Sequence record: PQ511146.1
Origin: Escherichia phage NHEP1
Strand: one strand, 5' to 3'
Length of the DNA stretch: 64,000 nucleotides
In this document: positions 1 through 64,000 of the stretch, piece after piece
Numbering within the stretch: position 1 is the first letter of the stretch
Layout: every line of letters begins with the position of its first letter
The notes under the pieces: generated by a model
Databases searched by the model: none
Seen by the model: the letters and a program-made list of their open reading frames with translations, nothing else
What the model was told of the DNA's origin: nothing
Made by a program: the position numbers and the translations under genes

Positions 1-1467
1 CAACAATCACGTGGCGGTTCTGCAACAGTATCATTCCTTGCACTGGACCCGCAGATTGATGAGCTAATCCGTTTGAGAAACCCTATGACTGTTGCTTCAA
101 AAAGAATCAACACCATGGACTACTCTATAGGTATTAATAGGTCGTTTATCAACCGTGTGGCTAAGAATTTAGATTGGATGCTTGTTTCTTATAAGCACGC
201 GCCTCAACTGCATGAGGGTATCTTCACCATGTCTATGGAGGAGTTTGATGCAGAGGTTGATCGTATCGCTAAAGATGACAGTATTCCTAAAACATGGATC
301 CGAGCTAGAGATCTTGCTGTTGAGCTGATCACGCAGCGTACCGAGGTTGGAAGGCTGTACGTATACTGGACAGATGAGATGAATAGACATACACCTTTTA
401 AAGATGTAATCTATTCAAGTAACCTGTGTGCAGAAATAGCCCTCCCGACAAAAGGCTATTCAGATATGCGTAATATCTTCAAGTACGATGTTGATGATGG
501 CGAAGTTGCATTGTGCTTCCTGTCATCTCTTGTAGCTGGAAGGGTTACCCCAGAGGAGTATGAGGATGTTGCATACTACACGGTGCTTATGATTGACAAT
601 GTTATGGAAATCATGACATATCCGTATGAAAATATGGAGAGCACTGTTAAAAAACGCAGATCCATTGGGGTTGGCCTTACTAATGTTGCACATTTTATTG
701 CCAGCCACAAGGTTACTTACGGATCTCCTGAAAGTAAACAGCTTGTTCACGATCTTGCAGAGCTCCACAGCTACAGCTTGCATAAGGCAAGTTTACGATT
801 GGCAAAAGAGCGTGGTGTCTGTGAGTGGATGCATAAAACAAAATACCCGGAGGGTTGGTTACCAATCGACACCTATAACAAAGAGGTCGATAGTGTGGTG
901 AAAGATCCTTCTCTTAAGCAGGATTGGGAAGGGTTACGTAAAGAAATCATTGAAAATGGTGGGCTACGTAATAGCGTTCTTGAAGCATATATGCCTAATG
1001 AAAGCTCTTCGCTGGCAACAAACACCACTAACGGGGTTTATCCTGTCCGTGAGCACATTATCTTTAAAAAGTCGCCACAAGGTCAGGTGCTGTTTATCGT
1101 TCCTGAATATGATGAACTGAAAGAGTATTATACCTCGGCTTGGGACGTTGATACTAACGACATGATTGATATGTATGCTGTGATTCAAAAATTCACAGGG
1201 CAGGCAATCAGTGCTGACCTATATATTGATTACACCAAGTTGAAAGATGGTAAAATTTCAATGAAGGAGCAGCTGGGGTATCTTATCCGTGCTACTAAAT
1301 TCGGGATGAAGACATGGTATTACTTAAACTCTCGGGTTGGTGCTGGTGACTCTTTGACAGAGGAGCTTCACGCGAAGAAACAGGCTGAAGATGAAACCAG
1401 AAAGAACTATCCTTTGATTGCAGATAGTTCAGTTGAAGGTCCATATTGCGAAAGTTGTGCACTGTAA
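1..1467 (+). CDS. nrdA: Ribonucleotide reductase class I large subunit, 3' portion (gene begins upstream of window)
   Basis: Frame open from nt 1; active-site-like NLCAEI motif; C-terminal Cys pair CESCAL; followed by nrdB. Confidence 0.9.
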   Translation, partial: QQSRGGSATVSFLALDPQIDELIRLRNPMTVASKRINTMDYSIGINRSFINRVAKNLDWMLVSYKHAPQLHEGIFTMSMEEFDAEVDRIAKDDSIPKTWIRARDLAVELITQRTEVGRLYVYWTDEMNRHTPFKDVIYSSNLCAEIALPTKGYSDMRNIFKYDVDDGEVALCFLSSLVAGRVTPEEYEDVAYYTVLMIDNVMEIMTYPYENMESTVKKRRSIGVGLTNVAHFIASHKVTYGSPESKQLVHDLAELHSYSLHKASLRLAKERGVCEWMHKTKYPEGWLPIDTYNKEVDSVVKDPSLKQDWEGLRKEIIENGGLRNSVLEAYMPNESSSLATNTTNGVYPVREHIIFKKSPQGQVLFIVPEYDELKEYYTSAWDVDTNDMIDMYAVIQKFTGQAISADLYIDYTKLKDGKISMKEQLGYLIRATKFGMKTWYYLNSRVGAGDSLTEELHAKKQAEDETRKNYPLIADSSVEGPYCESCAL

Positions 1468-1475
1468 TTTAAAAA

Positions 1476-1495
1476 GGGGCTTCGGCCCCATTTTA
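1476..1495 (+). terminator. Stem-loop GGGGC-TTCG-GCCCC plus T-run between nrdA and nrdB (terminator or attenuator)
   Basis: Inverted repeat followed by ATTTT seen directly. Confidence 0.5.
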
Positions 1496-1506
1496 GAGGT
1501 AGAATA

Positions 1507-2595
1507 ATGGCTGTATTTAATACTGAGAACACTGCTCATAAAACTGGTGATTATCCGCTGTTTTTAGGACAGCAGATGGGGATGTACGACTCTATTAACA
1601 AAAAGTACCCACAGCTGTTTGAACTATACAAAAAACAAAAAGAACAAGATTGGGCAGAGGACGAAGTAGATTTGTCACAGTCTATTTCGGATTTCGTAAC
1701 ATGCTCAAAGTCAACTTACGATGTGATGGTGCAGACACTTATGTGGCAATGGGAGGCAGACAGTGTTGCAGCAAGATCTATCATTTGTCTGTTTTCACCA
1801 TTTATCACCAATAGTGAACTTTTCACCTTGTTGATGAAGCAGTCTGAGATTGAGGTTCTTCATGCACTAACTTACTCAGAGATTGTTAGACAATGCCTTC
1901 CTAATGCTCGTGAGATTATAGAAGAGATTCAGGAAAACCAGAACGTGCTGAGCAGATCTGGAGTTATTGTCAAATACATGCAAGAGCTTGAGGTTATTGG
2001 TGCAAAATACCGACTGGATCCTTCCAGTGTTGAAGAAGATGTTGTACGGAAATGTATCCTTAGAGCACTTTTTGCACTTTTAGCTCTAGAAAGTATTGAG
2101 TTTATTGCAAGTTTTGCATGTACGTTCGCAGTAGCTGAGCAAGGTATTTTTGTTCAAGTTGCACAACTCGTTCAAAAAATTATGCTTGATGAAATGCTGC
2201 ATTCGAAAGGCGATTTTGCTATCATCGATATCCTGCTTGATGATCCTGCATGGGAGCAAAGCTTTCTTGAGATTAAGGGTGAGTTAAAAGAAATTCTTGA
2301 CGAAGTGCGAATCAAGGAGTACGGTTGGAGTGACTATATTTTCAGCGAAGGAAGAGCAATTATAGGTCTTAACTCACCATTACTTAAAGAATGGGTTGAC
2401 TATAACTGCTCACCGATTTATGATTACTACAACATCGACAAAGACTTTGTGCCGCCAACAAAGGACCCGTTACCGTTTATGCAGGTGTGGATGAAACCTT
2501 CACTGCAACAGACGGCTAACCAGGAAATGTCTAACACCGACTACCGCGTCAACACAACTGTTAATGACGCTGAAGAAGAAATTTGGGAGTTTTAA
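1507..2595 (+). CDS. nrdB: Ribonucleotide reductase class I small subunit
   Basis: 362 aa, immediately downstream of nrdA, size and position typical of R2; no intron-like interruption seen. Confidence 0.8.
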   Translation: MAVFNTENTAHKTGDYPLFLGQQMGMYDSINKKYPQLFELYKKQKEQDWAEDEVDLSQSISDFVTCSKSTYDVMVQTLMWQWEADSVAARSIICLFSPFITNSELFTLLMKQSEIEVLHALTYSEIVRQCLPNAREIIEEIQENQNVLSRSGVIVKYMQELEVIGAKYRLDPSSVEEDVVRKCILRALFALLALESIEFIASFACTFAVAEQGIFVQVAQLVQKIMLDEMLHSKGDFAIIDILLDDPAWEQSFLEIKGELKEILDEVRIKEYGWSDYIFSEGRAIIGLNSPLLKEWVDYNCSPIYDYYNIDKDFVPPTKDPLPFMQVWMKPSLQQTANQEMSNTDYRVNTTVNDAEEEIWEF

Positions 2596-2598
2596 TAT

Positions 2599-2877
2599 AT
2601 GAGCTGTGAAAAATCTTTTTTCATTATCATCTACGGTAAGGATAACTGCCCACATTGTGTAAGAGCAAAAGAATTTGCAGCAAGCAAAGGTATACCTTTC
2701 GTATACAAGACGCTTGGTGAAGGATACACAAAAGAAGAGCTTATTGAGAAGTGTAGTCCATTTGTTCCCAGAACGTTGCCTCAGATCTTCTTGGAAAGCA
2801 ACCTTGATAGTGTCCACATCGGTGGTGCTGACGATTTCATCTCTTTTGTTAAGAATGGTTTTGGAGAGAAAAAGTGA
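2599..2877 (+). CDS. Glutaredoxin/NrdH-like thiol-disulfide oxidoreductase
   Basis: 92 aa with CPHC redox motif near N-terminus; sits between nrdB and nrdD. Confidence 0.7.
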   Translation: MSCEKSFFIIIYGKDNCPHCVRAKEFAASKGIPFVYKTLGEGYTKEELIEKCSPFVPRTLPQIFLESNLDSVHIGGADDFISFVKNGFGEKK

Positions 2878-4997
2878 AAATTGTAAAACGGGACGGTAGA
2901 GAAGAGGTCTATAACGGAGTTAAGGTAATCAAGGCGGCAGAGTCCGCCTTACTTGAGTCTGGGCATACTGAAGAAGAAGCTTACCGGATCGCTTGTACGG
3001 TTAATGAAGTTGTTGCCAACAATCTACCAACCGACCAGTGCACGATCTCTGTAAAAAATATCCATATCCTTGTTGAAGATGCTCTTATGGATATGGGTTT
3101 AAAATGTGCAGCCAGAGAATATATCCAGTATAGACAGACAAGAGATAATAACAGAGAGGCAGGTGGAAAACTGCTTGCAGATATTAGTGGCTTCTTGGAT
3201 CGAACTTGTGATGAATTTACAAAAGAAAACGCAAATAAGCCCACTAATCATGTACATACTCATCGTGACCTGCTTGCAGGTATCCTTAGCAAACACCTTG
3301 CATCAACACAGATACTGCCAGATCGTGTCTCCGAAGAGCACAACAAGGGATTCATCCATGTGCATGATCTTGACTATCTGATCAGTCCGTTAACAAACTG
3401 CTGTTTGGTGAATTATCCGGATATGCTGGAAAACGGATTCAACATTGGCAACGCCCATGTCAGTAAGCCGAAGTCAATAGGGGTTGCAACAACAATCCTC
3501 AGCCAAATCTCTAGTGCAGTAGCTAGTGCTCAATATGGTGGTCAGACCATGAGCCATATTGATCATTACCTGGCGCAGTATGCTGAAGCAACCTATGAGA
3601 AGAATCTTAAATTTTGTCAGGAACATTGGTTGCCGGATGCTGAGACTGTTGCAATGCAAATGACGGATAAAGACGTGTTTGATAGTATGCAAACTTTGCT
3701 ATACCAAATCAATACGTTAACTTCTGTCAACGGGCAAACCCCATTCATCACATTAAGTTTAGGACTGGATACCTCAATCTTTGGTAGAATGATTACCAAA
3801 AACTACCTGAAAGTCCACAAAATGGGTCTTGGTGAAGAACGTATCACACCTGTGTTCCCTAAGGTGCTGTTCTTCCTGGAGGAGGGTATCAACATGAACC
3901 CTGGGGATCCTAACTATGATTTGAAACGATTAGCTCTGGAATGCTCTGCAGAGCGGATTTATCCTGACTTCGTATCTGTACCACTAAATAGAAAAGTGAC
4001 AGGTTCAACAGAAGGTAATGTCACAAGCATGGGTTGCCGGAGTTTTCTTAGCAAATACAATGACTTGGAAACAGGAGAGGAGAAATACCTTGGCAGATTT
4101 AACTTAGGTGTTGTTAGCCTTAACCTACCAATGATTGCGGCAAAAGCTAAAACGGAAGGTGTTGATTTCTTTGCAGTTCTTGACGAGTACTTGGATCTGG
4201 CATACGAGGCTCACCTTGTAAGGGTTAACCGTCTAAAAGGAACAAAGGCAGGGCAGAACCCCATCATGTGGTGTGAAGGAGCCCTTGCTCGCCTGGATCC
4301 TGAAGAGAGCATTGATAAACTCTTCTATGACGGGTATGCTTCCATAAGTATTGGGTATATTGGTGTGTATGAAACCTGCCAGATTTTAGGCAGAGAGGGA
4401 GACAAGTCCTTAGCTCTTGGGATCCTTCAACACATGAAAGACGCTTGTGATCGGTACAAAAAAGAAAGTGGTCTGGCATTCAGCTTGTACGGCACTCCTT
4501 CAGAGAGCTTGTGCTATAAGGCTGCAACATGTCTAGATCGTGAATACCCTGAAGTGTTGAAGCACGAGCACGAATACCTTACCAACAGTTTCCACCAACC
4601 CGTGTGGATCAATAGCTCACCTTTTGACAAGTGGAAGTATGAGGAAGGTTTTGCTATGATCTCTTCTGGCGGCAACATTGGATACATAGAAACACCTAAC
4701 CTGAAAAACAACCTGGATGCTTTGGAATCCCTTGTCGATTTCGGGTATAAACACATTATGTATTTTGGTATTAACCAACCTGTGGATAAATGTCTTAAGT
4801 GCGGATTCTCTGGTGAGTTCAGTGCAACAGCTAAAGGCTTTGTATGCCCAGAGTGCGGAAACCATGAAGAGGGAACGATCAGTGTGATTAGACGTGTATC
4901 TGGGTATCTGTCCAGTCCAAACTCCCGCCCTTACAATAAGGGTAAGCAGGCTGAGGTTATAGAACGGGTTAAGCACTACGGAAGTTGTGGTTGCTGA
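2874..4997 (+). CDS. nrdD: Anaerobic ribonucleoside-triphosphate reductase (class III)
   Basis: 707 aa; C-terminal zinc ribbon CLKCGF...CPECG and glycyl-radical motif RVSGY. Confidence 0.9.
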   Translation: MKIVKRDGREEVYNGVKVIKAAESALLESGHTEEEAYRIACTVNEVVANNLPTDQCTISVKNIHILVEDALMDMGLKCAAREYIQYRQTRDNNREAGGKLLADISGFLDRTCDEFTKENANKPTNHVHTHRDLLAGILSKHLASTQILPDRVSEEHNKGFIHVHDLDYLISPLTNCCLVNYPDMLENGFNIGNAHVSKPKSIGVATTILSQISSAVASAQYGGQTMSHIDHYLAQYAEATYEKNLKFCQEHWLPDAETVAMQMTDKDVFDSMQTLLYQINTLTSVNGQTPFITLSLGLDTSIFGRMITKNYLKVHKMGLGEERITPVFPKVLFFLEEGINMNPGDPNYDLKRLALECSAERIYPDFVSVPLNRKVTGSTEGNVTSMGCRSFLSKYNDLETGEEKYLGRFNLGVVSLNLPMIAAKAKTEGVDFFAVLDEYLDLAYEAHLVRVNRLKGTKAGQNPIMWCEGALARLDPEESIDKLFYDGYASISIGYIGVYETCQILGREGDKSLALGILQHMKDACDRYKKESGLAFSLYGTPSESLCYKAATCLDREYPEVLKHEHEYLTNSFHQPVWINSSPFDKWKYEEGFAMISSGGNIGYIETPNLKNNLDALESLVDFGYKHIMYFGINQPVDKCLKCGFSGEFSATAKGFVCPECGNHEEGTISVIRRVSGYLSSPNSRPYNKGKQAEVIERVKHYGSCGC

Positions 4998-5060
4998 TAC
5001 TTGACAAAAGTCACAAGGATGTGGCATATTGTTGTCACACAGTAAACTAGGAGGTGCAAT

Positions 5061-5177
5061 ATGTCTACAGGTATTTATAAAATTTGCAAGTGTGGTTGTC
5101 ATTGCAATCTTCGTTGGTGTAAGGCACTGGACGATTTTATTTGGCATTGTCCTAAATGCGATGCGGAGTACGTATGA
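5061..5177 (+). CDS. Small Cys-rich zinc-ribbon-like protein (38 aa), stop overlaps nrdG start
   Basis: AGGAGG 6 nt upstream of ATG; translation MSTGIYKICKCGCHCNLRWCKALDDFIWHCPKCDAEYV; ATGA overlap with nrdG; below the 60-aa track cutoff. Confidence 0.5.
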   Translation: MSTGIYKICKCGCHCNLRWCKALDDFIWHCPKCDAEYV

Positions 5178-5647
5178 ATATTGTCGGGTATACAGAGATA
5201 TCTTACACCGAGGGGCCAGGCATTAGGACAGCTTTGTGGGTATCTGGGTGCCCACACGCTTGTCCTGGTTGCTTTAATCAAGCATTTTGGTCAAAAGATA
5301 AAGGAAGAGAGTTCACCGAAGAAGATTTGCAGAAAATTTTGTCGGATTTAGACAATGAATCTGTATGCGGTATTTCTTTGCTTGGTGGAGAGCCTTTGGC
5401 TACGTATAATGAGCCCGGTATTATTAAACTTATGAGGAGAATTAAGGAAAAGTTTGGTGACAAGAAAACTATTCTTGTGTATACTGGGTTCACATTTGAG
5501 CATATCTCTAGTGATGTTCTTGAGCTGGCTGATATCATCATTGATGGCAAGTATGTAAAAGATTTACCAACAAAGAAACCATTCCGAGGCAGCGATAACC
5601 AAAGAATGTTTAAAAAGGTAGCAGGCGGTTGGGTTCAGGTTGACTAA
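5174..5647 (+). CDS. nrdG: Anaerobic RNR activating enzyme (radical SAM)
   Basis: CPHACPGC (CxxxCxxC) cluster motif; start moved to ATG 5174 (MNIVGY). Confidence 0.85.
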   Translation: MNIVGYTEISYTEGPGIRTALWVSGCPHACPGCFNQAFWSKDKGREFTEEDLQKILSDLDNESVCGISLLGGEPLATYNEPGIIKLMRRIKEKFGDKKTILVYTGFTFEHISSDVLELADIIIDGKYVKDLPTKKPFRGSDNQRMFKKVAGGWVQVD

Positions 5648-5650
5648 TCG

Positions 5651-5680
5651 TTGACAAAGCTTTGGTAAGTTGGTTATAAT
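5651..5680 (+). promoter_or_regulatory. Sigma70-like promoter TTGACA-N18-TATAAT
   Basis: Consensus hexamers seen at 5651-5656 and 5675-5680. Confidence 0.5.
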
Positions 5681-5709
5681 TATCGTAATGAAAGCAGAGG
5701 AGGTGCCAA

Positions 5710-5823
5710 ATGGCTAAAAAAGCCTTGAAGAAGGCGTACAAGAAAGAGATTGCGCTTGAGCTTAAGAAAAAACACAAGCGTGAAAAGAAATATCATGAAG
5801 ATGAAGAGGGGGTGCAACAGTGA
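5710..5823 (+). CDS. Small lysine-rich protein (37 aa)
   Basis: GAGGAGG 6 nt upstream of ATG; MAKKALKKAYKKEIALELKKKHKREKKYHEDEEGVQQ; stop overlaps GTG start of next ORF. Confidence 0.4.
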   Translation: MAKKALKKAYKKEIALELKKKHKREKKYHEDEEGVQQ

Positions 5824-6170
5824 CACAAGAGCGTATTGATTTAGCCAGTAAGTTTGTAGATCTCATTTTGCCACGGTTGGTTACTCAACATGCAGACGCT
5901 ATTTCTACTAATCTTGATGGCTTACGCCTAATGCTGAACCGAACAGATGACCCACGTATTCGGGCCGATTTAGAGGCCTCTGCCAACAAACTGGAAAAGT
6001 TCTTGCAAGTAGACACGCAAGAAGCCTTGCACAAGATTATGGTGGAAGGTTTCTCTAAAGAATTCACCGTTAAAGAGCTTAAGGAGCTGATCCGCCAAGA
6101 AGAGATGAATATCCGAGTTCAGGCTGTTGCAAGCAGCATGGAAGCGGCTATTGAAAAACTGTTGCAGTAA
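5820..6170 (+). CDS. Hypothetical protein (GTG start)
   Basis: Track ORF, 116 aa, coupled to upstream small ORF. Confidence 0.5.
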   Translation: MTQERIDLASKFVDLILPRLVTQHADAISTNLDGLRLMLNRTDDPRIRADLEASANKLEKFLQVDTQEALHKIMVEGFSKEFTVKELKELIRQEEMNIRVQAVASSMEAAIEKLLQ

Positions 6171-6208
6171 AAGTCCTTGACACATCTCAATCTGAAAGGA
6201 GTCCCAAC

Positions 6209-6997
6209 ATGGGTCGAGCTAAAGAAACAAAACGCATGCGTGATGAAGCCAGAGAGGCTCGCAAATCTGATCGCCTGCGTAAGGCTGCTGAGAAATTTGC
6301 TGACGAACGAGAGCACACAGCTCCAGCTCTCCGACCAATGAACAAAAAGCAGCAAAAGTATCTTGATTATCTAGGATCGCGTAAGATTATTATTGTAAAC
6401 GGTGTGTTTGGATCCGGTAAGACATTCATGGCATCCGCATATGCAGGTGATCTTTTGCGTAAGAACGAGATTGATAAGATCATTGTTGCACGCCCTTACG
6501 TTCAGACAGGAAAGACTTCAGGGTTTAAACCTGGAAACGCAATGCAGAAACTGTGGCCCTATCTCCGAAGCATGATGGACACGATTTGTCGTCGTGTTGG
6601 CAAAGGTGCTTTTGCCGCAATGCTGGGAGATGGTCAGAACAGTCGTATCGAGATCTGTGAAGTTGAAAGCATTCGTGGTCGTAGTTTCGATGAGCGGTGC
6701 TTTGTCCTAATTGACGAGGCACAGCAAACTAACCCTGAAGAAATGTTGTCAATTATCACAAGGATCTCTGATCAGGCCACACTTGTAATCATGGGTGATA
6801 ATAGCCAACGTGACATCCCTGGTAAGTCTGGACTTGCATGGGTAACGGATTTCTTTACTCGTCATCCAGATCCTGAGGTTGGGATGATTAGCTTTGATAG
6901 CCCAGATGATGTCGTTCGTTCCGGGTTGGGTCGTCAGATTGCACTCAATCTTATCGAGGATCGTGCAAATCATATTTGGACCCCTGTTTCCGAGTAA
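6209..6997 (+). CDS. phoH: PhoH-like ATPase
   Basis: Walker A GVFGSGKT and PhoH-like downstream motifs; RBS AAAGGAG upstream. Confidence 0.9.
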   Translation: MGRAKETKRMRDEAREARKSDRLRKAAEKFADEREHTAPALRPMNKKQQKYLDYLGSRKIIIVNGVFGSGKTFMASAYAGDLLRKNEIDKIIVARPYVQTGKTSGFKPGNAMQKLWPYLRSMMDTICRRVGKGAFAAMLGDGQNSRIEICEVESIRGRSFDERCFVLIDEAQQTNPEEMLSIITRISDQATLVIMGDNSQRDIPGKSGLAWVTDFFTRHPDPEVGMISFDSPDDVVRSGLGRQIALNLIEDRANHIWTPVSE

Positions 6998-7042
6998 TAC
7001 AGAAGGGTGGTTATTCCACCCTTAAATATCTAAAACGATTAT

Positions 7043-7070
7043 TGACAAACAGATAAGTTTTAGGTATTAT
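7043..7070 (+). promoter_or_regulatory. Sigma70-like promoter TTGACA-N16-TATTAT
   Basis: Hexamers seen upstream of 7096 ORF. Confidence 0.4.
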
Positions 7071-7095
7071 CGAACAAAACAAGGAGAATGACAGT

Positions 7096-7407
7096 ATGGC
7101 TACAATACAAGAGAGACTGAATAAGATATACTGCCTATTTGTCTATAACGGTGAGACAATTTTGGCAAACAAAGGATACAAGAATGTGTGGATTAAGGAC
7201 AGCGGTGGTAACATAATCAACTTGGCGCTACTACGTGAGCGAAGACACCGATTCTTCACTGAGTCCCGTGTTATTGAAAGCAACACATTTTACAGAACAG
7301 GGGATAAAGTAATTGTTGACAATGACACGTGGTATGTGGTAGACTGGCAATCGTTGACCTGTGATGCTTCTGACAATTGTAAGTATTCCATGGTAATTGC
7401 TAAATAA
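7096..7407 (+). CDS. Hypothetical protein
   Basis: Track ORF 103 aa with AAGGAG RBS. Confidence 0.5.
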   Translation: MATIQERLNKIYCLFVYNGETILANKGYKNVWIKDSGGNIINLALLRERRHRFFTESRVIESNTFYRTGDKVIVDNDTWYVVDWQSLTCDASDNCKYSMVIAK

Positions 7408-7468
7408 AGGCAAATGAGAATCAGGTTTAAATAGATCGCTTTTAACTTTCCAACATTAAGGACCTCAC

Positions 7469-8518
7469 ATGAATTTAACACCTCGCAGCACCATGGTACA
7501 CGGCATGAAAGAAAAACAGAACGGCTTCGAACCGATGAGTAATAAAATGTTTGGTATGCCTGGTGGTATTATGGAAACATACAGCTACCCAACGCCAGTT
7601 GTTGACCACGTGCTTTATATTGACGATCTTGAGGATTTGCAGGATCATATGTCCCGTTTGCAAACAATTCGTATGGCACAGCCGGAAGAAAGTATCCGTG
7701 TAATTGTTAACAGCCCTGGTGGTTGCGTCCACATTGCCATGGCGTATTTGCAGGCATTCCGCGAGTCTCAGGCAAGCGTTGTTGTACACGCTGAAGGGAT
7801 GTGCTGCTCAGCAGGAACAATCTTATGGCTGGGTTGCAAAGAACGAACTGTGGCTCCGGACACAGAGTTTATGTTCCACTACTATCAAGGTGGCACCTAT
7901 GGCAACGGTGTGAACATGAATACTCAGGTCAACTACTGGAAGAAACGTTTTGAACGCCTGATCGAAAAATACTACGGTGGGGTTCTGACAGAAGATGAGA
8001 TCGCATCCATCACGGCTGGTGGAGAAGTGTGGTTGGATGGAGAAGAGCTGGCAGCTCGAACTGGTGCTATCATTCTGGACGATGAAAACATTCAGCGCAT
8101 TCAGAATGGGCAGAAACCGAAAAAGCTTTTGGCAAAAAGTGATGAAGAAGGTGTGCTAGGCGAAGCAGGCCTGCCAGAGATTCACCAATGCACATCTCTG
8201 GACGAGCTGGTTCACGCTGTTGAGTCTGCAAAAGCAAATGGTATGAAAGGTGATGTTCACACTGTGTTCCTGAATCTGCAGATGGAGAGTGGTGAGACCG
8301 TTAAGATTGCACTGGGTGAGATTACCTCGGAAGATCTGCAGCGATTCTCTGTGGTAGAGCTTCAGGACATTTTGTCCCAATTGAAAACCACCCTGAACGG
8401 AGGTGAAGAAGTTCAGGTTAAAGATAAGACCCGCAAGCGTCTGGTGGACAATATTATTAAAACAGCAAAAGAGCTCAATGAAAAAATCCTGGGCGCAGGA
8501 ATTATCGAAGAAGCTTAA
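7469..8518 (+). CDS. ClpP-family serine peptidase-like protein with C-terminal extension
   Basis: VNSPGG motif, candidate Ser in MCCSAG and His in MFHYYQGG spaced as in ClpP. Confidence 0.65.
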   Translation: MNLTPRSTMVHGMKEKQNGFEPMSNKMFGMPGGIMETYSYPTPVVDHVLYIDDLEDLQDHMSRLQTIRMAQPEESIRVIVNSPGGCVHIAMAYLQAFRESQASVVVHAEGMCCSAGTILWLGCKERTVAPDTEFMFHYYQGGTYGNGVNMNTQVNYWKKRFERLIEKYYGGVLTEDEIASITAGGEVWLDGEELAARTGAIILDDENIQRIQNGQKPKKLLAKSDEEGVLGEAGLPEIHQCTSLDELVHAVESAKANGMKGDVHTVFLNLQMESGETVKIALGEITSEDLQRFSVVELQDILSQLKTTLNGGEEVQVKDKTRKRLVDNIIKTAKELNEKILGAGIIEEA

Positions 8519-8530
8519 ACATTAATCTTA

Positions 8531-8556
8531 AAGCCCTCTTCGGAGGGCTTTTATGA
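8531..8556 (+). terminator. Rho-independent terminator
   Basis: AAGCCCTC-TTCG-GAGGGCTT followed by TTTAT. Confidence 0.6.
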
Positions 8557-8569
8557 TCTGGAGATTTGC

Positions 8570-9103
8570 ATGACTTGTGCTAGAAAACCTGACGAACAAC
8601 GTAACGCCTATGATGAATATGTGACACCAGAGTGGTGTGCAGAAGGGTTGTATGACCTCATTCCGTTCCCAGAAGATTGGACCTATTTGGAGCCTTGCAG
8701 GAATAGCGCCTCAGGTGTGTTCTACTCCCGTATGCCGTTAGGATCTGCATGGGGAGAAATCCAAGAAGGTGTTGACTATCTGAATACAGAATACAACCAT
8801 GTTGACTGTATTATCACCAACCCGCCGTACAGCCTGGCTCGTGAGTTTGTGGACAAGGCGTTGAAAGATGCCGACGTAGTTATTATGCTTTTGCGTCTTA
8901 ATTTTCTGGAAAGCAAGGCCAGATTTGAATGGTGGCTTGATAATGCCCCTACCACTGTGATCACAATATCTAAGCGTCCATCATTCCAATCGAATGGCAG
9001 AACTGACGGGCAAGCATATGCATATTTTGTGTGGGACAAGAAGAACCGTTTAGACCTACCACCATTTATGTGGTTGGCACCTCCGGAGGCAGATTTGAAA
9101 TGA
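8570..9103 (+). CDS. Small phage Dam-like DNA N6-adenine methyltransferase
   Basis: NPPY catalytic motif (ITNPPYS) and N-terminal W..TPEW-type motif typical of small phage Dam proteins. Confidence 0.65.
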   Translation: MTCARKPDEQRNAYDEYVTPEWCAEGLYDLIPFPEDWTYLEPCRNSASGVFYSRMPLGSAWGEIQEGVDYLNTEYNHVDCIITNPPYSLAREFVDKALKDADVVIMLLRLNFLESKARFEWWLDNAPTTVITISKRPSFQSNGRTDGQAYAYFVWDKKNRLDLPPFMWLAPPEADLK

Positions 9104-9384
9104 AAATGAGTGCTAAGGACAAGTTGCACCAGTTAGCGCTAAAACGTCCTGTAACTCTCCCTGACGAGCTTAACTCCATTTATGATGCGATTGTAGGGGA
9201 GATACAAAATAAGGCGTTAGCAGGCTTTCTGGGATGCGGATTTTCGATAAATCTTCCATCACACCTCTCAGACTACTTCCCACACATCGTTGGGGATTTG
9301 AGGGCAGGAGGTCTGCAGGTGGATGTTGTTGGCATCTCCCCGGAGAAAAATAACACAGTTGCCTACTTGACAGTGACCTGGTAG
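9100..9384 (+). CDS. Hypothetical protein
   Basis: ATGA start/stop overlap with preceding gene; start moved to ATG 9100. Confidence 0.5.
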   Translation: MKMSAKDKLHQLALKRPVTLPDELNSIYDAIVGEIQNKALAGFLGCGFSINLPSHLSDYFPHIVGDLRAGGLQVDVVGISPEKNNTVAYLTVTW

Positions 9385-9419
9385 TAGTGTATTTTGTTTT
9401 CAACAAGAGGGGGTCATCT

Positions 9420-9659
9420 ATGTATAAGTCATTTTCAATTTACTCAAGACAGGCAAAACACTACACAGAGATTCTGATCACTCAGAAAAAATCTGTGGAA
9501 GGTGAGTGGGAATATCATCATAAAATGTTGCGTCCAGACTGGGTTTTTGATAGGCTTATTGCTATGATCCCTCTTGGAGAAGTATACCCTCTGACAGGTC
9601 ATAGGGATGCTTGGGATTTAATTGACTATATAGATTCATTTAAGGAGCCTAGATTATGA
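9420..9659 (+). CDS. Hypothetical protein
   Basis: In-frame ATG at 9420 preceded by GAGGGGG. Confidence 0.5.
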   Translation: MYKSFSIYSRQAKHYTEILITQKKSVEGEWEYHHKMLRPDWVFDRLIAMIPLGEVYPLTGHRDAWDLIDYIDSFKEPRL

Positions 9660-10054
9660 AGATTGAGATTACTGAAGAAGGTAAGAAAGTCTCTGGTAAC
9701 TATGCAACAGTTATCCGTGATGTAATGTTCGAAGTCACTAAGATTGGCACATCCAAGGTTGGTCAAACGGTGAGTGTGCAAGGTAATATCACCTCAGGAG
9801 AGAAGATATTCATCGTGATAAAAGGCCAGGATCCTGTAGAAGGGACAGTTGGACGTGGTGGATACTTGTGTATCTCTGAAGAGCCTCGCATGCTAGTTGC
9901 TGATAACTCCACAGGTAAAAAGCGAGTATGTAACACGGACGAGGTGATGATTATCTATCCAGTCAACCCGGATGATCCGGCAACATGGATTGTGGGAAAT
10001 GAAATCTTCTCTTTAGAAGAGTTATCCTTCCCAGCTCCGCGATCTGTTCAGTAA
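9656..10054 (+). CDS. Hypothetical protein
   Basis: Track ORF 132 aa, ATGA overlap with upstream gene. Confidence 0.55.
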   Translation: MKIEITEEGKKVSGNYATVIRDVMFEVTKIGTSKVGQTVSVQGNITSGEKIFIVIKGQDPVEGTVGRGGYLCISEEPRMLVADNSTGKKRVCNTDEVMIIYPVNPDDPATWIVGNEIFSLEELSFPAPRSVQ

Positions 10055-10093
10055 TAATTTATCTTACCAGGGACGGTAAAAGCAGGAGGTAGC

Positions 10094-10327
10094 ATGAAAG
10101 TTAAATTTCTTACAGATTTAGGGTACCCTTCCTTGGTTGACTGCGTTGGTAAAATTGTGGAAGCAAAACGGCTATCTGCAAACGATAATGTTGTCATGGT
10201 TAAGGGAAAAGATTTACTAGCTGCAGGTGCAGAGTCTGGCAGGATCTCTCCTGACTATACGTATTACCTGTCTTTAAGTAATCTACCAGAACGAGGCGGC
10301 AAAGGCCTTGAAGTTGTGGAGGAGTGA
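10094..10327 (+). CDS. Small acidic protein, paralog family A (MKVK...KG.DL.AAGA...VVEE)
   Basis: Shares N-terminal MKVK, KGxDLxAAGA core and acidic C-terminus with 13749, 13966, 15838, 16106 ORFs. Confidence 0.55.
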   Translation: MKVKFLTDLGYPSLVDCVGKIVEAKRLSANDNVVMVKGKDLLAAGAESGRISPDYTYYLSLSNLPERGGKGLEVVEE

Positions 10328-10869
10328 CAGGTATGCTTCTGATTAACTGGGAAGACCTCTATGGGGACAAAGACCCTGTTGCGTTTGTTGATCGTAGGTG
10401 GAGATACACTGAAGAACAACTGGCTGCAAAAAATTTAACTGCAAAACGCAGAAAGATCATCCAGTGCAAGTACAAATACGCACAGTTTGCTGCAAAAGTG
10501 TCTCCACAAATCGAGAGTTTTGTACTTAAATTGTATGACGAGTACCTCAAATTCAAATTGGATTTTGTACAGGTATACCGTGCACAGGTACGTCCAGATA
10601 CCAACATCTGTAGATGGAAGGTTGTTTGTGATGGTAAAGATTTGCCGCTCAGTTTGACAATTGAGTGGCGTTGGGGGTATCATGAGTGCGGTTTGTGTGA
10701 TATTTGGGATGTCATTGTAGATCCTGCTAAGTACCTGAACACAGAGGAGCTGGAATATATCAATAAGGTTATTCTAGATATGTTTTTCAGCTACACCCGT
10801 GAAAACTCTGAGAAAGAACGGGATAATTTTCTTGACACCCTCGGCAACCACCTGCAGTGTACAATTTAA
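10324..10869 (+). CDS. Hypothetical protein
   Basis: Track ORF 181 aa. Confidence 0.55.
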   Translation: MTGMLLINWEDLYGDKDPVAFVDRRWRYTEEQLAAKNLTAKRRKIIQCKYKYAQFAAKVSPQIESFVLKLYDEYLKFKLDFVQVYRAQVRPDTNICRWKVVCDGKDLPLSLTIEWRWGYHECGLCDIWDVIVDPAKYLNTEELEYINKVILDMFFSYTRENSEKERDNFLDTLGNHLQCTI

Positions 10870-10887
10870 CCTACAAAGGAGGAGCCA

Positions 10888-11124
10888 ATGAGTATAGATG
10901 CTGTGCTGATAGGTTACCTGGTAGTAGCTGTTATAACAGCAGTAATCTTGGCAGGTATATGCATCGTGTCTACACGAAGGGTGAAGTTTGATGATTTTAT
11001 CACCATCATCACTGCTGCGCCCTTTTGGCCTGTTGTTATCTTCATCGTAATAATGTGCCTAGTTGATTACCACAAGAATACCCGTAAGGAGAAAAAGGAG
11101 AGTAGGGATGGATACCGCACCTAA
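10888..11124 (+). CDS. Small membrane protein
   Basis: Hydrophobic N-terminal segments; RBS AAGGAGGAG. Confidence 0.5.
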   Translation: MSIDAVLIGYLVVAVITAVILAGICIVSTRRVKFDDFITIITAAPFWPVVIFIVIMCLVDYHKNTRKEKKESRDGYRT

Positions 11125-11239
11125 AACTGTTTATACTGTTCTTAAAGAGATTGCGTTCTACGCAGATCTTAGCCGGGCACCTTTATGGGAAAAGAATATG
11201 TATTTAAAATGGTGCGTGAAATTAGAGGGGGCCTTCTAA
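11108..11239 (+). CDS. Small ORF (43 aa)
   Basis: AAGGAGAG RBS 7 nt upstream; TAATG overlap with next small ORF. Confidence 0.3.
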   Translation: MDTAPKTVYTVLKEIAFYADLSRAPLWEKNMYLKWCVKLEGAF

Positions 11240-11358
11240 TGTTTCAAGCCATGTTTATTGAAATGCTCTCTGGGGTATTACTGCTGGTAGCCATTTTGGG
11301 TGGCGCGGCACTGATGTATAATTATCTTGAAAAAGGAGACAGTAATGACAAAAAATAA
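11239..11358 (+). CDS. Hydrophobic micro-protein (39 aa)
   Basis: MFQAMFIEMLSGVLLLVAILGGAALMYNYLEKGDSNDKK; overlaps next gene by 14 nt; junction sequence repeated at 18635-18659. Confidence 0.35.
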   Translation: MFQAMFIEMLSGVLLLVAILGGAALMYNYLEKGDSNDKK

Positions 11359-11530
11359 ATCCTTAGAACAGGCTGAAAACCTTCTCCACGAGCTGGTAAA
11401 GGAGTGGAAAGTTGAATACTCAGATTTTAATGCAAGAGAGGGGGAAGATTATTGGCCTACGGAGCGCTCAGAGGGAGAGTGGTATCAAGATTTCATAGAA
11501 TGGCTATATCAGACGTGCGATGAGGGGTGA
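11345..11530 (+). CDS. Hypothetical protein
   Basis: ATG 11345 with AAAGGAG RBS; track start 11327 is TTG. Confidence 0.45.
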   Translation: MTKNKSLEQAENLLHELVKEWKVEYSDFNAREGEDYWPTERSEGEWYQDFIEWLYQTCDEG

Positions 11531-11988
11531 CGATGTTTGTTAAATATGTAAAAACGTGCCTCAACAACCTTGGTAGAGAGCATTGGTACACACTGCTTGA
11601 AAAAGGAGAAATTTTAACAAAATCTGGAAAGATAACTTTGATACCTTTGGACGATAAAGACCCGTCACTACTTGTCATAGATGATTACGTTACAGGTGTG
11701 TCGTACGAGGTATCTGTGGAGAGGTTAATACGCAGATCTGGAGGTCCTTATGACCGAAGAGAGTATGTTTTCGATTCCGTTACAGAGAAGGAAGATCCGT
11801 CCCTGATGTTTAGGATGGTAATCAGGGATATGAAATCATCTATAAATAGGATCGTAAAGGACATTAAGGAGCCTTTTAGGGTAAAAGTTAAGAAGTTTTT
11901 TGATTCTAAGATCAACATACTCGCCGTTGTGCTGGGCGTAATTCAACTTCTGTTAATTTTGCACTATTTTGAACTGTTGTTTAAGTAA
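11527..11988 (+). CDS. Hypothetical protein with C-terminal hydrophobic segment
   Basis: Track ORF 153 aa. Confidence 0.5.
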   Translation: MTMFVKYVKTCLNNLGREHWYTLLEKGEILTKSGKITLIPLDDKDPSLLVIDDYVTGVSYEVSVERLIRRSGGPYDRREYVFDSVTEKEDPSLMFRMVIRDMKSSINRIVKDIKEPFRVKVKKFFDSKINILAVVLGVIQLLLILHYFELLFK

Positions 11989-12048
11989 TGTGCATTATGG
12001 CACAAAGGATGTGCCATAATTAAATAAACTAAGAAAGAGGTAGAGAGA

Positions 12049-12396
12049 ATGTCAAAGATTAAATCGATATTAATGTGGGTGTCTGTTGTAGCTTTTGTAG
12101 GATACTGGACTTGGGAAACTGAATTAAAAGATATTGGGTATACCAGCCTTGAGAGTAAGGCGTGCATTGGCATAACCGATGCATTCAGGCAGAATGCTAT
12201 GGATCACGAATGTGTCGATGCAGATATAGATGAGAAACTGTCTAAGGACAAAGATTTTTACCATGGTCATGCCTTGCTTGATAGTGGTGACACTGTAGAA
12301 TTCTGGTCGTGGTTCCGTGAAGATGGGACAATAAAGACAGCAGTAAAGATTTCCAACAAAGAGTTGATGCTGTTGCAGCAGAAGGAGGTGCAATGA
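12049..12396 (+). CDS. Hypothetical protein with N-terminal signal/TM segment
   Basis: Track ORF 115 aa; AAAGAGG RBS. Confidence 0.5.
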   Translation: MSKIKSILMWVSVVAFVGYWTWETELKDIGYTSLESKACIGITDAFRQNAMDHECVDADIDEKLSKDKDFYHGHALLDSGDTVEFWSWFREDGTIKTAVKISNKELMLLQQKEVQ

Positions 12397-12680
12397 TCTG
12401 GATATCCTACGCTGATGGCACCATGCTGTATACTGCAGGTACTAGATATGAAGTTAAGGAGGACGATAAAAAATTTATCGTAAAAACATTTGACAAGGAC
12501 GACAACCTTTTGCTAGAATTGACTTACAAGGTTGGGGATGTATCTAGCATCCAATTGGATTGCGGTCATAAAGATAACCCGCTCAAGAAACCTGGGGTAG
12601 GTAAAGCTTCAGAAGAACGCCTGTCTCGTATTGCAGAAAGCGTTTCTGCACAAAAATCTAAAAAGGGGACTAGAAAATGA
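12393..12680 (+). CDS. Hypothetical protein
   Basis: Track ORF 95 aa. Confidence 0.5.
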   Translation: MIWISYADGTMLYTAGTRYEVKEDDKKFIVKTFDKDDNLLLELTYKVGDVSSIQLDCGHKDNPLKKPGVGKASEERLSRIAESVSAQKSKKGTRK

Positions 12681-12871
12681 AAAACTTACATTTTAACACT
12701 TATTACTACAACACTTTGAATGATTTGTATTATATTGTTCGAAGTAAAAATCCTGAAACAGTCCTATTCTGCCGCGAACCTTTCAAAGGAGAGGAAGTGG
12801 AGTCTGAGATGAATGTTAGCCAGATTACCTCTTTGTTGCTCTCAGGTGCAATGGAAGAAGCAATATTCTAA
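12677..12871 (+). CDS. Hypothetical protein
   Basis: Track ORF 64 aa. Confidence 0.4.
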   Translation: MKNLHFNTYYYNTLNDLYYIVRSKNPETVLFCREPFKGEEVESEMNVSQITSLLLSGAMEEAIF

Positions 12872-12889
12872 ACCAGGCGGGAGGGTTTT

Positions 12890-13075
12890 ATGAAGCACTA
12901 TTGTCTGTCTGGTAGGATGGGGGTGGATTGTGATTGGGTTTTCTTAAAACTTGTCAGCGTTCGAGAGTCCATTCCAGAGGAAGAGCAAGAAAGTGAGCTG
13001 ATGTCATGGATCAACTATTACGGCAACACTTTCCGGTATGTCAAAATGGAAGAGCTGCCAAACGAGGATGATTGA
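12890..13075 (+). CDS. Hypothetical protein
   Basis: Track ORF 61 aa. Confidence 0.4.
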   Translation: MKHYCLSGRMGVDCDWVFLKLVSVRESIPEEEQESELMSWINYYGNTFRYVKMEELPNEDD

Positions 13076-13170
13076 TTATGGTAGCATCAATATTAACGTT
13101 TATGGGTGGCGTGGCATTCGGATTCATTCTTTGTCTGTTTATAGTTATTATGGCTATGCGAGGCTGAATT

Positions 13171-13455
13171 ATGAAACTGTTCGAGTGGTTTAAAAAGTTT
13201 AAATACCAGGCTGTTGCTGTATCGAAATGGACCGTCCGCTGGGTGGACGATGATGGAACACAAATTCCTGGTGATCAGGATACCGGATACTGGGTTATGA
13301 TGGAGAACGGATTTGGGAAAAGGAAGTTTAAATGTGCTGGCGCTCCTACTCTTTTAAATGTTAGGAATGTACCAGGGTACAGCACTATGGTTGTTTGGGA
13401 GCTATCCGGTGTTCCTCCTGCCAATGTGCAATATCTGCCAAACCCAGAAAAATAA
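13171..13455 (+). CDS. Hypothetical protein
   Basis: Track ORF 94 aa. Confidence 0.5.
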   Translation: MKLFEWFKKFKYQAVAVSKWTVRWVDDDGTQIPGDQDTGYWVMMENGFGKRKFKCAGAPTLLNVRNVPGYSTMVVWELSGVPPANVQYLPNPEK

Positions 13456-13467
13456 AAGGAGAAGATA

Positions 13468-13752
13468 ATGAGCAATGGTGTCAGCAACAGTGCTGCAGAG
13501 TTTAAAGTGATCTGTAAAGGAACTTATTGGATAGTGAAACAGAAGGTGTACCTATTCGGTTTCATACCGTTTTGGCAGAGATTTTGCTGGGGAGCTAACG
13601 AGCTTAAGAGATACGCCACCAAGGCTATGGCACTTATTGGTATAGCTGAATACATTGCTGCCAGGGACAGAGAGGGGAAAACTTGTTACTACACTGCTGA
13701 CGAGATTCGTAACAGTGTTTACGTTCCACAACCGCCTGAGGGAGACCGTTGA
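13468..13752 (+). CDS. Hypothetical protein
   Basis: Track ORF 94 aa with AAGGAG RBS. Confidence 0.5.
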   Translation: MSNGVSNSAAEFKVICKGTYWIVKQKVYLFGFIPFWQRFCWGANELKRYATKAMALIGIAEYIAARDREGKTCYYTADEIRNSVYVPQPPEGDR

Positions 13753-13976
13753 TGAAAGTTAAAGTTTTAGATTCAAGCTTCTATATTGGTCAGGAGCCCT
13801 TAGTGGGGAAAGTGTTTACCGCTATCCCTAACGAAGATTATCCTGACCTTTTAAAAATAAAAGGTGCAGATCTTATTGCCGCTGGTGCATCCCAGGAATG
13901 CTTTGACAGTCAGTGGACCTACAACTTTGCCCTAGGAGAGGATGTGGAGATAGTGGAGGACGATCATGAAGGTTAA
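13749..13976 (+). CDS. Small acidic protein, paralog family A
   Basis: MMKVKVLDSSFYIGQ...IKGADLIAAGA motif. Confidence 0.55.
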   Translation: MMKVKVLDSSFYIGQEPLVGKVFTAIPNEDYPDLLKIKGADLIAAGASQECFDSQWTYNFALGEDVEIVEDDHEG

Positions 13977-14220
13977 AATTCTTGACTCTAACGTCTACTT
14001 GGGACAATCCTTCCTGAAAGGAAAGGTCGTACCTGCTGTATACTTCGAAGGGTTGCCGTGGGACGATCCTGTGCGGCAAAATCACAGCCATGTAGGCCAC
14101 AATGTGGTGTTCATCTTGGGATCAGACCTGATCGCGGCTGGTGCCCCGGAATATTATTTCGGAGAGGACTTGTATTATGCCTTTGGGGCAGGGTCAGATG
14201 CGGATATTTTAGAGCTGTGA
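13966..14220 (+). CDS. Small acidic protein, paralog family A
   Basis: MKVKILDSNVYLGQ...GSDLIAAGA motif; tandem to 13749. Confidence 0.55.
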   Translation: MKVKILDSNVYLGQSFLKGKVVPAVYFEGLPWDDPVRQNHSHVGHNVVFILGSDLIAAGAPEYYFGEDLYYAFGAGSDADILEL

Positions 14221-14232
14221 TGGGGAACTATT

Positions 14233-14631
14233 GTGAAAAATAAACTGTTCAAAGTTACAATGAAAATTCGCGGAGCTTGGAGCGTAAAGCAAGGGCGTAT
14301 CCCCGAATTTGAGAAAGACTTCTACGTAGTCTCCACCTCGGAGGAGGCTGCATGCTGGCAGGCTGGCTATGCCTATGCAAGAACCTGGTACGAAGGATAC
14401 CAGACTGGTGGCTATGACGGAGAAATTATCAGCAAGGGTGTAGAAGAAATTAATGTGTTGACAAGTGAAAAAGTTTTTGTTATAGTGCATCCAGATTCCA
14501 GAGTGAAGCATTACTGGAATGCCAGAACAAAAACTTGGACACCGTTTGCAGATTCTGCTACACCACTTTTAAGCCAGAAAGCTCTTGACTCTGCTCCAAG
14601 CTACGGGGTTGTTGAAGAAAAGCTAAACTGA
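14233..14631 (+). CDS. Hypothetical protein, paralog family B
   Basis: C-terminal half similar to 16438..16833 (HP.S...YYW.....W TP motif). Confidence 0.55.
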   Translation: MKNKLFKVTMKIRGAWSVKQGRIPEFEKDFYVVSTSEEAACWQAGYAYARTWYEGYQTGGYDGEIISKGVEEINVLTSEKVFVIVHPDSRVKHYWNARTKTWTPFADSATPLLSQKALDSAPSYGVVEEKLN

Positions 14632-14648
14632 AACAGTGAGGTACCAAC

Positions 14649-14939
14649 ATGATGGATTTAGTTCTGGACACTGATAACACCGGAGCGTTTAAAAAGGATG
14701 GTGCAATAAGCATTGACCAATTCTTCCCTGCCAAGATTGACTCAAAATGGACCTACAAGTTTGACGGTGAGATCTTCGCAAATGATGAGAAGGTCGTGGA
14801 TGCTGTAGCCATTTTAAACGCTTTAGGGTATGACCCTGTGAACTCATTGATCAAGGATCCTGTTGAGTTTGCAGAGTATGTTCGTAAAATGGCAGATCTT
14901 GCAGTAGATATTTTAAAAACTATCGACAACAAGTTGTAA
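14649..14939 (+). CDS. Hypothetical protein
   Basis: Track ORF 96 aa. Confidence 0.5.
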   Translation: MMDLVLDTDNTGAFKKDGAISIDQFFPAKIDSKWTYKFDGEIFANDEKVVDAVAILNALGYDPVNSLIKDPVEFAEYVRKMADLAVDILKTIDNKL

Positions 14940-14945
14940 AAACTG

Positions 14946-15001
14946 TTGACACAACGCTTCAGATTTAGTATCATTGTTTTCAAAGAGGGTTGGTTCCCTC
15001 T
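14946..15001 (+). promoter_or_regulatory. Sigma70-like promoter (TTGACA-N17-TATCAT) followed by 5'UTR stem-loop AGAGGG/CCCTCT
   Basis: Hexamers at 14946-14951 and 14969-14974; hairpin 14984-15001; precedes HPF-like gene. Confidence 0.5.
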
Positions 15002-15020
15002 TCTTTAAAAGGAACACATT

Positions 15021-15338
15021 ATGCAAATTGAAATCACTGGCAACGTAGAGATCACTGAAGGTATGGTGTCTTTCATTTCCAACAAAATGTCCAAGCTGGA
15101 GCGTTTGCACCCCTCTGCCAACTATGCACGTGTGAGTGTAAAAGTTGAAAATGATCACCAGGAAGTTATGGCTTTCATTTTTGACAATTCTGGGAAAGAA
15201 GTTATCGCCAAAGCTAAAGGCAGCGATGCTTACGAGGCAACTGACCGTATGGTGGATGTTGCAGCACGCCAGTTGGCTAAATGCGGTGGAAAGAAAGGTA
15301 AGGGAAAAGGTAAAGTAAAGATTGACTTTTTAGATTGA
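15021..15338 (+). CDS. Ribosome hibernation promoting factor / RaiA (S30Ae family) homolog
   Basis: MQIEITGNVEITEG...KLERL...VKVE...ARQLAK pattern matches bacterial HPF/YfiA; Lys/Gly-rich tail. Confidence 0.8.
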   Translation: MQIEITGNVEITEGMVSFISNKMSKLERLHPSANYARVSVKVENDHQEVMAFIFDNSGKEVIAKAKGSDAYEATDRMVDVAARQLAKCGGKKGKGKGKVKIDFLD

Positions 15339-15475
15339 GGTGCTACAATGGGCATGATTAAGAAATTAGTCCCAAATGTAGAGATTGCATGCTTTGAAAT
15401 TATGTTTGCAATCGCAGTTGTAGTTAATGTGTTAGGTTACGGCTATTAATATCAAATAATTGAGGAGACCTCTAA

Positions 15476-15745
15476 ATGAAAATTAAATTATTCCAAACTG
15501 AGCTGGCAGACAAAAACTGTGGACTGGTTGAAGGCATGATCGTTGAAGCACAACCAGTTGACTACATGAAGGTGGTTCGTGATGCCCTGGGTGAAGGTTT
15601 TGATCTGATGGAGCCAGCTCTGCGAGAAGATGTCATCGAGATGGCTAAAAAGCACACACCGGAAGGTTTGGTAGTGTTTGTTGCACCAGGTAACGGGGAA
15701 GAGTTGATTGTAACTCCGGATGTGTATGAGGTTGTAGAAGAGTAA
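15476..15745 (+). CDS. Small acidic protein (C-terminal YEVVEE), paralog subfamily
   Basis: MKIKLF start and C-terminal VYEVVEE shared with 16913 ORF. Confidence 0.5.
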   Translation: MKIKLFQTELADKNCGLVEGMIVEAQPVDYMKVVRDALGEGFDLMEPALREDVIEMAKKHTPEGLVVFVAPGNGEELIVTPDVYEVVEE

Positions 15746-15837
15746 TCCTGCTTGGGTTAGCATACTTTCCTCTACAAGAAAGGTTTGTAATTATTTGTGG
15801 GAAAGGAATCCCCATCTCTTACCAGAGGTGATACTAT

Positions 15838-16101
15838 ATGATTGTTTATTTTAAAACTTCAGGTGGATACCCTGATTCTCAAAGCTTGATTGGAAAAACG
15901 TGCACAGCATACTCACCTCTTGATGAGGAGGTAAGCAATATCCTACGAGATATGTATCGGATTGATCCCCAAGAAGCTTTTGATCAAAACCTTGTATTTG
16001 TCAAGGGATCAGACATAAAGTCTTTGGGGGCATTCCCTGAAGCAGATGATGATGCTGTTTATTCGTTTATGACACCTTTTGAAGCTATGATTGTGGGGTG
16101 A
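15838..16101 (+). CDS. Small acidic protein, paralog family A-like
   Basis: VFVKGSDIKSLGA core motif. Confidence 0.5.
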   Translation: MIVYFKTSGGYPDSQSLIGKTCTAYSPLDEEVSNILRDMYRIDPQEAFDQNLVFVKGSDIKSLGAFPEADDDAVYSFMTPFEAMIVG

Positions 16102-16105
16102 GAAT

Positions 16106-16438
16106 ATGAAAGTACGCTTTATTGGTGAAACAATTCCTGTGCATCTCCGGTCTCCTGAAGACTCTGCAGATCTTGCATCTCAAAAGGCGAGAGGGTATGA
16201 TAAGAAAGTGATCTCAAGCAATGTAGAGCTTGAGGCCACCAGTCTACCTGACCCAGCTGCATTCTTCAATCATTATGGCTACTATTTTAGCAATCTGATG
16301 AATATTGGTGAGCTTGTGTTTATTAGTGGTGGAGAGATAGTTAGCAAGCTTGGTGGAGATCCGGATATCTTTCATGAAACCTGCCCTTTTGCATTTGTGG
16401 TGGGTTCAGATGTGGAAGTTATTGAGGAGGTTCGGTAA
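16106..16438 (+). CDS. Small acidic protein, paralog family A-like
   Basis: ATG 16106 (MKVRF) after GGGGTGAG; C-terminal VEVIEEVR. Confidence 0.5.
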   Translation: MKVRFIGETIPVHLRSPEDSADLASQKARGYDKKVISSNVELEATSLPDPAAFFNHYGYYFSNLMNIGELVFISGGEIVSKLGGDPDIFHETCPFAFVVGSDVEVIEEVR

Positions 16439-16833
16439 TGGTAAGTCTATACCGTGTTGAGTATAGCTCGGATACTGTATACAATGTAAGAAGCAAAGAT
16501 CGCAGTGACAGAGTGCAAGAAATGTATGTTCTTGCAGACAGTCCGTTATCTGCAGCGTTCAAGGCAGGAGCTCTTGCATCTCGTTGGAAATTTGAGGGTG
16601 GATCTTTCTATGAAGAAACCCTTGAAGATTCTGTTGTTATTTCTTCTGTAGAGGTTTCAACCGACTACGAAGGGAAAAAGTTCGTAATGCGGCACCCACA
16701 CAGCAACATTGCGTACTACTGGGATGTTCTGAACAATGAGTGGACCCCTGATCTTCAGAAGGCCACTGTTCTAACCCCATTCCTGGCAGATAAGTTTCCA
16801 CCAGAAGGTAATTTATCTGCACTGTTTCAGTAA
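16438..16833 (+). CDS. Hypothetical protein, paralog family B
   Basis: Similar to 14233..14631 over C-terminal half. Confidence 0.55.
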   Translation: MVSLYRVEYSSDTVYNVRSKDRSDRVQEMYVLADSPLSAAFKAGALASRWKFEGGSFYEETLEDSVVISSVEVSTDYEGKKFVMRHPHSNIAYYWDVLNNEWTPDLQKATVLTPFLADKFPPEGNLSALFQ

Positions 16834-16842
16834 TTTTATGCC

Positions 16843-16880
16843 ACACAGGTGTTGACAACACCAACCCTGTGTGCAATAAT
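16843..16880 (+). promoter_or_regulatory. Promoter TTGACA-N17-AATAAT embedded in a 12-bp-arm palindrome
   Basis: CACACAGGTGTTG...CAACCCTGTGTG inverted repeat overlapping the -35. Confidence 0.4.
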
Positions 16881-16912
16881 ACCTTCATCTTAACAAGATA
16901 GGAGACCGATTG

Positions 16913-17170
16913 ATGAAGATTAAATTGAAAAACCTTGAAACGGCAGAGATTCAGGAAGGTATTGATTTCCGTTCTAAAGATGGAGACATCCTGGAGGCGA
17001 ATGTCCCGACATATAAGTTGATTAAAGGTTTTGGCAACGTTCCGGAGGAGGATATTACAGACATTCTTATGATGTTGATCCTTGACGGGACTGTGTTTGT
17101 AGGTGAAGGTGAGAACGCTATTGCAATCCCGAGCCATTTTTATGAAGTAGTTGACGAAGAGGTGCTGTAA
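16913..17170 (+). CDS. Small acidic protein (C-terminal YEVVDEEVL)
   Basis: ATG 16913 after AGGAG RBS. Confidence 0.5.
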   Translation: MKIKLKNLETAEIQEGIDFRSKDGDILEANVPTYKLIKGFGNVPEEDITDILMMLILDGTVFVGEGENAIAIPSHFYEVVDEEVL

Positions 17171-17521
17171 ATGAAAGTAGAGATCACAGGTTTTGATATG
17201 AATGCGGTTCCGGAAGATATTTTAGCTAAACTCCCGGAAGGTTTTGGTAACGGTGTTGTGGTTGATGCTGTTCCTCCTACCAAAGACATCCTGCTGCAGT
17301 ATGGTGTGGCAGAGGAAGATGTTGATAAAGTTCTTACAATGATGGCAATCGACCGTGTTGTCGTTGTTAAAGGTCTTGAAGGTTTTGATAACGATCCTCT
17401 GATTATTCGTGGTGATGACTATCATGTCATCGACAACGAAGGCCAAGAGTTCTACGAACCTTCTGCTGAAGATGTTCTTAACTTACTACTGGAAGCAGGC
17501 ACCGAAGAGGAGGAAGAATAA
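17171..17521 (+). CDS. Small acidic protein with poly-Glu C-terminus
   Basis: Track ORF 116 aa ending EEEEE. Confidence 0.5.
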   Translation: MKVEITGFDMNAVPEDILAKLPEGFGNGVVVDAVPPTKDILLQYGVAEEDVDKVLTMMAIDRVVVVKGLEGFDNDPLIIRGDDYHVIDNEGQEFYEPSAEDVLNLLLEAGTEEEEE

Positions 17522-17850
17522 TGAAAATTGATCCGTTACTGAAGGCTCGTGCAGAAAAAGCATACACTATCAAGCTGACCTCTCTGGTCCCTACTTGTCA
17601 TCCGGATGTAGGTTGGCCTGAAGGCTTGGTAGAGGGGACTGTAACAGCTGCATACCTTCCTAACATCAAATACCTCATGGAGATCTTGGAGATGGATGAG
17701 GAAACGGCAGAACAGTTCCAGTTAGACATGAAGCAAAGTGGGACTCTGGTTATTCACGGGTGGTATAATACTAAAGATGCAGAAGATCCCCTGGTAACTT
17801 CTAATCTGGCATATGAGATCTTAGGGCCTTTGAACTTGGGGGAAGACTAA
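17521..17850 (+). CDS. Hypothetical protein
   Basis: Track ORF 109 aa, ATGA overlap. Confidence 0.5.
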   Translation: MKIDPLLKARAEKAYTIKLTSLVPTCHPDVGWPEGLVEGTVTAAYLPNIKYLMEILEMDEETAEQFQLDMKQSGTLVIHGWYNTKDAEDPLVTSNLAYEILGPLNLGED

Positions 17851-18137
17851 TGAAAGATTTGGTTAAGATCAAGATTAAAGACACCAATGGAGAACTCAGC
17901 CATTTTGGAATTAACGATGGTGACGAGCTGATCGCCCACCTGCCTACCAAGGAAGTTGTAAGCAAAGCGGTTGCCGGAGAAGAAGATGCAATGCAGGCTG
18001 CAGGTGTGGATGAAAGCTATGTAGCAATGTGTATGTGCCGAGATCAGGTTGTTCTGTATAAAGCGTATCGACCAAATGGAGCACCTGAGTGGCTTGTTTT
18101 CCGACCCGAAGGGTATGAAATTTTAGAGACGCTATGA
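17850..18137 (+). CDS. Hypothetical protein
   Basis: Track ORF 95 aa. Confidence 0.5.
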   Translation: MKDLVKIKIKDTNGELSHFGINDGDELIAHLPTKEVVSKAVAGEEDAMQAAGVDESYVAMCMCRDQVVLYKAYRPNGAPEWLVFRPEGYEILETL

Positions 18138-18226
18138 TAAATCTTGCCAAGGTTGCAACGGCACTGTTAATTATTTGCTGGATAGTGACCTTGGCACTAT
18201 GTCTTGTATTTCATTAAGGGGGCTAT

Positions 18227-18490
18227 ATGAACATCTTGGTGTGGGTTGTAGCAGTAGCGTTTGTTGCGTGCCTCTCTTGTTGGGTTGCTGTGAGGATTTC
18301 TATAGCCACTCTTCGGAAATTAGGGTTCTCAGAGTGGGATATTAATATCCTTTCTTTTCGCAATGAGACAATCTCAGCCGCCCTGCTGTGTAAGAAGTTT
18401 AAGTGGGAACCTTGTGAGGTCATGAACTATCTAAGAACAGGAGATATTCCTGAGAGATTTAAAAAAGTTCTTGACGGCAAAGACAAATGA
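18227..18490 (+). CDS. Small membrane protein
   Basis: Hydrophobic N-terminus ILVWVVAVAFVACLSCWVAV. Confidence 0.5.
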   Translation: MNILVWVVAVAFVACLSCWVAVRISIATLRKLGFSEWDINILSFRNETISAALLCKKFKWEPCEVMNYLRTGDIPERFKKVLDGKDK

Positions 18491-18518
18491 TAGTATAGTG
18501 ACTAACAAGAGGTGAGGA

Positions 18519-18659
18519 ATGACTGATTTTACTGAAGCTTTAATGATGGCCTTATCTGTTTTAGCGCTATCGGTGTGTTTTGGGGCGTTATTCACATCTC
18601 TGGTTAAAGTTTTACATACCATATTCTCACCCAAGGAGCACAGTAATGACGAAGATTGA
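18519..18659 (+). CDS. Hydrophobic micro-protein (46 aa)
   Basis: GAGGTGAGGA RBS; overlaps next gene by 14 nt; C-terminus HSNDED resembles 11239 ORF C-terminus SNDKK. Confidence 0.35.
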   Translation: MTDFTEALMMALSVLALSVCFGALFTSLVKVLHTIFSPKEHSNDED

Positions 18660-18897
18660 CTTAAATGCTGGCGACCATGTTGTTGTCAAATGCATCGGGG
18701 ATTATCTTGGATTCACAATCGGCAATACTTACGAGGCAGTGGTGGCGAAGGTTTATCATGATAAAGTCCTCAGCCTTGTATTTGACTGCGATGATGACGG
18801 AGATGACCGTTACGTCTGTGAGGTGCTGGCACGTGACGATAGTGAAGACCAAAAATTCCTGGTTATTGAACTGAACGGTATTTTTGTAGAACGTTAA
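18646..18897 (+). CDS. Hypothetical protein
   Basis: ATG 18646 with AAGGAG RBS; track start is upstream alternative codon. Confidence 0.5.
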   Translation: MTKIDLNAGDHVVVKCIGDYLGFTIGNTYEAVVAKVYHDKVLSLVFDCDDDGDDRYVCEVLARDDSEDQKFLVIELNGIFVER

Positions 18898-18925
18898 TTT
18901 AAAACAATATAAGGAGACTCTTACT

Positions 18926-19231
18926 ATGGCTAAATCTAAAGTTGAACTGTTCACCTCTCTGCCTTCTGACATTGCAGAGCGTGATCGCCTCCGTAAAACA
19001 ATTGAAGAGCTGGTGGAACTTCAGCTTCAGATTAAAGATCTGAAAGATGCTATCAAAGATATTATTCTTGTCGAGAAGCAGGATCACTTGTATTCTCCTA
19101 AGTTTATCAAGTCATTGGTGGCTACCGAGTTCGATATCCGCTACGAAGCTGAAAAACGTCGAGCTAAAATCGAAGAGGAGGTTGAGCACATGTCTGAAGC
19201 AGACATTCTGTTCAAACGCTCTGCAGAATAA
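18926..19231 (+). CDS. Hypothetical coiled-coil-like protein
   Basis: Track ORF 101 aa; AAGGAG RBS. Confidence 0.5.
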   Translation: MAKSKVELFTSLPSDIAERDRLRKTIEELVELQLQIKDLKDAIKDIILVEKQDHLYSPKFIKSLVATEFDIRYEAEKRRAKIEEEVEHMSEADILFKRSAE

Positions 19232-19235
19232 TGAC

Positions 19236-19262
19236 AAAGAGGGGTCTTGGCCCCTCTTTTTA
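19236..19262 (+). terminator. Rho-independent terminator
   Basis: AGAGGGGTC-TTGG-CCCCTCT followed by TTTTT. Confidence 0.6.
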
Positions 19263-19284
19263 CTATCTATGAAGGAGATCAGAG

Positions 19285-19611
19285 ATGCTAATGCCGATTA
19301 CTGTAAAAGAACTAAATGAACGTGATGCAGGAGGCCTGTGGCCTGCACGGAAAATACGCTGCGTTTATATGAAAGAGAATCTTGAACACCTTGATCAACA
19401 GATTGCGGTTGGCGATATTTTCGAAGTTCTCTATTCTAATCGCCGCAACTGGGAAACCATTCAACCTTCCGGTTTTGTTCTTGCCAGACTTGATACCGGA
19501 GAAGTGATTATCCCCGGGCTGGATATTGTCTTCGAAATTATCCAGGAGTGGGATCCTGATAAGATTAAATATGAAGAGTTATTCGGCGAAGGTATTATCA
19601 AGCCTGTGTGA
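19285..19611 (+). CDS. Hypothetical protein
   Basis: Track ORF 108 aa; GAAGGAG RBS. Confidence 0.5.
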   Translation: MLMPITVKELNERDAGGLWPARKIRCVYMKENLEHLDQQIAVGDIFEVLYSNRRNWETIQPSGFVLARLDTGEVIIPGLDIVFEIIQEWDPDKIKYEELFGEGIIKPV

Positions 19612-19619
19612 GGTGGATT

Positions 19620-19919
19620 ATGTCTACAACGACAGCTAAATACTCCTATATGCCAGCAACCTCAGCAGAAATAGACTTCAGTTTCGATGTGTTTCCATTG
19701 TTTGAGATAGTCCTGGCATACCCAACAATTCTATCTACTCCTGAATCACTTGTACCTGTTAAGTTGCAGAACGCTATGCATTCCATGCACTACAACAATA
19801 AATGCAGGCACAGATGGTGTCAGGACGAGGAAAAAGATCTGGAGAGTTTGAAAGATTTTGACAGTCACCTTTTGACACCTTTTAGTTACTCAAACCTAGA
19901 CAAGCCTTCATGGGTATAG
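19620..19919 (+). CDS. Hypothetical protein
   Basis: ATG 19620; track start 19608 is GTG. Confidence 0.5.
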   Translation: MSTTTAKYSYMPATSAEIDFSFDVFPLFEIVLAYPTILSTPESLVPVKLQNAMHSMHYNNKCRHRWCQDEEKDLESLKDFDSHLLTPFSYSNLDKPSWV

Positions 19920-19943
19920 CAAAGTATCAAATTTAAGGCACAT

Positions 19944-19970
19944 AGGACGCTCTGTGGCGTCCTTTTCTTT
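19944..19970 (+). terminator. Rho-independent terminator
   Basis: AGGACGC-TCTGT-GGCGTCCT followed by TTTTCTTT. Confidence 0.6.
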
Positions 19971-20547
19971 ATCTGGTGAACGATTCCATACCTTAAGCAG
20001 TTAATATCATTACAGAGCGTTTAAAGGCGGCTTACAAGCAACTCTCTATTTCGAGCGTAGCGAGAACGCACGTCCGTTTTGACCCAAATCACCATACGCT
20101 CGGATTTTAACCAAACCCTCGCGGTGTTTCTGTTGACACATTACCGCTCCTGAAATATGCTTATAGCATCGACACGTTCCAGCCATATGTCGATAAAGTC
20201 TTATTTTTTAAACATGTTGCCGGAATACTCACGGGTGGAACATGACCAACACACATGCATCTACAGAAACATCTGGAGGAGTGAAAGAGGAAAACTTCAA
20301 TTCTGAGGATTCTCTATCTCCGTCCCAGGTGGATCCTGAGGCTGATGACCTAACGTGGGAGGATATCATAGCCATCTGGTTCTCTATTATGCCTGAGCAC
20401 GAAGAGTTCAGAGGTGGGAGACTATAAAGCACCGAGCCCACATAAGTTTATCATGCTAAAGCATGGCCTGAAGAGGCAAACGTGCATAATTCCATCGTAT
20501 TGGAACGTGTAAACCCTGTTCACACTCTCATTTCCAGAGGAGATTCC

Positions 20548-20763
20548 ATGAAAATAGAGATATTTGGTGGGGCTGACAACACTCGTGGCCTGATTTACCT
20601 TGAATTCGATGAATCATACCTGCCAGAGGTGTTAAATATAGATGCTGTTGCGGAAGCCCTTGATGTAGACCCTAAAGATCTCTACTCCCGTGCTGAGATT
20701 GATGGTTGGGAAGAGACTCTGAACATTGATTTCAGTGAAGTAGTAGATGAACCTTTGGACTGA
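20548..20763 (+). CDS. Small acidic hypothetical protein
   Basis: ATG 20548 after GAGGAG; 71 aa. Confidence 0.4.
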   Translation: MKIEIFGGADNTRGLIYLEFDESYLPEVLNIDAVAEALDVDPKDLYSRAEIDGWEETLNIDFSEVVDEPLD

Positions 20764-23270
20764 CACACAAGTCTGCTTTGCAGGTTTAGCTGCTCAGCTA
20801 AGGTTCTGGAGGCACCTATAACATCTTCCAACTAAATTTCCTACCAACACAGTTACTTACCTACCACACATGACTGTTTGCTTGTTTAGTGAGCAGTCAT
20901 CACTTGACATTCTTGCCTATCTTGATAAAATTAAGTTCTTCTCTTTTCTTTTACCGAGTAATTCGGGTTTTCTGTTCTCTTCGGTTTGAAGGGGTATGGA
21001 GATACACCTGAGTGAACAGGGTGAACAACCGAACCTTTAGCTATGGCATTAGCATGGCGAAGCGGACGGGTGACGAAAGAGGGGCCGGAGGACACCAGTC
21101 ACTGCCATATAGTATATGGGTGATAACCTGAAGAGTCTGAATAAGTGTTTAAGTACCAGTCAGAGGAAAAGGTGAATGGTAGCCGAAGGGGGAGGGGGGT
21201 TTCTTATATCTTTAATTTGTATACTTTATATACACTTGTAAACCAATTCAATTAGAATCTGTTTACCACACAAAGGGGATGGAGACAAATATCACCTATT
21301 AAACTTGAATTATTTATAGAAAATACCACAACACCCGTTAAGTCTTTGATTTTACACACAAATCTTACAAATATCCTACCTCCACATTTAACATACTTGT
21401 AACATATTCCATATCCTACCTGCCTGATCAATTTACTCCATCACATTCCCACATTTTCCCTGTCTGTACTACCCCACCCCCGCCGGGAGTCCCGTCATAT
21501 CTGGCTTTCCAGCAAATATCACACCAACAAATATCATCACCTGAAGAGGGTTTCATCCCATAATACCTGCCTTACCTGAAGAGCGCTTCATACACCACGT
21601 AAATTTTTTAATTGACCCCTCCCCGCCGCCAGAGAGGTTGGCTTTTCCCACACAGGCCTGAAGAGTCAGCCAGAAATATCTGAACAGGCAGTTATGTCCC
21701 GATTTTGTGCTTGTCCTACAGGAGTGCTGCCAGGCGGACGGAATGGGAATACTTCTCATTCTTATAATAATTCTCAAATATCGAGGCAGTGAGGCAAATT
21801 AATAGGCCAGGCCGTTCACACAGTGGCACAACATTTGCAATCTATCTTGTGTGGATGAATGAGAATACCTATCATTGTGAGAATGGTTATCATTACGGGC
21901 AATTTAACATAATACCCATTATGCGCACCACTGGCGATACATACAGGGATTGATAACATGGGTTACTGTTTACGCATATAACAATTATATTTCTTACTAT
22001 TTGTGTGGGATATAGTTAGCAACCAATAGATTAGATATTGACCTGCAGACTTCTGACCGTCCAGACGTCTAAACGCCCACACAACAAGGATTATACATAC
22101 ACTCCTGCATGTAACCAGGGCCGCAAAAATGCTACCATACCAGTTTGTAAATTTTTCATGCAGCACTTGACAAAGAGGAGAAAAACTTGTCTGACACAAT
22201 GTGACAATTTTGTCACTTTTGACACTTTTACCTTTGACACAATATGACACAATAACGGCTGTTACTATTCCATATCTCACTGTTTACGCCTGAATAGTTT
22301 ACGCAAAAACTGTTTACACAGAGATGATAAGCCATGCCATTCGTTTGCATGAAAACAATTAACAAGATAACAATTGACAAGCTAACAGCCAACAAGCTGA
22401 CAGTTAATAAGTTAATAAGTTATGACATAATATAAAAGCAGGGCAACTATTAGAAGATCTATAGTTGCCTTGCTTGTTATGTCATGATTAACTAAATACA
22501 AGGCAACTATGATCTGAATAATAGATTGCAGACAAACTATCACGGGGGTGATTGTTACTGCTTTTATATTATGTCGCGACTCCGTCGCGCCATGCCATTC
22601 GTTTGCATAGTTGCCTTATTGTTACAGGTAAAACAATTACATTATTAATTATTTCTTATCTTTCTCTTAGTCATCTAATGATTCCAGTCAGTATAGTAAT
22701 GTACAGTAAACATTAGACGACTAAATATTTCTCTGTGTATAATAACTTATCGTGACAATTTCGAACTGTTTACGAAAAATGTTGACACCTGAGCTGATTT
22801 ATGTTATGCAGTTTACACGAATAATTATTTTATGCAGGTATTGACTATTCCGTTATTCTGTGGTTGGAATAAATACTTTGCAGACTATAGAATGGCGTGC
22901 GTACGTGAATTCTGAGATCTGGCGGCTATAGTTATACTCGATTTTTCGCGTAGAACACGCTTTCGATGCTGTGTAAGTGTATGACTTATAAAGATTTTTA
23001 GTTGTTGACAAGATATTGGAGATGTGCATCAGGTTAAAATTTGTGCAATAGCGGCATTACGTGCACTTTTGGGAGAGAAAACGGGTAAAAATGGCCCTGC
23101 TACCACACAATGAAAGATTATGCAATAGTTATTTTCCATGTATATTTGTACAGTATGTGGGATTGATGGCTAGTCAATTATTCCACTTGCCAGGTAGGGC
23201 CGTTTATGGTAGGAGAAGAGCAGACAAAAAGAAAGGGGCCTTTAAGCCCCTTGATAATTCAGTTAAGAAA
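20764..23270. repeat. ORF-poor, repeat-dense non-coding zone at the convergence of plus and minus transcription blocks
   Basis: No convincing ORF of 100 aa or more; at least five short repeat families seen (see findings). Confidence 0.6.
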
Positions 23271-23690
23271 TTATAATGATTCGTATATTTCAAAAATCCG
23301 ATTTGCCAGGTCGTTACGGTAGCGGAATTTTTCATCGCGCTTGATCATTAAATCCTTATAGCCGTACTCTTTAAGCACTTCATTAACTTTATAGCGGCAT
23401 ACCTGCATATTATCTTGAGCGTCACCAATAAACTTGTTGCTGTGGTGCATTGCTTTAATTTCTTCTTCCAGGACCAGGGCAACTACCCGGACCGGATCAA
23501 GCTGATAGGCGGTAACATCTATGCGGCATTGTAGACGGCTTTTAACGTCTGCCACCGGATATACTGCAACCTCTTCCCCGTCAACATTGACAATAATTAG
23601 TTTACCATCGATTTCGAATCCTTTCGCCGCCGGACCGTGACAAAAAGCGTTATCAAAGCTATATGCCGGATTATCAGATTTAATGTTCAT
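23271..23690 (-). CDS. Hypothetical protein
   Basis: Track ORF 139 aa; ATG with AGAGG RBS. Confidence 0.5.
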   Translation of the reverse strand: MNIKSDNPAYSFDNAFCHGPAAKGFEIDGKLIIVNVDGEEVAVYPVADVKSRLQCRIDVTAYQLDPVRVVALVLEEEIKAMHHSNKFIGDAQDNMQVCRYKVNEVLKEYGYKDLMIKRDEKFRYRNDLANRIFEIYESL

Positions 23691-23834
23691 GGTGTTTTTA
23701 CCTCTTAGTTAATTTTCTTACAACTTCCCTTCAAAAAAGAATATAGCAAAACTGCCGATCCCTGTCAACAAGGGATAGCATAATTTTTATGTGATCAAGG
23801 GGCTTTATCGCCCCTGACCATGCAACCTGTTGTA

Positions 23835-24098
23835 TTATTTGTTGCTCATCCAGTTTTCCCAAGCTGCCTGATAATCTGCCTCACTACGGCGGATCTCTTC
23901 TTGTTCTTCAAGCCGGATCTCTTCTTCCAGGTACCCCAAGATGTCAGCCTTTTTAGTCTGGCGCAACATCCAATCGTCTTTTTTGCGAGTAAAGATCTTG
24001 TACGCTTTCTCGCAAACTTCTTTTTTGCTACCTTTTTGGACTTCAAGAATTCTGTAAGCCATGTACTGAACTAGTTTGAGCTGGTCAAGACGTTTCAT
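23835..24098 (-). CDS. Hypothetical protein
   Basis: Track ORF 87 aa; promoter and hairpin upstream. Confidence 0.45.
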   Translation of the reverse strand: MKRLDQLKLVQYMAYRILEVQKGSKKEVCEKAYKIFTRKKDDWMLRQTKKADILGYLEEEIRLEEQEEIRRSEADYQAAWENWMSNK

Positions 24099-24161
24099 GA
24101 TGTTTTCCTCTTTATGGGGTTCTGGTTTGGTGGGGGCCTTTTGGCCCGTGTCATTATCTTA

Positions 24162-24434
24162 TTACTTACGGCGGCAAAATTCAAGTGTTTTTAATTGATA
24201 ATCTTCCTCAGCCTGGAGTACAACCGCCTCGATCATTTCGTTGGCATTGTTGAAGCCATACCCTTGAGCGAACTCATCCGCGCCACCTTTGTGATCATGT
24301 TCTGCGTTCATCGCTTCCACAAAATGGAATTCAAGATTATTGAGGTAGGGGCTTGATGTTCCGTCCTCTTTTTCGATGAGATCCCAGATAGCGTTAAAAC
24401 GTGATTCGACTTCTTGGTTAATCCAGCTTGACAC
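24162..24434 (-). CDS. Hypothetical protein
   Basis: Track ORF 90 aa. Confidence 0.5.
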   Translation of the reverse strand: MSSWINQEVESRFNAIWDLIEKEDGTSSPYLNNLEFHFVEAMNAEHDHKGGADEFAQGYGFNNANEMIEAVVLQAEEDYQLKTLEFCRRK

Positions 24435-24537
24435 GGCGTTTTCCTCTCTTCTGGTTGTTGTGTGGGCACTTTTGCCCCTTCAAGGTAAATGCTACCCCAC
24501 CACCCGGCAGATGTCAACGGTTTTTATAGTTTTTTAT

Positions 24538-24588
24538 ATGACAGGCACCCCCGGTGATTGTCTCCCCCCGTCGCCAGGTGCCTGCCGT
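24538..24588. repeat. Imperfect hairpin element (copy A), related in inverted orientation to 33699-33880
   Basis: ACAGGCACCCCCGGTGATTGTCTCCC is the exact reverse complement of GGGAGACAATCACCGGGGGTGCCTGT at 33854-33879. Confidence 0.6.
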
Positions 24589-24639
24589 GAAATAAGCATA
24601 ACAAAAAACAGGACAAAAACAAGCCCTGTTTTGTAAAGA

Positions 24640-24843
24640 TTAGATGATCTGCATATCCTCCACGATAATTTCTAATTTCCAAATAAGATGATCTAAGCTC
24701 CCTGATAAAAATGATTCCGATACATAACCGCCATCGGATACCGTAGCAAGGATCTCGCCATTTGCTTGCTCTTTGATTTGAACATCCAGGCGGTTAGCCT
24801 TTGCTTTATTCAGGACGGCGATCAGGCGGTTAGCTGTAGTCAT
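24640..24843 (-). CDS. Hypothetical protein
   Basis: Track ORF 67 aa. Confidence 0.45.
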   Translation of the reverse strand: MTTANRLIAVLNKAKANRLDVQIKEQANGEILATVSDGGYVSESFLSGSLDHLIWKLEIIVEDMQII

Positions 24844-24927
24844 GGTGTTTTCCTTCCAGTTGTGAGCGGCACTATTGCCGCCCTACGTGATACATCTTAC
24901 ACTATCCGGCACATCATGCAAGCTATT

Positions 24928-25119
24928 TTATACTTCCTCACCTATAAAGTCGGATCTATTCTTCTCCGTCATGCGTTTAAGTAGTTCTTGCATGTTGCTG
25001 ATAGCTTGCAATGTATCTTCTTCCAGGCTTGAATCAAGATAATCAGGATCATTCTTCACCTTGCTATGATTGTGATACCGCAACGCTGCTAATACCTTTC
25101 TAACTTGTTCTGCATTCAT
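24928..25119 (-). CDS. Hypothetical protein
   Basis: Track ORF 63 aa. Confidence 0.45.
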   Translation of the reverse strand: MNAEQVRKVLAALRYHNHSKVKNDPDYLDSSLEEDTLQAISNMQELLKRMTEKNRSDFIGEEV

Positions 25120-25131
25120 TTTTATTACTCC

Positions 25132-25344
25132 TTAAAACCAGGTGCCAACCGTTTCCAATAGGTCACTGACTACCAGAACAACACCGATTAGCACATATTT
25201 AATCAGGAAGGGGATTAGCGCCAGCGCCGCTACTATGATCCCCATTGTCATGATTATTTTTCTCATGGTTAACGGTTCACGTAAGTTTTTTTTTCCCATC
25301 TTCTGATCCTCTGTTAGCATACGATAGCGATCACGCCGCCACAA
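25132..25344 (-). CDS. Small membrane protein
   Basis: Two hydrophobic segments. Confidence 0.45.
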   Translation of the reverse strand: MWRRDRYRMLTEDQKMGKKNLREPLTMRKIIMTMGIIVAALALIPFLIKYVLIGVVLVVSDLLETVGTWF

Positions 25345-25577
25345 ATAGAAGGTAAATCAAAACGGTCTAACTTGCAAGCTATTTTTAAACGAAAGGCAAC
25401 ATAAAAGAAAATTTGCAAACAATCGATCATTGTGTTAGCTGTTGAAACGCTGCCAGCATTAAACACCACCCCGCCCACGGCGTTAAACGTTGCGTTACTC
25501 ACGAAAGCGGAAAGGCAAGCGATCACGGTGGCGATCATAATGTTGCGTTTTGTCAATCTGTAGATGATGTTTTTCAT
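25314..25577 (-). CDS. Hypothetical membrane-like protein
   Basis: Start moved to ATG (MKNIIY) downstream of the promoter and GGCGGCAGCATTGCCGCC hairpin that the longer track ORF reads through. Confidence 0.45.
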   Translation of the reverse strand: MKNIIYRLTKRNIMIATVIACLSAFVSNATFNAVGGVVFNAGSVSTANTMIDCLQIFFYVAFRLKIACKLDRFDLPSICGGVIAIVC

Positions 25578-25646
25578 TCTGTCATGTTGGCGGCAGCATT
25601 GCCGCCCTACGAAATACATTCTACCCGATTTGTAATTGTTGTCAAA

Positions 25647-25916
25647 CTAATTTTTCAAGCTCGACCAGTCAAAACACGGCGGGATCTCGTTAAAACTTGT
25701 GCCCTGTAAAGCACATAATTTTTTAGCAATAGCCGCCGTGACCTGGCGCTGTACGCGCGGATCTGCTACTGATTGGAGAAAGTAGGCGGCTTTATACGTG
25801 ATCATGCTTTCGCCTGTTTCCTTGCTAACATGATGCACTATTTTAGCCTTATCATCTTTTACCAGGGTGTAACCGGATTCGATGGCCTTGATTGCAACGT
25901 CCAATGATATTTTCAT
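25647..25916 (-). CDS. Hypothetical protein
   Basis: Track ORF 89 aa. Confidence 0.5.
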   Translation of the reverse strand: MKISLDVAIKAIESGYTLVKDDKAKIVHHVSKETGESMITYKAAYFLQSVADPRVQRQVTAAIAKKLCALQGTSFNEIPPCFDWSSLKN

Positions 25917-25963
25917 GATTTATCTCTTTATTGATGGCGGGGAATACTCCCCCGCCTTATTAA

Positions 25964-26134
25964 TTACTCTTCATCGTCGCCGTTATAGTATTCAATGCCG
26001 TTTTCATCGGTTACGGTAATATTAACGCCACCGATAGCAACACGATCACGGGCAAACGTCATGGCTTCATTTAAATCTTCAGACCAAAAAATATTGTGAC
26101 CTTTGCGCGATACGTAAAACATAGTCGGGATCAT
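25964..26134 (-). CDS. Small ORF (56 aa)
   Basis: Not in track; ATG preceded by promoter plus GC-clamp hairpin cassette; translation MIPTMFYVSRKGHNIFWSEDLNEAMTFARDRVAIGGVNITVTDENGIEYYNGDDEE. Confidence 0.4.
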   Translation of the reverse strand: MIPTMFYVSRKGHNIFWSEDLNEAMTFARDRVAIGGVNITVTDENGIEYYNGDDEE

Positions 26135-26216
26135 GATTTGTTTCTCTTTTGTTGTGAGCGGGAAACCATTTCCCGCCCTATGTGATACATCTTAAACTAA
26201 TTTAAAACGTTGTCAA
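26135..26216 (-). promoter_or_regulatory. Promoter (TTGACA-N16-TAAGAT) followed by GC-clamp 5'UTR stem-loop (PeSL-like cassette)
   Basis: Minus-strand hexamers map to plus 26211-26216 and 26189-26194; hairpin GAGCGGGAAACCATTTCCCGCCC at 26156-26178. Confidence 0.5.
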
Positions 26217-26446
26217 TTATTTTCAAAAAATTTTTCTGCCGTGATATTCTTCCCGGTAGGGTTCGCTACTTTCAAAATTTTATCATGCACTGGACGCCCA
26301 AAAGAATAAGCGCCGTACACAGTGCACCAATAATCGCCGTCAGGCTGTACTATTACCGCCGCATAGGGTACGCCTTTTTCGTTTTTGCTGACAAAATAGA
26401 TCACATTGCCATTAATAGCCTCAGCGCGTTTAATTTGTTCCATCAT
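26213..26446 (-). CDS. Hypothetical protein
   Basis: Track ORF 77 aa. Confidence 0.5.
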   Translation of the reverse strand: MMEQIKRAEAINGNVIYFVSKNEKGVPYAAVIVQPDGDYWCTVYGAYSFGRPVHDKILKVANPTGKNITAEKFFENN

Positions 26447-26509
26447 GATGATTCACCTATCTTTATTTTTTCATAGTTTCAGGAGGGGCCTTTTTCGGCC
26501 CCGCCAGGC

Positions 26510-26794
26510 TTATTTATTGATGGCGTGCAGCGGGAAAGGTACGCCAGGTTGATAGATAACTTTTACAACCTCATCAGGGCAAAAGAAGTTACAAAATTCA
26601 CCCCGATAAGCTTCATCTTCTTTTAATTCTTCATCAACATACTCAAAAAAGTAGTCGATGCTTGGATAATCCTGGCCGGGATTATAGTCAACCATTGTCA
26701 GGACCAGTTCAAGATCGTTGCGTAGGATATGCATACCTGCTTTTAAGTATTTTGCTTCCATTTCTACTACATCGCCAACGGTAACAATAGCCAT
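26510..26794 (-). CDS. Hypothetical protein
   Basis: Track ORF 94 aa. Confidence 0.5.
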   Translation of the reverse strand: MAIVTVGDVVEMEAKYLKAGMHILRNDLELVLTMVDYNPGQDYPSIDYFFEYVDEELKEDEAYRGEFCNFFCPDEVVKVIYQPGVPFPLHAINK

Positions 26795-26998
26795 GGTTTT
26801 AACTCCTATCTATCTGGTTAATGATTGGAGGCCTCACCGCTCCCCCGACACCCTTTATTATCCATATTGTAGGACTTGATGCAAGTACTTCTTTAAAAAT
26901 TTTTAAGCGCCTTGAGGCCGCTGTAACGCCAAAATAATAAAGGCCATGCGGTTGCATAGCCATTAGATGATTATATCGCTGTAGGCCCTGCTGGGGCC

Positions 26999-27349
26999 TT
27001 ATTTTGCATTATTTCCTATATTGCCGCTACGGTACCAGCGTTTACGGTGAAAATGGTAATAATCGCCATCGGCATTAAACATCAGATGGTTTTCAATAAC
27101 CAGCTTACGAAGGTGGGCCGGATCTTGTTCCATTCTTGCCAGATTCTGGCGGCTGTTACGTAAGCGGATAAATTCCATATTCAGGCCGTTGATTGCAGCA
27201 TGGATGTCAAAGTAACCACCTTTGAGACGTTCACGCATGGCGTTAATCTCAACACAATATACAGATTTCTCACAAATCAAGGTATTAGCCAGGGCGCGGA
27301 CCTGGGCAAGGGGGTTAAGCTCATTAAGGTAATATAGTTTTACTTTCAT
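26999..27349 (-). CDS. Hypothetical protein
   Basis: Track ORF 116 aa. Confidence 0.5.
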   Translation of the reverse strand: MKVKLYYLNELNPLAQVRALANTLICEKSVYCVEINAMRERLKGGYFDIHAAINGLNMEFIRLRNSRQNLARMEQDPAHLRKLVIENHLMFNADGDYYHFHRKRWYRSGNIGNNAK

Positions 27350-27366
27350 AAAATAACCTGCTGAAA

Positions 27367-27672
27367 CTAGTTTGAGAAAACATCGTTCACAATAGCGATC
27401 ACAATGCCGTTCACCTTGTCACGGTCAACAATGCACAAATCACCATAGATCATGTGGTAGTCTGGATGATCTTTGACGGAATAGTCAATCAATGTTTTCT
27501 TATCATCCAGCTTACCAACTTCCATTCTCATAACGATATGAGAATCATCAAAGGCATTATTCCGAAAAGTCATAACCTGACCGCCAGGGCACCCAGTGAT
27601 TTCCACCTCCACGCCGTCTACGATCTGACCATCAAAGAAATAAAGATTATTAGCCTGGATAAACATGATCAT
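27367..27672 (-). CDS. Hypothetical protein
   Basis: Track ORF 101 aa. Confidence 0.5.
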   Translation of the reverse strand: MIMFIQANNLYFFDGQIVDGVEVEITGCPGGQVMTFRNNAFDDSHIVMRMEVGKLDDKKTLIDYSVKDHPDYHMIYGDLCIVDRDKVNGIVIAIVNDVFSN

Positions 27673-27716
27673 TACTCCTTTTTTGCACTGATTATTTTAA
27701 CAGGGTTTAAATTTAC

Positions 27717-27756
27717 TTTATTGATGGCCCTGGAATCAAGGCCATCTAAAAATAAA
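27717..27756. repeat. Conserved 40-bp hairpin cassette TTTATTGATGGCCCTG..CAAGGCCATCTAAAAATAAA (copy 1 of 3)
   Basis: Near-identical copies at 31423-31462 and 32045-32084. Confidence 0.6.
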
Positions 27757-27758
27757 TT

Positions 27759-27959
27759 TTACAGGCCTACAATCTCTTTAATTCGTTTTACTGCTGCCTC
27801 AGCGCCTTGAGGGTAAAAATTATGGTAACCAATCACGCGAGTGATACTAATCGCCGTTTGATGATCTTCATAATCACCTTTAAAGATTTCTTGACCGTCA
27901 ATCAGCACGGCAATTTTTTCTTCTTTTTTGAAGTTAATAACGCGGATATTGTTGCTCAT
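27759..27959 (-). CDS. Hypothetical protein
   Basis: Track ORF 66 aa; promoter, GGGGAGCAATCCCC hairpin and AAAGGAG RBS upstream. Confidence 0.5.
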   Translation of the reverse strand: MSNNIRVINFKKEEKIAVLIDGQEIFKGDYEDHQTAISITRVIGYHNFYPQGAEAAVKRIKEIVGL

Positions 27960-28434
27960 TTTGTTTCTCCTTTCTAGTCTTTGTGGTGGGGATTGCTCCC
28001 CGTTGATTGTTATTATCCATATTCCGGACCGGATTGCAACACCCTAGAAGAAAAATTTTTGAAAAAGTTAAGCCCCCAGGGATTGGGGGCCGTTATCAGT
28101 TACTTACAGCGATAAAGTACATCCCTACGCCTAACAATATTTCAAGAGCGATGATCTCAAGCCATACCGTAACACGGCGCACCTTATCGGTGCGGGGCTT
28201 ATCCTTGGGTGTCATCGTCTCCCCCTTTCCTCCTGTTAGCAGTTACGTGGTTTGCAATGGTCCCCAGGAGTATTATCACCACGCACATTACAAGAAAAAT
28301 TATCTCTGTCGTTGTTCGATCCATTGTTATAAAATTCCTTAAGATCAGGCCTGAAAATAAAGCTTTCGTTATTGAATCCATCCCGCCAGGCGGCTGGCTT
28401 CAAATCTTCACTAAATGGATTAATTAACGTGGCA

Positions 28435-28836
28435 TTATTTCGGCTGGCCCACATATTTTCTATTCCTCTTAAATAAGCGATCCGCCTCAGTTAAACAAAT
28501 CTCATGGGCGTGATCTCTGGTTTTAGCTTCATCGAAAACCTGTTGTGCAAGGCTGCAACGTAGGGAGACTGGAAGATCACTATAATAGGCGTTGACAAAC
28601 GTTTGAGCGTCGTACAGGTCTGAAAATACTTTACCCTTTCTATTATTCCCCTTGTCAACAATTGCAAGGATAACCAATACAATAGTTGCAACCACCCCCA
28701 GGAAAATAGATATAATAAACCATAAAAAGGCGGATCTTCCCATCTTGCCAGCGATCCAGGCGTTAAACAAGGCAACCAATACAGCCAAAATAATAAATTC
28801 CATTCTATGTACCTCTTTTACAGTTCTGATTAACAA
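28435..28836 (-). CDS. Membrane protein (two predicted TM segments)
   Basis: Hydrophobic stretches FIILAVLVALFNAWIAG and FLWFIISIFLGVVATIVLVILAIV. Confidence 0.5.
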   Translation of the reverse strand: MLIRTVKEVHRMEFIILAVLVALFNAWIAGKMGRSAFLWFIISIFLGVVATIVLVILAIVDKGNNRKGKVFSDLYDAQTFVNAYYSDLPVSLRCSLAQQVFDEAKTRDHAHEICLTEADRLFKRNRKYVGQPK

Positions 28837-28867
28837 TAAGGCGGCAAATATGCCGCCTGTTACCTGA

Positions 28868-29248
28868 TTAAAAATTATCGCCGTAAATCTTTCCGCTTTC
28901 TACCCATACCACCACGCGAGGCATACTATCCCACACGTCTTGTTTTAGATTGAGCGCGTGCAATTCTTCGGTGGTGCTCATACCAGGCACGGGCTGATTG
29001 TATACTGCAAAACGACCACCCGCATAATCATAGGCCAGGGTTAAATCACACTGGATCATCTTTTTGATCATGGCATTAAGCATGGCGTTAGCCGCATATT
29101 GATCACGTTTTAAAGGCAACTCTTTGATTAGTTTGCGATAGTTTTCGATATGGTCGCACACTGTTTCACGCGGAAGATCTTTCATATCTTCACGGAATGT
29201 GACCAGGTTAAACATAACGGTGTCAATAGCCTTGGTAGTGTTTTTCAT
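28868..29248 (-). CDS. Hypothetical protein
   Basis: Track ORF 126 aa. Confidence 0.5.
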   Translation of the reverse strand: MKNTTKAIDTVMFNLVTFREDMKDLPRETVCDHIENYRKLIKELPLKRDQYAANAMLNAMIKKMIQCDLTLAYDYAGGRFAVYNQPVPGMSTTEELHALNLKQDVWDSMPRVVVWVESGKIYGDNF

Positions 29249-29338
29249 GATGTTATCCTCTTTGTTTTGTGTTGGGGCAAACGTCTTGCCCCCTTGAGTT
29301 TTAATATAGCAGGTTTTTAGGTTATTGCAACACTTTAT

Positions 29339-29962
29339 TTATGAAAAAGTCATCTCACCATATTCATCGACATCAAACCGCCAATCATTGGCCTCGATAA
29401 GGCCGATCAGGTTTTCTGCGGTGAACTGTTCTAGATAGGCCTCCTCCAGGTCTACGTAAACCTTGCGGGATAGCTCCCGTGCCGTCTCGGTGATCAGTTC
29501 TTCCAGGTCTTCCACTTTGTTTTCTTGTTTGGCGGTCAGATCTAGCCAAGTGGTATCAATGTACCCGTTTACAGTGTTTTCATGGCTGTAATGGCTGTAC
29601 TTGTCGCGTTCAATACTGGCGGATAGTTCGCCATCGTGCATTGTGCCGAACAAGTGACGAATTGATCTGAACTTGGTCAGGGCCTTGACTTTACGCAAGA
29701 ATTTTTCTAAGTCTACATTTTCAGCACTGATCGATGCGCCATCGCCTTGACACCAAAAGCCGGACCAATGTACTTCGGTATCTTCAAGGCCGTACTCTGG
29801 AAAGATATATTCTTTGTAGTATTCAATTACATTTTCTGCAAAAAAGTCATCCCCGCTGCGTTCTTCTCTTTCGCGTACCATTTCAATGGCTTTTTCTTTT
29901 TGTTCGTCGGTCAGCACGTCGAAAGATAAATTGTAACCTGTGGTAATGTTAACGGTGGTCAT
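29339..29962 (-). CDS. Hypothetical protein
   Basis: Track ORF 207 aa; preceded by promoter and hairpin cassette. Confidence 0.55.
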   Translation of the reverse strand: MTTVNITTGYNLSFDVLTDEQKEKAIEMVREREERSGDDFFAENVIEYYKEYIFPEYGLEDTEVHWSGFWCQGDGASISAENVDLEKFLRKVKALTKFRSIRHLFGTMHDGELSASIERDKYSHYSHENTVNGYIDTTWLDLTAKQENKVEDLEELITETARELSRKVYVDLEEAYLEQFTAENLIGLIEANDWRFDVDEYGEMTFS

Positions 29963-30048
29963 GATATTTTCTCCTGTTTTCTTTGTTAGTGGCGGGAAGT
30001 TTTCCCGCCTGCGTGTTTAATTATACTTATTGGGATTTACTTGTCAAC
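29963..30048 (-). promoter_or_regulatory. Promoter (TTGACA-N16-TATAAT) followed by 5'UTR stem-loop GGCGGGAAGTTTTCCCGCC (PeSL-like cassette)
   Basis: Minus-strand hexamers map to plus 30042-30047 and 30020-30025; hairpin at 29991-30009. Confidence 0.55.
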
Positions 30049-30297
30049 ACTATTTTTTAAATTATTGTGGCGCAAAATGTTTAAAATCTCCTCAACGTCA
30101 TCAACACGGCGGCAATTTTTAAACGCTACCAATTGCCCCATGATTTTAATCACTGGGCGGCCTTGCCAGTGCCCCTGAAGAAAGCGCGCCTTGACTTTAT
30201 CGGTGGAACTATCACGCCACCAAATAGCCTTGTTGTTGCAGTAGTAAAAATTATTCAGGATAACATCAACTTTATCAAAATTTTTTAATTTACGCAT
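30037..30297 (-). CDS. Hypothetical protein
   Basis: Track ORF 86 aa. Confidence 0.5.
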   Translation of the reverse strand: MRKLKNFDKVDVILNNFYYCNNKAIWWRDSSTDKVKARFLQGHWQGRPVIKIMGQLVAFKNCRRVDDVEEILNILRHNNLKNSVDK

Positions 30298-30516
30298 GGC
30301 GTTTACTCCTTTCTCTCTTTGATGTGGTTAGTATAGCTAACCTGTTGACGATGTCAATGATATTTTTAACGCCATAAAACGGCCCTGGGCGATGTTTTCA
30401 GGTTAAAGGGGGGCGATTGCATAGGTGGGGGCCTTTTTGGCACTTACAGGGCCAACCAGGGGCGCTATTCGTAGGATAGAAATAAAAAGCCCCGCACAAT
30501 GGCGGGGCGTTGGTTG

Positions 30517-30738
30517 TTATTTGTCTTTATGGCGGTATCGTTCTGCCTGTCGTTCACGTTCCAAAAGTAGGCAGGGCAATTTACGATCATAATGATTCCG
30601 CCAGATCTTCCCAAACCTTTTTGGCTTATTCAGTTTATTGTTACGCTGTCGGCGTTCTGGCAGCTCTTCGGAATCATGAGGGCGCTTTACAATTTTCTCG
30701 AAATTAATTTTCATATATTCCCCCCTTGCTAACTTCAA
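30517..30738 (-). CDS. Small basic hypothetical protein
   Basis: Track ORF 73 aa, Arg/Lys-rich; chosen over the overlapping plus-strand ORF for strand consistency. Confidence 0.4.
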   Translation of the reverse strand: MKLARGEYMKINFEKIVKRPHDSEELPERRQRNNKLNKPKRFGKIWRNHYDRKLPCLLLERERQAERYRHKDK

Positions 30739-31075
30739 TATTGGCCTGAATGGCCCGGATACGGCGCTTTATAACTTCCTGATCTGTGTGGTCGTATCCC
30801 CAAAAGTCCACAATTTTTGCGCCCCCAGCCTCCAGGCGGTATAGTGTTTCCTGCATTTTGTAAGCCGGGATCGGTCGCGGTGTTACTTGGTCACCTTCTT
30901 TATTTTTATACTTTATAATATAATCTTCGTTATCGTTGAATTCCCAAAATGGATATTCTGCAAGGGCGGTACTTCCTCTTTCCTTTTTATCCTGGATCTT
31001 ATTTACAATTAAAGCCGTAGCAATAGCGCCAATAATAAAACTAGCCCCGCTGATCATGTTACTTTCTCCTTTCAT
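30704..31075 (-). CDS. Hypothetical protein with N-terminal TM segment
   Basis: Track ORF 123 aa. Confidence 0.5.
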   Translation of the reverse strand: MKGESNMISGASFIIGAIATALIVNKIQDKKERGSTALAEYPFWEFNDNEDYIIKYKNKEGDQVTPRPIPAYKMQETLYRLEAGGAKIVDFWGYDHTDQEVIKRRIRAIQANIEVSKGGIYEN

Positions 31076-31131
31076 GGTGTTAATAAATTATCTTTATAGA
31101 TGGCCCTGCAACCAGGACCACCGAAAAATAA

Positions 31132-31377
31132 CTATTTCACAATGCCTACAAAACAGATCCCGCCTTCACCTATGTAAGCAATATCGGTCACTTTGTAGTC
31201 GGTTAAGATCTGTTTATTCAGATCATTAATAAAATCGGTCATTGCGTTGGTGTAGTTGTCTTCTGTATCTAAGGCATAATCCCAGGTGTAAACCTTTTTA
31301 CGTCCGAAGCCTTTTACCATGATACGGGCGCTTTTGGTGTTAGTAGGGGCATAATACTTGGTGATTAGTGCTGCCAT
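31132..31377 (-). CDS. Hypothetical protein
   Basis: Track ORF 81 aa; GAGGAG RBS. Confidence 0.5.
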   Translation of the reverse strand: MAALITKYYAPTNTKSARIMVKGFGRKKVYTWDYALDTEDNYTNAMTDFINDLNKQILTDYKVTDIAYIGEGGICFVGIVK

Positions 31378-31422
31378 GGTTTTAACTCCTCATTAGTTCA
31401 GTGTTAACAGTGTAAAGTTTAC

Positions 31423-31462
31423 TTTATTGATGGCCCTGAAGTCAAGGCCATCTAAAAATAAA
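31423..31462. repeat. Conserved 40-bp hairpin cassette (copy 2) carrying a minus-strand TTGACT -35 in its loop
   Basis: Minus strand reads TTGACT-N18-TAAACT upstream of gene 31132..31377. Confidence 0.55.
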
Positions 31463-31464
31463 TT

Positions 31465-31806
31465 TTACTCGTTTTCTTCCAGCTTTGAAAGCTCTTCTTT
31501 CACTTCTTCAAGCTCTGTCTGCAATTCTTGGTATTCTTCGTCGTCCTCAATATCCAGGCTGTCGATGTAGTCGCTAAATCCGCAGCGGTAAGCGATAGGA
31601 TCTAACTCCTTGAGGATACGCGACGGAAGAAAAGAAATGCTTCCGATCATAATTTCGCCGTAGATCTCGTCTAACCATTCATCATAGTTTTCGTCGTACT
31701 TGTCCTCGTCGATTTCAAAGTTATCGATCTTGTTCTCAAGGTCTGCGATCTGTTTTTTCAGCGCGGCGATCTGCATAGCTTTTTCTGCGGCGGTCATAGT
31801 AGTCAT
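31465..31806 (-). CDS. Acidic coiled-coil-like hypothetical protein
   Basis: Track ORF 113 aa. Confidence 0.5.
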   Translation of the reverse strand: MTTMTAAEKAMQIAALKKQIADLENKIDNFEIDEDKYDENYDEWLDEIYGEIMIGSISFLPSRILKELDPIAYRCGFSDYIDSLDIEDDEEYQELQTELEEVKEELSKLEENE

Positions 31807-32044
31807 GGTGTTTTCTCCTTTTGTGTATTCTGGGAAGTTTTCCCGTTTACGTGTTTAAGTATATCAATCTAAGTTAGCTTGTCAATTAAAAATTTAAGAA
31901 AAATTTTGCAAAACTGTTAGCGCTACTCATTAACATTTGCGCCAGGATGTAACCGACAACGCAAACGATAATAGTTACCTTTGTGTATTGGCGTGTAGTG
32001 CTCATCTTAAAGCCCCCTTTTTCGCTTAGTTGAGACTAGTTTAC

Positions 32045-32084
32045 TTTATTGATGGCCCTGGAGTCAAGGCCATCTAAAAATAAA
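32045..32084. repeat. Conserved 40-bp hairpin cassette (copy 3)
   Basis: Same sequence family as 27717 and 31423. Confidence 0.55.
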
Positions 32085-32085
32085 C

Positions 32086-32490
32086 TTAATAAGTTTTCAG
32101 TACTTTACCGTCCAACCTGTCAAGCTGGATCTCAATAGCTGCAGAAAACCTATTGTACACCACGTCGCCCATGGAATCCAACCAGTCTATGACGTTATAC
32201 ACCTGCTCTTTGTTCTTGCAGGTCCGGATCCGTTTCATGATGTAAGCCGGATCAATATTGGTACTTTCGTTGGTGTTCCCCTGTACCTGATTTGCCGTAT
32301 TAGTTACATCTTTAATGGCCTTTACCACCACCTGGAAGGGCTTTAAGGTGCCTTTTGCGTTCATCTCACGCACTTTTGCGGCGCGGTTGTTATAGGTTAC
32401 ACAACGGCGGCAAATGTTCACTAAGTGCATGTCAATAATTTTTTCATCGTTTGCCAGTTCGTTCATGATGCGGCGTACGTTCTTATTCAT
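32086..32490 (-). CDS. Hypothetical protein
   Basis: Track ORF 134 aa. Confidence 0.5.
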   Translation of the reverse strand: MNKNVRRIMNELANDEKIIDMHLVNICRRCVTYNNRAAKVREMNAKGTLKPFQVVVKAIKDVTNTANQVQGNTNESTNIDPAYIMKRIRTCKNKEQVYNVIDWLDSMGDVVYNRFSAAIEIQLDRLDGKVLKTY

Positions 32491-32566
32491 GATCTTTTTC
32501 CTTTGTGTTGGCGGGAAACATTCCCGCCTTTTGTGATTAGTTTACTTGAATTTTGCAGCGTGTCAA
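32491..32566 (-). promoter_or_regulatory. Promoter (TTGACA-N16-TAAACT) followed by stem-loop GGCGGGAAACATTCCCGCC
   Basis: Minus-strand hexamers map to plus 32561-32566 and 32539-32544; hairpin 32510-32528. Confidence 0.5.
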
Positions 32567-32572
32567 CAATTT

Positions 32573-32971
32573 TTATTCGTGGGCGCATGTTACAATGTGC
32601 TTTTTATAGCCCAGGTGGTTAGCAAGTGCCGACAAAAACTCTTCTTCATAGATCCAGCCGTTGGCAGTGATCCCCATAGCATTTAATGCGCTCTCAAGTG
32701 CTGCATTAGCTTTATCGTAACCGTGACCGCTCGCCTTCCCGCCAGTATAACCGTACTTATTGTTCTTGTTGTCGTGAATCCAAAAAACACAGTATTGAGT
32801 GTTCCCGCTGGCGGCGGCATAATACCGGATCTCAGCTACTTCGTGCAAATTATTGTCATCGTCCAGGCCCACCAGATTATAAGCCTTGTAAAATCCACGA
32901 TCACGGCGGCAGTTCTTGACATCAGAAAAAGAAAAGTCCGCATTATCAAAATTAAAGGTAGTGGTTTTCAT
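32573..32971 (-). CDS. Hypothetical protein
   Basis: Track ORF 132 aa. Confidence 0.5.
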   Translation of the reverse strand: MKTTTFNFDNADFSFSDVKNCRRDRGFYKAYNLVGLDDDNNLHEVAEIRYYAAASGNTQYCVFWIHDNKNNKYGYTGGKASGHGYDKANAALESALNAMGITANGWIYEEEFLSALANHLGYKKHIVTCAHE

Positions 32972-33035
32972 GATTTTATCCTCTTAGTGTCTTTTGTGCT
33001 TTTAGTGTATTTGGTGTCAGAATGTATGTCAATAC

Positions 33036-33233
33036 TTATTTTTTATTAAACCAGTGGTTGATCTGGCCTTTTGTCAGGGCGCAACGATTAAGCTGTTGCC
33101 GGGTGTAGCTCTGACCGCGACGGAATTTATAAAGGCCTTGCCCGTTGTTGATGGTTACGTCCACCTGGCAAATCATTTGATCGGTGACGGCCTGGCGAGT
33201 GTTGCGACGTACTTTAATTCCGTAGGCGTTCAT
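33036..33233 (-). CDS. Hypothetical protein
   Basis: Track ORF 65 aa. Confidence 0.45.
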   Translation of the reverse strand: MNAYGIKVRRNTRQAVTDQMICQVDVTINNGQGLYKFRRGQSYTRQQLNRCALTKGQINHWFNKK

Positions 33234-33633
33234 GATTTTTATCCTCTCTGTTAATTAGTGTGGTGTTGTTCACCTTGCGAGGATAAGAATAACAGAACTA
33301 TCCGAGCTGTCAACCATTAGTTAGAATTATTTTTTGGGCAGAATTCTCCAGCCGCCGCCACTGCCAGGTTAACCATCATTTTTTCGTACTCTTCTTTATG
33401 TTCCAACGCTCCCGCCATAGCCTTTTCAACCAGGGCGATAGCCTCAGCGTCATTAATCGCTACATTTTCCAGGGGGGATCCTATTACCTTTCATTTTTGT
33501 ACCTCTTCTTCAGTTGTTGCCTACCCTGCATAGGCCCACCAGGTTTGCAAGCCTTCATTCTCCCCTACCTGGTCAGTTAGGTCCTGCCAGGCTGGCCCCG
33601 CCAGGTTGCAACGGTTAGCGCATCAGGTTAGAA

Positions 33634-34510
33634 TTTTTTTTTTTTTTGAAAGTGTTGACAGCGGCCCCGCCAGGTGGCACAATATACCTATCGAAAGGAC
33701 GGCAGGCACCGGTGACGGGGGAGACAACCACCGGGGATGGGCGCTGCATAAAATGAGAACGGTTATCATTATCATTTAAAAATTTATGCAAAAAATCCTT
33801 GCTCTCTTTGTCCTGTGTGATACTATAATAACAAGCCGGGGCAACAGGGGCCGGGAGACAATCACCGGGGGTGCCTGTTATTCTGCAAACGAGAATGATT
33901 ATCATTCAAAATTCTAAATGAGAACTTCTCGCATTTCATAAATTTAATTAGCATGCTAATTACCTACCGTGACAATTCTATATAAAATAATACCTCCTTA
34001 AGTATTTCCATATACAAATTTTAAAAATCCATTTCCGAAAACGAAAAATCGCTTTCGTTCCCAAAAATTTCAGGTCGAGCGCCGGAACGATTTCCAGAAA
34101 ATCTGATTCAGAAAACGAAAAACAGATCGAGTACTGAGAAATTTATCGAGAAAAATTTTCAGAAAATTCAATCTTTGAAATGAAAAACAGATCGAGTACT
34201 GAGAGAGATGTGCCTAAACTTCCTGATAATGATGGGCTTATTGTTATAAAAGGCCAGAAGTAAGTTGGGAAAGTTCTGGTAGATGGGTGAGAGTGTGTGC
34301 GGAAAATCTGGAACGGTGATTTGAAGTACGGTGCGAATGATAGAATGAGTAGCGCAGCTTATCGTGCCTGTCTTGAAAAAATCCATTTTAGTTTTCGATC
34401 CATTTTCTGATTTTCTAAGAATTTTAAAATATCCGACTAGGTAAAATATCAAAAGGAGGAAATCTATTTTAGAAACCCTCCTTATACTTGATGTGCCAGG
34501 GATTTTCAAG
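33634..34510. repeat. Repeat-dense non-coding hub: T14 tract, split hairpin element (copy B), direct repeats, 18-bp perfect palindrome
   Basis: T-run 33634-33647; GGGAGACAAYCACCGGGG twice; TAATTAGCATGCTAATTA at 33945-33962; GAAAAACAGATCGAGTACTGAGA twice. Confidence 0.55.
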
Positions 34511-34512
34511 TA

Positions 34513-34842
34513 TCAACTATCTTTGTTTTTAGGCTTGTACATGCGTAGAGGTATAGTTTTTATAACACTCCATCTCCCCAGCCCTTCCCAGTTCCAGTTG
34601 TGGGCATGGTACCCGGTTATGCATGCACTGCTGGCGTGATCATAAGCATAAGAGAACGCTATGCGTAACAAACGAGGCCAGTCTTTCCATGGTTGTGGTC
34701 CGTAAGCTTTTCTCCAACACCGACACAAACTAAATGTCTCAAGAATAGGCAGGATAACAAATCCATACACCGCCACCAGAATGGTCAGCGCAATGATTGT
34801 CAGGAATACATACCCTGCAGTTGAAATAATGATCTCTGTCAT
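34513..34842 (-). CDS. Hypothetical protein with N-terminal TM segment
   Basis: Track ORF 109 aa. Confidence 0.45.
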   Translation of the reverse strand: MTEIIISTAGYVFLTIIALTILVAVYGFVILPILETFSLCRCWRKAYGPQPWKDWPRLLRIAFSYAYDHASSACITGYHAHNWNWEGLGRWSVIKTIPLRMYKPKNKDS

Positions 34843-35042
34843 TTGTCATCCCCTTTCTTACGGATATAGATGTGAGAGCCTGCTTGTACATAAATTTCCC
34901 GACCATCTTCTGCAAAGATGTGGAATACACGGTCACCTTCGTATTCAATACGAGATATCTTCATAACGGTCTTCCCACCCGGAATGCGGATCTCATCGCC
35001 TACAGCAATGTTCCATGCAGATTTAAGCTTAAACATCGTCAC
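34839..35042 (-). CDS. Hypothetical protein
   Basis: Track ORF 67 aa. Confidence 0.45.
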   Translation of the reverse strand: MTMFKLKSAWNIAVGDEIRIPGGKTVMKISRIEYEGDRVFHIFAEDGREIYVQAGSHIYIRKKGDDK

Positions 35043-35274
35043 CCTCCTTTGGGAACTTGAACTCTGGCATAGCCATATACGCTACAACAGGGTTGTGATC
35101 AAAGTAGAACTGACCATTAATTATCCCAGTTTTTTGCACATAGTCACCAGATCCTGCAAGAACAACCTCGCAAGCTCCGAAATCTACATTGCCATTCTCG
35201 TCAGCCATGGCTACGATATACTTTCCGAGAGGCATGTTTTTAACGCCGTCTACAAATGTCCACCCTTTGTTCAT
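35029..35274 (-). CDS. Hypothetical protein
   Basis: Track ORF 81 aa. Confidence 0.45.
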   Translation of the reverse strand: MNKGWTFVDGVKNMPLGKYIVAMADENGNVDFGACEVVLAGSGDYVQKTGIINGQFYFDHNPVVAYMAMPEFKFPKEGDDV

Positions 35275-35294
35275 ACTTTATCTCCTGCACTTTC

Positions 35295-35627
35295 TTAAGG
35301 TAACCAGTAAACAATCTCGCCTTTCAGTTCCATACCATTACCTACATAAATTTGCCAGCCATCCATCTTAGCTGCTGCAGGAGTAAAATCTTCAGAGCCT
35401 CTAACCTCTTTCCATGAGCCATAGTCTGGCTGCCAGATATAAAATCCACCTTCTTTGTCCCATGCGCAATACACCACGTTCAACCAGTTACCCATTGCAA
35501 CAATGGTGGGCCGTGGGAATAATACATCTACAGATGCGCAGCAATATCGGGTATCTTTTAAATTGCAATCCCAAAAGATGTCTGCCAGTGTGGCGGCGAT
35601 AGCTTTACGTCTTTCTAATGTTACCAT
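35295..35627 (-). CDS. Hypothetical protein
   Basis: Track ORF 110 aa. Confidence 0.5.
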   Translation of the reverse strand: MVTLERRKAIAATLADIFWDCNLKDTRYCCASVDVLFPRPTIVAMGNWLNVVYCAWDKEGGFYIWQPDYGSWKEVRGSEDFTPAAAKMDGWQIYVGNGMELKGEIVYWLP

Positions 35628-35637
35628 GGTACGATAC

Positions 35638-35829
35638 TCACTTGTTGTTAAGAAGTTCTAAAACTTTCTGTTTTACTTTATCAAGATCTGTTGATTCAAA
35701 AACTGTGCGATATCCCCAACTTTGCCCATAGGAATGACTGCAATCACCGTAACACCATTGCTCAACCTGATAGTATTCAAGGAATGGGTGCTGTCTAACT
35801 ATGATACCGTCTCGATTAAAAATTACCAT
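35638..35829 (-). CDS. Hypothetical protein
   Basis: Track ORF 63 aa. Confidence 0.45.
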   Translation of the reverse strand: MVIFNRDGIIVRQHPFLEYYQVEQWCYGDCSHSYGQSWGYRTVFESTDLDKVKQKVLELLNNK

Positions 35830-35892
35830 AATTTATCCCTCTCTGCTAGTTTATGTTTATATTATATACCGCAGTTTTCAGATGTCAACCTT

Positions 35893-36144
35893 TTACAGGT
35901 TACTCCAGTATACTCGGCATTTACACTTCGGGCAATGAGGTTCTTTTATGTAATAACCGTCAGTCTTTGGAACACTTTTTGGTGCAGTTTTAAGATTGTA
36001 CCGAGTAAAGCAACGGAAGCAGGTTACCTCTCCTACCTGTTGATCGTTTATCCACTCGCCAGAGTAAAGCTCTTTCTTGTTTCTCATAATTATCTCCCCA
36101 AGCCTCTGCAATCTTCTACCAGAATCTCCAGCCAGAAAGCACAC
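35893..36144 (-). CDS. Small Cys-rich zinc-ribbon-like protein
   Basis: CFRCF...CPKCKC motif pairs. Confidence 0.5.
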   Translation of the reverse strand: MCFLAGDSGRRLQRLGEIIMRNKKELYSGEWINDQQVGEVTCFRCFTRYNLKTAPKSVPKTDGYYIKEPHCPKCKCRVYWSNL

Positions 36145-36338
36145 GGGAACACTTTGATGATTGAATCTTCACTCGGCTCGGAAGTTCTTTTTCCGTAGGG
36201 CAGGTAGAAATACCCTCCTGCAGATTCAAACATGGCTCCTTCTGTTGTATCTATCACAGCTAGAATTAAGATTTTAGTCTCCATAGTGCTCCCCTGTCTT
36301 AATCGTTGTGGTGACTATACCACCTTAAAATATAGCTG

Positions 36339-36878
36339 TCAACACTCTTTGTACTCCACCACGATAATATCTATATCAAAAGTGGCAAGGTTAATAATGT
36401 CCTCTACATGTTCCCACTTCAAACCGCCTATGCCGCACCCGATCTTAGGGATGTAGAATGGTAAAATCGACCCCTCAAATACTTCATTGACTCGCTCAAA
36501 TCCTTTCAGTATTGAGAAATATTCAGCATTAGGCCCTGGGTAGAACTGAGTATACAGATTTATTCCGTAGACAATACCTCTCGGAGATAAGTGCTCCCAG
36601 CGGGAGAACGCGCCCAGTTTACTTAGGCAACCGTGCATAGTCATTTTATCAGCTTCCAATGCTTGAGGGAACTCACGGGCAATCTGTTTTGCTACACCCT
36701 TACCCATTGTGTGGAAGCAGTTACAACCGTGGATCAGGTGACCATCACCGCTCTTAAAAAGGGAGATTAAATCTCCCTCTACAGTATCAATAATCACGAT
36801 ATTCCAGCTCCTCTTCCACAATTTCAAAAAACTCAGTCCAGCACTGTGGCATATTGGAGTTACCGAAGTGGCTTTCAT
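36339..36878 (-). CDS. Macro-domain-like protein (putative ADP-ribose binding/processing)
   Basis: GDLI...HGCNC...MGKGVAKQI and later GCGIGG glycine-rich motif, in the order expected for macro domains. Confidence 0.5.
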   Translation of the reverse strand: MKATSVTPICHSAGLSFLKLWKRSWNIVIIDTVEGDLISLFKSGDGHLIHGCNCFHTMGKGVAKQIAREFPQALEADKMTMHGCLSKLGAFSRWEHLSPRGIVYGINLYTQFYPGPNAEYFSILKGFERVNEVFEGSILPFYIPKIGCGIGGLKWEHVEDIINLATFDIDIIVVEYKEC

Positions 36879-37212
36879 AGTAAAGGTTTTTACCGCTCGG
36901 AAGATAAAAATCTGTTACCTCATAAAATCCACAATCGTCGCACTCTCCCTCTTCAAACTTGGCCTTAACCTTAATGCCGAGGAAGGTGAAAAGTTTATGG
37001 ATATCTTCGGTCTCGAACTCCCAATTAATGTTGTTTTCCGCATCGGTGTAAAACTGGATCAGTAGGCCATCATCCATTTTTCCAAAATATTCTGTGAAGT
37101 AGCTTCCTTCCCAGAAGTCTTTGTGACAAATAATATCCATGCGCTTGCCCATAATAAAGGTGTGGGCGTTTCGTGCATCGTCACGAATCAGTTTTGGCAT
37201 TTCATAAATCAT
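36787..37212 (-). CDS. Hypothetical protein
   Basis: Track ORF 141 aa. Confidence 0.5.
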   Translation of the reverse strand: MIYEMPKLIRDDARNAHTFIMGKRMDIICHKDFWEGSYFTEYFGKMDDGLLIQFYTDAENNINWEFETEDIHKLFTFLGIKVKAKFEEGECDDCGFYEVTDFYLPSGKNLYYESHFGNSNMPQCWTEFFEIVEEELEYRDY

Positions 37213-37277
37213 CGTAGTTCTCCAGGATCAATAGGTGGTGCTACAGGAAGATCATAAAACATGGCGATCACATTCTC

Positions 37278-37475
37278 TTACGCAGGGATTGCTTCAAACA
37301 GGCCGTTATCGATACCATCCTTCAAGTAAAGATTATACTCTATGTCAGTATCTGTGTAAAGGGCAGCATCTAGCATTCTATCTGTTAGTCCATCCATTGG
37401 GTGGAGAAACCACCACCCACGCCAGTCAAAGTAACAACCTGGTGCATCTTCTCTCACACGGATTCGATAAATCAT
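37278..37475 (-). CDS. Hypothetical protein
   Basis: Track ORF 65 aa; AGGAGG RBS. Confidence 0.4.
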   Translation of the reverse strand: MIYRIRVREDAPGCYFDWRGWWFLHPMDGLTDRMLDAALYTDTDIEYNLYLKDGIDNGLFEAIPA

Positions 37476-37571
37476 GGGCAGTGGCCTCCTGTTAGTTACA
37501 CATCCCAGTTTTCTTCGTTCATTACATCCTCCAGCTCAACAAGGTTATAATTGCACACCTTACAACCCGTG

Positions 37572-37988
37572 TCAACAGAAAACTTCAACAAATTCTTCCA
37601 CAGTTTTAATGTCGTGGGAAAAAGGTTTGCGGCTATAACGGGCAATAGCACTGTCAACCACCGCCCGGTACTCCAAATCTTCAGAATATTTCATGAAGCA
37701 TTGCAACGTCTCTGGACAGATAGCCAGATAGCTCCACCACCCCTCTTCAGATTGGTAGTCAAATCCCATACTCTCTAGCCACGAAGCGTATACACCTGCA
37801 CCTTCCAGCCAGTGAGTATTTTCATCAAGGAACTTGTTCACAGTCATGTGAGCTTCTAAGCATTTATCCAACTCTTTTCCGTTAACCAGCCACGCACTGA
37901 CAGTGGCGCATCCAAGGTCCACAGATTGGGTTGATAGATTGTATTGGTCATAGTTCTCAGGTTTAACAATGATATCTTCTAATGTCAT
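37572..37988 (-). CDS. Hypothetical protein
   Basis: Track ORF 138 aa. Confidence 0.5.
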   Translation of the reverse strand: MTLEDIIVKPENYDQYNLSTQSVDLGCATVSAWLVNGKELDKCLEAHMTVNKFLDENTHWLEGAGVYASWLESMGFDYQSEEGWWSYLAICPETLQCFMKYSEDLEYRAVVDSAIARYSRKPFSHDIKTVEEFVEVFC

Positions 37989-38007
37989 TTTTCAGTCCTC
38001 TCTATAC

Positions 38008-38035
38008 AAAAATGCCCCACCCTTTCGGGCAGGGC
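38008..38035 (-). terminator. Rho-independent terminator (minus strand)
   Basis: Minus strand GCCCTGCCC-GAAA-GGGTGGGGC followed by ATTTTTGT; identical hairpin recurs at 49129-49150. Confidence 0.6.
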
Positions 38036-38050
38036 TATGTTGACTAGATG

Positions 38051-39277
38051 TTAAAAAGGTATGTCATCATCAAAGGCGTACTGTGCCGGATTCTGATCCA
38101 TCGGGTCGTCTTCCGCATCATCTACAGGAGGAGCGTCTACAGTGTTTTGCTGTGGGGCGGCTTCCTGTTTGGCAGCTTGAGGCTCTTGATGGTCAGTGAC
38201 TCCAGCACCGTTCTTGATCCAATCATACAACGGTTCAGCAAGATTAGTCAAGACATCTTTTGCCTCTGCAGTAATTGCTACTGCAAAATCATCAACTTTC
38301 GTTTTCTTGTCAATACGGCGACAAGCGTTCAATACCGCATTACCAACACTGGCACCTACTTCATCTTCAGTTCGGTTAGTGGCTTGAGCGTACTCTTTCT
38401 TAAGCTCGATGGTGACCACGTGCAGTGTTTTAGCCACATCTAAAGGACTGTCAATCTTAAACCCGCGATCCAGGATGATCTGCAATGCATTGATACTGTG
38501 CCCTGTCTCTACACCGATGGGGTCGTAAGAGGATTTACGCTTACCACCAGAACCTTGTGTACCGTTCTCTGCTTTAGGCGGGTAGGCCTTGAAGCCGCTG
38601 ATAATATTCCCGGTGTCTTTGTCAACAATAGCTGCAACACGACCACCTACCACCAGGTCTTTAAGCTGCTCATCAGAGACAACCATAGCACCTTCACCAA
38701 TCTTGTGATCATTGACAGTAACCACGTTGCCAACAATCTGAGTCACATCGCCATAGATGCGTAAAACGTCCTGATTGGCATTCTGCTGAGGTTTCTGCTT
38801 CTGGCCTTGTGATTGTGCACCTTGTTGCTGTTTTTGCTGCTGAGTCGCTGCTGGAGCCTCTCCTGCACCCAGCTTGACCATCTTAGCCAGGGAGCCTTTG
38901 TAATAGATCTTACCGTTATGCTCGTTTGCCTTCAAAGGGATATTTACGATCCATCCTGGCGTTACAGTTTCCCACTTGTCATCAATTTTAACAGAGACAG
39001 AGTCTTGATGACCCGGTTTAAGCAGCTTATCACCCATACTGATCCAAACTTCTTCACCACCTTGAAGCAGGTTATCAGAGGAATCCAGTTCAGAAATCAG
39101 TAAAGAGATGGTGTGGCTGGATTCAATTTTCTTACCTTGCCACACAGTGGTTTTAATACCTGTTGTAGGATCAGCACCTTTGATAGGCTTGATGCTGACA
39201 CGTTTAATCATGCCGTGAGCCAGTAAAACAGTTTCACGCGGATTCATCGGGTTAGCGAATTGTTGAATAACGCTCAT
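38051..39277 (-). CDS. Hypothetical protein with Gln-rich linkers and bacterial SSB-type C-terminal tail (DDDIPF)
   Basis: 408 aa; C-terminus ...AQYAFDDDIPF; N-terminal region unlike a canonical SSB OB fold by eye. Confidence 0.6.
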   Translation of the reverse strand: MSVIQQFANPMNPRETVLLAHGMIKRVSIKPIKGADPTTGIKTTVWQGKKIESSHTISLLISELDSSDNLLQGGEEVWISMGDKLLKPGHQDSVSVKIDDKWETVTPGWIVNIPLKANEHNGKIYYKGSLAKMVKLGAGEAPAATQQQKQQQGAQSQGQKQKPQQNANQDVLRIYGDVTQIVGNVVTVNDHKIGEGAMVVSDEQLKDLVVGGRVAAIVDKDTGNIISGFKAYPPKAENGTQGSGGKRKSSYDPIGVETGHSINALQIILDRGFKIDSPLDVAKTLHVVTIELKKEYAQATNRTEDEVGASVGNAVLNACRRIDKKTKVDDFAVAITAEAKDVLTNLAEPLYDWIKNGAGVTDHQEPQAAKQEAAPQQNTVDAPPVDDAEDDPMDQNPAQYAFDDDIPF

Positions 39278-39753
39278 TATTTATCTCCTTGTTCTTCGTT
39301 AGTGTTTGCCGTGTGTGCAAACCCTGCTTGAATTAATTTGTCCTGAACTTGAGCCAACAGGCCCATTGCAAAACTTGTGGTCCCAGAGAGGGCCATCAGC
39401 ATATCTCGTTGTTGAGCTACCCAACCTAAGGCATAGTCCAAACGACGATATTTTTCTTCTTCACGCAGAGCCTGGAATAATTGTTCAGCCTCTGGCTGTT
39501 GTGTAAGCTCCTGAAGTCTTCCCATGAAAGAAGAAAGCACTAGCAGAAGAGACACTTGATCTTTACTTAACCCTAAGAAAAATTCTTGAGGTTGTTCTTG
39601 CTCGTTCATCGCAACCGACGCTTGATCGTTCATTTGTTCCATTATGGAATCTCCGATTTTATTTGAACAACATAGAAGGAGACACCATTTTAGCATCTCC
39701 TTCTGCAAATTACAACAGGTATTTGTTAGCCAATTACTTCGAAAGTACCCCAA
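39277..39753 (-). CDS. Hypothetical protein
   Basis: Track ORF 158 aa. Confidence 0.5.
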   Translation of the reverse strand: MGYFRSNWLTNTCCNLQKEMLKWCLLLCCSNKIGDSIMEQMNDQASVAMNEQEQPQEFFLGLSKDQVSLLLVLSSFMGRLQELTQQPEAEQLFQALREEEKYRRLDYALGWVAQQRDMLMALSGTTSFAMGLLAQVQDKLIQAGFAHTANTNEEQGDK

Positions 39754-39971
39754 CTCCCGTTCAGCAGGCAGGTGATCGGATCACCATCATCGTCAATTAT
39801 TTCAAAGTTTTCAACATCCAGAATATGGTCATCGAACACAATGCTCTTATCGCCACCACCAGAAATAACAGCGTATTCCTTACCTTGTGTTAGGTTCTGG
39901 CAACCTTTGCCGCCGAAACCAACTTCAACACAACGTACTTTCTGTCCTGCGCGAGCAACTACTCCAGCCAT
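39726..39971 (-). CDS. Hypothetical protein
   Basis: Track ORF 81 aa. Confidence 0.45.
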   Translation of the reverse strand: MAGVVARAGQKVRCVEVGFGGKGCQNLTQGKEYAVISGGGDKSIVFDDHILDVENFEIIDDDGDPITCLLNGSWGTFEVIG

Positions 39972-39988
39972 CTTAAGGTCTCCTGATA

Positions 39989-40309
39989 TTAATCGTCAAG
40001 TTCAAAATAGATTTTAACAGCTTCATCAAAGATTGGAATCCCGATGTTGTTGATAAGCTGCCAAACTACCATATCTTTTCCTGGATCTGGGAGAATGTCA
40101 ACCTTTCTCCATGCGCTATATATCCAGTTCGGACCGCCTTCTGCACTAACTGGTAGATTTTCACCAGCTTCTTGTAAATACTTATACAGCAAAAGGTATT
40201 CTGGGTACTCTAGAACACTGTCCTCTGTAGTATATAGCAGTTCACGGTATACTTTCAAGAATCCTGTTGGGTTGATGTTTTCAGTCTTCATTTGCTGCTT
40301 CTCCTGCAT
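39989..40309 (-). CDS. Hypothetical protein
   Basis: Track ORF 106 aa. Confidence 0.5.
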   Translation of the reverse strand: MQEKQQMKTENINPTGFLKVYRELLYTTEDSVLEYPEYLLLYKYLQEAGENLPVSAEGGPNWIYSAWRKVDILPDPGKDMVVWQLINNIGIPIFDEAVKIYFELDD

Positions 40310-40685
40310 TCATCAGATCTGCCATAGCGTCACCAACGAAGAGGACAACCACGTCGTTGACAGCGTCAGCATCATCTTTATTGATGTTGCTGAATTTGGG
40401 GCACACTGCAATGACCATATAGACCCCGTTGCCCAACTGAACAGTGCGTGTAGTGCACATTAGTGTGGTGCTTGTGCCTTCTTTAAAGGCAAATCCTTGC
40501 AGACGTTCTTCCAGAGAGTCACCTGTGGATTTCAACAAGGCAAGATCGCCCAATGCGTAGGTAGTGTCCTCATAGGTCAGTCCAGAGGTCAATGTTGCCT
40601 TTCCATCAGAAACTATAATAACCCCATCGGCACCGTCAAGCTCAGAGGCTTCAAAGATATTAATATCCCAAATGTTTTTCATCAC
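40281..40685 (-). CDS. Hypothetical protein
   Basis: Track ORF 134 aa. Confidence 0.5.
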   Translation of the reverse strand: MMKNIWDINIFEASELDGADGVIIVSDGKATLTSGLTYEDTTYALGDLALLKSTGDSLEERLQGFAFKEGTSTTLMCTTRTVQLGNGVYMVIAVCPKFSNINKDDADAVNDVVVLFVGDAMADLMNAGEAANED

Positions 40686-41002
40686 GCTTCCTCGTCATCT
40701 AATGGGTTGAAGATTTCACCGAAGTATTCTAAGACTTCCAGCTCACGGGTGGTGCAGAAAACACAGTCCCCGTTGTCATCTTCGATAACGGCCTCTTTAC
40801 CAAGAACATCAACTTCAAATTCGTCGTTTAACAGAACGGAACCTGTGTAAACTTTATCTGCCGTGCAGTCCCGAAAAGCAGAGTCCTTCTCCAAGTAGTC
40901 TGGCTTAACCTTGGCTTTAATTCGTTGATATTGTTTGGTCATTGCTGTGGTCCCCTTTCGTTTTGATAGGGCCATTATATTAGGCCCTATCGCTATTGTC
41001 AA
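40682..41002 (-). CDS. Hypothetical protein (paralog of 41006..41260)
   Basis: Shared AF(R/K)DCT and DD(N/E)GD.V(F/W)CT motifs. Confidence 0.5.
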   Translation of the reverse strand: MTIAIGPNIMALSKRKGTTAMTKQYQRIKAKVKPDYLEKDSAFRDCTADKVYTGSVLLNDEFEVDVLGKEAVIEDDNGDCVFCTTRELEVLEYFGEIFNPLDDEEA

Positions 41003-41005
41003 GTA

Positions 41006-41260
41006 TTAATGCTCAGGTTTTACAAAAACTACTTCGTTAACAGTGCACCAGACAGAATCCCCTTCATCATCTTTAAAGGTAAGACACTGGGCCGAGTTTT
41101 CCAACTCATCAAGTTCTTCTTGTGATAAATAGGTCCCTTCTTCCAGAAGGGCTTTTACCAGAGGGTTCTCACAAAACTCTGCTTCATAAATTGCACCGAG
41201 TGTGCAATCTTTAAAAGCTCGGTCATTTGCAACGCATTCTGGCTTCAAAGTAATTTTCAT
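41006..41260 (-). CDS. Hypothetical protein (paralog of 40682..41002)
   Basis: Shared motifs with the upstream neighbour. Confidence 0.5.
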   Translation of the reverse strand: MKITLKPECVANDRAFKDCTLGAIYEAEFCENPLVKALLEEGTYLSQEELDELENSAQCLTFKDDEGDSVWCTVNEVVFVKPEH

Positions 41261-41335
41261 CTTGGCGGTCTCCTTAATTATTTAAAATCAACGCTCTGTC
41301 TGTGTGGGGTATCTTACATCTACCCCAACTTGTTG

Positions 41336-41734
41336 TCAACGACTATTTTCAATCATCCACCAAGGATCGAGATAAGTTTGTTGACTTTTTGCCCACTGGC
41401 AAACTTCATTGTACATCTGGATCTCTTTGTCCGTCAGTTCACGAATAGGCTCATCTATACCCTCATTTTTGTGGTAATCCCAGTCGGCATCGATTTCCCA
41501 CAACCATGACTTACGATCTTCACGTTTACGCACACAGAAGTCCCCAGGACGGCCTGCCAGTGCATTTAGGAACTCGTTCTCCGCTCGCTCCTGGAGAATA
41601 CTAAGGAGCAAAACGTTGGAGCATGACCGTAAAATATGCTTCAGCTCACAATCATCGATCTCAACTTCAATACGTTGCTTGACTGTGTGGGTACCTTTTA
41701 CTAACATTCTACCTCCTCTAGACGAACTCTGCAA
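41336..41734 (-). CDS. Hypothetical protein
   Basis: Track ORF 132 aa; consensus promoter upstream. Confidence 0.5.
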   Translation of the reverse strand: MQSSSRGGRMLVKGTHTVKQRIEVEIDDCELKHILRSCSNVLLLSILQERAENEFLNALAGRPGDFCVRKREDRKSWLWEIDADWDYHKNEGIDEPIRELTDKEIQMYNEVCQWAKSQQTYLDPWWMIENSR

Positions 41735-41912
41735 GGGTTGTGTTGTTCACTGCACCGCAGTAGATGGAGTATCCCAACCCGTTAGGGTGTAGAAACCACG
41801 GCACACCTTGATCATCCTTCACGTATACATCTCCATTTTCCGTAAAGGGCCAATACTCTTCTCCAAGGGTAAAATACCTACTCATACCTTCAGCCAGATA
41901 CTTTACTTTCAT
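41718..41912 (-). CDS. Small protein, DDxGxxW(F/Y)L paralog family
   Basis: KDDQGVPWFLHPNGLGYSIY motif shared with the next two ORFs. Confidence 0.45.
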   Translation of the reverse strand: MKVKYLAEGMSRYFTLGEEYWPFTENGDVYVKDDQGVPWFLHPNGLGYSIYCGAVNNTTLAEFV

Positions 41913-42136
41913 AGATCCTCTTCAACAGCTACAAACTTGGCAAGTAGGGTGGTTCCATAGATATGATACTCACCGTTTGCCAGATGGGAGATAAACCAGG
42001 CAACACCGTCCTCGTCTTCGATCATATTGTTTCTGCGATCCTCGTCGTAATAAACCTTGTAGACCTTACCTTCTTCAAAGAATGATAGGTCTGTCATCTT
42101 CTCTTCTACAAATGTCGCTTTAACCAAAGTTGTCAT
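41909..42136 (-). CDS. Small protein, DDxGxxW(F/Y)L paralog family
   Basis: DEDGVAWFISHLANGEYHIY. Confidence 0.45.
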   Translation of the reverse strand: MTTLVKATFVEEKMTDLSFFEEGKVYKVYYDEDRRNNMIEDEDGVAWFISHLANGEYHIYGTTLLAKFVAVEEDL

Positions 42137-42507
42137 TGATCTGCCTCCTTCTTGTTGAGCCGGAACACTGCAATAATAGCATTTCCAAGATGCAGTGTCA
42201 AATCATTTCCCAGATACCATAACATTCCACGGTCATCTTTAATGAAAGGGTAACAATCCGGTGCCTTCCAGACATTATACACTTTGCCGACCTGAAAGAA
42301 ATCAGGCCCTGTTGGAATTTTAGTACCGGGCCATACTTGGGACACCTGAACGCATTCTACCTGCATAATGACAGGGATAGTCATGGAGGTAAATGTTTTT
42401 GTTGGTTCTACTACCATAAAAGTCTCCTCTCTGTCTAACAACACTTCCGTGTGTTGATAGTTTACATTAGTGACAATCACCCCAGTTACGACCGCACAAG
42501 TATTCAC
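42133..42507 (-). CDS. Small protein, DDxGxxW(F/Y)L paralog family
   Basis: KDDRGMLWYLGNDLTLHLG. Confidence 0.5.
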   Translation of the reverse strand: MNTCAVVTGVIVTNVNYQHTEVLLDREETFMVVEPTKTFTSMTIPVIMQVECVQVSQVWPGTKIPTGPDFFQVGKVYNVWKAPDCYPFIKDDRGMLWYLGNDLTLHLGNAIIAVFRLNKKEADQ

Positions 42508-45500
42508 CTGTGATCTGGAACGGAACGCCCATCATTTTAGAAGCCTGCCAGAAGCAATGCACCACCATTTCGCCCACAGGGCTCCAGATAAGCTCAAGCT
42601 TTCCGTCATCATTCAAGATAGGATCGTATACCGTATTTCCATCCTTGTCAACCACTTCGTTTCCGTCCTCATCTTTGCGTGCCTTTTTGTACTTATGACC
42701 GTCGAACACATGAAGTTTAGCCTCTTGTTGGGCTTTAAATGTTTCCAGCTCTTCAATTGTGTCGAAGGTGTATACGGTTTTATACTTAGGTGTGTCAGGC
42801 ACTTGAAGCTGATATTCGTCATGGTAATAGATAATACGACGAACACCCTCATCATACCATCCACGCTTCACCATCTGGTGGTGCATGAGGATTCCGACCA
42901 AGTCGCACAACGATGCACCGCCATTTTGCTGATATGCATTAAGCAAAGAGTGTTTAGAGCGGGTCCAAATGGCATGCCCGTCAAAAGAGTAGATAAATTT
43001 CTTACCTGTTGCTTCCCAGAATTTCTCCAGATCCTCTTTACGCCCCTTAAGGCCCGGGTTGGCATCCCAGAGAGCATCAATTACTCTCTGTCCAAGTTCT
43101 GGAGAGATATCTAGCATATCTGCAACTTTATCTTTTTGTGCCCCGTACATAACCCCATATGTGACAGGCTTACCATCGTTACGGGAAATCTCCTTGCCTG
43201 CTACAGAAGAGTAAGCTTTGGCGTTATTACAGTTACCGCACACTGCCACTTTACCATTCCTTCTCACAATGATTGCTCCAGAAGGGACGGTAACGCAATA
43301 AACCAAAGAACCGCTCACCTCGACAGACTCTTTAGATAGTGTCAGCAACCCTGCTCTCTGTTTGCTACCAATCGTGATTCTGTGCTGTACGGAACGACCT
43401 TTTTTGTGAATCGCCACCGTATTATTCCGTAAACCACACTGAGTAGCCAGCGCAGACACAACCTCTACAGATTTCTTCCTGCACCCGGCCTGAGAGTAGT
43501 AGGCAACTTTTCCACCTTCGGAAGATACCCACCCGTCCCAGTTAGATAAAGAAGCTATAAACAGGTTTTTAGATTCTTTATCAAGGTCCATCAGGTTGTA
43601 GGTGAAATCCTTATTGCTGTCCAAAAACTCAAATACCCAGGACGGAACGTGGAATTGGAACCTTCTCGCCAGTAAGCCCCCTTTTGTGGTTTTCCCGCTC
43701 TGCTCTACATAACTAAGGCTTAGAGCAGAAAAAGTATCTAAAAGCGTTGCAACTTTTCTGCCCTTCCCGACCTGAATCCTGCACACGATGCTGCCGTCCT
43801 TATTTGTATGCAAGTGCCCATCATCGTGAATAGCAATAAGCAAATTAACCTGGGCAGGAGATAAGGTTGTATTCCCATAAAACTCTGCCGCATGGATAAA
43901 CCTTCTTCCTGAATTAGACCCTTTACCTGCTTTCAGGTCTTTTGCCAAATCTTCAAACAATTTATTGCTTCTGTGATCCACGGTCAGCATCCTGTGTTGA
44001 TCTGTAACCATAAAATCCACACTGCTGTTGTGGAAATGATACATATCCCCACAATAACTACGCTTAACGTAATTTAATGGAGTAACAAGGTTCATCGACG
44101 AGGTGTTGTGATCGTACTGGAACACCTGTGTTCCCGGATCAAGATCTTCAAACCTCACCCACCCTTTCTCCGTGAGAATTTGTGTATCTCCTGAATAACA
44201 GTGTGCATCGCCGTTACTTACAACATCATAATACAGACCGTTGTCAAACTCAAAGGCACCCCAGGCCCCGATGAGCTGCTCTAAGTTGGACCCGTCAATA
44301 CCGATCTCAAAGTATCCTGGAGGAACACCCCACAGACTACGCATCTCTTTACCCATAACCACTTTAGGAGATGGTTTAGGCATGTTTGCACAAATACTAT
44401 GTTTCTGTCTGGAAGTGTTTGTTAATCCAGAACTTTTAGCAGGAAGCTTGTGGTCAATCTTCAAACGTGGATGATTAAGAAGACCAGTATCAACCTTATC
44501 TTCCTTGATTGGATCAAGGACCGATCTGCGGTTTCGCAATGATAACCACAAAACGATATCTTTAGCCATCTCTCCGTTCAATTTTTCAAGATTCGGGCAC
44601 AGGTGTCCAAACGTATCTTTCAGTTGCGGAGAAGTAATAAGCGCTCTGGCTTTTCTACGTATCTTCCCAAACACTTCCTTTTTAATCCTTTCTGAGTTAG
44701 GGAAGCTTCGGAACTTATGCACAGTTGTCTGGAACTTGGCATCAGTTTTGTTCCAGAAGTTGATAATTAGATCACAATACTCTGACTCCAAAAGCTCGTC
44801 CATATATGCATATACTCGTGCATCAACATCTGCATCAGGTAAAGCTTTCTTCTTGCTGTCTTTAGTTACATCTTTAGTTCTCCACATTGTTGGGAGCCAA
44901 CCAGCACTGATCAGGTATCGCTTGATGTCGTCCTGATTGCTGATTTTCATAGGTATCTTGCAGTCAGGCATTCGCTTCTGCTGTAGGTCACTTATCGCCT
45001 GATCCATCAGCTCTTTAGGTAAAGGGTGTGGTGTAGAAGTTCCTTTGATATACCCCCTCAAGAAATCAGCCATCTTATCGGGGTCTTTACAGCCCATCTC
45101 TTCACACCATTTTATCCCCATCTTACTTACATCCCCTGTGGAGGTAAATGCTCGCTTAGGAGGAGCTTTGAACTCTAAAGCACTCATGTCCACAGGGTAG
45201 CCAAGCTTGTCTTTTAACCATTTCCAACCATTATTGGAGATTGTCCCATCTTGGTTAAACGGCTTTTCAGGGAACTTAGGCCGCTGAGACATTGATAACT
45301 CTTTTAAAGGAAGTTGTGGTTCAACACGATCAGCGATCTCTTTCATCCACGCATCGCAACGGTCACGTAAAGCAATAGCCCCATCTATGTCGAAATACAC
45401 CCCCTGTCGAGCCTGCAGCTCCATCAGGAAGTGCTGTAACATGCCTCGGCGTAATGCGTTCTTCCAGGTGATCTTCTTGAAGCCTTTCGGCTTCTCTTTG

Positions 45501-46213
45501 GCAGGATCGTACATAAAGTTCTGCATGTCAGATTTGCCGTAGAATACACCTTTTGATTCCGCTACCAACTCCTTCCAGAGCAACTCCTGGATGATAACGT
45601 CCTCGAACACACGATCCACATACTTCCACAGTGGAAGCTCACGCCAGTCATCGATTTGAACTTTCTGGTTACCAAGGGCATAGCCCCATGCCATAAGGCC
45701 ATGAGGCCCAACAGGCTGCATTTTCTTGGTAACTGGATTGAATACTGCGTCCGGACAACCTTTTGGCAAAGGGCGGTCAGGCCACAAGATTCGGCTCATC
45801 GCTAACGTATCAAACAGATTAACCGGGTGGTCGTTGATAGTCCCCATGCATTTAGGATCACGGAACATATCAAAATGAATACCGGATAATCTTTCCATCA
45901 GCATAAAGTCGTAACTGTAGCAGTTATGACAGTTCAAAGCCGTAGGTGACCAGTCTGAATTGCCTGTAAGCCAACCTTCCAACTCTGAAAAATCTGCTAT
46001 GCGAGCCTCAAAATCTGTATAAAGGGTCTTCTTTGCCAGAATGAAGTTCTTAGCTTTCTCCACATCCTCTTCAGAGTAGTGTGTGCGGTCATTTAGAGGA
46101 AGGAACAGCATAAAACGGTTCTTATTCAGCTCTTTAAACAAACCGCAGTGATAATAAAGATCTGGGTCTTCCAGCAGGCCAGAGGCCTCAAAATCGAACG
46201 ACCACATGCTCAT
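42467..46213 (-). CDS. DNA polymerase, family A (T7 gp5-like), intein-containing
   Basis: N-terminal exonuclease motif FDFEASGL and YHCG; motif A-like GIDGSNLEQ...FDNG; motif B-like NAK...YGVMYGA; motif C-like YYHDEYQ; AAGGAG RBS. Confidence 0.85.
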   Translation of the reverse strand: MSMWSFDFEASGLLEDPDLYYHCGLFKELNKNRFMLFLPLNDRTHYSEEDVEKAKNFILAKKTLYTDFEARIADFSELEGWLTGNSDWSPTALNCHNCYSYDFMLMERLSGIHFDMFRDPKCMGTINDHPVNLFDTLAMSRILWPDRPLPKGCPDAVFNPVTKKMQPVGPHGLMAWGYALGNQKVQIDDWRELPLWKYVDRVFEDVIIQELLWKELVAESKGVFYGKSDMQNFMYDPAKEKPKGFKKITWKNALRRGMLQHFLMELQARQGVYFDIDGAIALRDRCDAWMKEIADRVEPQLPLKELSMSQRPKFPEKPFNQDGTISNNGWKWLKDKLGYPVDMSALEFKAPPKRAFTSTGDVSKMGIKWCEEMGCKDPDKMADFLRGYIKGTSTPHPLPKELMDQAISDLQQKRMPDCKIPMKISNQDDIKRYLISAGWLPTMWRTKDVTKDSKKKALPDADVDARVYAYMDELLESEYCDLIINFWNKTDAKFQTTVHKFRSFPNSERIKKEVFGKIRRKARALITSPQLKDTFGHLCPNLEKLNGEMAKDIVLWLSLRNRRSVLDPIKEDKVDTGLLNHPRLKIDHKLPAKSSGLTNTSRQKHSICANMPKPSPKVVMGKEMRSLWGVPPGYFEIGIDGSNLEQLIGAWGAFEFDNGLYYDVVSNGDAHCYSGDTQILTEKGWVRFEDLDPGTQVFQYDHNTSSMNLVTPLNYVKRSYCGDMYHFHNSSVDFMVTDQHRMLTVDHRSNKLFEDLAKDLKAGKGSNSGRRFIHAAEFYGNTTLSPAQVNLLIAIHDDGHLHTNKDGSIVCRIQVGKGRKVATLLDTFSALSLSYVEQSGKTTKGGLLARRFQFHVPSWVFEFLDSNKDFTYNLMDLDKESKNLFIASLSNWDGWVSSEGGKVAYYSQAGCRKKSVEVVSALATQCGLRNNTVAIHKKGRSVQHRITIGSKQRAGLLTLSKESVEVSGSLVYCVTVPSGAIIVRRNGKVAVCGNCNNAKAYSSVAGKEISRNDGKPVTYGVMYGAQKDKVADMLDISPELGQRVIDALWDANPGLKGRKEDLEKFWEATGKKFIYSFDGHAIWTRSKHSLLNAYQQNGGASLCDLVGILMHHQMVKRGWYDEGVRRIIYYHDEYQLQVPDTPKYKTVYTFDTIEELETFKAQQEAKLHVFDGHKYKKARKDEDGNEVVDKDGNTVYDPILNDDGKLELIWSPVGEMVVHCFWQASKMMGVPFQITGEYLCGRNWGDCH
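43232..44200 (-). mobile_element. Intein (about 323 aa) with LAGLIDADG-like endonuclease motifs inside the polymerase gene
   Basis: Begins CYSGDTQIL right after GDAH; T..H block; LIAIHDDGHL and FIASLSNWDGW motifs; ends ...VAVCGN before +1 Cys; extein boundaries by alignment-by-eye. Confidence 0.75.
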
Positions 46214-46219
46214 ATACAG

Positions 46220-46260
46220 TTCTCCTTAAAGGGGAGGCGGTTGTACTACCCCTCCCACTC
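46220..46260 (-). terminator. Stem-loop between primase-helicase and polymerase (terminator or attenuator)
   Basis: Minus strand GGGAGGGGTAGTACAACCGCCTCCCC followed by TTTAAGGAG. Confidence 0.4.
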
Positions 46261-46271
46261 TTGGTTAAACA

Positions 46272-48350
46272 TTAAAAAGGTGTTTCGTCGTCTTCAAAAC
46301 CAGGAACGTGGTTAGAGGACGGATCATCATACTGAAGGTCTTCCTGTGTGTCAACAGGGTTAACAGCAGGGGTTATAACCTTATCAGCCACAACCTTGCC
46401 CACAGGTGTTTCTACAACTGCATGCTCCTGATCCTCAAACATAGCCTGAGGTCTCCAAACAACCTCCCCACCTTCCCCGTCTGTAAACATCTGCATTTCT
46501 TTGTCCCAGTACCAGTTGCTGGCATCATAGAACTTGCCTGTGTGGGGATCCATAACTAGAGTGTCCGCAATACCTAAGGTTTTTGCTGGGCGGTTTTTAA
46601 GACCTACCAGTCGGACACGTCCACGGGAACGATCCACCATCTCCTCTGCCTCTACCCCGACAACCACCCAGCTAAGTTGCTCCAATCCGGCACTACCGCG
46701 AAGGTTCTCTTTTCGTACAGGGTACCAGAAAGGTAACGGATTTCCATCCTTATCCTTCGGAGGTACAATCTCTGTGCGCTTCAGGTGAGCAATCACCAAG
46801 ATAAACACATTAAACTGCTTACAGAACGCGGCTAGTTGAGTCATAGCCATGTCAAGCTCTTTACGCTCATCCTTAACATTAAGCCCTGAAATCACCATAG
46901 ACAGGTGATCCAGCACAATGTAACGGCAGTGATACAGGCACACCATTTGTTTAAGCTTAGTGATCAGCTCATCTACAGGGATGGAGCCGAAATGCTTGAA
47001 CACTTTGATTTTTCCGGCCTTGGCCCAAGATTGATGAATCTCAGCGTGCTCCTGATCGGTCAGGAACTGACTGGGGTCTTCAACAAACTCTTTAACATCA
47101 AACCCCAGCTGGTTAGCGTACAGAGAGTTGATTGCTTCCTCAGGATCCTCTTCAAGGTGAATCAGGCACAGGCGATCATCCTCTTCATAATCATCAGCTT
47201 TAGGGCATGTTGGATCCATCAAGTATCTTGCAATGCAATGTTCCAGCTTCTTGGCTACAGTTGTTTTACCACCGCCAGACGGGCCTGTCAGCATCATCAA
47301 GGTGCCTTTGTGGAGTCCTTTCAGCATCTTCTGCAGTTTAGGGAACTCTGCACTGATATCTACGCCATTGGAAGTCTTCTTACGAAGAGATTCAATGGAG
47401 AAGTCTTCTAAATCAGATACAGCATCAGGCACATATTTGACTGGGTGACGGAACATGTTGACAATATCTTCCAGCTTTTTAGCCTTCAGCATGTCACGAA
47501 TATCTTTTACACCATCAGGGTCGTTTACCTCACCCGGGTATTCCACGTGGTAAACGTTATCAGCCATCAAAAATGCTGCGATATTATGTGTGGCTTCAAC
47601 ACCTTTAATAACGTGTTTTTGCTTCTCTACCTCGTTAGCTGCATCGTTGTCCATTGCAAGGACCACTGTTCCGTAGCTACGGATAAATTTCTCATTGTTC
47701 GCAAAAGTGTCTACGGCGTTTGCACACCCACAGTTAATTCCAACAAAAGGCAGGCATGGTTTTCCTGCCAGATCCCCGCCGTTGATAACTGCATCAATCC
47801 CATCCTGGACTTCTTTAGCCCACTGCTTCACCTTCGCTGGGGCTTTAGCATTGGTGAGAATTCCTTTTACTTGTATCTGATATGCAGCCTGCCACGCTGC
47901 AATAACATCTCCTTCTCCCTCACAAACGTTAATCTGCTTACGGTTGTTGGAGGATGCACACAGCTTTTGACCAAACATCTGGGAGTTGGCCTTTACTATG
48001 CCAACAACCGAGAAATGGCCCCTTTGCTCTTTAGGGATTGTCCAGTCACGCTTTTTAAAGCCAGATAGATTACCGTAGCGGTCATAATACGGAAAGTAGG
48101 TGGCAGTAACAGTTACACCATCCTCTTGGGATAGCGATGATCGTACACCAAAATATTGTGCAGCCATCAGTCCAATATTTTGTTGTGGAACAGGGACAAT
48201 TTTAGTGTTTTCTAAAACAGTCTCCACAGTTTCAACTTCTTTTTCATCACGATAGTCTCGTTTCACACTCCCCCCACTTTTATACTTAGTTGCTTTCGGG
48301 TTTGGCTCACCGAAACGGTTGTATGCAGATGCCATGAATTTACTGCCCAT
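46272..48350 (-). CDS. DNA primase-helicase (TOPRIM plus DnaB-family helicase, T7 gp4-like)
   Basis: TOPRIM-like VCEGEGD and LAMDNDAAN; Walker A GPSGGGKT; Walker B-like FILVIAHL; AAGGAG RBS. Confidence 0.8.
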   Translation of the reverse strand: MGSKFMASAYNRFGEPNPKATKYKSGGSVKRDYRDEKEVETVETVLENTKIVPVPQQNIGLMAAQYFGVRSSLSQEDGVTVTATYFPYYDRYGNLSGFKKRDWTIPKEQRGHFSVVGIVKANSQMFGQKLCASSNNRKQINVCEGEGDVIAAWQAAYQIQVKGILTNAKAPAKVKQWAKEVQDGIDAVINGGDLAGKPCLPFVGINCGCANAVDTFANNEKFIRSYGTVVLAMDNDAANEVEKQKHVIKGVEATHNIAAFLMADNVYHVEYPGEVNDPDGVKDIRDMLKAKKLEDIVNMFRHPVKYVPDAVSDLEDFSIESLRKKTSNGVDISAEFPKLQKMLKGLHKGTLMMLTGPSGGGKTTVAKKLEHCIARYLMDPTCPKADDYEEDDRLCLIHLEEDPEEAINSLYANQLGFDVKEFVEDPSQFLTDQEHAEIHQSWAKAGKIKVFKHFGSIPVDELITKLKQMVCLYHCRYIVLDHLSMVISGLNVKDERKELDMAMTQLAAFCKQFNVFILVIAHLKRTEIVPPKDKDGNPLPFWYPVRKENLRGSAGLEQLSWVVVGVEAEEMVDRSRGRVRLVGLKNRPAKTLGIADTLVMDPHTGKFYDASNWYWDKEMQMFTDGEGGEVVWRPQAMFEDQEHAVVETPVGKVVADKVITPAVNPVDTQEDLQYDDPSSNHVPGFEDDETPF

Positions 48351-49134
48351 TAATTCTTCTCCTTACTGCAGGCTCGTTTGCTAAGAATACAGCTCTTGCC
48401 CAGCCACGTGGTGTAAGGCTTCGAATCATCTTCGTCCTTGCACTCTTTCCACCTAGCTTAGCGTGTTGCATGGAATAACCACTAACCGCATCAACTATTT
48501 GCGGGACAGGTTTTGTGGCGGGGATTATAAATCCATTGCCTATCCAACCGCAAGTTATTTTTGGGTAGGCATCACGTGGAGCTATAAATTCAGGAAACCA
48601 TGGGTTTACATCATCCTCTGGTAAATACCCACCATAATCCGAAGGATGAAAACGGTAATCAGGTTTTCGCCACAGTGTTGACATAACTCCTACAGGGTTC
48701 TCTACATGCCACGGGCAATCGTAAATCTCTCCCAACTCTTCTGCAACCCGAGCATCTTTCACAGCATTAATTTGGATCAGAGGATCCTTAGCCAGCTTTT
48801 TCTTAAAGTGTGCAGCTCCGGATACTGCTAAATGCGTGCACGGAGGAAATGCAAGAATAAAGTCTGGAGCCGGATACATGCAAAAAGTTTCTTGAGGGAA
48901 CCATGGATCAATCCAATAATCCACATAGTGAATGTTAGGATGATCGGTTATCACCTCTACATAACTACCGTGGTCAGCACCTTCTGCATTAAAGCACAGG
49001 CACAGGTACCCAGCTTTTGCCCAGTCAATAACTGCACCACCGGACCCGTCAAATAGACTCCACACGACACCTTTGTGGTAGTGTTCTTTGTAGATAAATT
49101 TCAATTTGCTGTCTCCTAATGCAAAAAGCCCCAC
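48340..49134 (-). CDS. Putative C5-cytosine DNA methyltransferase-like protein (start codon uncertain)
   Basis: Motifs LFDGSGGA (I-like), FPPCTHLAVSGA (PC motif), HVENPVG (ENV-like) in canonical order; track start is GTG inside a terminator hairpin, TTG at 49104 with GGAGA RBS is an alternative. Confidence 0.4.
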   Translation of the reverse strand: MGLFALGDSKLKFIYKEHYHKGVVWSLFDGSGGAVIDWAKAGYLCLCFNAEGADHGSYVEVITDHPNIHYVDYWIDPWFPQETFCMYPAPDFILAFPPCTHLAVSGAAHFKKKLAKDPLIQINAVKDARVAEELGEIYDCPWHVENPVGVMSTLWRKPDYRFHPSDYGGYLPEDDVNPWFPEFIAPRDAYPKITCGWIGNGFIIPATKPVPQIVDAVSGYSMQHAKLGGKSARTKMIRSLTPRGWARAVFLANEPAVRRRINGQ

Positions 49135-49150
49135 CCTTTCGGGCAGGGCA
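49129..49150 (-). terminator. Terminator hairpin identical to the one at 38012-38033
   Basis: GCCCCACCCTTTCGGGCAGGGC on plus strand. Confidence 0.45.
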
Positions 49151-49155
49151 TAGTG

Positions 49156-49638
49156 TTAAACCCGGATACCTATTGTATACTCGGTGGATACCAATGTCAA
49201 ATCTAAATTTAAAATTTCTTGCATCTCATAGTATGCGTCCAGGGTGAGATACATTTCACCATCCTTTTCTACATACTTGTCAAGGTGTTTTAGGCACTTT
49301 GGATAGCTATCAAGGGCAGCCTTTAGGCACTCAAACTCCGTGCTGTTGATGAATCCTTCCATCTTGGCTACCCGTTCCGGAGTAACGATAGCACTGTAGT
49401 GAGATTTAGCTTCCTGAATGCAATGGGTCCAAGCATCAACTTTCTCTTCGAAAAGTCCGAAGAACTTCTTCTTGGTGAGCTTCAGATTCTTTAAGTGCTT
49501 AAGAACTCGGTTGCCGATTACAGACACATCACGAAACTTAAGGATCACTTTGTCAATATCCTCGCGGCCTATTTTCACAAAGCAGGCCTCACACATTTCA
49601 GGAGAGGCATAGCCTACTTTCCACATAAAATCTGACAT
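49156..49638 (-). CDS. Hypothetical protein
   Basis: Track ORF 160 aa. Confidence 0.5.
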   Translation of the reverse strand: MSDFMWKVGYASPEMCEACFVKIGREDIDKVILKFRDVSVIGNRVLKHLKNLKLTKKKFFGLFEEKVDAWTHCIQEAKSHYSAIVTPERVAKMEGFINSTEFECLKAALDSYPKCLKHLDKYVEKDGEMYLTLDAYYEMQEILNLDLTLVSTEYTIGIRV

Positions 49639-49650
49639 AGCACTCCCTCC

Positions 49651-50049
49651 TTATTCCTGAAAAGCAACGATATCGTATGAGCTTGCAGACGAGCCGGGGG
49701 AAGAGTGACTCCAGTCTAGATCATCAGAGAAGTCAGCATACTGTGCACCACTCCGCAGTTTATATTTTACCCACTTACCTGGTGCAGGGTTTTCACCACC
49801 CTCCCATACTTCCCAACCTTCTGGCAAGCCGTTATCTTGGGAGTAACCATCAACTTCACTAGTGATCTCTGGGTTTGGCACCAAGATCCATGCAGGCTCT
49901 TCCTTCTTAGCAAGTGTCCACACAATGTATGTGTCTGAGCAGGAGCATGTCAGTAAAGTATACCCACTGTTCAGAACTTCTGCAAGCTCTTTTTCAGCAT
50001 CTTCTAATTTGGTTAGGTGGTATTGGATAATCTTCACATCTGTAATCAT
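49651..50049 (-). CDS. Hypothetical protein
   Basis: Track ORF 132 aa. Confidence 0.5.
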   Translation of the reverse strand: MITDVKIIQYHLTKLEDAEKELAEVLNSGYTLLTCSCSDTYIVWTLAKKEEPAWILVPNPEITSEVDGYSQDNGLPEGWEVWEGGENPAPGKWVKYKLRSGAQYADFSDDLDWSHSSPGSSASSYDIVAFQE

Positions 50050-50351
50050 TAGAAGCCTCCTACTTCTTCAGCAAATGCTGCCGCTGTCGTCGCTGCATCC
50101 AGATAGGACTCTAGTTCACGTGCTGCACGTTTGTAAATCGAGTGGCGCAGATCGTTTGGTAACTGGTGAAAATCCACCTCTTCTCCGTTGTGGTAAACAT
50201 GCACATCAGTAATCTGTCTAAATCCATAATAATCAACATCAGAATCACGGCACTCCAGATCTGGCAACTGGACAACTGCCTGAGCCTCTACAGTGAGCAT
50301 ATCGTCAAGTTCGAAATCGATTTCAAAAGTGTATGGTTTATAACGCTTCAT
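50049..50351 (-). CDS. Hypothetical protein
   Basis: Track ORF 100 aa. Confidence 0.5.
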   Translation of the reverse strand: MKRYKPYTFEIDFELDDMLTVEAQAVVQLPDLECRDSDVDYYGFRQITDVHVYHNGEEVDFHQLPNDLRHSIYKRAARELESYLDAATTAAAFAEEVGGF

Positions 50352-50410
50352 TATTCGGTGTTCTCCTTATCTTGTGTGAAGAGTAGACCTCTCCTTCGAT
50401 ATTTTAAATA

Positions 50411-51754
50411 TTACTCTAAATCTTCTTCTGAGTCAAGCTTATCTTTCACAGCTAAATTAGGGGCAAGTTTGTAATAGCGAAAGCCCCCACCGCCTTGCCA
50501 GTTTACAGATTTAGAAATACCACTTTGATCTTCACCATCGATCACTTTTTGCAAGCGTGGAATAATATGGGTATGACAATGATCTCCTAGCTCAACCGAG
50601 ATCCAACGTCTTTTCATCTTGTGAGCTACAGCAGCAGTAGTTCCAGAACCACCAAATGAATCCAATACTAAATCTCCTTCTCGCGTACACATTTCTAAAA
50701 TCCGCTTCAAAAGCGCTTCAGGTTTTTTTCCATTTTTGAAACTAACGCCCCCTTCATTTGCTATTCCATTCCAACTAATGTCAGTCCAAACATCAGTTAT
50801 TAGTTCAGCAGGCTGCATCTCACCGTCAATTTCCAAAAGCCTGTTGGAATAAAAGACCATTTGCCTACCATTTGCGATATAAAAGCCTTCGACATCCTCA
50901 TTTGGATGTACATAAACCTTATCCCTATCTTTCTTTGACTTCTCGATAGTTTCTTTTCTCTTTATTTTGGCACCACCGCCAATTGCAACGGATTGAAATA
51001 CACGTTCTGCATTATCAATTGCAAATTGTGCTAATTCATCATCAAATGTATCAGGCAGTTTTTTCTTGGCTTCTTTTGTATCTTTATAGCCATTGGCCTT
51101 TGCAAACGCATCGGCAATACCGCACCACGTCCAACTTTTATAATGGTCATCTGGGTTTAATAGATATTTGTTATATCCCGTATCATACTCTTTAGGTATA
51201 TAGATTTTGTTAAGTGGTTTCTTGGTACGATCTTTTGCATATACAAGCAAAAAGTTTGCTGTGGAGAAAACTGTAGTTCCTGTTGCCTTAAAGCCTGAAG
51301 GGCAATTTGTAGTCATCGATATGGTATTTAACTGATTTGCACGACCAAAAATCTCGTCCATCAAGACTTTTAAATAAGCCATTTCGCAGTCATCTAAGTG
51401 AACGAATATCACTCCATCATCGCTTAGCAGATTACGAATTATTTCTAATCTGTCCCGCATTAAGCCCAGCCAAAGGGAGTGCTCCAGGCTATCATCGTAG
51501 TGCTCAAAATCCCTTCCGGTATTGAATGGCGGGTCTATGTAAACACACTTCACTTTGCCTGCATACTCTTGCTCTAGTGCCTTCAATGCCAGTAAGTTAT
51601 CTCCAAAAATCAGTTTATTATCAAAAATATCGTTTTCGGTCACCTTTTTACTGGCGTGATAAGACTTGCTCGAATCTTCTAACAAAATGTGAGGCTCTAG
51701 CTTTTTGCGCTCGTTCTTACCTATCCAGGTAAGTTCTAATTTGGTTTTACTCAT
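50411..51754 (-). CDS. DNA methyltransferase, beta-class N6-adenine/N4-cytosine type
   Basis: Catalytic DPPF motif (YIDPPFN) preceding SAM-binding FGGSGTT motif. Confidence 0.8.
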   Translation of the reverse strand: MSKTKLELTWIGKNERKKLEPHILLEDSSKSYHASKKVTENDIFDNKLIFGDNLLALKALEQEYAGKVKCVYIDPPFNTGRDFEHYDDSLEHSLWLGLMRDRLEIIRNLLSDDGVIFVHLDDCEMAYLKVLMDEIFGRANQLNTISMTTNCPSGFKATGTTVFSTANFLLVYAKDRTKKPLNKIYIPKEYDTGYNKYLLNPDDHYKSWTWCGIADAFAKANGYKDTKEAKKKLPDTFDDELAQFAIDNAERVFQSVAIGGGAKIKRKETIEKSKKDRDKVYVHPNEDVEGFYIANGRQMVFYSNRLLEIDGEMQPAELITDVWTDISWNGIANEGGVSFKNGKKPEALLKRILEMCTREGDLVLDSFGGSGTTAAVAHKMKRRWISVELGDHCHTHIIPRLQKVIDGEDQSGISKSVNWQGGGGFRYYKLAPNLAVKDKLDSEEDLE

Positions 51755-51815
51755 CGTTTGGTGCTCTCCTTAGTTTTTGTGGGGAGGAGTGCCTCCCCTT
51801 TATACTCACATCTTA

Positions 51816-52157
51816 CTACTCAAGGTCTTCAGAGTCAAGCTCAAAAAGAATCAAACTGTGCATGCCTGCAGAGAGATCAACACACCCTGCAACAATAAGG
51901 GTTTGATAGTAAGGTTCAGCACCCTCAATATCTTCGTTAAAATCCACAACAAGGTAGTCACCTTTGTTAAAGGTGTATTTGTCCGATGTAAACGCAAAAC
52001 CTGCCCAGTCCCCTACTGCAGGATCTTTATCAGTCACCTTTGTTAGCAGTAGATCTTTTTCACGAGATCTTTTAGTAAAATCGTGAATCACAACATCCTT
52101 CTCTTCAGGAGTCGGATTGCCACACACGTAGTTAACGATATTTCTCCACAAACTCAT
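51816..52157 (-). CDS. Hypothetical protein
   Basis: Track ORF 113 aa. Confidence 0.5.
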   Translation of the reverse strand: MSLWRNIVNYVCGNPTPEEKDVVIHDFTKRSREKDLLLTKVTDKDPAVGDWAGFAFTSDKYTFNKGDYLVVDFNEDIEGAEPYYQTLIVAGCVDLSAGMHSLILFELDSEDLE

Positions 52158-53524
52158 ACGTCCCCCTTTTCTGCTCTAGTTTCAAAATCTTTCCTGACTT
52201 TCTCGTCTAAGCCAGGGAAAGTTGTATTATAAAACTCTACGACTCTCGGGTCAACAATAATATCCACCTCTCTTAATGGACGCAACAAGTTTATTCCTTG
52301 TATCGTCTTAACCCGACTCAAGGCAACATACGTCATTCCGGGAGAGAAAGCTCCGTTCTTTCCGAGGTCTAGGTTGTAACAATCTAACGTAAGTCCTTGA
52401 CTTTTATGCGATGTTACTGCGTACCCAGATTTCAAAGGAAGTTGCTCATAAGACCCGATCACAACCCTCTCTATGAACTTCTCCATCTTCCTTTCGGCAA
52501 TATTGTACCTCTGGGAAGGTTTGTACTCGTTATTCTCCCACAATCTCGGCTCAATTTCAACCTGTGTCCCGTCTTCCAGCTCAACCACCACAGACTTGGT
52601 CTTGAATTTTACCACTGTGGCGCGTGTCCCGTTGACATAGTACGGAACTTTATGTGTCGGGTCAACATCGTTTGAGGTTATCATAACCTTCATCCCTATC
52701 TTCAGCCTCATTTCCTGCTCCACAGGCAGTGTGGAGGGGAACTTACCTTTCATTTTACCAATGTAGGTCTTCTCTGGGGCCTTGATGGCATCATAGAAAC
52801 GTCTGTTCACCTCCTCTGCTTGCTTATTGGTGGCACAGATGGTCAAGGCATCTGTTGGGACACCACCATGATAGCAACGAGTGTTAAGCTCTGCTACAAC
52901 CTCTTTTATGCGACGACCTTCACGAACACAGTTCAACATTGTGGCGAAGCGAACAGATTCCTGACGGAACTGGTCTACTAATGCTATATTGTGAAGATTA
53001 AGATCCTCCCAAGATTTTGTATAGCAACACAGGTCTGTGTGGTAGAAGTTGAAGTAGGCTTCTTTCTCCATAGAAGAGACAACTGGGGGTGCTTGGTAGA
53101 AATCTCCAAACAATAGCACCTGAATGCCTCCGAAAGGTTTGTCATTTTTCCGAAGAAAGCGGAGTTTTCTATCCATCTCTATGAACTTGTCAGCACGGAT
53201 CATAGAGATTTCATCGATAATTAGGATGGTAAATGCCTTGCTTTTCAGAGGCTTTGCTGTTTTTGCCCTTATTGCTGTCCAGTCTGACTCCATGCTCACA
53301 CCTGCGGCAAGATCGAAAGTTCGGTGCGCTGTTGCTCCATTAACGTTTAAAGCGGCTACCCCTGTCGGGGCAACCGTTATGCAAGAGTCTCCATACATGG
53401 ACTGGATCATGTTGATAAGATATGTCTTCCCGGTTCCACCGGGTCCACTTACGAAGACATTCTCACCACTCATGATTGCAACAAGGGCAGCATCTGTGCC
53501 TACATCGTACTGCCCTTTTTCCAT
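52154..53524 (-). CDS. SF1 DNA helicase, Dda/RecD-like
   Basis: Walker A GPGGTGKT; IIDEISM Walker B-like; HKSQGLT motif. Confidence 0.85.
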   Translation of the reverse strand: MEKGQYDVGTDAALVAIMSGENVFVSGPGGTGKTYLINMIQSMYGDSCITVAPTGVAALNVNGATAHRTFDLAAGVSMESDWTAIRAKTAKPLKSKAFTILIIDEISMIRADKFIEMDRKLRFLRKNDKPFGGIQVLLFGDFYQAPPVVSSMEKEAYFNFYHTDLCCYTKSWEDLNLHNIALVDQFRQESVRFATMLNCVREGRRIKEVVAELNTRCYHGGVPTDALTICATNKQAEEVNRRFYDAIKAPEKTYIGKMKGKFPSTLPVEQEMRLKIGMKVMITSNDVDPTHKVPYYVNGTRATVVKFKTKSVVVELEDGTQVEIEPRLWENNEYKPSQRYNIAERKMEKFIERVVIGSYEQLPLKSGYAVTSHKSQGLTLDCYNLDLGKNGAFSPGMTYVALSRVKTIQGINLLRPLREVDIIVDPRVVEFYNTTFPGLDEKVRKDFETRAEKGDV

Positions 53525-54765
53525 TACGCCTCCTCGTAGATAATGTCGATAGTATTACCGTCGCGGTCAACCACGTACTCAATTGGGTCGCCATCTTTGC
53601 GTGATTCTGGAGCTACTACGATTTCGTAGCGGCATGCACGGCACTTGGCGCTGTTGTGTTGGTAAGGTACACTAACTACATCAGCAGGGTCAACCATGAC
53701 CGTCATCACAGTTCCGTAGCTCTTTGCATACTCTTTGCTGGCACAGTGCAGGCCATAAGAGCATGCAGCTTCCGGATCATCCTCTACAAAGTTACGGGGC
53801 ATGGATACAAAAGCTCCCTGGTATTGTGGGACTTTACCACTGTGCCAATCCACCCACTTGTCGCCGTTAAACTGAACCCCTTTGTAGCAAATGATTCGAC
53901 CATCTTCTGCAATCTGAATGTCGTTTGCCTGCATAAAATCGTAGAGCATGTTTACAGATTTTGCAGAAGGATTGCGTAGCAGGCGAACGAGGAATTTCAC
54001 ATAGCGGTCATCCAGTGTTCCGTCTGCATAATCTTTCTCAATTTTCTTTGCAATGGTGGATCGCATCTCTACACCGTAGTAGTAGAGCTTACCATCTTTC
54101 ATGATCAGGTTGTCTGCAAGTGTGGTGAACTCATTCTTGCGTTCCAGCCAGACAAGGATTTCACCAATTGCCTCGTCATATTCCTGAACAGAGATATGGT
54201 CGAAGACTTTCTGGTAAACTTCCTCACTTTCACTGCGGCGAATTTCAAAAATACCTTCGTTGCAGGTGATCTGGAGGAGTTCCCCGCAAATAACCACCAA
54301 AGGCTCGATGCTTCGGGTCTGTTGCTGAGACACACTGCTCACCACCTCCAGCACCGGGTCTTTTACTTCTACTAAAGGTTCTTCTGACTTGATTGCTACC
54401 CCAGTGAACCCTACACCGTGAACAACACACAGTGGATATACCACACCCCAACGTTTAACGGAACCTTCTCCTGAATCTAAGATCATGGCGTACTTACCGT
54501 TATCTTCCAGCCCATATCGAAATAAACGGGCCTCTTCACGGGTTTCAAAATCCTCACGGGTGTAGCAGACGCTGTCACGGTCAGGATCGAACAACTCTGG
54601 GGCACCTACTGCCAGTGTCCAGGTTGTGTTACCTTTCTCAATAGCGCATGTGAAACCCTTCTTCTCAAGCTCTGCACGGCGGTCACGTGCTTCTTTACGA
54701 GTTTTGAAATGTTCGTAGATGAAAATCATCTTGGTCTCCTTATTTGATGTTATTCTTTGTATCAA
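53524..54765 (-). CDS. rIIB: rIIB-like protein
   Basis: Motifs LYDFMQANDIQIAEDG and ACSYGLHCASKEY...VVSVPYQHNSAKCRACRYEIV resemble T4 rIIB; adjacent to rIIA. Confidence 0.8.
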   Translation of the reverse strand: MIQRITSNKETKMIFIYEHFKTRKEARDRRAELEKKGFTCAIEKGNTTWTLAVGAPELFDPDRDSVCYTREDFETREEARLFRYGLEDNGKYAMILDSGEGSVKRWGVVYPLCVVHGVGFTGVAIKSEEPLVEVKDPVLEVVSSVSQQQTRSIEPLVVICGELLQITCNEGIFEIRRSESEEVYQKVFDHISVQEYDEAIGEILVWLERKNEFTTLADNLIMKDGKLYYYGVEMRSTIAKKIEKDYADGTLDDRYVKFLVRLLRNPSAKSVNMLYDFMQANDIQIAEDGRIICYKGVQFNGDKWVDWHSGKVPQYQGAFVSMPRNFVEDDPEAACSYGLHCASKEYAKSYGTVMTVMVDPADVVSVPYQHNSAKCRACRYEIVVAPESRKDGDPIEYVVDRDGNTIDIIYEEA

Positions 54766-56722
54766 TCAGTTCACGGTATTCAATCATAGCAGGAGTGTCC
54801 CAATATTTCAAGCCTACATGCTTCAAAAGTGGATATTTCTTTTCCAATCTTGCAATATAGGCCTTCCCGCACTTAACCCGGTTGGCGATTAAGATTTTGG
54901 CACGATGATTTAGCTCACCGTACTTCCACGTGGTGCTACCTTCCCACTTGTGGAAATGTGGCCGATAACTTCCAAAATCCTGCATGGGGATAATTTTACC
55001 TAACTGTCTGTACAGGCTGTCATATGAAGTTTCATTTGCTGCGCGAGTTAGTAAGAATTTCCAAGCATCCTCTTTCAACAAATGTTCCACATTCTTCTCT
55101 GTAACATATTGGCAATCAGGATCAGTCCAAAGCAGACGAGATTCCGACACCAGGTACAGATCTTCCCCTTCAGGAATCTGGAGTGCCGCACGCACACGGT
55201 CATAATCTTGCTGGTAGATGTTGCTCATCTGCCCTAGCCAACAACTTCCGCGTTGGATATCCCCCTCATACGGTATGCAGTGCTTAATCTTCCTGAACTC
55301 TGCCTTAGTAATACGCTCACGCCGGAAGTAACCATCCTTCTCAAGTTTTTTAACCCAATAGCCTGGTTCGTAACGGGTTTTGGTTTCACCTTTCTTCGTA
55401 GGTCGGCGTGGAAGCTCCGATAACAATTTGACCGTATCTGCAAAAAACGGATGGTGTGCCGCCTCTTTAAACTCTTTCACCAGATCCGTGTTACGGCAAT
55501 AGAAAACGTTGCGTCCGGTAATCTCGCTTAAGTAGTTACACTTATTCCGGTTATATTTGCCGTCTCCGTCGTTAAATACTAAATAAACTCCCCGTAAGAA
55601 TTCTACCTTTCCGTAGCAGGCGTAACCTATGCGGCCTTTATTTAAGCCGCCAGCGAAGATCTCGCAGTCCCCCAAATTTCCTAGCCCTGTTTCTTCCCAG
55701 CGGTCATACATAAAATTCTTACCGAAGATGTGCCCGAACACTCCACTGTTCTTCATCATCTCGCGTGCTTCTGAGGATGTTTTTGCTGTCTCCAGTTCTG
55801 CAACAACTTCTGCTCCACGAAGGCGAATGCCTTCTTTGACAAAAGCTTCCAAACGCTCTTGGAATCCACCATCGTCGTGACCTTCTATGGTCCATTCACG
55901 CCCTGGGTTAATATTGCAATCTCCGATAGGGATCTCTACACAAATTGCAGGATAATCTATTAGTGTCTCCAGGAACTTAGAACGGTAAGGTTGGTGACCC
56001 ATTACCACACGACTCTCGTCAGAGCTGGTATAACCCTTCAGGATGGTCATCTTCCAACCATCTTTTTCATAATAATACTGCGCCTCTACTTTGTCTCCCT
56101 CCAGCATCTTGCTCGTCATCGGGTCGGTGACAGTGAACGGAAATTTTGCATAGCGCAGGCATGATGCAATAGCGGTGCGATATTTCAGAACATGCTCTTT
56201 CTTAACATGAAACTGAACTTTTACCCCGTTGTGCTCTTCAGTCTTCCGCTCACGGATCTTGGTGACATTTGGGATACCCTGGTCCAAGAACAATAGGTAT
56301 GTGCTTTCCACACCGTTGTGCACACTGATTACATCGAAAGTGTCCACCATACTGAACGGGGCCTTTGAACCAACACCTTTATTGCCTACCAGAGCGTTGC
56401 TGTTGCGCTTGGTTGACTCTCCGAGGTTCATGAAGGTGTTGCGGACCATCTCTTCTGACATGCCTAATCCAACGTCCTGCACAAAGAAGTATGGTTCAAG
56501 GTCTGTAGGAGAGTGAATGATGATCGGAACATCACCCCGTCCAGACTCAACATGGGAGTCCACAGCATTGAAGATCGGTTCACGGCAGCTTGCCAGCACC
56601 TTATCTTCATAAATCCCTTTGATGATTAGCCCAAAAGTCTCTTTGTTCAGAGAAATTGATCCCCTGGTTACCTCCATATTCCCAGTTAGCACCGCTTTAG
56701 TTTCACTGCTGTTTACAATCAT
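54740..56722 (-). CDS. rIIA: rIIA-like protein (GHKL ATPase-like N-terminus)
   Basis: LEPYFFVQDVGLGMSEEM and VGNKGVGSKA motifs resemble T4 rIIA N-terminal domain. Confidence 0.85.
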   Translation of the reverse strand: MIVNSSETKAVLTGNMEVTRGSISLNKETFGLIIKGIYEDKVLASCREPIFNAVDSHVESGRGDVPIIIHSPTDLEPYFFVQDVGLGMSEEMVRNTFMNLGESTKRNSNALVGNKGVGSKAPFSMVDTFDVISVHNGVESTYLLFLDQGIPNVTKIRERKTEEHNGVKVQFHVKKEHVLKYRTAIASCLRYAKFPFTVTDPMTSKMLEGDKVEAQYYYEKDGWKMTILKGYTSSDESRVVMGHQPYRSKFLETLIDYPAICVEIPIGDCNINPGREWTIEGHDDGGFQERLEAFVKEGIRLRGAEVVAELETAKTSSEAREMMKNSGVFGHIFGKNFMYDRWEETGLGNLGDCEIFAGGLNKGRIGYACYGKVEFLRGVYLVFNDGDGKYNRNKCNYLSEITGRNVFYCRNTDLVKEFKEAAHHPFFADTVKLLSELPRRPTKKGETKTRYEPGYWVKKLEKDGYFRRERITKAEFRKIKHCIPYEGDIQRGSCWLGQMSNIYQQDYDRVRAALQIPEGEDLYLVSESRLLWTDPDCQYVTEKNVEHLLKEDAWKFLLTRAANETSYDSLYRQLGKIIPMQDFGSYRPHFHKWEGSTTWKYGELNHRAKILIANRVKCGKAYIARLEKKYPLLKHVGLKYWDTPAMIEYRELIDTKNNIK

Positions 56723-57219
56723 TTATTGCGCTCCTTGTAGTAGATATGACTCCCGAATTGAGCTGTCCTCTGCATCTTTTTTGCCCATTTCGGTCGTACT
56801 TTTGTTGTATGGTAGTGTGTTGCTCCGCCTGTTATATCCATAGCCATGTATGCAACATGGTTGTTATTATAGACCTTTAGAAGCATCTTTGCAAGACTTT
56901 TAGCGTGATCCCATGAATCTTTTTCTGTCACCTTAAAAGTTTTGCCGTGGTTTGTCCACGAAAACTGGTTAGGTTGGTAGACAATCTTTCTTATAGTGTC
57001 TGGGTATTTGGGGTGAGATTTCCTGTTTAGTGTGGCAAACCCAGATGCCAGCATACCCATCGTGCCATCCCCTCTAGCCTCCCTGTAGATATTGCATGCC
57101 AGAATGTTTTCCTTAGTATCCGACGGCTTGCAGGTGTGATATACTTTTTGTTTTGGTGCTGCAACAACAGGCAGCGATAAAAATGCGCTCAAAATAATAG
57201 CAAAGATCTTAGTTTTCAC
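56719..57219 (-). CDS. Secreted cell-wall hydrolase, SleB/CwlJ (Hydrolase_2) family
   Basis: N-terminal signal-peptide-like segment; NIYREARGDG...ATLNR...IVYQPNQFSW motif. Confidence 0.75.
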   Translation of the reverse strand: MKTKIFAIILSAFLSLPVVAAPKQKVYHTCKPSDTKENILACNIYREARGDGTMGMLASGFATLNRKSHPKYPDTIRKIVYQPNQFSWTNHGKTFKVTEKDSWDHAKSLAKMLLKVYNNNHVAYMAMDITGGATHYHTTKVRPKWAKKMQRTAQFGSHIYYKERNK

Positions 57220-57224
57220 AATAG

Positions 57225-57250
57225 CTCCAAATAGAAAATCCCCGCCGAAG
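57225..57250 (-). terminator. Terminator hairpin (minus strand)
   Basis: Minus strand CCCCGCTTCGGCGGGG followed by ATTTTCTATTT. Confidence 0.5.
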
Positions 57251-57268
57251 CGGGGTGTGTCTTAGAAA

Positions 57269-57649
57269 TTAATCGTAGTGTGCCAAAATCTCTCCATCGT
57301 TGCAAGTCCCCTCTACGAAGTTGTGAAGATTCATGCATTCATCTTGATAGAAGAATTTACCGCTTTTCAGCCGTAGACCAAACAACTCCGCATCTCCACG
57401 ATGGCAAGCCTCTACAAGTTCATAGATTTCATACGGTAACTCTCCATCGTCATGGAAGAACCCCGCTTTATCGTTGACATAGATGAAGAAATAGTCACTG
57501 CTGTCGCAAGCGTCCAGTATTTTAAACCAGATTTCATCCACATCTTTTTCTCGGATATCGATCACACAAGTGGAGCTGCATTCGTACTCCTTCTCCGGCT
57601 CCTCGGTCAATACCACCAAGTAGTTTCCCCGCTTACCTACTTTAGCCAT
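57269..57649 (-). CDS. Hypothetical Cys-containing acidic protein
   Basis: Track ORF 126 aa. Confidence 0.5.
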   Translation of the reverse strand: MAKVGKRGNYLVVLTEEPEKEYECSSTCVIDIREKDVDEIWFKILDACDSSDYFFIYVNDKAGFFHDDGELPYEIYELVEACHRGDAELFGLRLKSGKFFYQDECMNLHNFVEGTCNDGEILAHYD

Positions 57650-57658
57650 ACAACCTCC

Positions 57659-58843
57659 TCAAGCTTTAGCTAAAATGGCGCTAAACTCTTCACCAAACTC
57701 TTTTACAATCTTCATCAGGTTTGGGTATGCTTTGATCAGCTGAGCGACGATCTTGTCCCTGCCTTTACCAATAAGTAAGGCATTTCCTAAGGCGTTAGGT
57801 TTCATCATCGCCATAAAGACTGAGAATACAAAGTCTCGGTTCTCATCCTTGAAATTTTCCCAAAGGAAATCAAGGAAGTTTGCCACACAGCTGACAAGAT
57901 CTTCGTCGGAGATACTTGCATTTTCCATCATATTACGAATAGCGATACAACCTTCTGACCCCAGAATCCACAAGATGTCTGGCTGCTTAGGACCTACATA
58001 TTCTTTGCAGCCTCCTGCCATAATCCGACCGATTTCTGGCAAGTTTCGTTTCTTGGTGTGGTAGGTCCAAATTTCTACCGCTGCAGTGTGACCAATTGCA
58101 CCTTGTAGAAGGACACGGGCCATAGCGTCAGAAATAATACCGCTGTCAAAATCGTGCAGGATGTCAGATGCAGCAACCCAAGATCGCGGTGTGGCAAAAG
58201 ATGGACAATTAATCTCAGCCATGGCCTCATAATTATCAATGGCTGATGGGACTCTTTTCAGATATCCAATTACAGAGGAGTGCACCCCATTAAGGAATGC
58301 ATAGTCCTCAATAAACACCTCTGCACTGCTTGTAACTTCTACAATGATAAAGCGGTTAGCTAGAGGAGCTTCGAGCGCCGAAAGAACAGCACCGTCTGTA
58401 GCACGGTTACCTGCAGCTACAAAAACAGAGCCCTTAGGAAATGCATAGGTGCCGCACTTGTGGTCGAGCATAATTTGCATTGCAACCTTCTGCAGGTAGT
58501 TATCTGCATGAGTAAGCTCGTCTAGAAAGATAATTCCGCTCCAGTCCGGATCTGCAGGCCAAAATTCTGGAATTGCAAACACTGTACGTGTAGTCCCATC
58601 CGACTCTACAGGGATAGGTAGCCCAGATAAGTCAGCAGGGTCTTTATCTGACAGTCGCACGTCAACAAGGTTGTCATCTCGCTCACCGAACATATTATCA
58701 GCGATCTGCTTCATCACCTGACTTTTACCCACACCCATTGGTCCCAAAATTAGGACAGATCGGCTATGACGTTGGGCAAACTGAATAATGGCTGGCAACT
58801 CACGGACAGTGATTTGACCACTTTCGAATACGTTTCTTGACAT
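57659..58843 (-). CDS. MoxR-like AAA+ ATPase
   Basis: Walker A GPMGVGKS; Walker B IIFLDELTHA; about 390 aa. Confidence 0.8.
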   Translation of the reverse strand: MSRNVFESGQITVRELPAIIQFAQRHSRSVLILGPMGVGKSQVMKQIADNMFGERDDNLVDVRLSDKDPADLSGLPIPVESDGTTRTVFAIPEFWPADPDWSGIIFLDELTHADNYLQKVAMQIMLDHKCGTYAFPKGSVFVAAGNRATDGAVLSALEAPLANRFIIVEVTSSAEVFIEDYAFLNGVHSSVIGYLKRVPSAIDNYEAMAEINCPSFATPRSWVAASDILHDFDSGIISDAMARVLLQGAIGHTAAVEIWTYHTKKRNLPEIGRIMAGGCKEYVGPKQPDILWILGSEGCIAIRNMMENASISDEDLVSCVANFLDFLWENFKDENRDFVFSVFMAMMKPNALGNALLIGKGRDKIVAQLIKAYPNLMKIVKEFGEEFSAILAKA

Positions 58844-59145
58844 TAGTAAAAGTCCTCTACTTGTGTGTAAGTGTTTTCAAAGTTTTCCAAAACAGATGTC
58901 ACATCGGATCTGTCAATATCGTACACAACTTCCCAGTTGTATGCAACCCTTTCTGCTGTTGCTTCTTCGGGACTTAACCGCCTACTGGGGTGAAAGAATG
59001 TTGGAGTGCACTTTCTTAGCTGTTTCCCGATTTTCCCATAACAATACCTGTGGATAATTTTGTCAAAATTTAACTCTTTTTCTGCACAAAGTTCATGTTT
59101 CTGGTATAGCATGTTTATTACTCTTTTAAGTGGCCTCCTTGCCAC
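58843..59145 (-). CDS. Hypothetical protein
   Basis: Track ORF 100 aa. Confidence 0.5.
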   Translation of the reverse strand: MARRPLKRVINMLYQKHELCAEKELNFDKIIHRYCYGKIGKQLRKCTPTFFHPSRRLSPEEATAERVAYNWEVVYDIDRSDVTSVLENFENTYTQVEDFY

Positions 59146-59151
59146 TACCTG

Positions 59152-59532
59152 CTAGAATGCAGTTCGAATCCAAACAAGGTTTTTATCTGCCCAATCATAA
59201 AGGCAAGTCATTGCACTGTTGAATTGCTCGCATGGTGGATAATCCTCTTCCATTCGGCGCATACCAGAACCTTGAGGGAAAAGACTCATTGCTGCAAACC
59301 ACGAATCGTAGTCATCCACAGTGTCGAAGTAGTATACAACATCCTCCAATTCAGGGTCGAATTTTAAATTATCAGGATCCAGCAGCTCAGGAAACTTGGC
59401 ACGTAACTTGCCAGCTACGATACTTGCCAGCTCGCTAACATGCTTGTTGTCCCAATCTACCAGTTTCCCGTCTTCATCGATGCGTCCTAGCCACTGTTCA
59501 TGGAGATCAACTGTTGTCTTCCACTGTGCCAT
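59152..59532 (-). CDS. Hypothetical protein
   Basis: Track ORF 126 aa. Confidence 0.5.
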   Translation of the reverse strand: MAQWKTTVDLHEQWLGRIDEDGKLVDWDNKHVSELASIVAGKLRAKFPELLDPDNLKFDPELEDVVYYFDTVDDYDSWFAAMSLFPQGSGMRRMEEDYPPCEQFNSAMTCLYDWADKNLVWIRTAF

Positions 59533-59534
59533 TA

Positions 59535-59792
59535 TCAGTCTACCTCTTCTTCCCGTTGCAGCTCAAGATACCCATAGGTCTGGATATCTTCAAGGGTGTG
59601 AAACTCCCCGTCAGCAGCCAAGGCGCGAACAACTTGGCGCAAAACTTTATGAGGGACTTCATCCAGCCCTAGATTCAGTGCAGGAAACACCTTATCTAAG
59701 TCAACAAAATAAACGAACTGTAGTTCACCAGCTTCAAAAGGTGTATCTTCAATAAACATCTTCTCGGCATTGGTCAAGATCTGCACTTTCAT
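59535..59792 (-). CDS. Hypothetical protein
   Basis: Track ORF 85 aa. Confidence 0.5.
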   Translation of the reverse strand: MKVQILTNAEKMFIEDTPFEAGELQFVYFVDLDKVFPALNLGLDEVPHKVLRQVVRALAADGEFHTLEDIQTYGYLELQREEEVD

Positions 59793-60148
59793 TATTCTAC
59801 CCCCTCTTCTTTTTCTTCAGCATTAGTTTCAGTGCTACCCCACTCTGGAGTTTCCACCTCGATAGTAAACTCACGCACTACACGGTAATTGCCCATGAAG
59901 CGCTCCACTTCTTCAAGGCTTATGGAGAGGCCATTGGCAACCAAGTCTGCAGCACCCTTCTCTACCAGGTAGTCCAGATTGGCTTCCAAGGCTTCAGGCT
60001 CAAACCCTGTCAATGCAATCATATAACCTTCCCCTTCATCAGGGAGGGCAATACAGCCCAACTGATTTTCTTTAAAAAAGCAGTGACCATCATTATTGAT
60101 TGGGTGCTCATTGCAGTAAATAGCTGCACGATAAGTAACTTTAGACAT
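59792..60148 (-). CDS. Hypothetical protein
   Basis: Track ORF 118 aa. Confidence 0.5.
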   Translation of the reverse strand: MSKVTYRAAIYCNEHPINNDGHCFFKENQLGCIALPDEGEGYMIALTGFEPEALEANLDYLVEKGAADLVANGLSISLEEVERFMGNYRVVREFTIEVETPEWGSTETNAEEKEEGVE

Positions 60149-60160
60149 TGATAGGCCTCC

Positions 60161-60439
60161 TTAGGCAACTGTCATTTTACATTCTTTGAATTTTAGCACA
60201 AGACGGTGATTGTGTCTAGTGTCTAAAAAGATTTTTTCAACCATCAGGCACACGGTGTAACCGTCCATCTTATTGACAACAAAATCTCCAGGGTAAGGGA
60301 GAATGTCACCTGGACTGGGGAAACATAGCCCACTCAAGAAGGCATCGTCGGTGGTGGATTTAATGGATTTCCACACACTGTCTGCCTGAATATTTTCACC
60401 CACATAATATACACTACCACATGCCTTCATCATAGTCAA
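60161..60439 (-). CDS. Hypothetical protein
   Basis: Track ORF 92 aa. Confidence 0.5.
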   Translation of the reverse strand: MTMMKACGSVYYVGENIQADSVWKSIKSTTDDAFLSGLCFPSPGDILPYPGDFVVNKMDGYTVCLMVEKIFLDTRHNHRLVLKFKECKMTVA

Positions 60440-61335
60440 ATCTCCGCGTAAATTAAACTGGAATCAGTATACTTCTTTAGTGGGTAAATATCCTGTCCAT
60501 AGATGCCGTCATTAAACACCTCATCTACCCAAAGGCTACACTTATATCCCATCATCTCTAAAACACCCATCTCTTCTTCGGTAAACTTATCACCGCTCTT
60601 GCAAGATGTCAATACCTCATTCTGTACTCTTGCCACCTCGAAGCGGTTATTGGCAATATCGCTATTAGCGATCAAATACTCACCCAAAGGGTGTGCGGCA
60701 TTAAAGATGCACAGTGGACGGTTGACGTAATAGTCTCCAGGTGTATAAAAATTATTGAGGTCTTTCACTAGAACATTCTTATCAGTCACTTCATTCATAA
60801 CATCATGCATATCGCACATCTTTATATGTTTGAGGATTCCATCCCCCATCACAAAATAAAAACTTGCTGAAACACTTTCGGCATAGATCTTACTAGATCC
60901 GTTGTAGTTGTATTTTACTCGGATGCTAACGGGGGTTTTTCCTGTCGCGTTAGCCATCATCCAAAGAAATGGCAGCTCATACTTCTCCTCTGAGGAAACA
61001 AAAGGTGAAGTTGCCAGAGATCGGAAACCTCCAGAGAAGTTGAAAGTTACAGAACCGCTCCGGCGGTATGATACTGCGTATTCCACTTTTATATCAACAT
61101 ATCCGTTGGAGTAAGTATGCCCTCCATTATCAAGGTATGTCCACTTATCGGACCCAGATACCAACCTCCGCTCAATTACCTTCATCACTACAGGGATTAG
61201 CGGATTAGTACAAACCGATTTTGAAGTAGCTTTATCATCCAAAGCCTCGTAAATTGCAGAAAGGATATCACCTGCTGAGAGATTGGTTGTGATATCTTGT
61301 TTCCACCTGGTGCTAAAACTGTTAAGATTTGCCAT
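60436..61335 (-). CDS. Hypothetical protein
   Basis: Track ORF 299 aa; first gene of the minus-strand block. Confidence 0.55.
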   Translation of the reverse strand: MANLNSFSTRWKQDITTNLSAGDILSAIYEALDDKATSKSVCTNPLIPVVMKVIERRLVSGSDKWTYLDNGGHTYSNGYVDIKVEYAVSYRRSGSVTFNFSGGFRSLATSPFVSSEEKYELPFLWMMANATGKTPVSIRVKYNYNGSSKIYAESVSASFYFVMGDGILKHIKMCDMHDVMNEVTDKNVLVKDLNNFYTPGDYYVNRPLCIFNAAHPLGEYLIANSDIANNRFEVARVQNEVLTSCKSGDKFTEEEMGVLEMMGYKCSLWVDEVFNDGIYGQDIYPLKKYTDSSLIYAEI

Positions 61336-61375
61336 GAGTAAGTGCTCCTATGTTAGTTTTCTTTTGAATGGGTGC

Positions 61376-61446
61376 ACTATATCGTGGATTTAGAGTAAAG
61401 TCAACACGTTTTTCAGGTTGACATCTTCTCAGGCACTTGGTAAGAT
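61376..61446. promoter_or_regulatory. Divergent sigma70-like promoter pair
   Basis: Plus: TTGACA (61418-61423)-N17-TAAGAT (61441-61446); minus: TTGACT (plus 61399-61404)-N17-TATAGT (plus 61376-61381). Confidence 0.5.
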
Positions 61447-61477
61447 TTCTCCACCCACAGAGAACAAGAGACAACTC

Positions 61478-62467
61478 ATGAATCTTGAAAAATATTATAC
61501 ACCAGAAGAGTTAGAGCGCTTGCTCAAAAAATACAGACGCAAACAGAATAACGCACGGAAACGGGATATAGAGTTCAACCTGTCATGGGAAGAATATCTC
61601 CTATTTGGTAAAAAACTTTTAGGAGAGGGAGTATGCGACTATACCCTTATACCTTTCGACATGCACACAGATGAAAACGGACTGGGAAATCCTTTCTACC
61701 CATCTCTGGAGCGGATAGATGATGAAGGTCCTTATGCGGTTGACAATTGTTGTGTGGTGGGATTGAGATGCAACTCCCTAAAGGACTGCCTGGTAGATAA
61801 AAAGACCGCAGTCTTGATTAAAGACAAAACTGATCGAAAAATTGTCCAGCAGATGATGCTCCACCTGAGCGAAGAGCGTATGGAGAAATTGAAAGGTGAT
61901 TACACTTTTGAAGATTTCATCTTGCAATATGGAACGGAAGAGGATAAACTAGCACTCTTTGACGAAGAATGGGAGGAAGATATGTCACCGATGCAGGATT
62001 TTAAAAACTTCATGGCTAATCGTGGAGCCAACAAGCACATTTCTGACATTGTAAACGAGCCTGTAGTAGAGGAGATTGGAGAGATGACGCAACAGGCTTA
62101 CGAAGAGGAAAAAGAGCCTCAAGTGGTCGAAGAAGAGCTTACAGAAGAGGTTCCTGCACTGCCTGACGATGTTGAGATTGCCAAAGCTTACACTTTCTAT
62201 TGCCAGACGTTCTACGATGCAGGTATGAAAGTTGATCTGTCATTCAGCCAGTTTAAGAGCACATACATTCGAAAATGTTGTGCTTTAACTGGTGAACGTC
62301 TCGGTGCCGGACTTAAACCCCTATTAGTTACCGACTGGAACAAAGGTTTCACCAAAGGTAACTTCATGGTAGTATCTCCAATCATGGAGAAGGCTATGAC
62401 AGACCTTATGAAGACCACTCGCATGACAATGACCGAGTTGGCTGGTATTTTCAAGCACGTTAAATAA
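61478..62467 (+). CDS. Hypothetical protein
   Basis: ATG 61478 (MNLEKYY); the longer track ORF begins at a TTG that is the promoter -35. Confidence 0.55.
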   Translation: MNLEKYYTPEELERLLKKYRRKQNNARKRDIEFNLSWEEYLLFGKKLLGEGVCDYTLIPFDMHTDENGLGNPFYPSLERIDDEGPYAVDNCCVVGLRCNSLKDCLVDKKTAVLIKDKTDRKIVQQMMLHLSEERMEKLKGDYTFEDFILQYGTEEDKLALFDEEWEEDMSPMQDFKNFMANRGANKHISDIVNEPVVEEIGEMTQQAYEEEKEPQVVEEELTEEVPALPDDVEIAKAYTFYCQTFYDAGMKVDLSFSQFKSTYIRKCCALTGERLGAGLKPLLVTDWNKGFTKGNFMVVSPIMEKAMTDLMKTTRMTMTELAGIFKHVK

Positions 62468-62500
62468 TGACAGGGGCCATTGGCCCCTTCTGGAGTTTTA

Positions 62501-63961
62501 ATGGATAGCAGAAGTTCAGAAATCATTACCGCACAAAAAGATGATGCCTTGCGAATGCTGCAGGCCGCTCGCATGTACCTTCTTGAAAAGCTGCCGTTTT
62601 ATGGCACACTGTTGTCAGGGTTGCAGTTCGTAGAAAACCACACATGGTGCTCCACTATGGCAACAGACCATAAACGCATCTACTACAGCCCTGAGTTCAT
62701 TATGGGGTTGGCAGATGAGCGTAAAACCATTCTTAAAGCATCTCTGACTGACAAGCAGTTTGAGATGGCTGAAGTTTTCTATTCCCCAAAATCTGTGAAA
62801 GAGGTGGCCTTTCTTCTGTCACATGAGGTGGGGCATATTATCTGTGATCATCTGGTCCGTGGTAAAAGCTTTGAGCCGGAACTGTTCAATATTGCTTGTG
62901 ATCACGTTATCAACACAGGTCTTGTGGTTGACTTTAGCAAGCCTCCTTGTGTTTTCTTCCCGAAGGGGAAAAGCACTGAGTTCGTAAAAGGTAAGCCTTT
63001 TGGCTTCTTAGCTAATTGCTACTGCGACATGAAGTTTCATGGATGGATTGCGGAGAACGTCTATGCAGTTCTTGATAAACAAAGAGATCAGAATGGCGGT
63101 AAAAGTAAGAACGGTAAAGGTGAGAACTCCCAAGGAGATAAACGACAAACCGATGATCACATGAGCGGGAACGGTGGCACTAGTGATGATCTTGGAAAGG
63201 CTATGGGGTATGATCAGCCGCAACCAGTAATCAGTCAATCGGATAAAGATCAGGCCATGCAGGACTCTGGTGACATGTTGGAAGCAGCAATGCAAGCTTC
63301 AGGAGGTCGTTGCCCCGAGGCGGTGCGCGAGTTTGTCAAAAACAGAGGCAAGCCTGTAATCAATTATATAGATATTATTAAGCAACGTATGTTATCTAAA
63401 AGAAAGGCTGAGTTAACCTACAGAAAACCTGGTCGCCGATCTGGGTCTTTGACCACCACAATGCGAAAAGTTGGAGCTATAAACAAGAATCAACACGTTA
63501 TTGTTCCTGGTCGTAATCCGGAAAACACTATAGATATTGTAGTGGCTTTAGACGTTTCTGGGTCGATCTCACAAAGAACTTTAAAGAAAATGTTCAATGA
63601 GATCACCGGGTTGTGCAATTTGTATAAAGAGTTTAAGGTTACGATGTTCTGTTGGTCAACCGAGGTTGGAGAGGTTAAAGTATACACTCGCGGTAACATC
63701 GATGAGATGATCAACTATGAGGTCCACTCAACATGGGGCACAACAGCCGCCTGCGTGTTCGAGTATCTTGATGCTAACATACCGAATGCAAAAGATGTCA
63801 TCGTCCTTACCGACCTCTACTTTGAGCATAACTTTGAACAAAAGGCTGTTGACAACAAGTGGAAAAAGTACGATACTTTATGGGTTCTCACCGAAGGGTA
63901 TAATAAAAATTATATCCCGAGCTTTGGGAAAACTGTGGAATTAATCGAGTACGCTAAGTAA
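62501..63961 (+). CDS. VWA-domain protein with N-terminal HExxH metallopeptidase-like motif
   Basis: HEVGHIICDH and MIDAS-like DVSGS motifs; ATG 62501 after GGGGCC/GGCCCC hairpin. Confidence 0.7.
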   Translation: MDSRSSEIITAQKDDALRMLQAARMYLLEKLPFYGTLLSGLQFVENHTWCSTMATDHKRIYYSPEFIMGLADERKTILKASLTDKQFEMAEVFYSPKSVKEVAFLLSHEVGHIICDHLVRGKSFEPELFNIACDHVINTGLVVDFSKPPCVFFPKGKSTEFVKGKPFGFLANCYCDMKFHGWIAENVYAVLDKQRDQNGGKSKNGKGENSQGDKRQTDDHMSGNGGTSDDLGKAMGYDQPQPVISQSDKDQAMQDSGDMLEAAMQASGGRCPEAVREFVKNRGKPVINYIDIIKQRMLSKRKAELTYRKPGRRSGSLTTTMRKVGAINKNQHVIVPGRNPENTIDIVVALDVSGSISQRTLKKMFNEITGLCNLYKEFKVTMFCWSTEVGEVKVYTRGNIDEMINYEVHSTWGTTAACVFEYLDANIPNAKDVIVLTDLYFEHNFEQKAVDNKWKKYDTLWVLTEGYNKNYIPSFGKTVELIEYAK

Positions 63962-63976
63962 GAGAGGATGGTATTT

Positions 63977-64000
63977 ATGGCAACAGAGGTAGTAATTAAA
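63977..64000 (+). CDS. Start of a further plus-strand gene (truncated by window end)
   Basis: AGAGAGGA RBS then ATG; only 8 codons visible. Confidence 0.3.

Follow-up and report, generated by a model that had tools for sequence, protein, structure and literature searches.

A compact cytosine-C5 methyltransferase-like gene of the PHROG 757 family beside the primase-helicase gene of an rV5-like coliphage

The window, by which we mean the whole 64,000-nucleotide stretch of Escherichia phage NHEP1 DNA (PQ511146.1) that was analysed, derives from an rV5/FV3-like Vequintavirus that infects E. coli. On its minus strand, an ORF at 48340..49134 (264 aa if counted from a GTG codon) lies where a sequence-only reading had placed it, with a terminator-like hairpin on one side and the primase-helicase gene on the other (Table 1). 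The stop codon of this ORF and the ATG of the primase-helicase gene (48350) share an 11-nt overlap. The hairpin also forms in the RNA fold and is kept in a relative at 78% protein identity, with one G-U pair changed to G-C. A promoter-like site sits within the end of the upstream ORF; it is annotated as promoter P231 in the rV5 record, and L007 carries a comparable CTTGACA...TATGAT. An Rfam scan of 47800..50000 returned no matches.

Table 1. Positions of the methyltransferase-like gene, its motifs and its flanking signals in the window
Feature	Position	Strand	Remarks
Compact C5-methyltransferase-like CDS	48340..49104	-	254 aa, TTG start, TAA stop; rV5 gp226 orthologue
Motif IX-like MIRSLTPR, residues 226-233	48405..48428	-	C-terminal helix directly after
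Variable loop, residues 196-215	48460..48519	-	At the expected place of the target-recognition domain
Motif VI ENP, residues 135-137	48694..48702	-	Contains predicted catalytic Glu135
Motif IV PPC, residues 87-89	48838..48846	-	Contains predicted catalytic Cys89
Motif I FDGSG, residues 18-22	49039..49053	-	Part of cofactor-binding loop; DNMT3-like 'SLFDG' form
Shine-Dalgarno AGGAG	49113..49117	-	Read in the sequence; 8 nt upstream of TTG start
Terminator-like GC-rich hairpin, then T-run	49128..49149	-	Terminator scan: 9 pairs, 7 G-C, loop GAAA
Sigma-70-type promoter-like site TTGACA-17-TACAAT (putative)	49172..49200	-	11/12 consensus positions

The start codon had been left open between a GTG inside the hairpin and the TTG at 49104. 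The GTG does lie inside the hairpin, but the choice is now settled, and the start is corrected to TTG 49104 because of the spacing of the AGGAG, the rV5 gp226 annotation, which uses the identical 765-nt frame, the starts of two relatives and the position of the GTG within a hairpin arm. In the two relatives (~78-79% protein identity), the start is an ATG or GTG that follows GGAGG/AGGAGG and lies at the corresponding position or slightly downstream of it. The GTG at 49134 was rejected as a start; it falls in the 3' arm of the hairpin, which is conserved in one of these relatives.

Counted from the TTG, the product is as unusually compact as had been suggested, and its proposed likeness to C5-cytosine methyltransferases is borne out by its fold, by motifs I, IV and VI and by the matches of sibling proteins to PF00145. 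The HMM search put forward as a check gave no direct match in either Pfam or NCBIfam, and homology emerges only through PHROGs, siblings, profile-profile comparison and structure. Pfam returned a chance match to SCO4226 alone, NCBIfam returned nothing, and PF00145 did not match the protein itself even at E 10. The PHROG 757 profile ('DNA methyltransferase'), in contrast, aligns residues 2-252 with its positions 5-227 of 247 at E 6.4e-87, and there are 4185 homologous clusters at 90% identity, which puts the match well beyond chance. PF00145 is matched at E<1 by 10 of 22 close homologues (best E 1.3e-6), and three siblings (55-57% identical) score above its gathering threshold of 22 bits (P0067, 28.5; P0068, 25.4; P0053, 24.7), over profile positions 4-94 only. 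Membership of PF00145 is therefore transitive by sequence, since siblings pass the threshold and the protein itself fails.

More distant comparisons point in the same direction with varying strength. In a profile comparison with nine canonical C5 enzymes, residues 11-143 align with M.HhaI 11-127 at E 2.2e-5, with motifs I, IV and VI in register; against M.HhaI as a single sequence (identical to 10mh_A), hhalign gave E 0.04. Alignment to the DNMT3A catalytic domain, in an unverified sequence version, reached E 4.7e-5 over motifs I-IV only. Searches of PDB sequences yielded nothing significant: phmmer found one chance match, a close-family profile found DNMT3B only (E about 0.4), and an 84-sequence profile performed more poorly. 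The AlphaFold model is confident (pLDDT 86.3, pTM 0.88), and its top Foldseek matches are DNMT3A/B, with phage neighbours named cytosine methylases. The predicted structure has the three-dimensional fold of a C5-methyltransferase.

The FDGSG, PPC and ENP motifs occur in the claimed order I, IV, VI. Mean column identity across 84 diverse family members is only 26%, yet Cys89 and Glu135 are present in all 84. Pro88-Cys89 aligns with Pro80-Cys81 of M.HhaI, and Glu135-Asn136-Pro137 with Glu119-Asn120-Val121 (both by hhalign); within motif VI, Asn136 is found in 80/84 and Pro137, in place of Val, in 83/84. In motif I, hhalign pairs F18-D-G-S-G22 with F18-A-G-L-G22 of M.HhaI ('DLFAG') and with 'SLFDG' of DNMT3A. 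Among the 22 close homologues, G20 and S21 are invariant and G22 is kept in 20, and the wider family shows F-D-x-(T/S)-G here. The motif II position holds Asn39 in the protein's own subfamily, as against an acidic residue in 80 of the 84 family members. Towards the C-terminus, Arg228 (82/84), Pro232 (80/84) and Gly234 are nearly invariant.

The C-terminal half departs further from the classical plan. The segment at 153-195, where a variable recognition domain would be expected, equals the catalytic motifs in conservation. Internally, conservation is lowest instead in the loop at 196-215 (entropy 3.06 bits), which ranges from 13 to 33 residues among the 84 members, has the lowest pLDDT in the model (64-79) and may serve in sequence recognition. 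The motif IX-like segment aligns locally with 'KTRKLHPR' of M.HhaI, a weak match over 8 columns (E 0.042 for the C-terminal halves, 0.0031 in a narrower comparison), and lacks the Glu and the GFPD part of R.LTPRE..RLQGFPD. Motif VIII, QxRxR, is absent from the protein sequence; candidates for its place are Arg146 (74/84) and a cluster of Arg177, Asp178, Tyr180 and Lys182 just upstream of a strand at 184-189. This strand, together with F192..P195, aligns locally with 'CF...FQFP' of M.HhaI at a non-significant E of 0.23. C-terminal sub-alignments with M.HhaI gave no match for motif X, GN[AS]V, and the chain ends 21 residues past the motif IX-like segment. Judged by eye, a 'G234-F/W-A-x-A-V' stretch heading the long C-terminal helix (233-251) could substitute for motif X.

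Relative to the classical PF00145 enzymes M.HhaI, M.HaeIII and Dcm, the phage protein is about 75-220 residues shorter, has ENP rather than ENV and PPCT rather than PCQ, lacks a detectable QxRxR or GN(A/S)V and has only the 13-33 residue loop as a recognition domain. Its likeness to the catalytic domains of DNMT3A and DNMT3B, which are eukaryotic de novo DNA C5-methyltransferases, amounts to 13-16% identity and a sequence alignment over motifs I-IV only. DNMT3 enzymes have clear motifs VIII, IX and X and act in oligomers with regulatory domains, whereas VIII and X were undetected in the phage protein. The resemblance may be due in part to a shared absence of a large recognition domain.

At 50% identity the PHROG 757 family falls into about 2000 clusters, whose members are uniform in length (almost all 210-260 aa); one member carries a fused Dam (D12) DNA adenine methyltransferase domain. 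The same gene occurs in the BASEL Vequintaviruses, T1-like Drexlerviridae, Klebsiella Webervirus-like phages and RB49-like Krischvirus. The orthologue rV5 gp226 is of equal length, has the same place upstream of the primase-helicase gene and shows no material difference; B9-1, FFH2 and other Vequintavirus records hold proteins about 97-99% identical. Family members stand alone, as orphans, in the early or replication modules of phages. Here and in rV5 the gene neighbours are the primase-helicase and proteins of unknown function, neighbour genes differ wholly between phage groups, and no restriction endonuclease or conserved partner adjoins the gene in rV5-like, T1-like, RB49-like or Arthrobacter phages or in a lambdoid prophage. 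Public records, including the rV5 RefSeq entry, the BASEL phages and hundreds more, name the protein a DNA or cytosine methyltransferase, and its relatives carry the computational labels 'DNA methyltransferase' or 'Dcm-like C5 cytosine methyltransferase'. Because rV5 gp226 and the BASEL phages carry this annotation, the finding is already known, and the gene is an ordinary, routinely annotated feature of an rV5-like coliphage. Our literature search turned up neither biochemical nor methylome data on PHROG 757 members and no report of m5C in rV5-like or T1-like virion DNA; methylation is not a topic of the rV5 genome paper, and modification calling of the Bas51 data in PMC12548924 covered 6mA alone.

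These observations suggest that the gene quite probably encodes a stand-alone (orphan) SAM-dependent DNA cytosine-C5 methyltransferase of the compact phage family PHROG 757. By homology with M.HhaI and the DNMT3 enzymes, the target cytosine would be flipped from the helix, Cys89 would attack C6, and Glu135 would hold the base and protonate it at N3/N4; the methyl group would then pass from the cofactor to C5, and beta-elimination would free the enzyme. The usual target-recognition domain of 80-100 residues would have shrunk to the variable loop, and a short recognition sequence is probable because strongly conserved segments lie on both sides of this loop. Recognition may be helped by dimerisation, as in DNMT3. 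Since the stop codon overlaps the primase-helicase start in a replication module, the enzyme is probably made during phage DNA replication and would mark that DNA. Its most likely role would be to shield the phage from cytosine-sensitive restriction enzymes found in some hosts.

Other readings of the same features were weighed. One that we consider unlikely is a minimal C5-methyltransferase lineage that dispenses with a canonical motif X and recognition domain and has the eukaryotic DNMT3 catalytic domains as its nearest relatives in both sequence and structure; the conserved 153-195 segment would then impose one common target, very short or non-sequence-specific, and in the extreme version the cofactor or substrate would be non-standard. 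There is likewise only a slim chance that an active enzyme of this fold makes something other than plain DNA m5C, either by transferring another group, for example carboxymethyl from carboxy-SAM supplied by host CmoA, as in phage CmoX, or by acting on RNA or single-stranded DNA, for example on tRNA in the manner of DNMT2. In CmoX a single motif X residue, corresponding to Asn304 of M.HhaI, decides the cofactor (PMC12783734), and this motif could not be located here; Asn39 replaces the usual acidic residue of motif II, and a 153-195 segment conserved to the degree of the catalytic motifs would fit a substrate that is common and does not vary. However, SpCmoX, a phage DNA cytosine C5-carboxymethyltransferase (PDB 8yf3), is longer, is marked by SPPC and the cofactor-binding Arg350, and has cmoA and an amide ligase as gene neighbours (PMC12783734), whereas the PHROG 757 family has FPPC, the residue after conserved Gly234 is by eye Phe/Trp and not Arg/Lys, and the phage and prophage neighbourhoods compared hold no cmoA, amide-ligase or ParB-like partner. 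The Dam-domain fusion, further, points to a DNA substrate.

That the protein is a degenerate relic which no longer modifies DNA, with a DNA-binding or regulatory task in the replication module or a part as decoy against host defences, seems very improbable. Unrecognisable motifs VIII and X, a minimal recognition domain and the lack of measurable protection of Vequintavirinae against the restriction systems tested would fit such a relic, but strict conservation of Cys89 and Glu135, with Asn136, Pro137, Arg228 and Gly234 nearly so, is the pattern of an active enzyme, and about 2000 clusters of uniform length and a compact, confident model also speak against decay. The M.AquI alpha subunit has 248 aa, and a chain of 254 aa bearing motifs I to IX without X resembles it in length and motif content. 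A split-enzyme subunit of this kind, whose partner would supply the C-terminal motifs, or the methylase half of a restriction-modification system, is nonetheless hardly credible, and both were rejected on gene neighbourhoods, which vary completely between phage groups and contain neither an endonuclease nor a conserved small partner. Counted against the preferred reading, an orphan DNA cytosine-C5 methyltransferase, were the missing direct Pfam/NCBIfam match, the non-significant PDB sequence searches, the undetected motifs VIII and X with a weak motif IX-like match, Asn39, the failure to find a published report of m5C in rV5-like or T1-like virions and the restriction sensitivity of Vequintavirinae.

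Enzymes of roughly 230 aa from this family are encoded by >1500 sequenced phages, therapy candidates included. Knowing the recognition sequence would shed light on the host range of rV5-like, T1-like and Klebsiella phages and on how sensitive they are to type II and type IV restriction. If the minimal-lineage reading were true in its extreme version, rV5-like, T1-like and many Klebsiella phages would bear an overlooked cytosine mark. Because neither Pfam nor NCBIfam picks up this very common phage family, pipelines based on HMMs alone will label it hypothetical. Palindrome over- and under-representation in the window gave no clear signal on the methylation target: GATC stands at expectation, CCWGG reaches 0.84-0.89 of the expected count, and a few GC-rich hexamers do not occur, with weak z-scores.

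From three modification functions, the sequence-only reading had suggested a heavy investment in evading restriction. Effective evasion is unsupported because Vequintavirinae proved 'exceptionally susceptible' to the restriction-modification systems tested in the BASEL study, which also found no association of methyltransferase genes with restriction resistance among T1-like phages (PMC8594841). The other two enzymes in the window are real methyltransferases. The product of 50411..51754 matches PF01555 (N6_N4_Mtase) at E 5e-44, and 8570..9103 encodes an NPPY enzyme that matches PHROG 799 at E 5e-67. The latter has D69, D79 and T83, positions at which mutations abolish the activity of the GATC-specific N6-adenine methyltransferase from Vequintavirus Bas51 (PMC12548924).

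The product of the C5-methyltransferase-like ORF, a protein of 254 residues, belongs to a large and compact phage family. The profile search proposed by the sequence-only reading gave a divided answer: PHROG 757, annotated "DNA methyltransferase", matches the protein from end to end (E 6.4e-87), whereas Pfam and NCBIfam profiles do not recognise it directly, and a comparison with PDB sequences returned nothing significant. Its homologues form 4185 clusters at 90% identity and 1989 representatives at 50% identity, nearly always 210–260 aa long, and tblastn places the family in 1505 phage records, with hosts that are mostly Escherichia, Klebsiella, Salmonella and Shigella and include some Vibrio and Arthrobacter. 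PF00145 is matched by 10 of 22 close homologues, three of them above the gathering score, over a span covering motifs I–IV. In hhalign comparison with a canonical C5 alignment (M.HhaI, identical in sequence to PDB 10mh_A, and eight phage C5 enzymes), residues 11–143 fall on M.HhaI 11–127 (E 2.2e-5), pairing F18 with F18, Pro88-Cys89 with Pro80-Cys81, and Glu135-Asn136-Pro137 with Glu119-Asn120-Val121. At the level of sequence, the sibling PF00145 matches and the M.HhaI profile alignment establish that the protein is homologous to C5 methyltransferases, and the earlier C5 assignment was right in its core; read directly, the ORF is real and carries its three motifs where they had been placed. 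The gene was already known: the rV5 RefSeq entry, the BASEL genomes and many other records label it a DNA or cytosine methyltransferase, and it is an ordinary feature. The remaining interest lies in a very common compact family that has apparently never been characterised in the literature and that departs from the canonical ten-motif layout.

Across 84 diverse members (mean column identity 26%), Cys89 and Glu135 are invariant, and Phe86, Pro87, Thr90, Gly96, Asn136, Pro137, Arg228, Ser229, Pro232 and Gly234 are at least 90% conserved. The family hallmarks SLFD.(T/S)G, FPPCTDLAVSG and ENP are closer to the DNMT3 forms (SLFDG, SPCNDLS) than to the bacterial consensus, which explains why DNMT3 tops sequence and fold searches. 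Past motif VI, the canonical pattern becomes difficult to trace. Residues 153–195 are mostly non-regular, yet the model is confident there and their conservation equals that of the catalytic motifs, while residues 196–215 form a variable loop, 13–33 residues long across the family, that is the only plausible specificity element. The C-terminal end reads K-L-G-G-K-S...I-R-S-L-T-P-R-G-(F/W)-A-x-A-V, followed by a long helix. Local profile alignment to M.HhaI weakly paired MIRSLTPR with motif IX KTRKLHPR (E 0.003–0.04) and, without significance, strand 184–189 plus F192..P195 with the strand of motif VIII plus FQFP (E 0.23); for motif X it found nothing. From these sequence patterns, we infer that deletion may have removed the recognition domain and the motif IX–X hinge, with the terminal helix replacing that of motif X. 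At residue 39 (48988..48990, end of strand 2), the subfamily to which the window protein belongs has Asn in all 22 rV5-like, T1-like and Klebsiella phage proteins, whereas 80 of the 84 members carry the motif II aspartate expected to bind the cofactor ribose.

The start had been left between GTG at 49134 and TTG at 49104, and it is the TTG. AGGAG lies 8 nt upstream, and rV5 gp226 is annotated with the identical 765-nt frame, in which the two differences between rV5 and the window downstream of the TTG are both third-position and synonymous. A metagenomic Vequintavirus-like contig (78% protein identity) keeps promoter, hairpin and GGAGG, and its ATG start falls several codons further downstream than the homologous position; a third relative (79% identity) has AGGAGG and then GTG at the homologous codon, and lacks the hairpin altogether. 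The GTG at 49134, which falls within the hairpin's 3′ arm and lacks a ribosome-binding site, was rejected. A strong sigma-70-like promoter (TTGACA-17-TACAAT, 11/12) lies within 49104..49200 (−), upstream and not downstream of the terminator-like hairpin, and a transcript from it would reach the hairpin about 15–40 nt after its start, ahead of the Shine–Dalgarno sequence (SD) and the TTG. The same order is found in a relative at 78% identity (L007 2900..3003); it may represent attenuation or a stabilising 5′ stem-loop. A 231-nt query around the hairpin is single-copy in the window and has a second genomic match in most related phages (209 places in 117 records); in phage BP9, its sole match is the stretch 49097..49159, hairpin plus SD. 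An Rfam scan of the region matched no family.

Over the surrounding 6 kb, identity is 97.9% with Escherichia phage S127 BCL3 and 91–98% with over 100 rV5/FV3-like members of the genus Vequintavirus. The gene lies within the replication module, and its end, stop codon included, overlaps the start (ATG) of the primase-helicase gene by 11 nt, an arrangement that suggests coupled translation of the two.

Replication-module genes in minus-strand order, with the separate 177-aa methyltransferase-like gene
Feature	Coordinates	Strand	Remark
PIF1-like helicase	52154..53524	−	first in order
113-aa ORF	51816..52157	−	function unknown
N6/N4 methyltransferase, 447 aa	50411..51754	−	PF01555
Three small ORFs		−	function unknown; between PF01555 methyltransferase and C5-like ORF
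C5-methyltransferase-like ORF	48340..49104	−	between small ORFs and primase-helicase
DnaB-like primase-helicase	46272..48350	−	
Family A DNA polymerase	42467..46213	−	
177-aa NPPY protein	8570..9103	+	

Across the phage groups compared, the gene has no conserved neighbour. It precedes the primase-helicase in rV5-like phages. In a T1-like BASEL phage it is surrounded by small early genes, with a helicase nearby, and in an RB49-like phage it also sits among early genes. It follows another methylase in an Arthrobacter phage, lies between Dam and NinG in a lambdoid prophage, and is again near a helicase-like gene in T1-like contigs listed as Salmonella. No endonuclease occurs in any of these neighbourhoods, and therefore the enzyme is classed as an orphan; the same neighbourhoods rule out that it is part of a restriction-modification system or of a split enzyme. 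Two fusions fit a DNA substrate: in one family member (P0266, 563 aa) the compact domain is fused with an adenine methyltransferase domain of the Dam D12 type, and in BFVD A0A6J5SE15 it is embedded in a phage protein of 1397 aa that bears the name Helicase/UvrB N-terminal.

Because the catalytic residues are strictly conserved, the protein is unlikely to be an inactive relic. Transfer of a carboxymethyl group, the CmoX reaction, is conceivable, as carboxy-SAM is made by E. coli and motif X is unreadable in the protein, but the family has FPPC in place of the SPPC of CmoX, and neither cmoA nor a ligase gene lies nearby. Most likely, the enzyme would perform SAM-dependent C5 methylation of phage DNA during replication, and the methylated DNA would be shielded from some cytosine-sensitive restriction enzymes at the price of exposure to type IV systems. 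Palindrome statistics within the window give no usable hint of the methylation target. Among 4-bp palindromes, the lowest ratios to expectation belong to CTAG (0.54) and GTAC (0.67), and TGGCCA, CGATCG, GGGCCC, GGCGCC and CCGCGG are absent, each being expected only 3–9 times.

The window does encode three methyltransferase-like proteins, as first proposed: the C5-like protein, the 447-aa protein (PF01555, E 5e-44) and the 177-aa NPPY protein (PHROG 799, E 5e-67). In Vequintavirus Bas51, the substitutions D69G, D79G and T83P in a GATC-specific "N6 adenine methyltransferase" abolish triggering of two retrons, Asa1 and Squ1, and T83P also strips GATC methylation from the phage (PMC12548924). Asp69, Asp79 and Thr83 are present in the 177-aa protein, whereas Lys, Thr and Phe occupy these positions in the 447-aa protein, so the former is, judged by these residues, the counterpart of the Bas51 enzyme. 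Thus, activity of one of the three enzymes has been shown experimentally in a close relative; since that study called 6mA only, it carries no information on m5C. BASEL records annotate the 177-aa orthologue as "putative N6 adenine methyltransferase", and GATC occurs in the window at the expected frequency (337 observed, 342 expected). The suggestion that the three enzymes reflect heavy, effective investment in evading restriction is unsupported, because the BASEL study found Vequintavirinae "exceptionally susceptible" to restriction-modification systems and no simple link of methyltransferase genes with restriction resistance in Drexlerviridae (PMC8594841). Protection against enzymes outside the BASEL panel is possible.

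Elsewhere in the window, the polymerase ORF encodes 1248 aa, and no more than 6 among 118 related phages match it over at least 80% of its length; most relatives among the matches listed lack roughly 1 kb, or 27%, of the gene. The extra in-frame segment, which starts CYSGDTQILTEKGW and ends ...VAVCGN/C, looks from its sequence like an intein, and Pfam detected no intein or homing-endonuclease domain in the ORF. Some 16–18 records within MG065635-MG065690 carry the name "Campylobacter phage" and give C. jejuni as host; they match E. coli Vequintaviruses at 92–98% identity across window genes, which suggests that phages in this deposit are mislabelled or contaminants. Intergenic elements at 27710..32098 and 24861..26200 recur in families, including a 61-nt unit in four copies (GGCC...GGCC hairpin and T/A-rich tail) and a 45-nt unit in three copies (GC hairpin, then CCCTACGTGATACATCTTA), and are probably repeated terminator/promoter cassettes.

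Follow-up and report, generated by a model that had tools for sequence, protein, structure and literature searches.

A SleB/CwlJ-family hydrolase encoded beside rIIA in an rV5-like phage: a predicted exported protein and candidate accessory muralytic enzyme

A 64,000-nt stretch of Escherichia phage NHEP1 (PQ511146.1; the whole stretch analysed, hereafter the window) carries, directly upstream of rIIA, the gene of a 166-residue protein that belongs to the PF07486 (Hydrolase_2) SleB/CwlJ catalytic-domain family and bears a predicted Sec signal peptide (Table 1). On balance we lean towards its being a low-dose, Sec-exported accessory muralytic enzyme, second to the lysozyme gp89/LysECP26; an accessory role is the most likely one because a different lysozyme, encoded elsewhere in the genome and tested by experiment, is the main enzyme of lysis. 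The first-pass annotation of this DNA had proposed an exported SleB/CwlJ-family hydrolase, and the domain, the fold, the catalytic Glu, the conserved export signals and the covarying cysteine pairs all point the same way; gene context and the separate endolysin complete the observations on which our reading draws.

Results and discussion

A known gene of rV5-like phages

The window is assigned to Vequintavirus (rV5-like phages), with 98% identity to phages S127 BCL3 and ECP26. The hydrolase gene is real, ordinary and already known, and adds no new entity to this well-sampled genus: it is 98-99% identical to genes annotated as 'cell wall hydrolase/SleB' in more than 100 phage records and is the orthologue of rV5 gene 2, which is listed with 166 aa and a pI of 10.0 (rV5 Table S3) and whose label 'cell wall hydrolase' dates from the rV5 paper. 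The 166-aa translation contains both KIVYQPNQFSWT and CNIYREARGDG. Nothing substantive distinguishes it from the other orthologues of rV5 gene 2 (ECP26 QDB73441.1, CB7_83, CR3_087 and P7_95); those of Vequintavirus share its length, its place upstream of rIIA and the upstream terminator t003, and those of Certrevirus and Mydovirus, ~51-53% identical, still have a signal peptide, the catalytic motif and both Cys30 and Cys42. For Vequintavirinae homologues, a signal peptide and toxicity on expression have already been reported; the literature searched yielded no experiment on this hydrolase or a close orthologue. The covariation of the cysteine pairs and the conserved upstream terminator are small, testable additions to this record.

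Table 1. Positions in the window of the hydrolase gene, its predicted parts and the neighbouring genes and signals
Feature	Position	Strand	Basis and remarks
rIIB	53524..54765	follows rIIA	PHROG search
rIIA	54740..56722	minus	PHROG 612, E=4.5e-123
ATGA overlap, hydrolase stop TGA and rIIA start ATG	56719..56722	minus	sequence
Hydrolase CDS, Hydrolase_2 (SleB/CwlJ-type)	56719..57219	minus	ORF list; 166 aa, GTG start
Hydrolase_2 catalytic domain	56737..57069	minus	Pfam, residues 51-161
Sigma-70-like promoter match, TTGCAA-17-TATAAT	56866..56894	minus	consensus match, 10/12; within the hydrolase gene
Glu47 codon GAG, predicted catalytic, motif NIYREARG	57079..57081	minus	alignment to SleB
Cys30 (57130-57132) and Cys42 (57094-57096), predicted periplasmic disulfide pair	57094..57132	minus	co-occurrence in homologues
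Predicted Sec/signal-peptidase-I signal peptide MKTKIFAIILSAFLSLPVVA, codons 1-20	57160..57219	minus	sequence
Shine-Dalgarno GGAG, 5 nt upstream of the GTG start	57225..57228	minus	sequence
Intrinsic-terminator-like hairpin CCCCGC-TTCG-GCGGGG followed by ATTTTCTATTT	57229..57255	minus	corresponds to rV5 terminator t003
Sigma-70-like promoter, TTGACT-17-TATAGT	61376..61404	minus	corresponds to rV5 P010 (rV5 Table S4)

A SleB-type catalytic domain with its active-site Glu

The Hydrolase_2 signature read from the letters in the first pass is borne out by Pfam, in which PF07486 matches over profile positions 2-100 of 100 (E=2.1e-19; 70.4 bits, as against a cut-off of 27). PHROG 938, named 'endolysin', also matches (E=1.7e-27), and these scores place the domain assignment far beyond chance. 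The AlphaFold model of the protein has a pLDDT of 87.9 overall, above 90 in the domain and 48-54 in the signal region, and its sole significant matches in the PDB by Foldseek are the SleB structures 4F55 and 4FET (E 3e-5 to 6e-5; TM-score normalised to the target, 0.73-0.79). The likeness to SleB, in structure as in sequence, begins at about residue 38, and sequence identity to Bacillus SleB is just 22-23%.

Enzymes of the SleB/CwlJ (Hydrolase_2) family have a lytic-transglycosylase-type fold and cut the glycan strands of peptidoglycan with one catalytic Glu, whose role is known from the structures of Bacillus anthracis and B. cereus SleB. Glu47 of the phage protein is aligned with the Glu of YGESRGE in 4F55 and 4FET, and its column holds Glu in 163 of the 165 aligned homologues, among which R66, Q85-F-S-W88, W145 and H158 are near-invariant. 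By score, fold and active-site Glu, then, the hydrolase is a member of the PF07486 family; it is predicted to cleave glycan strands, presumably with the bond specificity of its relatives.

The catalytic-domain fold and the Glu motif YxE[AS]RG are common to Bacillus SleB/CwlJ and the phage hydrolase, which differs in having disulfide-type cysteine pairs and no N-terminal PG_binding_1 domain (Pfam found no PG_binding domain in it). True SleB identity was rejected for this missing domain and for the score against the SleB equivalog TIGR02869, 48 bits as against a cut-off of 236.5. SleB serves spore germination, whereas the phage enzyme would act in infection, on host murein that lacks the muramic-delta-lactam required by Bacillus SleB: E. 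coli murein contains none. We infer activity on normal murein because a Certrevirus homologue, ~50% identical to the hydrolase, proved toxic to E. coli on expression (a data-not-shown statement; PMC7344957), and from other members of the family.

A conserved export signal and covarying cysteine pairs

The hydrophobic, signal-like N-terminal segment noticed in the first pass is present and reads MKTK-IFAIILSAFLSL-PVVA/AP (the slash marks the predicted cut): two Lys ahead of a 12-residue hydrophobic core free of Gly and Cys (best 10-residue Kyte-Doolittle window, 2.95), followed by Pro at -4 and V-x-A at -3/-1. Cleavage is predicted between A20 and A21.

A hydrophobic N-terminal core occurs in 144 of 157 homologues, and 133 of these also have a site compatible with the -3/-1 rule, which is permissive as used here; a lipobox occurs in 7. 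Among the top homologues, about 85-90% carry export signals. In the Mydovirus, Certrevirus, Phapecoctavirus and T5-like homologues the signal has drifted in sequence and kept its n-h-c layout, and across homologues at 35-81% identity the N-terminal segment is altered in sequence with its signal character retained. Export signals are a conserved feature of this hydrolase family; for the Certrevirus homologues, a signal peptide has been predicted in print twice (PMC7344957, PMC9769974). An n-h-c signal with an AXA-type site that is kept in homologues is what marks the Sec-secreted phage lysins of the fOg44 Lys44 and Kayvirus Tgl type, a functional class and not a sequence family; by the permissive rule, the window hydrolase shows this mark.

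Cysteines provide a second pattern. Cys30 and Cys42 occur together in 32 homologues, Cys30 alone in none and Cys42 alone in 13; an alternative pair, at positions 39 and 77, is complete in 112 other homologues, with one of the two alone in 0 and 1. The two pairs are mutually exclusive and their co-occurrence is almost perfect. Exactly two cysteines follow the signal in 108 of 157 homologues, and four in 27; Bacillus SleB has neither pair. Cysteines that co-occur in this way are probably disulfide-bonded, Cys30-Cys42 in the window hydrolase, and therefore suggest folding in an oxidising, extracytoplasmic compartment and a periplasmic enzyme.

Two other readings of the protein were weighed. One is that it is catalytically dead, acting as a wall-binding or decoy protein, or that it is made from a downstream start as an export-less cytoplasmic protein. 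The low identity to Bacillus SleB, the equivalog score far under the cut-off and the non-canonical GTG start would suit such a protein, which we nevertheless consider very improbable: the protein retains its catalytic Glu along with every family-invariant residue, a homologue is toxic on expression (PMC7344957), a GGAG Shine-Dalgarno sequence stands 5 nt ahead of the GTG, and the N-terminus stays signal-like in homologues whose sequence there has changed.

The other reading, offered in the first pass, is a signal-arrest-release (SAR) or otherwise principal endolysin, held inactive on a membrane tether until depolarisation by a pinholin releases and activates it. The uncharged N-terminal hydrophobic segment spans 17-18 residues, a signal peptide on a lysin of a Gram-negative phage is commonly interpreted as a SAR domain, PHROG 938 and many GenBank records name the family 'endolysin', no holin is established for rV5-like phages, and in some Certreviruses a small protein with two transmembrane domains (2-TMD) is encoded across the end of the hydrolase gene. 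SAR domains are uncleaved, weakly hydrophobic, Gly/Ala-rich transmembrane anchors. The core here is short and Gly-free, however, and runs into a Pro and V-V-A/A, a standard signal-peptidase site, so that it looks like a cleavable Sec signal rather than a SAR anchor; homologues have the same cleavable layout or, occasionally, lipoboxes. Nor does a small membrane-protein gene adjoin, the neighbours being rIIA and the gene of an acidic 126-aa cytoplasmic protein, and rV5-like phages have a separate, experimentally lytic lysozyme. We therefore regard a SAR or principal endolysin as distinctly unlikely. In a small comparison, Gly/Ala/Ser/Thr composition failed to tell SAR domains and classical signals apart, because the OmpA signal is as rich in these residues as SAR domains are.

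A separate lysozyme and the spanins are encoded elsewhere

The first-pass annotation had named the hydrolase a candidate for the phage's endolysin. That place is probably taken by rV5 gp89, which corresponds to LysECP26, a lambda-R-like lysozyme that was purified and lysed Gram-negative cells (PMC9728275). This is a distinct protein of 156 aa (GH104). Its gene is found in the closest relative and in at least 80 records with identities of 90% and above; it lies ~10 kb beyond the start of the window and ~70 kb from the hydrolase gene. In tblastn searches, neither LysECP26 nor the 68-aa protein encoded downstream of it nor the ORF after that had a match in the window, and a second lysin within the window was accordingly dropped. 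The lysozyme gene adjoins DNA ligase among DNA-metabolism genes, so a place in the replication module is not enough to tell accessory and principal lysins apart.

The i-/o-spanin pair of rV5-like phages adjoins the terminase, also outside the window. A putative holin has been published, the 2-TMD protein gp129, which corresponds to positions 10888..11124 of the window, 46 kb from the hydrolase gene; it matched no holin family, and it and other small membrane proteins matched only PHROGs of unknown function. The search for holin and spanin genes elsewhere in the genome, advised in the first pass, has thus returned the spanins and left the holin at a candidate: neither the literature nor the profile search of small membrane proteins established one for rV5-like phages. 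Separate canonical lysis genes, which the same annotation had set against an endolysin role, are in large part there, namely the lysozyme and the spanins. With no established holin, the exported hydrolase could matter more for lysis than assumed. It is not clustered with holin or spanins, and membership in a canonical holin-endolysin-spanin cassette was rejected. Most likely it is the cytoplasmic gp89/LysECP26, together with the spanins, that fills the principal endolysin role.

Homologues and a model of accessory action

An exhaustive HMMER search supplied the homologue set (a word-indexed search gave only 10 proteins). Hydrolase_2 homologues at 33-41% identity occur in T5-like phages (Demerecviridae), Phapecoctavirus, Pakpunavirus/Nankokuvirus and PA5oct-like jumbo phages. 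Like the window hydrolase, they are small, single-domain proteins with an N-terminal hydrophobic signal, encoded among replication and nucleotide-metabolism genes; unlike it, most have the Cys39/Cys77-type pair, and the Pakpunavirus protein has an acidic N-terminus ahead of its hydrophobic segment, which makes its topology uncertain. Wherever this has been documented (T5-like phages, Phapecoctavirus and PA5oct), another lysin coexists with the Hydrolase_2 gene. In T5-like phages that lysin is of the M15 type and is encoded next to the holin, at a great distance from the SleB-like gene; Phapecoctavirus and BME3/PVP-SE1 likewise have a canonical lysin plus the Hydrolase_2 hydrolase.

A precedent for a second lysin is Kayvirus Tgl, a secreted lytic transglycosylase of Staphylococcus phages that acts beside a holin-dependent endolysin, has a cleavable AXA signal peptide, relies on host Sec for export and on a host-type promoter for transcription, and brings about lysis of E. 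coli if it is expressed together with its signal (PMC7150955). The window hydrolase may be likened to Tgl in its working mode, as a second, Sec-exported muralytic enzyme; the two differ in catalytic family (family-1 transglycosylase, pfam06737, vs Hydrolase_2), in that the host of Tgl is Gram-positive, and in arrangement, tgl lying three genes from lysK as against the ~70 kb between hydrolase and lysozyme here. Lys44 of Oenococcus phage fOg44, P1 Lyz and phage 21 R reach the wall independently of a holin and by way of Sec, as proposed here; each serves its phage as sole or principal endolysin. The window hydrolase stands apart from SAR endolysins in its cleavable-looking signal and in the separate principal lysozyme. 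As discussed for lysins of the Lys44 and SAR type (PMC7150955), lysis probably awaits de-energisation of the membrane.

In the accessory role that we favour, the hydrolase would be made with a classical Sec signal peptide, exported and cut after Ala20, and the basic mature protein of ~146 residues would fold in the periplasm, probably with a Cys30-Cys42 disulfide. Using Glu47 as its single catalytic Glu, it would cut the glycan strands of peptidoglycan. Small amounts, produced from an early/replication transcription unit, would need no holin to arrive at the sacculus, which they would weaken or remodel both ahead of lysis and in its course, with overt lysis held back until the membrane is de-energised, as for Kayvirus Tgl and fOg44 Lys44.

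An ejection-associated, virion-borne lysin that breaches the cell wall to let the DNA in, the further suggestion of the first pass, has in its favour that the protein is a peptidoglycan hydrolase of a myovirus and that such phages usually need to penetrate the wall. It is scarcely credible all the same, since a Sec signal would remove the protein from the cytoplasm, the site of virion assembly, and the gene lies in a replication/regulatory module, outside the structural one. In addition, gp2 is not named among the rV5 virion proteins identified by mass spectrometry, the homologue gp447 of the jumbo phage PA5oct is absent from PA5oct virions, and Vequintavirinae already have a candidate baseplate lysozyme, gp25-like (PMC7344957).

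Gene neighbourhood and expression signals

The neighbourhood with rIIA and rIIB given in the first pass is correct: rIIA overlaps the hydrolase stop codon and rIIB is next. As evidence for a function in lysis it does not hold, because the adjacency is lost in Certrevirus (in which the rII genes are absent), T5-like phages, Pakpunavirus and Phapecoctavirus; we dropped it as a functional clue, limited as it is to Vequintavirus and Mydovirus. On the other side, the upstream neighbour encodes rV5 gp3, an acidic, soluble protein (PHROG 12370) that the rV5 table calls a T5.083 homologue. A functional pairing with the hydrolase was dropped too, since the gene upstream of the T5-like hydrolase homologue is unrelated and tblastn with gp3 gave no match within 6 kb of that homologue.

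The terminator hairpin sits between these two genes. It is listed at -16.0 kcal/mol in rV5 (rV5 Table S4), and folding of the region gave -15.8 kcal/mol (z=-1.69); analogous hairpins stand directly upstream of the Mydovirus and Certrevirus orthologues. In the minimum-free-energy fold a longer terminator stem sequesters the Shine-Dalgarno sequence, but the z-score is non-significant and we make no claim of such sequestration. Between terminator and start codon there is no sigma-70-like match that could serve as the gene's own promoter, and the late-type motif of rV5 (TGGTAAAATA) does not occur near the gene; the nearest strong promoter upstream in this minus-strand unit is P010. The GTG start, the terminator just upstream and the lack of a recognisable own promoter argue for low expression, and expression is probably early as well; our literature search found no transcriptome for Vequintavirus or the T5 homologue.

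Such a setting would also suit an enzyme outside the lysis programme, one that remodels periplasmic peptidoglycan during infection, with muropeptide release or recycling, blocked division or cell enlargement, or interference with superinfecting phages as possible roles. The gene lies downstream of a sigma-70-type early promoter and lacks the late motif; four lineages place it in a replication/nucleotide-metabolism module, well away from the genes of holin, endolysin and spanins; large virulent phages of many unrelated kinds keep it beside a fully competent endolysin; and the PAK_P3 homologue gp151 has been proposed to explain the accumulation of cell-wall precursors during infection (PMC4933390). 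That proposal, however, is a hypothesis from the discussion section of the study, homologue toxicity and an intact catalytic centre suit a lytic enzyme equally, and the example of Kayvirus Tgl shows that a secreted hydrolase transcribed early can truly assist lysis. We consider a non-lytic role unlikely. In a broader form, which we also hold to be unlikely, the exported Hydrolase_2 enzyme could be a widely shared infection-phase wall-remodelling factor, and not a lysis protein, across Vequintavirinae, Stephanstirmvirinae, Demerecviridae, Pakpunavirus/Nankokuvirus and some jumbo phages of Gram-negatives. If so, early low-dose secretion would re-tailor the sacculus (muropeptides, growth and division, superinfection exclusion), which would explain both the retention of the gene beside a competent endolysin and its constant location in the replication module.

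Whether accessory or non-lytic, a Sec-exported SleB-type hydrolase appears on top of the canonical endolysin in many unrelated large virulent Gram-negative phages. An enzyme that conditions the wall ahead of lysis, or acts non-lytically, would bear on models of lysis timing and on the habit of labelling every PF07486 phage gene "endolysin".

Two further features concern the genes downstream. The ATGA overlap makes translational coupling between hydrolase and rIIA possible, and the sigma-70-like promoter match inside the hydrolase gene could drive rIIA and rIIB independently.

A SleB-like hydrolase gene in front of rIIA

The gene studied here, the NHEP1 ortholog of rV5 gene 2 (product gp2), encodes a protein whose assignment to the Hydrolase_2 domain is solid: the Pfam profile PF07486 was covered in full (E=2.1e-19, 70.4 bits, as compared with a gathering score of 27), and PHROG 938, labeled 'endolysin', matched with E=1.7e-27. 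The Hydrolase_2 signature read from the sequence in the first-pass annotation was thus borne out, and the coordinates and motifs of the ORF (its translation includes CNIYREARGDG and KIVYQPNQFSWT) agreed exactly, as did the adjacency to the rII genes: rIIA (PHROG 612, E=4.5e-123) overlaps the hydrolase stop, and rIIB comes next. On the upstream side are an acidic protein of 126 aa, with no function assigned, and a MoxR-type ATPase. The rIIB ORF as mechanically called (window 53524-54765, minus strand) opens with a TTG that precedes the annotated ECP26 start (401 aa) by 12 codons; a weak hit to the SPOR domain in its N-terminal part, short of the cut-off (E=0.0015), is the source of the name 'SPOR domain-containing protein' in some records.

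Features of the hydrolase locus and of lysis genes (window coordinates unless a phage is named)
Feature	Position	Strand	Remarks
Hydrolase ORF	56719..57219	minus	166 codons, GTG start
Shine-Dalgarno GGAG	5 nt upstream of hydrolase GTG	minus	from sequence
ATGA overlap	56719-56722	minus	hydrolase stop and ATG of rIIA
N-terminal signal-like segment	first 22 residues	minus	MKTK / IFAIILSAFLSL / PVVA / AP; from sequence
Hairpin CCCCGC-TTCG-GCGGGG	20 nt upstream of hydrolase start	minus	T-rich tail
P010	61404..61376		nearest strong sigma-70 promoter upstream of hydrolase; rV5 equivalent
Promoter-like site	56894..56866		inside hydrolase gene; consensus match
gp129 homolog	10888..11124	plus	78 aa, two transmembrane segments, Lys/Arg-rich C-terminus
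Lysozyme gene, ECP26	87949-88419		after DNA ligase
i-/o-spanin pair, ECP26	77080-77762		adjoins terminase
Lysozyme gene, S127 BCL3	43238-43708		closest relative of the window

Against PDB sequences, phmmer matched the hydrolase solely to the SleB catalytic domains of B. cereus (4F55) and B. anthracis (4FET), in an alignment that spans residues 38-160 and sets Glu47 opposite the Glu of the SleB YGESRGE motif. The AlphaFold model, based on an alignment of 11 sequences (mean pLDDT 87.9; >90 in the domain and ~50 in the first 20 residues), retrieved three SleB chains from the PDB using Foldseek (target-normalized TM-score 0.73-0.79) and no other significant match there. The likeness to Bacillus SleB lies in the catalytic-domain fold and the Glu motif, whereas SleB has in addition an N-terminal peptidoglycan-binding domain. 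The protein was rejected as a SleB ortholog, since it falls short of the TIGR02869 equivalog cut-off (48 vs 236.5 bits) and has no such N-terminal domain.

HMMER, run exhaustively against 1.84 billion representative proteins, yielded 11,332 relatives at E<=0.001. When the best 150 of these were aligned with reference sequences, Glu47 was present in 163/165 and Arg66 in 165/165, and Q85-F-S-W88, W145 and H158 were nearly invariant. Because these residues are kept among homologs, the catalytic apparatus of the family is intact in the hydrolase.

Export signal and cysteine pairs

The N-terminus, with two Lys, a 12-residue hydrophobic core devoid of Gly, Pro at -4 and Val/Ala at -3/-1, appears to be arranged like a cleavable Sec signal, and the architecture of the PVVA|A site suggests that it would be cleaved. 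The signal-like segment pointed out in the first-pass annotation is present, and its layout is common in homologs. In the 157 homologs that extend far enough ahead of the catalytic motif, a 10-residue N-terminal window with Kyte-Doolittle >=2.0 was found in 144, and the hydrophobic run began within the first 15 residues in 145; 133 also had, under a permissive rule, a -3/-1 compatible site <=12 residues from the core, 7 had a lipobox and 17 neither. In Mydovirus, Certrevirus, Phapecoctavirus and T5-like homologs the signals have almost no sequence in common with that of the hydrolase but share its architecture. Judged from these comparisons, the predicted export signal is a feature of the hydrolase family, beyond any single sequence. 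A signal peptide was also predicted for the Certrevirus homologs CB7_83 and P7_95 (PMC7344957, PMC9769974), and the CB7 homolog was reported, with data not shown, to be toxic when expressed in E. coli (PMC7344957). A catalytically dead or non-exported protein is very improbable.

In Klebsiella phage VLCpiM5b (Mydovirus; 3992-4531 of comparison locus L007) the deposited CDS of the ortholog (4148-4531, 127 aa) is 5' truncated: both the homology and a signal peptide (…NLKLKNLILATACVFSLATTPVLA|KD) continue for ~150 nt beyond its 5' end, as far as a GTG or TTG start that closely follows a terminator hairpin. The Pakpunavirus homolog of phage Henu5 (5824-6384 of locus L004) has an unusual N-terminus, METLEALVLSILLAFIGMFLDMEYSRLKYGKE, acidic ahead of its hydrophobic segment and basic behind it, so that by the positive-inside rule its catalytic domain would lie in the cytoplasm, or another export mode would apply.

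Covarying cysteines argue, independently of the signal, for a periplasmic destination. Cys30 and Cys42 occurred together in 32 homologs and Cys30 alone in 0, and an alternative pair at positions 39 and 77 (hydrolase numbering) occurred together in 112 other homologs, with one exception; the two pairs are largely mutually exclusive, and most homologs have exactly two or four Cys after the signal. Bacillus SleB has neither pair. Covariation of this kind is a product of structural disulfides, which E. coli forms in the periplasm, and the pairs thus point to periplasmic disulfides.

A second lysin beside a canonical lysozyme

In the rV5 paper, gp89 (Phage_lysozyme) is named the 'obvious lysin' and gp129 (78 aa, two TMDs) the putative holin (PMC3606486). 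The gp89 ortholog of ECP26, LysECP26 (QDB73524.1; 156 aa, lambda-R-like), when purified, lysed outer-membrane-permeabilized cells of 29/29 Gram-negative strains (PMC9728275). At >=90% identity, this lysozyme is also found in at least 80 phage records; tblastn found no match in the window, and mapping puts the gene ~10 kb before its first base. The spanin pair of ECP26 lies beside terminase, whereas the gp129 homolog lies in the window and is followed by a 57-aa single-TMD protein (window 11185-11358, plus strand). Both of the latter match only PHROGs of unknown function, so that the holin of rV5-like phages is putative. The 68-aa gene right after the lysozyme (88483-88689 in ECP26, 48624-48830 in its comparison locus L002, outside the window) is conserved in S127 BCL3 and belongs to PHROG 4641, of unknown function; its product (MKDFLLAILFMAACLAC..., with a lipobox-like L-A-C) could be a small lipoprotein, not a holin.

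Two lysins recur elsewhere: Phapecoctavirus phages were reported to carry a PF00959 lysin plus a PF07486 hydrolase, in T5-like Salmonella phages an M15 peptidase adjoins the holin and the SleB-like gene lies far from it, and jumbo phage PA5oct shows the pattern likewise. In T5-like, Pakpunavirus and Phapecoctavirus loci, the Hydrolase_2 gene neighbors RNase H, exonuclease, ligase, phosphohydrolase, glycosyltransferase and primase genes. The circumstance that the first-pass annotation named as counting against it, a separate canonical endolysin responsible for lysis, thus largely holds, with the holin of rV5-like phages putative only. The observation behind the first-pass annotation was confirmed and its interpretation upheld in part. 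A SAR (signal-anchor-release) or principal endolysin is improbable, although our composition comparison did not separate SAR domains from classical signals; an ejection-associated or virion lysin is most improbable, as gp2 is not among the rV5 virion proteins named (PMC3606486) and the PA5oct homolog is absent from virions.

On balance we lean towards a Sec-exported accessory muralytic enzyme, second to the cytoplasmic lysozyme and spanins. The hydrolase would be exported by Sec, processed by signal peptidase and disulfide-stabilized in the periplasm, where it would cleave glycan strands. It would need no holin to gain access to the murein, and would weaken or remodel the sacculus before and during lysis, with lysis itself left to the cytoplasmic lysozyme and spanins. 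The best experimentally characterized analog of this role is Kayvirus Tgl: host RNA polymerase transcribes it, the host secretes it, its AXA signal is cleavable and must be present for Tgl to lyse E. coli, and in S. aureus its action is restrained until the membrane is de-energized (PMC7150955). Non-lytic remodeling, as proposed for PAK_P3 gp151, is a less likely role, though one to be taken seriously.

Expression and genome context

The hairpin upstream of the gene is terminator t003 of rV5 (-16.0 kcal/mol; PMC3606486) and folds at -15.8 kcal/mol in the window. No promoter was predicted, and there is no room for one, between hairpin and start, and no copy of the rV5 late-type motif was found near the gene. 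This arrangement (a terminator directly upstream, no promoter or late motif of its own and a GTG start) suggests that read-through from an early unit yields small amounts of the hydrolase; the canonical lysozyme is itself embedded among DNA-metabolism genes in ECP26 and S127 BCL3, so that position alone does not tell an accessory from a principal lysin. Our literature search found no Vequintavirus transcriptome. Terminator-like hairpins of differing sequence also occur directly upstream of the Mydovirus and Certrevirus orthologs. The promoter-like site inside the gene could serve rIIA.

Over 5.7 kb the region shares 98% identity with Escherichia phages S127 BCL3, B9-1 and vB_EcoM-ECP26 (Vequintavirus, rV5-like myoviruses of ~136 kb), and 122 records match. 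The hydrolase is already known and annotated, since it is listed as rV5 gene 2 ('cell wall hydrolase', 166 aa, pI 10.0, PF07486; PMC3606486, Table S3) and named 'cell wall hydrolase', 'SleB' or 'endolysin' in matching records. Gene, domain, signal peptide and two-lysin puzzle were all previously in GenBank annotations and the literature; our additions are the two alternative covarying Cys pairs and the upstream terminator position kept in three Vequintavirinae genera.

Elsewhere in the window, plus- and minus-strand transcription units meet at 20800-23300, where ~2.4 kb lack convincing ORFs and include an AT-rich dip (GC 0.35-0.37); this stretch corresponds to the rV5 'non-coding' region 104013-106618, gave no match in an Rfam search and looks iteron- or origin-like. 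Its repeat cluster at ~22190-22830 comprises four copies of a TAAAAGCAGGGCAACTAT-like motif, oriented both ways, and two perfect repeats, one direct (20 nt, 22331/22589) and one inverted (18 nt, 22424/22558).

Follow-up and report, generated by a model that had tools for sequence, protein, structure and literature searches.

The window, i.e., the whole stretch of 64 kb that was analysed, is DNA of a Vequintavirus (rV5-like myophage of E. coli), as seen from a comparison of region 60400-63000 with phage records. The comparison gave 117 matching records with identities of 84-99%. Escherichia phages of Vequintavirus made up nearly all of them, and the best matches were B9-1 (99.3%) and S127 BCL3. 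Identity of the stretch to rV5 was 89.6% over 221 bp. A gap of 142 bp separates the divergent homologues of rV5 gp10 and gp11, and both gene orientation and GC skew change sign at this gap. Its GC content is 0.39-0.41, compared to 0.43 for the whole window. The genes on both sides and the first terminator on the left are:

57229-57255, minus strand: first intrinsic terminator past the leftward promoter, identical to rV5 t003 (rV5 Table S4), 4.1 kb downstream
57659-58843, minus strand: MoxR-like AAA ATPase, on the left arm of the promoter pair
60436-61335, minus strand: gp10 homologue, first leftward gene, 299 aa (phrog_12338, function unknown)
61478-62467, plus strand: gp11 homologue, first rightward gene, 329 aa (phrog_3118, E 3.6e-111)
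62501-63961, plus strand: gp12 homologue, second rightward gene, putative metallopeptidase with a VWA-like part (Pfam DUF2201_N 1.1e-28, DUF2201 3.6e-11); start taken from the B9-1 annotation

Two promoter-like elements point away from each other in the gap. According to the sequence and a consensus scan, the complete back-to-back feature spans 61376-61446 (71 bp). Its parts and the predicted leaders are given below, with the variation among 18 homologous gaps (14 from Vequintavirus and the four IMG/VR contigs L006-L009, whose gp11 is 64-67% identical):

61336-61369, minus strand: predicted gp10 mRNA leader, 34 nt; putative start A 61369, 7 nt past the -10; Shine-Dalgarno AGGAG at 61349-61345
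61376-61381, minus strand: -10 hexamer TATAGT of the leftward promoter (homologue of rV5 P010), 5/6 to TATAAT
61382-61398, minus strand: spacer of the leftward promoter, 17 nt; this length in 18/18 loci, 16/17 columns vary
61399-61404, minus strand: -35 hexamer TTGACT of the leftward promoter, 5/6 to TTGACA; invariant in 18/18 loci
61405-61417, no strand: segment of 13 bp between the -35 hexamers with the T5/A5 tract 61409-61413 (from the sequence and the 18-locus alignment)
61418-61423, plus strand: -35 hexamer TTGACA of the rightward promoter (homologue of rV5 P011), 6/6; invariant in 18/18 loci
61424-61440, plus strand: spacer of the rightward promoter, 17 nt, ending in the extended -10 TG; TG invariant, 15/15 non-TG columns vary
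61441-61446, plus strand: -10 hexamer TAAGAT of the rightward promoter, 4/6 to TATAAT; T1, A2, and T6 invariant
61453-61477, plus strand: predicted gp11 mRNA leader, 25 nt; putative start A 61453; weak Shine-Dalgarno AAGAGA at 61466-61471

A preliminary description of this DNA had placed a TTGACA-N17-TAAGAT element facing rightward and a TTGACT-N17-TATAGT element facing leftward within 70 bp at the strand switch. We found both as described, at 61418-61446 on the plus strand and at 61404-61376 on the minus strand, respectively. They had been called consensus promoters; with a score of 10/12 each they are near-consensus and short of the full consensus. The 14 bp given for the distance between the -35 boxes is the difference of their coordinates, and the intervening sequence has 13 bp. 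Both elements combine a -35 hexamer close to TTGACA with a -10 hexamer carrying A2 and T6 and a spacer of 17 bp, as is characteristic of sigma-70 promoters. The rightward promoter has TG at 61438-61439 and thus an extended -10 (TGgTAAGAT, 61438-61446), while the leftward promoter has no TG upstream of its -10. The distance from the end of the -10 to the co-oriented start codon is 40 nt on the left (ATG 61335) and 31 nt on the right (ATG 61478), and Shine-Dalgarno sequences precede both start codons.

On the strand of the leftward promoter, AAAAA is present at -44 to -40, which resembles an UP element and is conserved in the 18 loci. The proximal-subsite A-tract of UP elements is expected at about -46 to -38. 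Seen from the rightward promoter the same tract lies upstream as T5. The leftward promoter also has a G at -36, as does the family of promoter-like sites in the window: the 47 co-oriented sites favour G at this position (23/47) and have about 50% A at -45 to -39. The invariance of TTTT at 61410-61413 in the 18 loci can be understood from this, because the A-tract at -45 to -39 belongs to the phage's own promoter family. The leftward discriminator between the -10 and the predicted start (GCACCC, 61370-61375, minus strand) is rich in G+C; the 14 Vequintavirus loci have GCACCC and L006-L009 have the likewise G+C-rich TCGCCA. In E. coli, G+C-rich discriminators are linked to short-lived open complexes and stringent control.

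The preliminary description had also recognized that the start assigned to the rightward gene by the ORF finder was in fact the -35 hexamer. This proved to be correct: TTG 61418 represents the first three bases of TTGACA and is a spurious start. The annotations of B9-1, FV3, and EmilHeitz let gp11 start at the ATG equivalent to 61478, and the tblastn alignments with distant relatives start at residues 1-4 of the 329-aa protein. L006-L009 have a 1-nt indel between the rightward -10 and the gp11 ATG, and the protein read upstream of the ATG is unrelated in L006. We therefore let the gp11 homologue begin at ATG 61478. In several GenBank records the gene begins inside the promoter; in 10C2_SA_NWU, isim, and HdK5 (L018, L019, and L020, locus position 416), the gp11 CDS starts at an ATG 3 nt upstream of TTGACA. 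The rV5 record (L003, 6787) begins gp11 at a TTG, 14 codons too late.

The consensus scan (threshold 10/12) was applied to the window and to dinucleotide-preserving shuffles. Sites scoring at least 10/12 numbered 53 in the window compared to 19.1 +/- 4.7 in the shuffles, and 48 of the 53 were co-oriented with the local genes (binomial p = 7e-10). The gp10/gp11 pair belongs to the lower tier of this set, which comprises four sites with 12/12 and many with 11/12. From the shuffle rate, the chance of a site of at least 10/12 in the 142-bp gap is about 0.02 on one given strand and about 4e-4 on both.

The 14 Vequintavirus loci used for alignment were the window, B9-1, FV3, rV5, two IMG/VR contigs, and eight GenBank phages chosen across the identity range. 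All 18 regions were found by a regular expression requiring both -35 hexamers, and each matched at the homologous place; a coordinate-based alignment made without this expression showed the same invariance in the nine loci that it covered. Invariant in the 18 loci were both -35 hexamers, the TG, T1, A2, and T6 of the rightward -10, and positions 1, 2, and 6 of the leftward -10. The leftward -10 occurred as TATAGT, TACAGT, or TATTCT and the rightward -10 as TAAGAT, TACGAT, TAATGT, or TAGTGT. Both spacers were exactly 17 nt long in 18/18 loci while their sequence varied freely. Indels of 1 nt were confined to the segment between the promoters (13 or 14 bp) and to the leaders. Invariant columns made up 20/26 of the core and 1/32 of the spacers (Fisher p = 2e-9, a value that overstates independence because the 18 loci are related).

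Consensus scans are known for many false positives, and 19 sites of at least 10/12 would be expected by chance in the window. Both matches could thus be accidents of an A+T-rich gap, without function. We consider this very improbable in view of the joint chance calculated for the gap and of hexamers that stayed invariant while the spacers diverged completely. The elements also have the correct orientation and lie at a proper distance from the start codons, and they recur in genera with intergenic sequences that cannot be aligned, as described below.

The two promoters are not new as a prediction. For rV5, P010 and P011 were predicted in 2013 and called bidirectional promoters (Kropinski et al. 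2013, Virol J 10:76, Table S4; DQ832317). P010 is listed there at rV5 6636..6681(-) as CAAAAACGTG TTGACT TTACTCTAAATCTCCGA TATAGT, and P011 at 6685..6713(+) as TTGACA TCTGTTGAGACAAT TGA TACGAT. Judged from the alignment, the pair in the window is the orthologue of P010/P011: it has the homologous gp10/gp11 position and orientation and is alignable with rV5 6567-6810. P010 and its counterpart have identical hexamers (TTGACT-17-TATAGT) and differ at 2 spacer positions. The rightward promoter shares with P011 the TTGACA -35, the 17-nt spacer, and the TG of the extended -10, but has TAAGAT instead of TACGAT as -10 and differs at several spacer positions. Both pairs are predictions only. In our search of the literature, which was incomplete in coverage and in part poorly targeted, neither mapped 5' ends nor RNA-seq or reporter data turned up for any phage of the Vequintavirinae. 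What we add to the 2013 paper is footprinting of the gp10/gp11 promoter pair and its conservation across genera.

Outside Vequintavirus the gap cannot be aligned with that of the window, but a near-consensus rightward promoter is still found upstream of the gp11 homologue. It reads TTGACA-17-GATAAT in SSE121, 4MG, and Mydo, and TTGACA-17-AATAAT in EspYZU14; these GATAAT and AATAAT versions, from Seunavirus and Mydovirus, score 11/12. Henunavirus pEp_SNUABM_01 has TTGACA-16-CATAAT with TG and Serratia phage Kashira has TTGACA-18-GATACT. In Seunavirus, Mydovirus, and Henunavirus the left-hand gene is again divergent, and the -35 boxes are only 3 bp apart. A leftward TTGATT-16/17-TATNNT, weak with 8-9/12, can be aligned in four to five relatives that do not belong to Vequintavirus. 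Across genera, the two promoters do not keep a constant phasing relative to each other. From the recurrence of the divergent pair in other genera, we concluded that the back-to-back architecture is probably ancestral to the subfamily Vequintavirinae.

The same comparison bears on the reading that only the rightward element works, with the leftward one weak or inactive and the gp10 side transcribed from elsewhere or at another time. The rightward promoter is indeed the better conserved one, with 10-11/12 in six genera or lineages versus 8-9/12 for the leftward one outside Vequintavirus, and it is the only one kept in Kashira. The leftward -10 is degraded to TACAGT in one Vequintavirus, L016, and the GenBank record of rV5 (DQ832317) annotates P11 only. 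We regard this reading as unlikely. No gene lies upstream at the strand switch that could feed transcripts into gp10, and the leftward promoter is listed as P010 in rV5 Table S4. In addition, the leftward -35 is invariant in the 18 loci, its spacer is fixed at 17, its upstream A-tract is conserved, and Seunavirus, Mydovirus, and Henunavirus have an aligned TTGATT/TATNNT pair. The conserved hexamers and TG, the 17-bp spacers with free spacer sequence, and the recurrence across genera indicate that the pair very probably consists of two working sigma-70 promoters.

In the gp11-homologue leader of Seunavirus, Mydovirus, and Henunavirus we observed an invariant AACGGG-N5/6-CCCA with variable loop just before the Shine-Dalgarno sequence (L010 at about 2463-2478; also L011, L012, L013, and L015), which possibly forms a small hairpin. 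Neither the window nor Vequintavirus has this motif.

The arrangement corresponds to a back-to-back pair, as the core promoters lie divergently on opposite strands, do not overlap, and have abutting upstream regions; Beck and Warren (1988) are said to have defined such a class of divergent promoters. Bidirectional promoters of another kind, reportedly described by Warman et al. in 2021, arise from symmetry of the -10 and have start sites about 18 bp apart. They share with our pair the divergent transcription out of one short region. The -10 hexamers of the window (61376-61381 and 61441-61446) are 59 bp apart, so there is no shared -10, and each has a separate -35; we therefore ruled out the symmetry type.

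Together with the flanking G/C, the two -35 boxes form a perfect 6-bp inverted repeat, GTCAAC-N11-GTTGAC (61400-61422), which together with the central T-tract is invariant in the 18 loci. It could, in addition or alternatively, serve as operator for a dimeric regulator of phage or host origin, which would switch both directions together. We consider this improbable. Any two divergent gTTGAC elements form this palindrome by themselves, and G at -36 is common in the promoters of the window in general. The spacing of the arms shifts by 1 nt in L004 and L007, in which the segment between the -35 boxes has a different length, and the 3-bp interval in Seunavirus is flanked by the non-symmetric arms AATCAA/TTGACA. 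Furthermore, the conserved positions are exactly those contacted by sigma-70. The gap holds no other dyad or repeated operator-like motif. A repeat search in 61250-61560 found no iterons or operator-like dyads and a single match, an 11-mer of the rightward -10 inside gp10 that may be due to chance. A switch controlled by operators as in lambda OR is not indicated, as no repeated dyads besides the -35 pair and no adjacent repressor gene were seen; neither the gp10 nor the gp11 homologue gave a Pfam, NCBIfam, or PDB match or a match to HTH or repressor families.

The 11-mer match lies in a third promoter-like site, which is directed rightward and antisense to the 5' codons of gp10 (61300-61328, plus strand, TTTCCA-17-TAAGAT with TG, 8/12). 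Within it, TGTTAAGATTT is a repeat of TGGTAAGATTT from the rightward -10 region. An equivalent antisense site reaches 9/12 in L005 (1823-1851, TTGCCA) and in L006-L009 (about 1797-1825, TTGACT-17-TAATAT), although the N-termini of gp10 differ. This site may reflect chance or coding constraint; that it adds antisense control of gp10 is conceivable but quite unlikely.

Start sites were placed at the usual 7-nt distance after the -10 and at a purine. About 84 bp lie between the predicted starts. Two bound polymerases would therefore overlap in their upstream contacts by about 27 bp. In lambda, the PR and PRM start sites are 82 bp apart, and the strong promoter, when occupied by polymerase, reportedly slows the weaker one. 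As in PR/PRM, the two core promoters of the window are separate, lie on opposite strands, and adjoin each other with their upstream regions, and the start-to-start distance is similar. The pair in the window differs by the lack of operators, repressor gene, and repeated dyads, by two near-consensus -35 boxes, and by an inter-promoter spacing that is not conserved among the relatives. Some interference between the two promoters, or coupling through supercoiling, is possible. The variation of the spacing (13-14 bp versus 3 bp in Seunavirus) argues against a fixed stereospecific coupling. Another reading is a competitive or supercoiling-coupled toggle, in which the promoters are not independent and set the ratio of the two arms; the products concerned would include the MoxR-like ATPase of the left arm and, from the right arm, the VWA-domain protein that is its likely partner. 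The shared conserved A/T tract (UP-like for the leftward promoter) and the overlap of the footprints may provide a basis for it, but we find a toggle quite unlikely.

The leaders gave no indication of structure. Folding compared to shuffles revealed no significant structure in the gp10 leader (z +1.2) or the gp11 leader (z -0.24), and a reading as attenuator or riboswitch-like leader was dropped, since neither leader folds beyond its shuffles. An Rfam scan of the whole window had no match, hence no known RNA element is present in the gap or leaders.

We consider it likely that the 142-bp gap contains two separate, back-to-back host sigma-70 promoters, one for the operon on the gp10 side and one for the operon on the gp11 side. 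The sigma-70 holoenzyme of host RNA polymerase would read both, as these phages encode no RNA polymerase of their own. The rV5-like phages also lack homologues of the T4-type proteins gp55, gp33, and MotA (Kropinski et al. 2013, Virol J 10:76). Leftward transcription would start near 61369 and would cover gp10 and the next seven genes, including the MoxR-like AAA ATPase, until t003, with some read-through into sleB and rIIA possible. Rightward transcription would start near 61453 and cover gp11, gp12, and then, as in the relatives, small genes over about 7 kb until a bidirectional terminator is reached.

The virulent coliphages T4 (early), T5, and T7 (A1-A3) have early promoters for the unmodified host sigma-70 polymerase. 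The promoters of the window are like these in their near-consensus hexamers, the optimal 17-nt spacer, the A-rich upstream sequence, and the many copies in the early region. Another likeness is the location of rIIA and rIIB in the same strand block. The difference is that for Vequintavirus we infer the early timing. The pair would represent ordinary members of a dense set of about 45 host-type promoters in a presumably early region; the two are the outermost promoters of their strand blocks and would not be master switches.

In this respect the preliminary description, which saw a likely control point for two large divergent transcription units, was right about divergent promoters at the strand switch and overstated their role as a control point and the size of the units. 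The window has about 48 co-oriented sites, of which many correspond to other rV5 promoters, t003 follows 4.1 kb downstream, and the rightward unit, of only about 7 kb in relatives, has internal promoters P20 and P25. The minus-strand block comprises about 39 kb within the window, and in rV5 it is grouped as genes 10-1-238-164 (Kropinski et al. 2013, Virol J 10:76). Besides t003, it contains the further rV5 terminators t232, t213, t184, and t177 and many rV5 promoters (P231, P224, P220, P205, and others). From the position of t003 and from these additional terminators and promoters it follows that the leftward promoter most likely drives gp10 to gp3 directly, and t003 is the likely end of this operon. 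The rightward unit comprises genes 11-26 in the relatives, with the bidirectional terminator at its end; the window contains only its first 2.5 kb. The arrangement of sites suggests that the pair most likely fires the two promoter-proximal operons and not the entire strand blocks.

A strand switch with a change in GC skew may also point to a replication origin, for example one primed by a transcript, which the promoters would serve. Cumulative GC skew has a local minimum at about 61000-61450, and a skew change is present at the homologous position in rV5, the authors attributing all skew changes to the orientation of transcription (Kropinski et al. 2013, Virol J 10:76). Iterons, repeats, and a marked A+T peak are all missing in the gap. 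An origin as the primary function of the gap is extremely improbable, and we rejected it, as the flip in GC skew is explained by gene orientation.

The products of the two promoter-proximal genes carry labels of varying quality. For the gp10 homologue, the widespread GenBank label "alpha 1-3 fucosyltransferase" is unsupported by Pfam, NCBIfam, and PHROGs. Product labels of gp11 conflict between records (anti-sigma factor, anti-termination, HNH endonuclease). About 100 N-terminal aa of gp11 resemble PHROGs for Srd, "decoy of sigma70", and endonuclease VII (E 1e-9 to 1e-13), and residues 13-110 match phrog_4592 "decoy of host sigma70" (2.7e-12) and phrog_1400 "Srd" (9.6e-10). The "anti-sigma" label of gp11 is based only on this weak N-terminal PHROG similarity.

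A MoxR-like AAA ATPase and a DUF2201 metallopeptidase/VWA-like protein are usually adjacent partners, and here they are located on opposite arms of the promoter pair. The same split is seen in the Erwinia phage pEp_SNUABM_01 (L013, Henunavirus), with the ATPase on the left and a 1.4-kb gene on the right.

The exact positions of the promoters are useful for transcript mapping or for the engineering of therapeutic or biocontrol phages, and a bidirectional expression cassette would fit naturally into the gp10/gp11 gap. Outside annotation the significance is small, and no new question is opened.

Two further observations concern other parts of the data. About 1.2 kb of the window (20764-21962) at the convergent junction of the plus and minus blocks, corresponding to the "non-coding" box of the rV5 map, has no ORF of at least 75 aa and no Rfam match. 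It contains a promoter-like site at 20904-20931 (plus strand, TTGACA-16-TAAAAT with TG, 11/12), followed after about 22 nt by a terminator-like hairpin CCGAGTAATTCGG with a T-run (20954-20976, plus strand); together they could give a very short RNA. The second observation concerns 16 UNVERIFIED records of "Campylobacter phage" (GenBank MG0656xx, e.g., L022 = MG065644), which are 90-97% identical to E. coli Vequintavirus genomes in this part of the genome; this suggests that the host was mislabelled or that contamination occurred.
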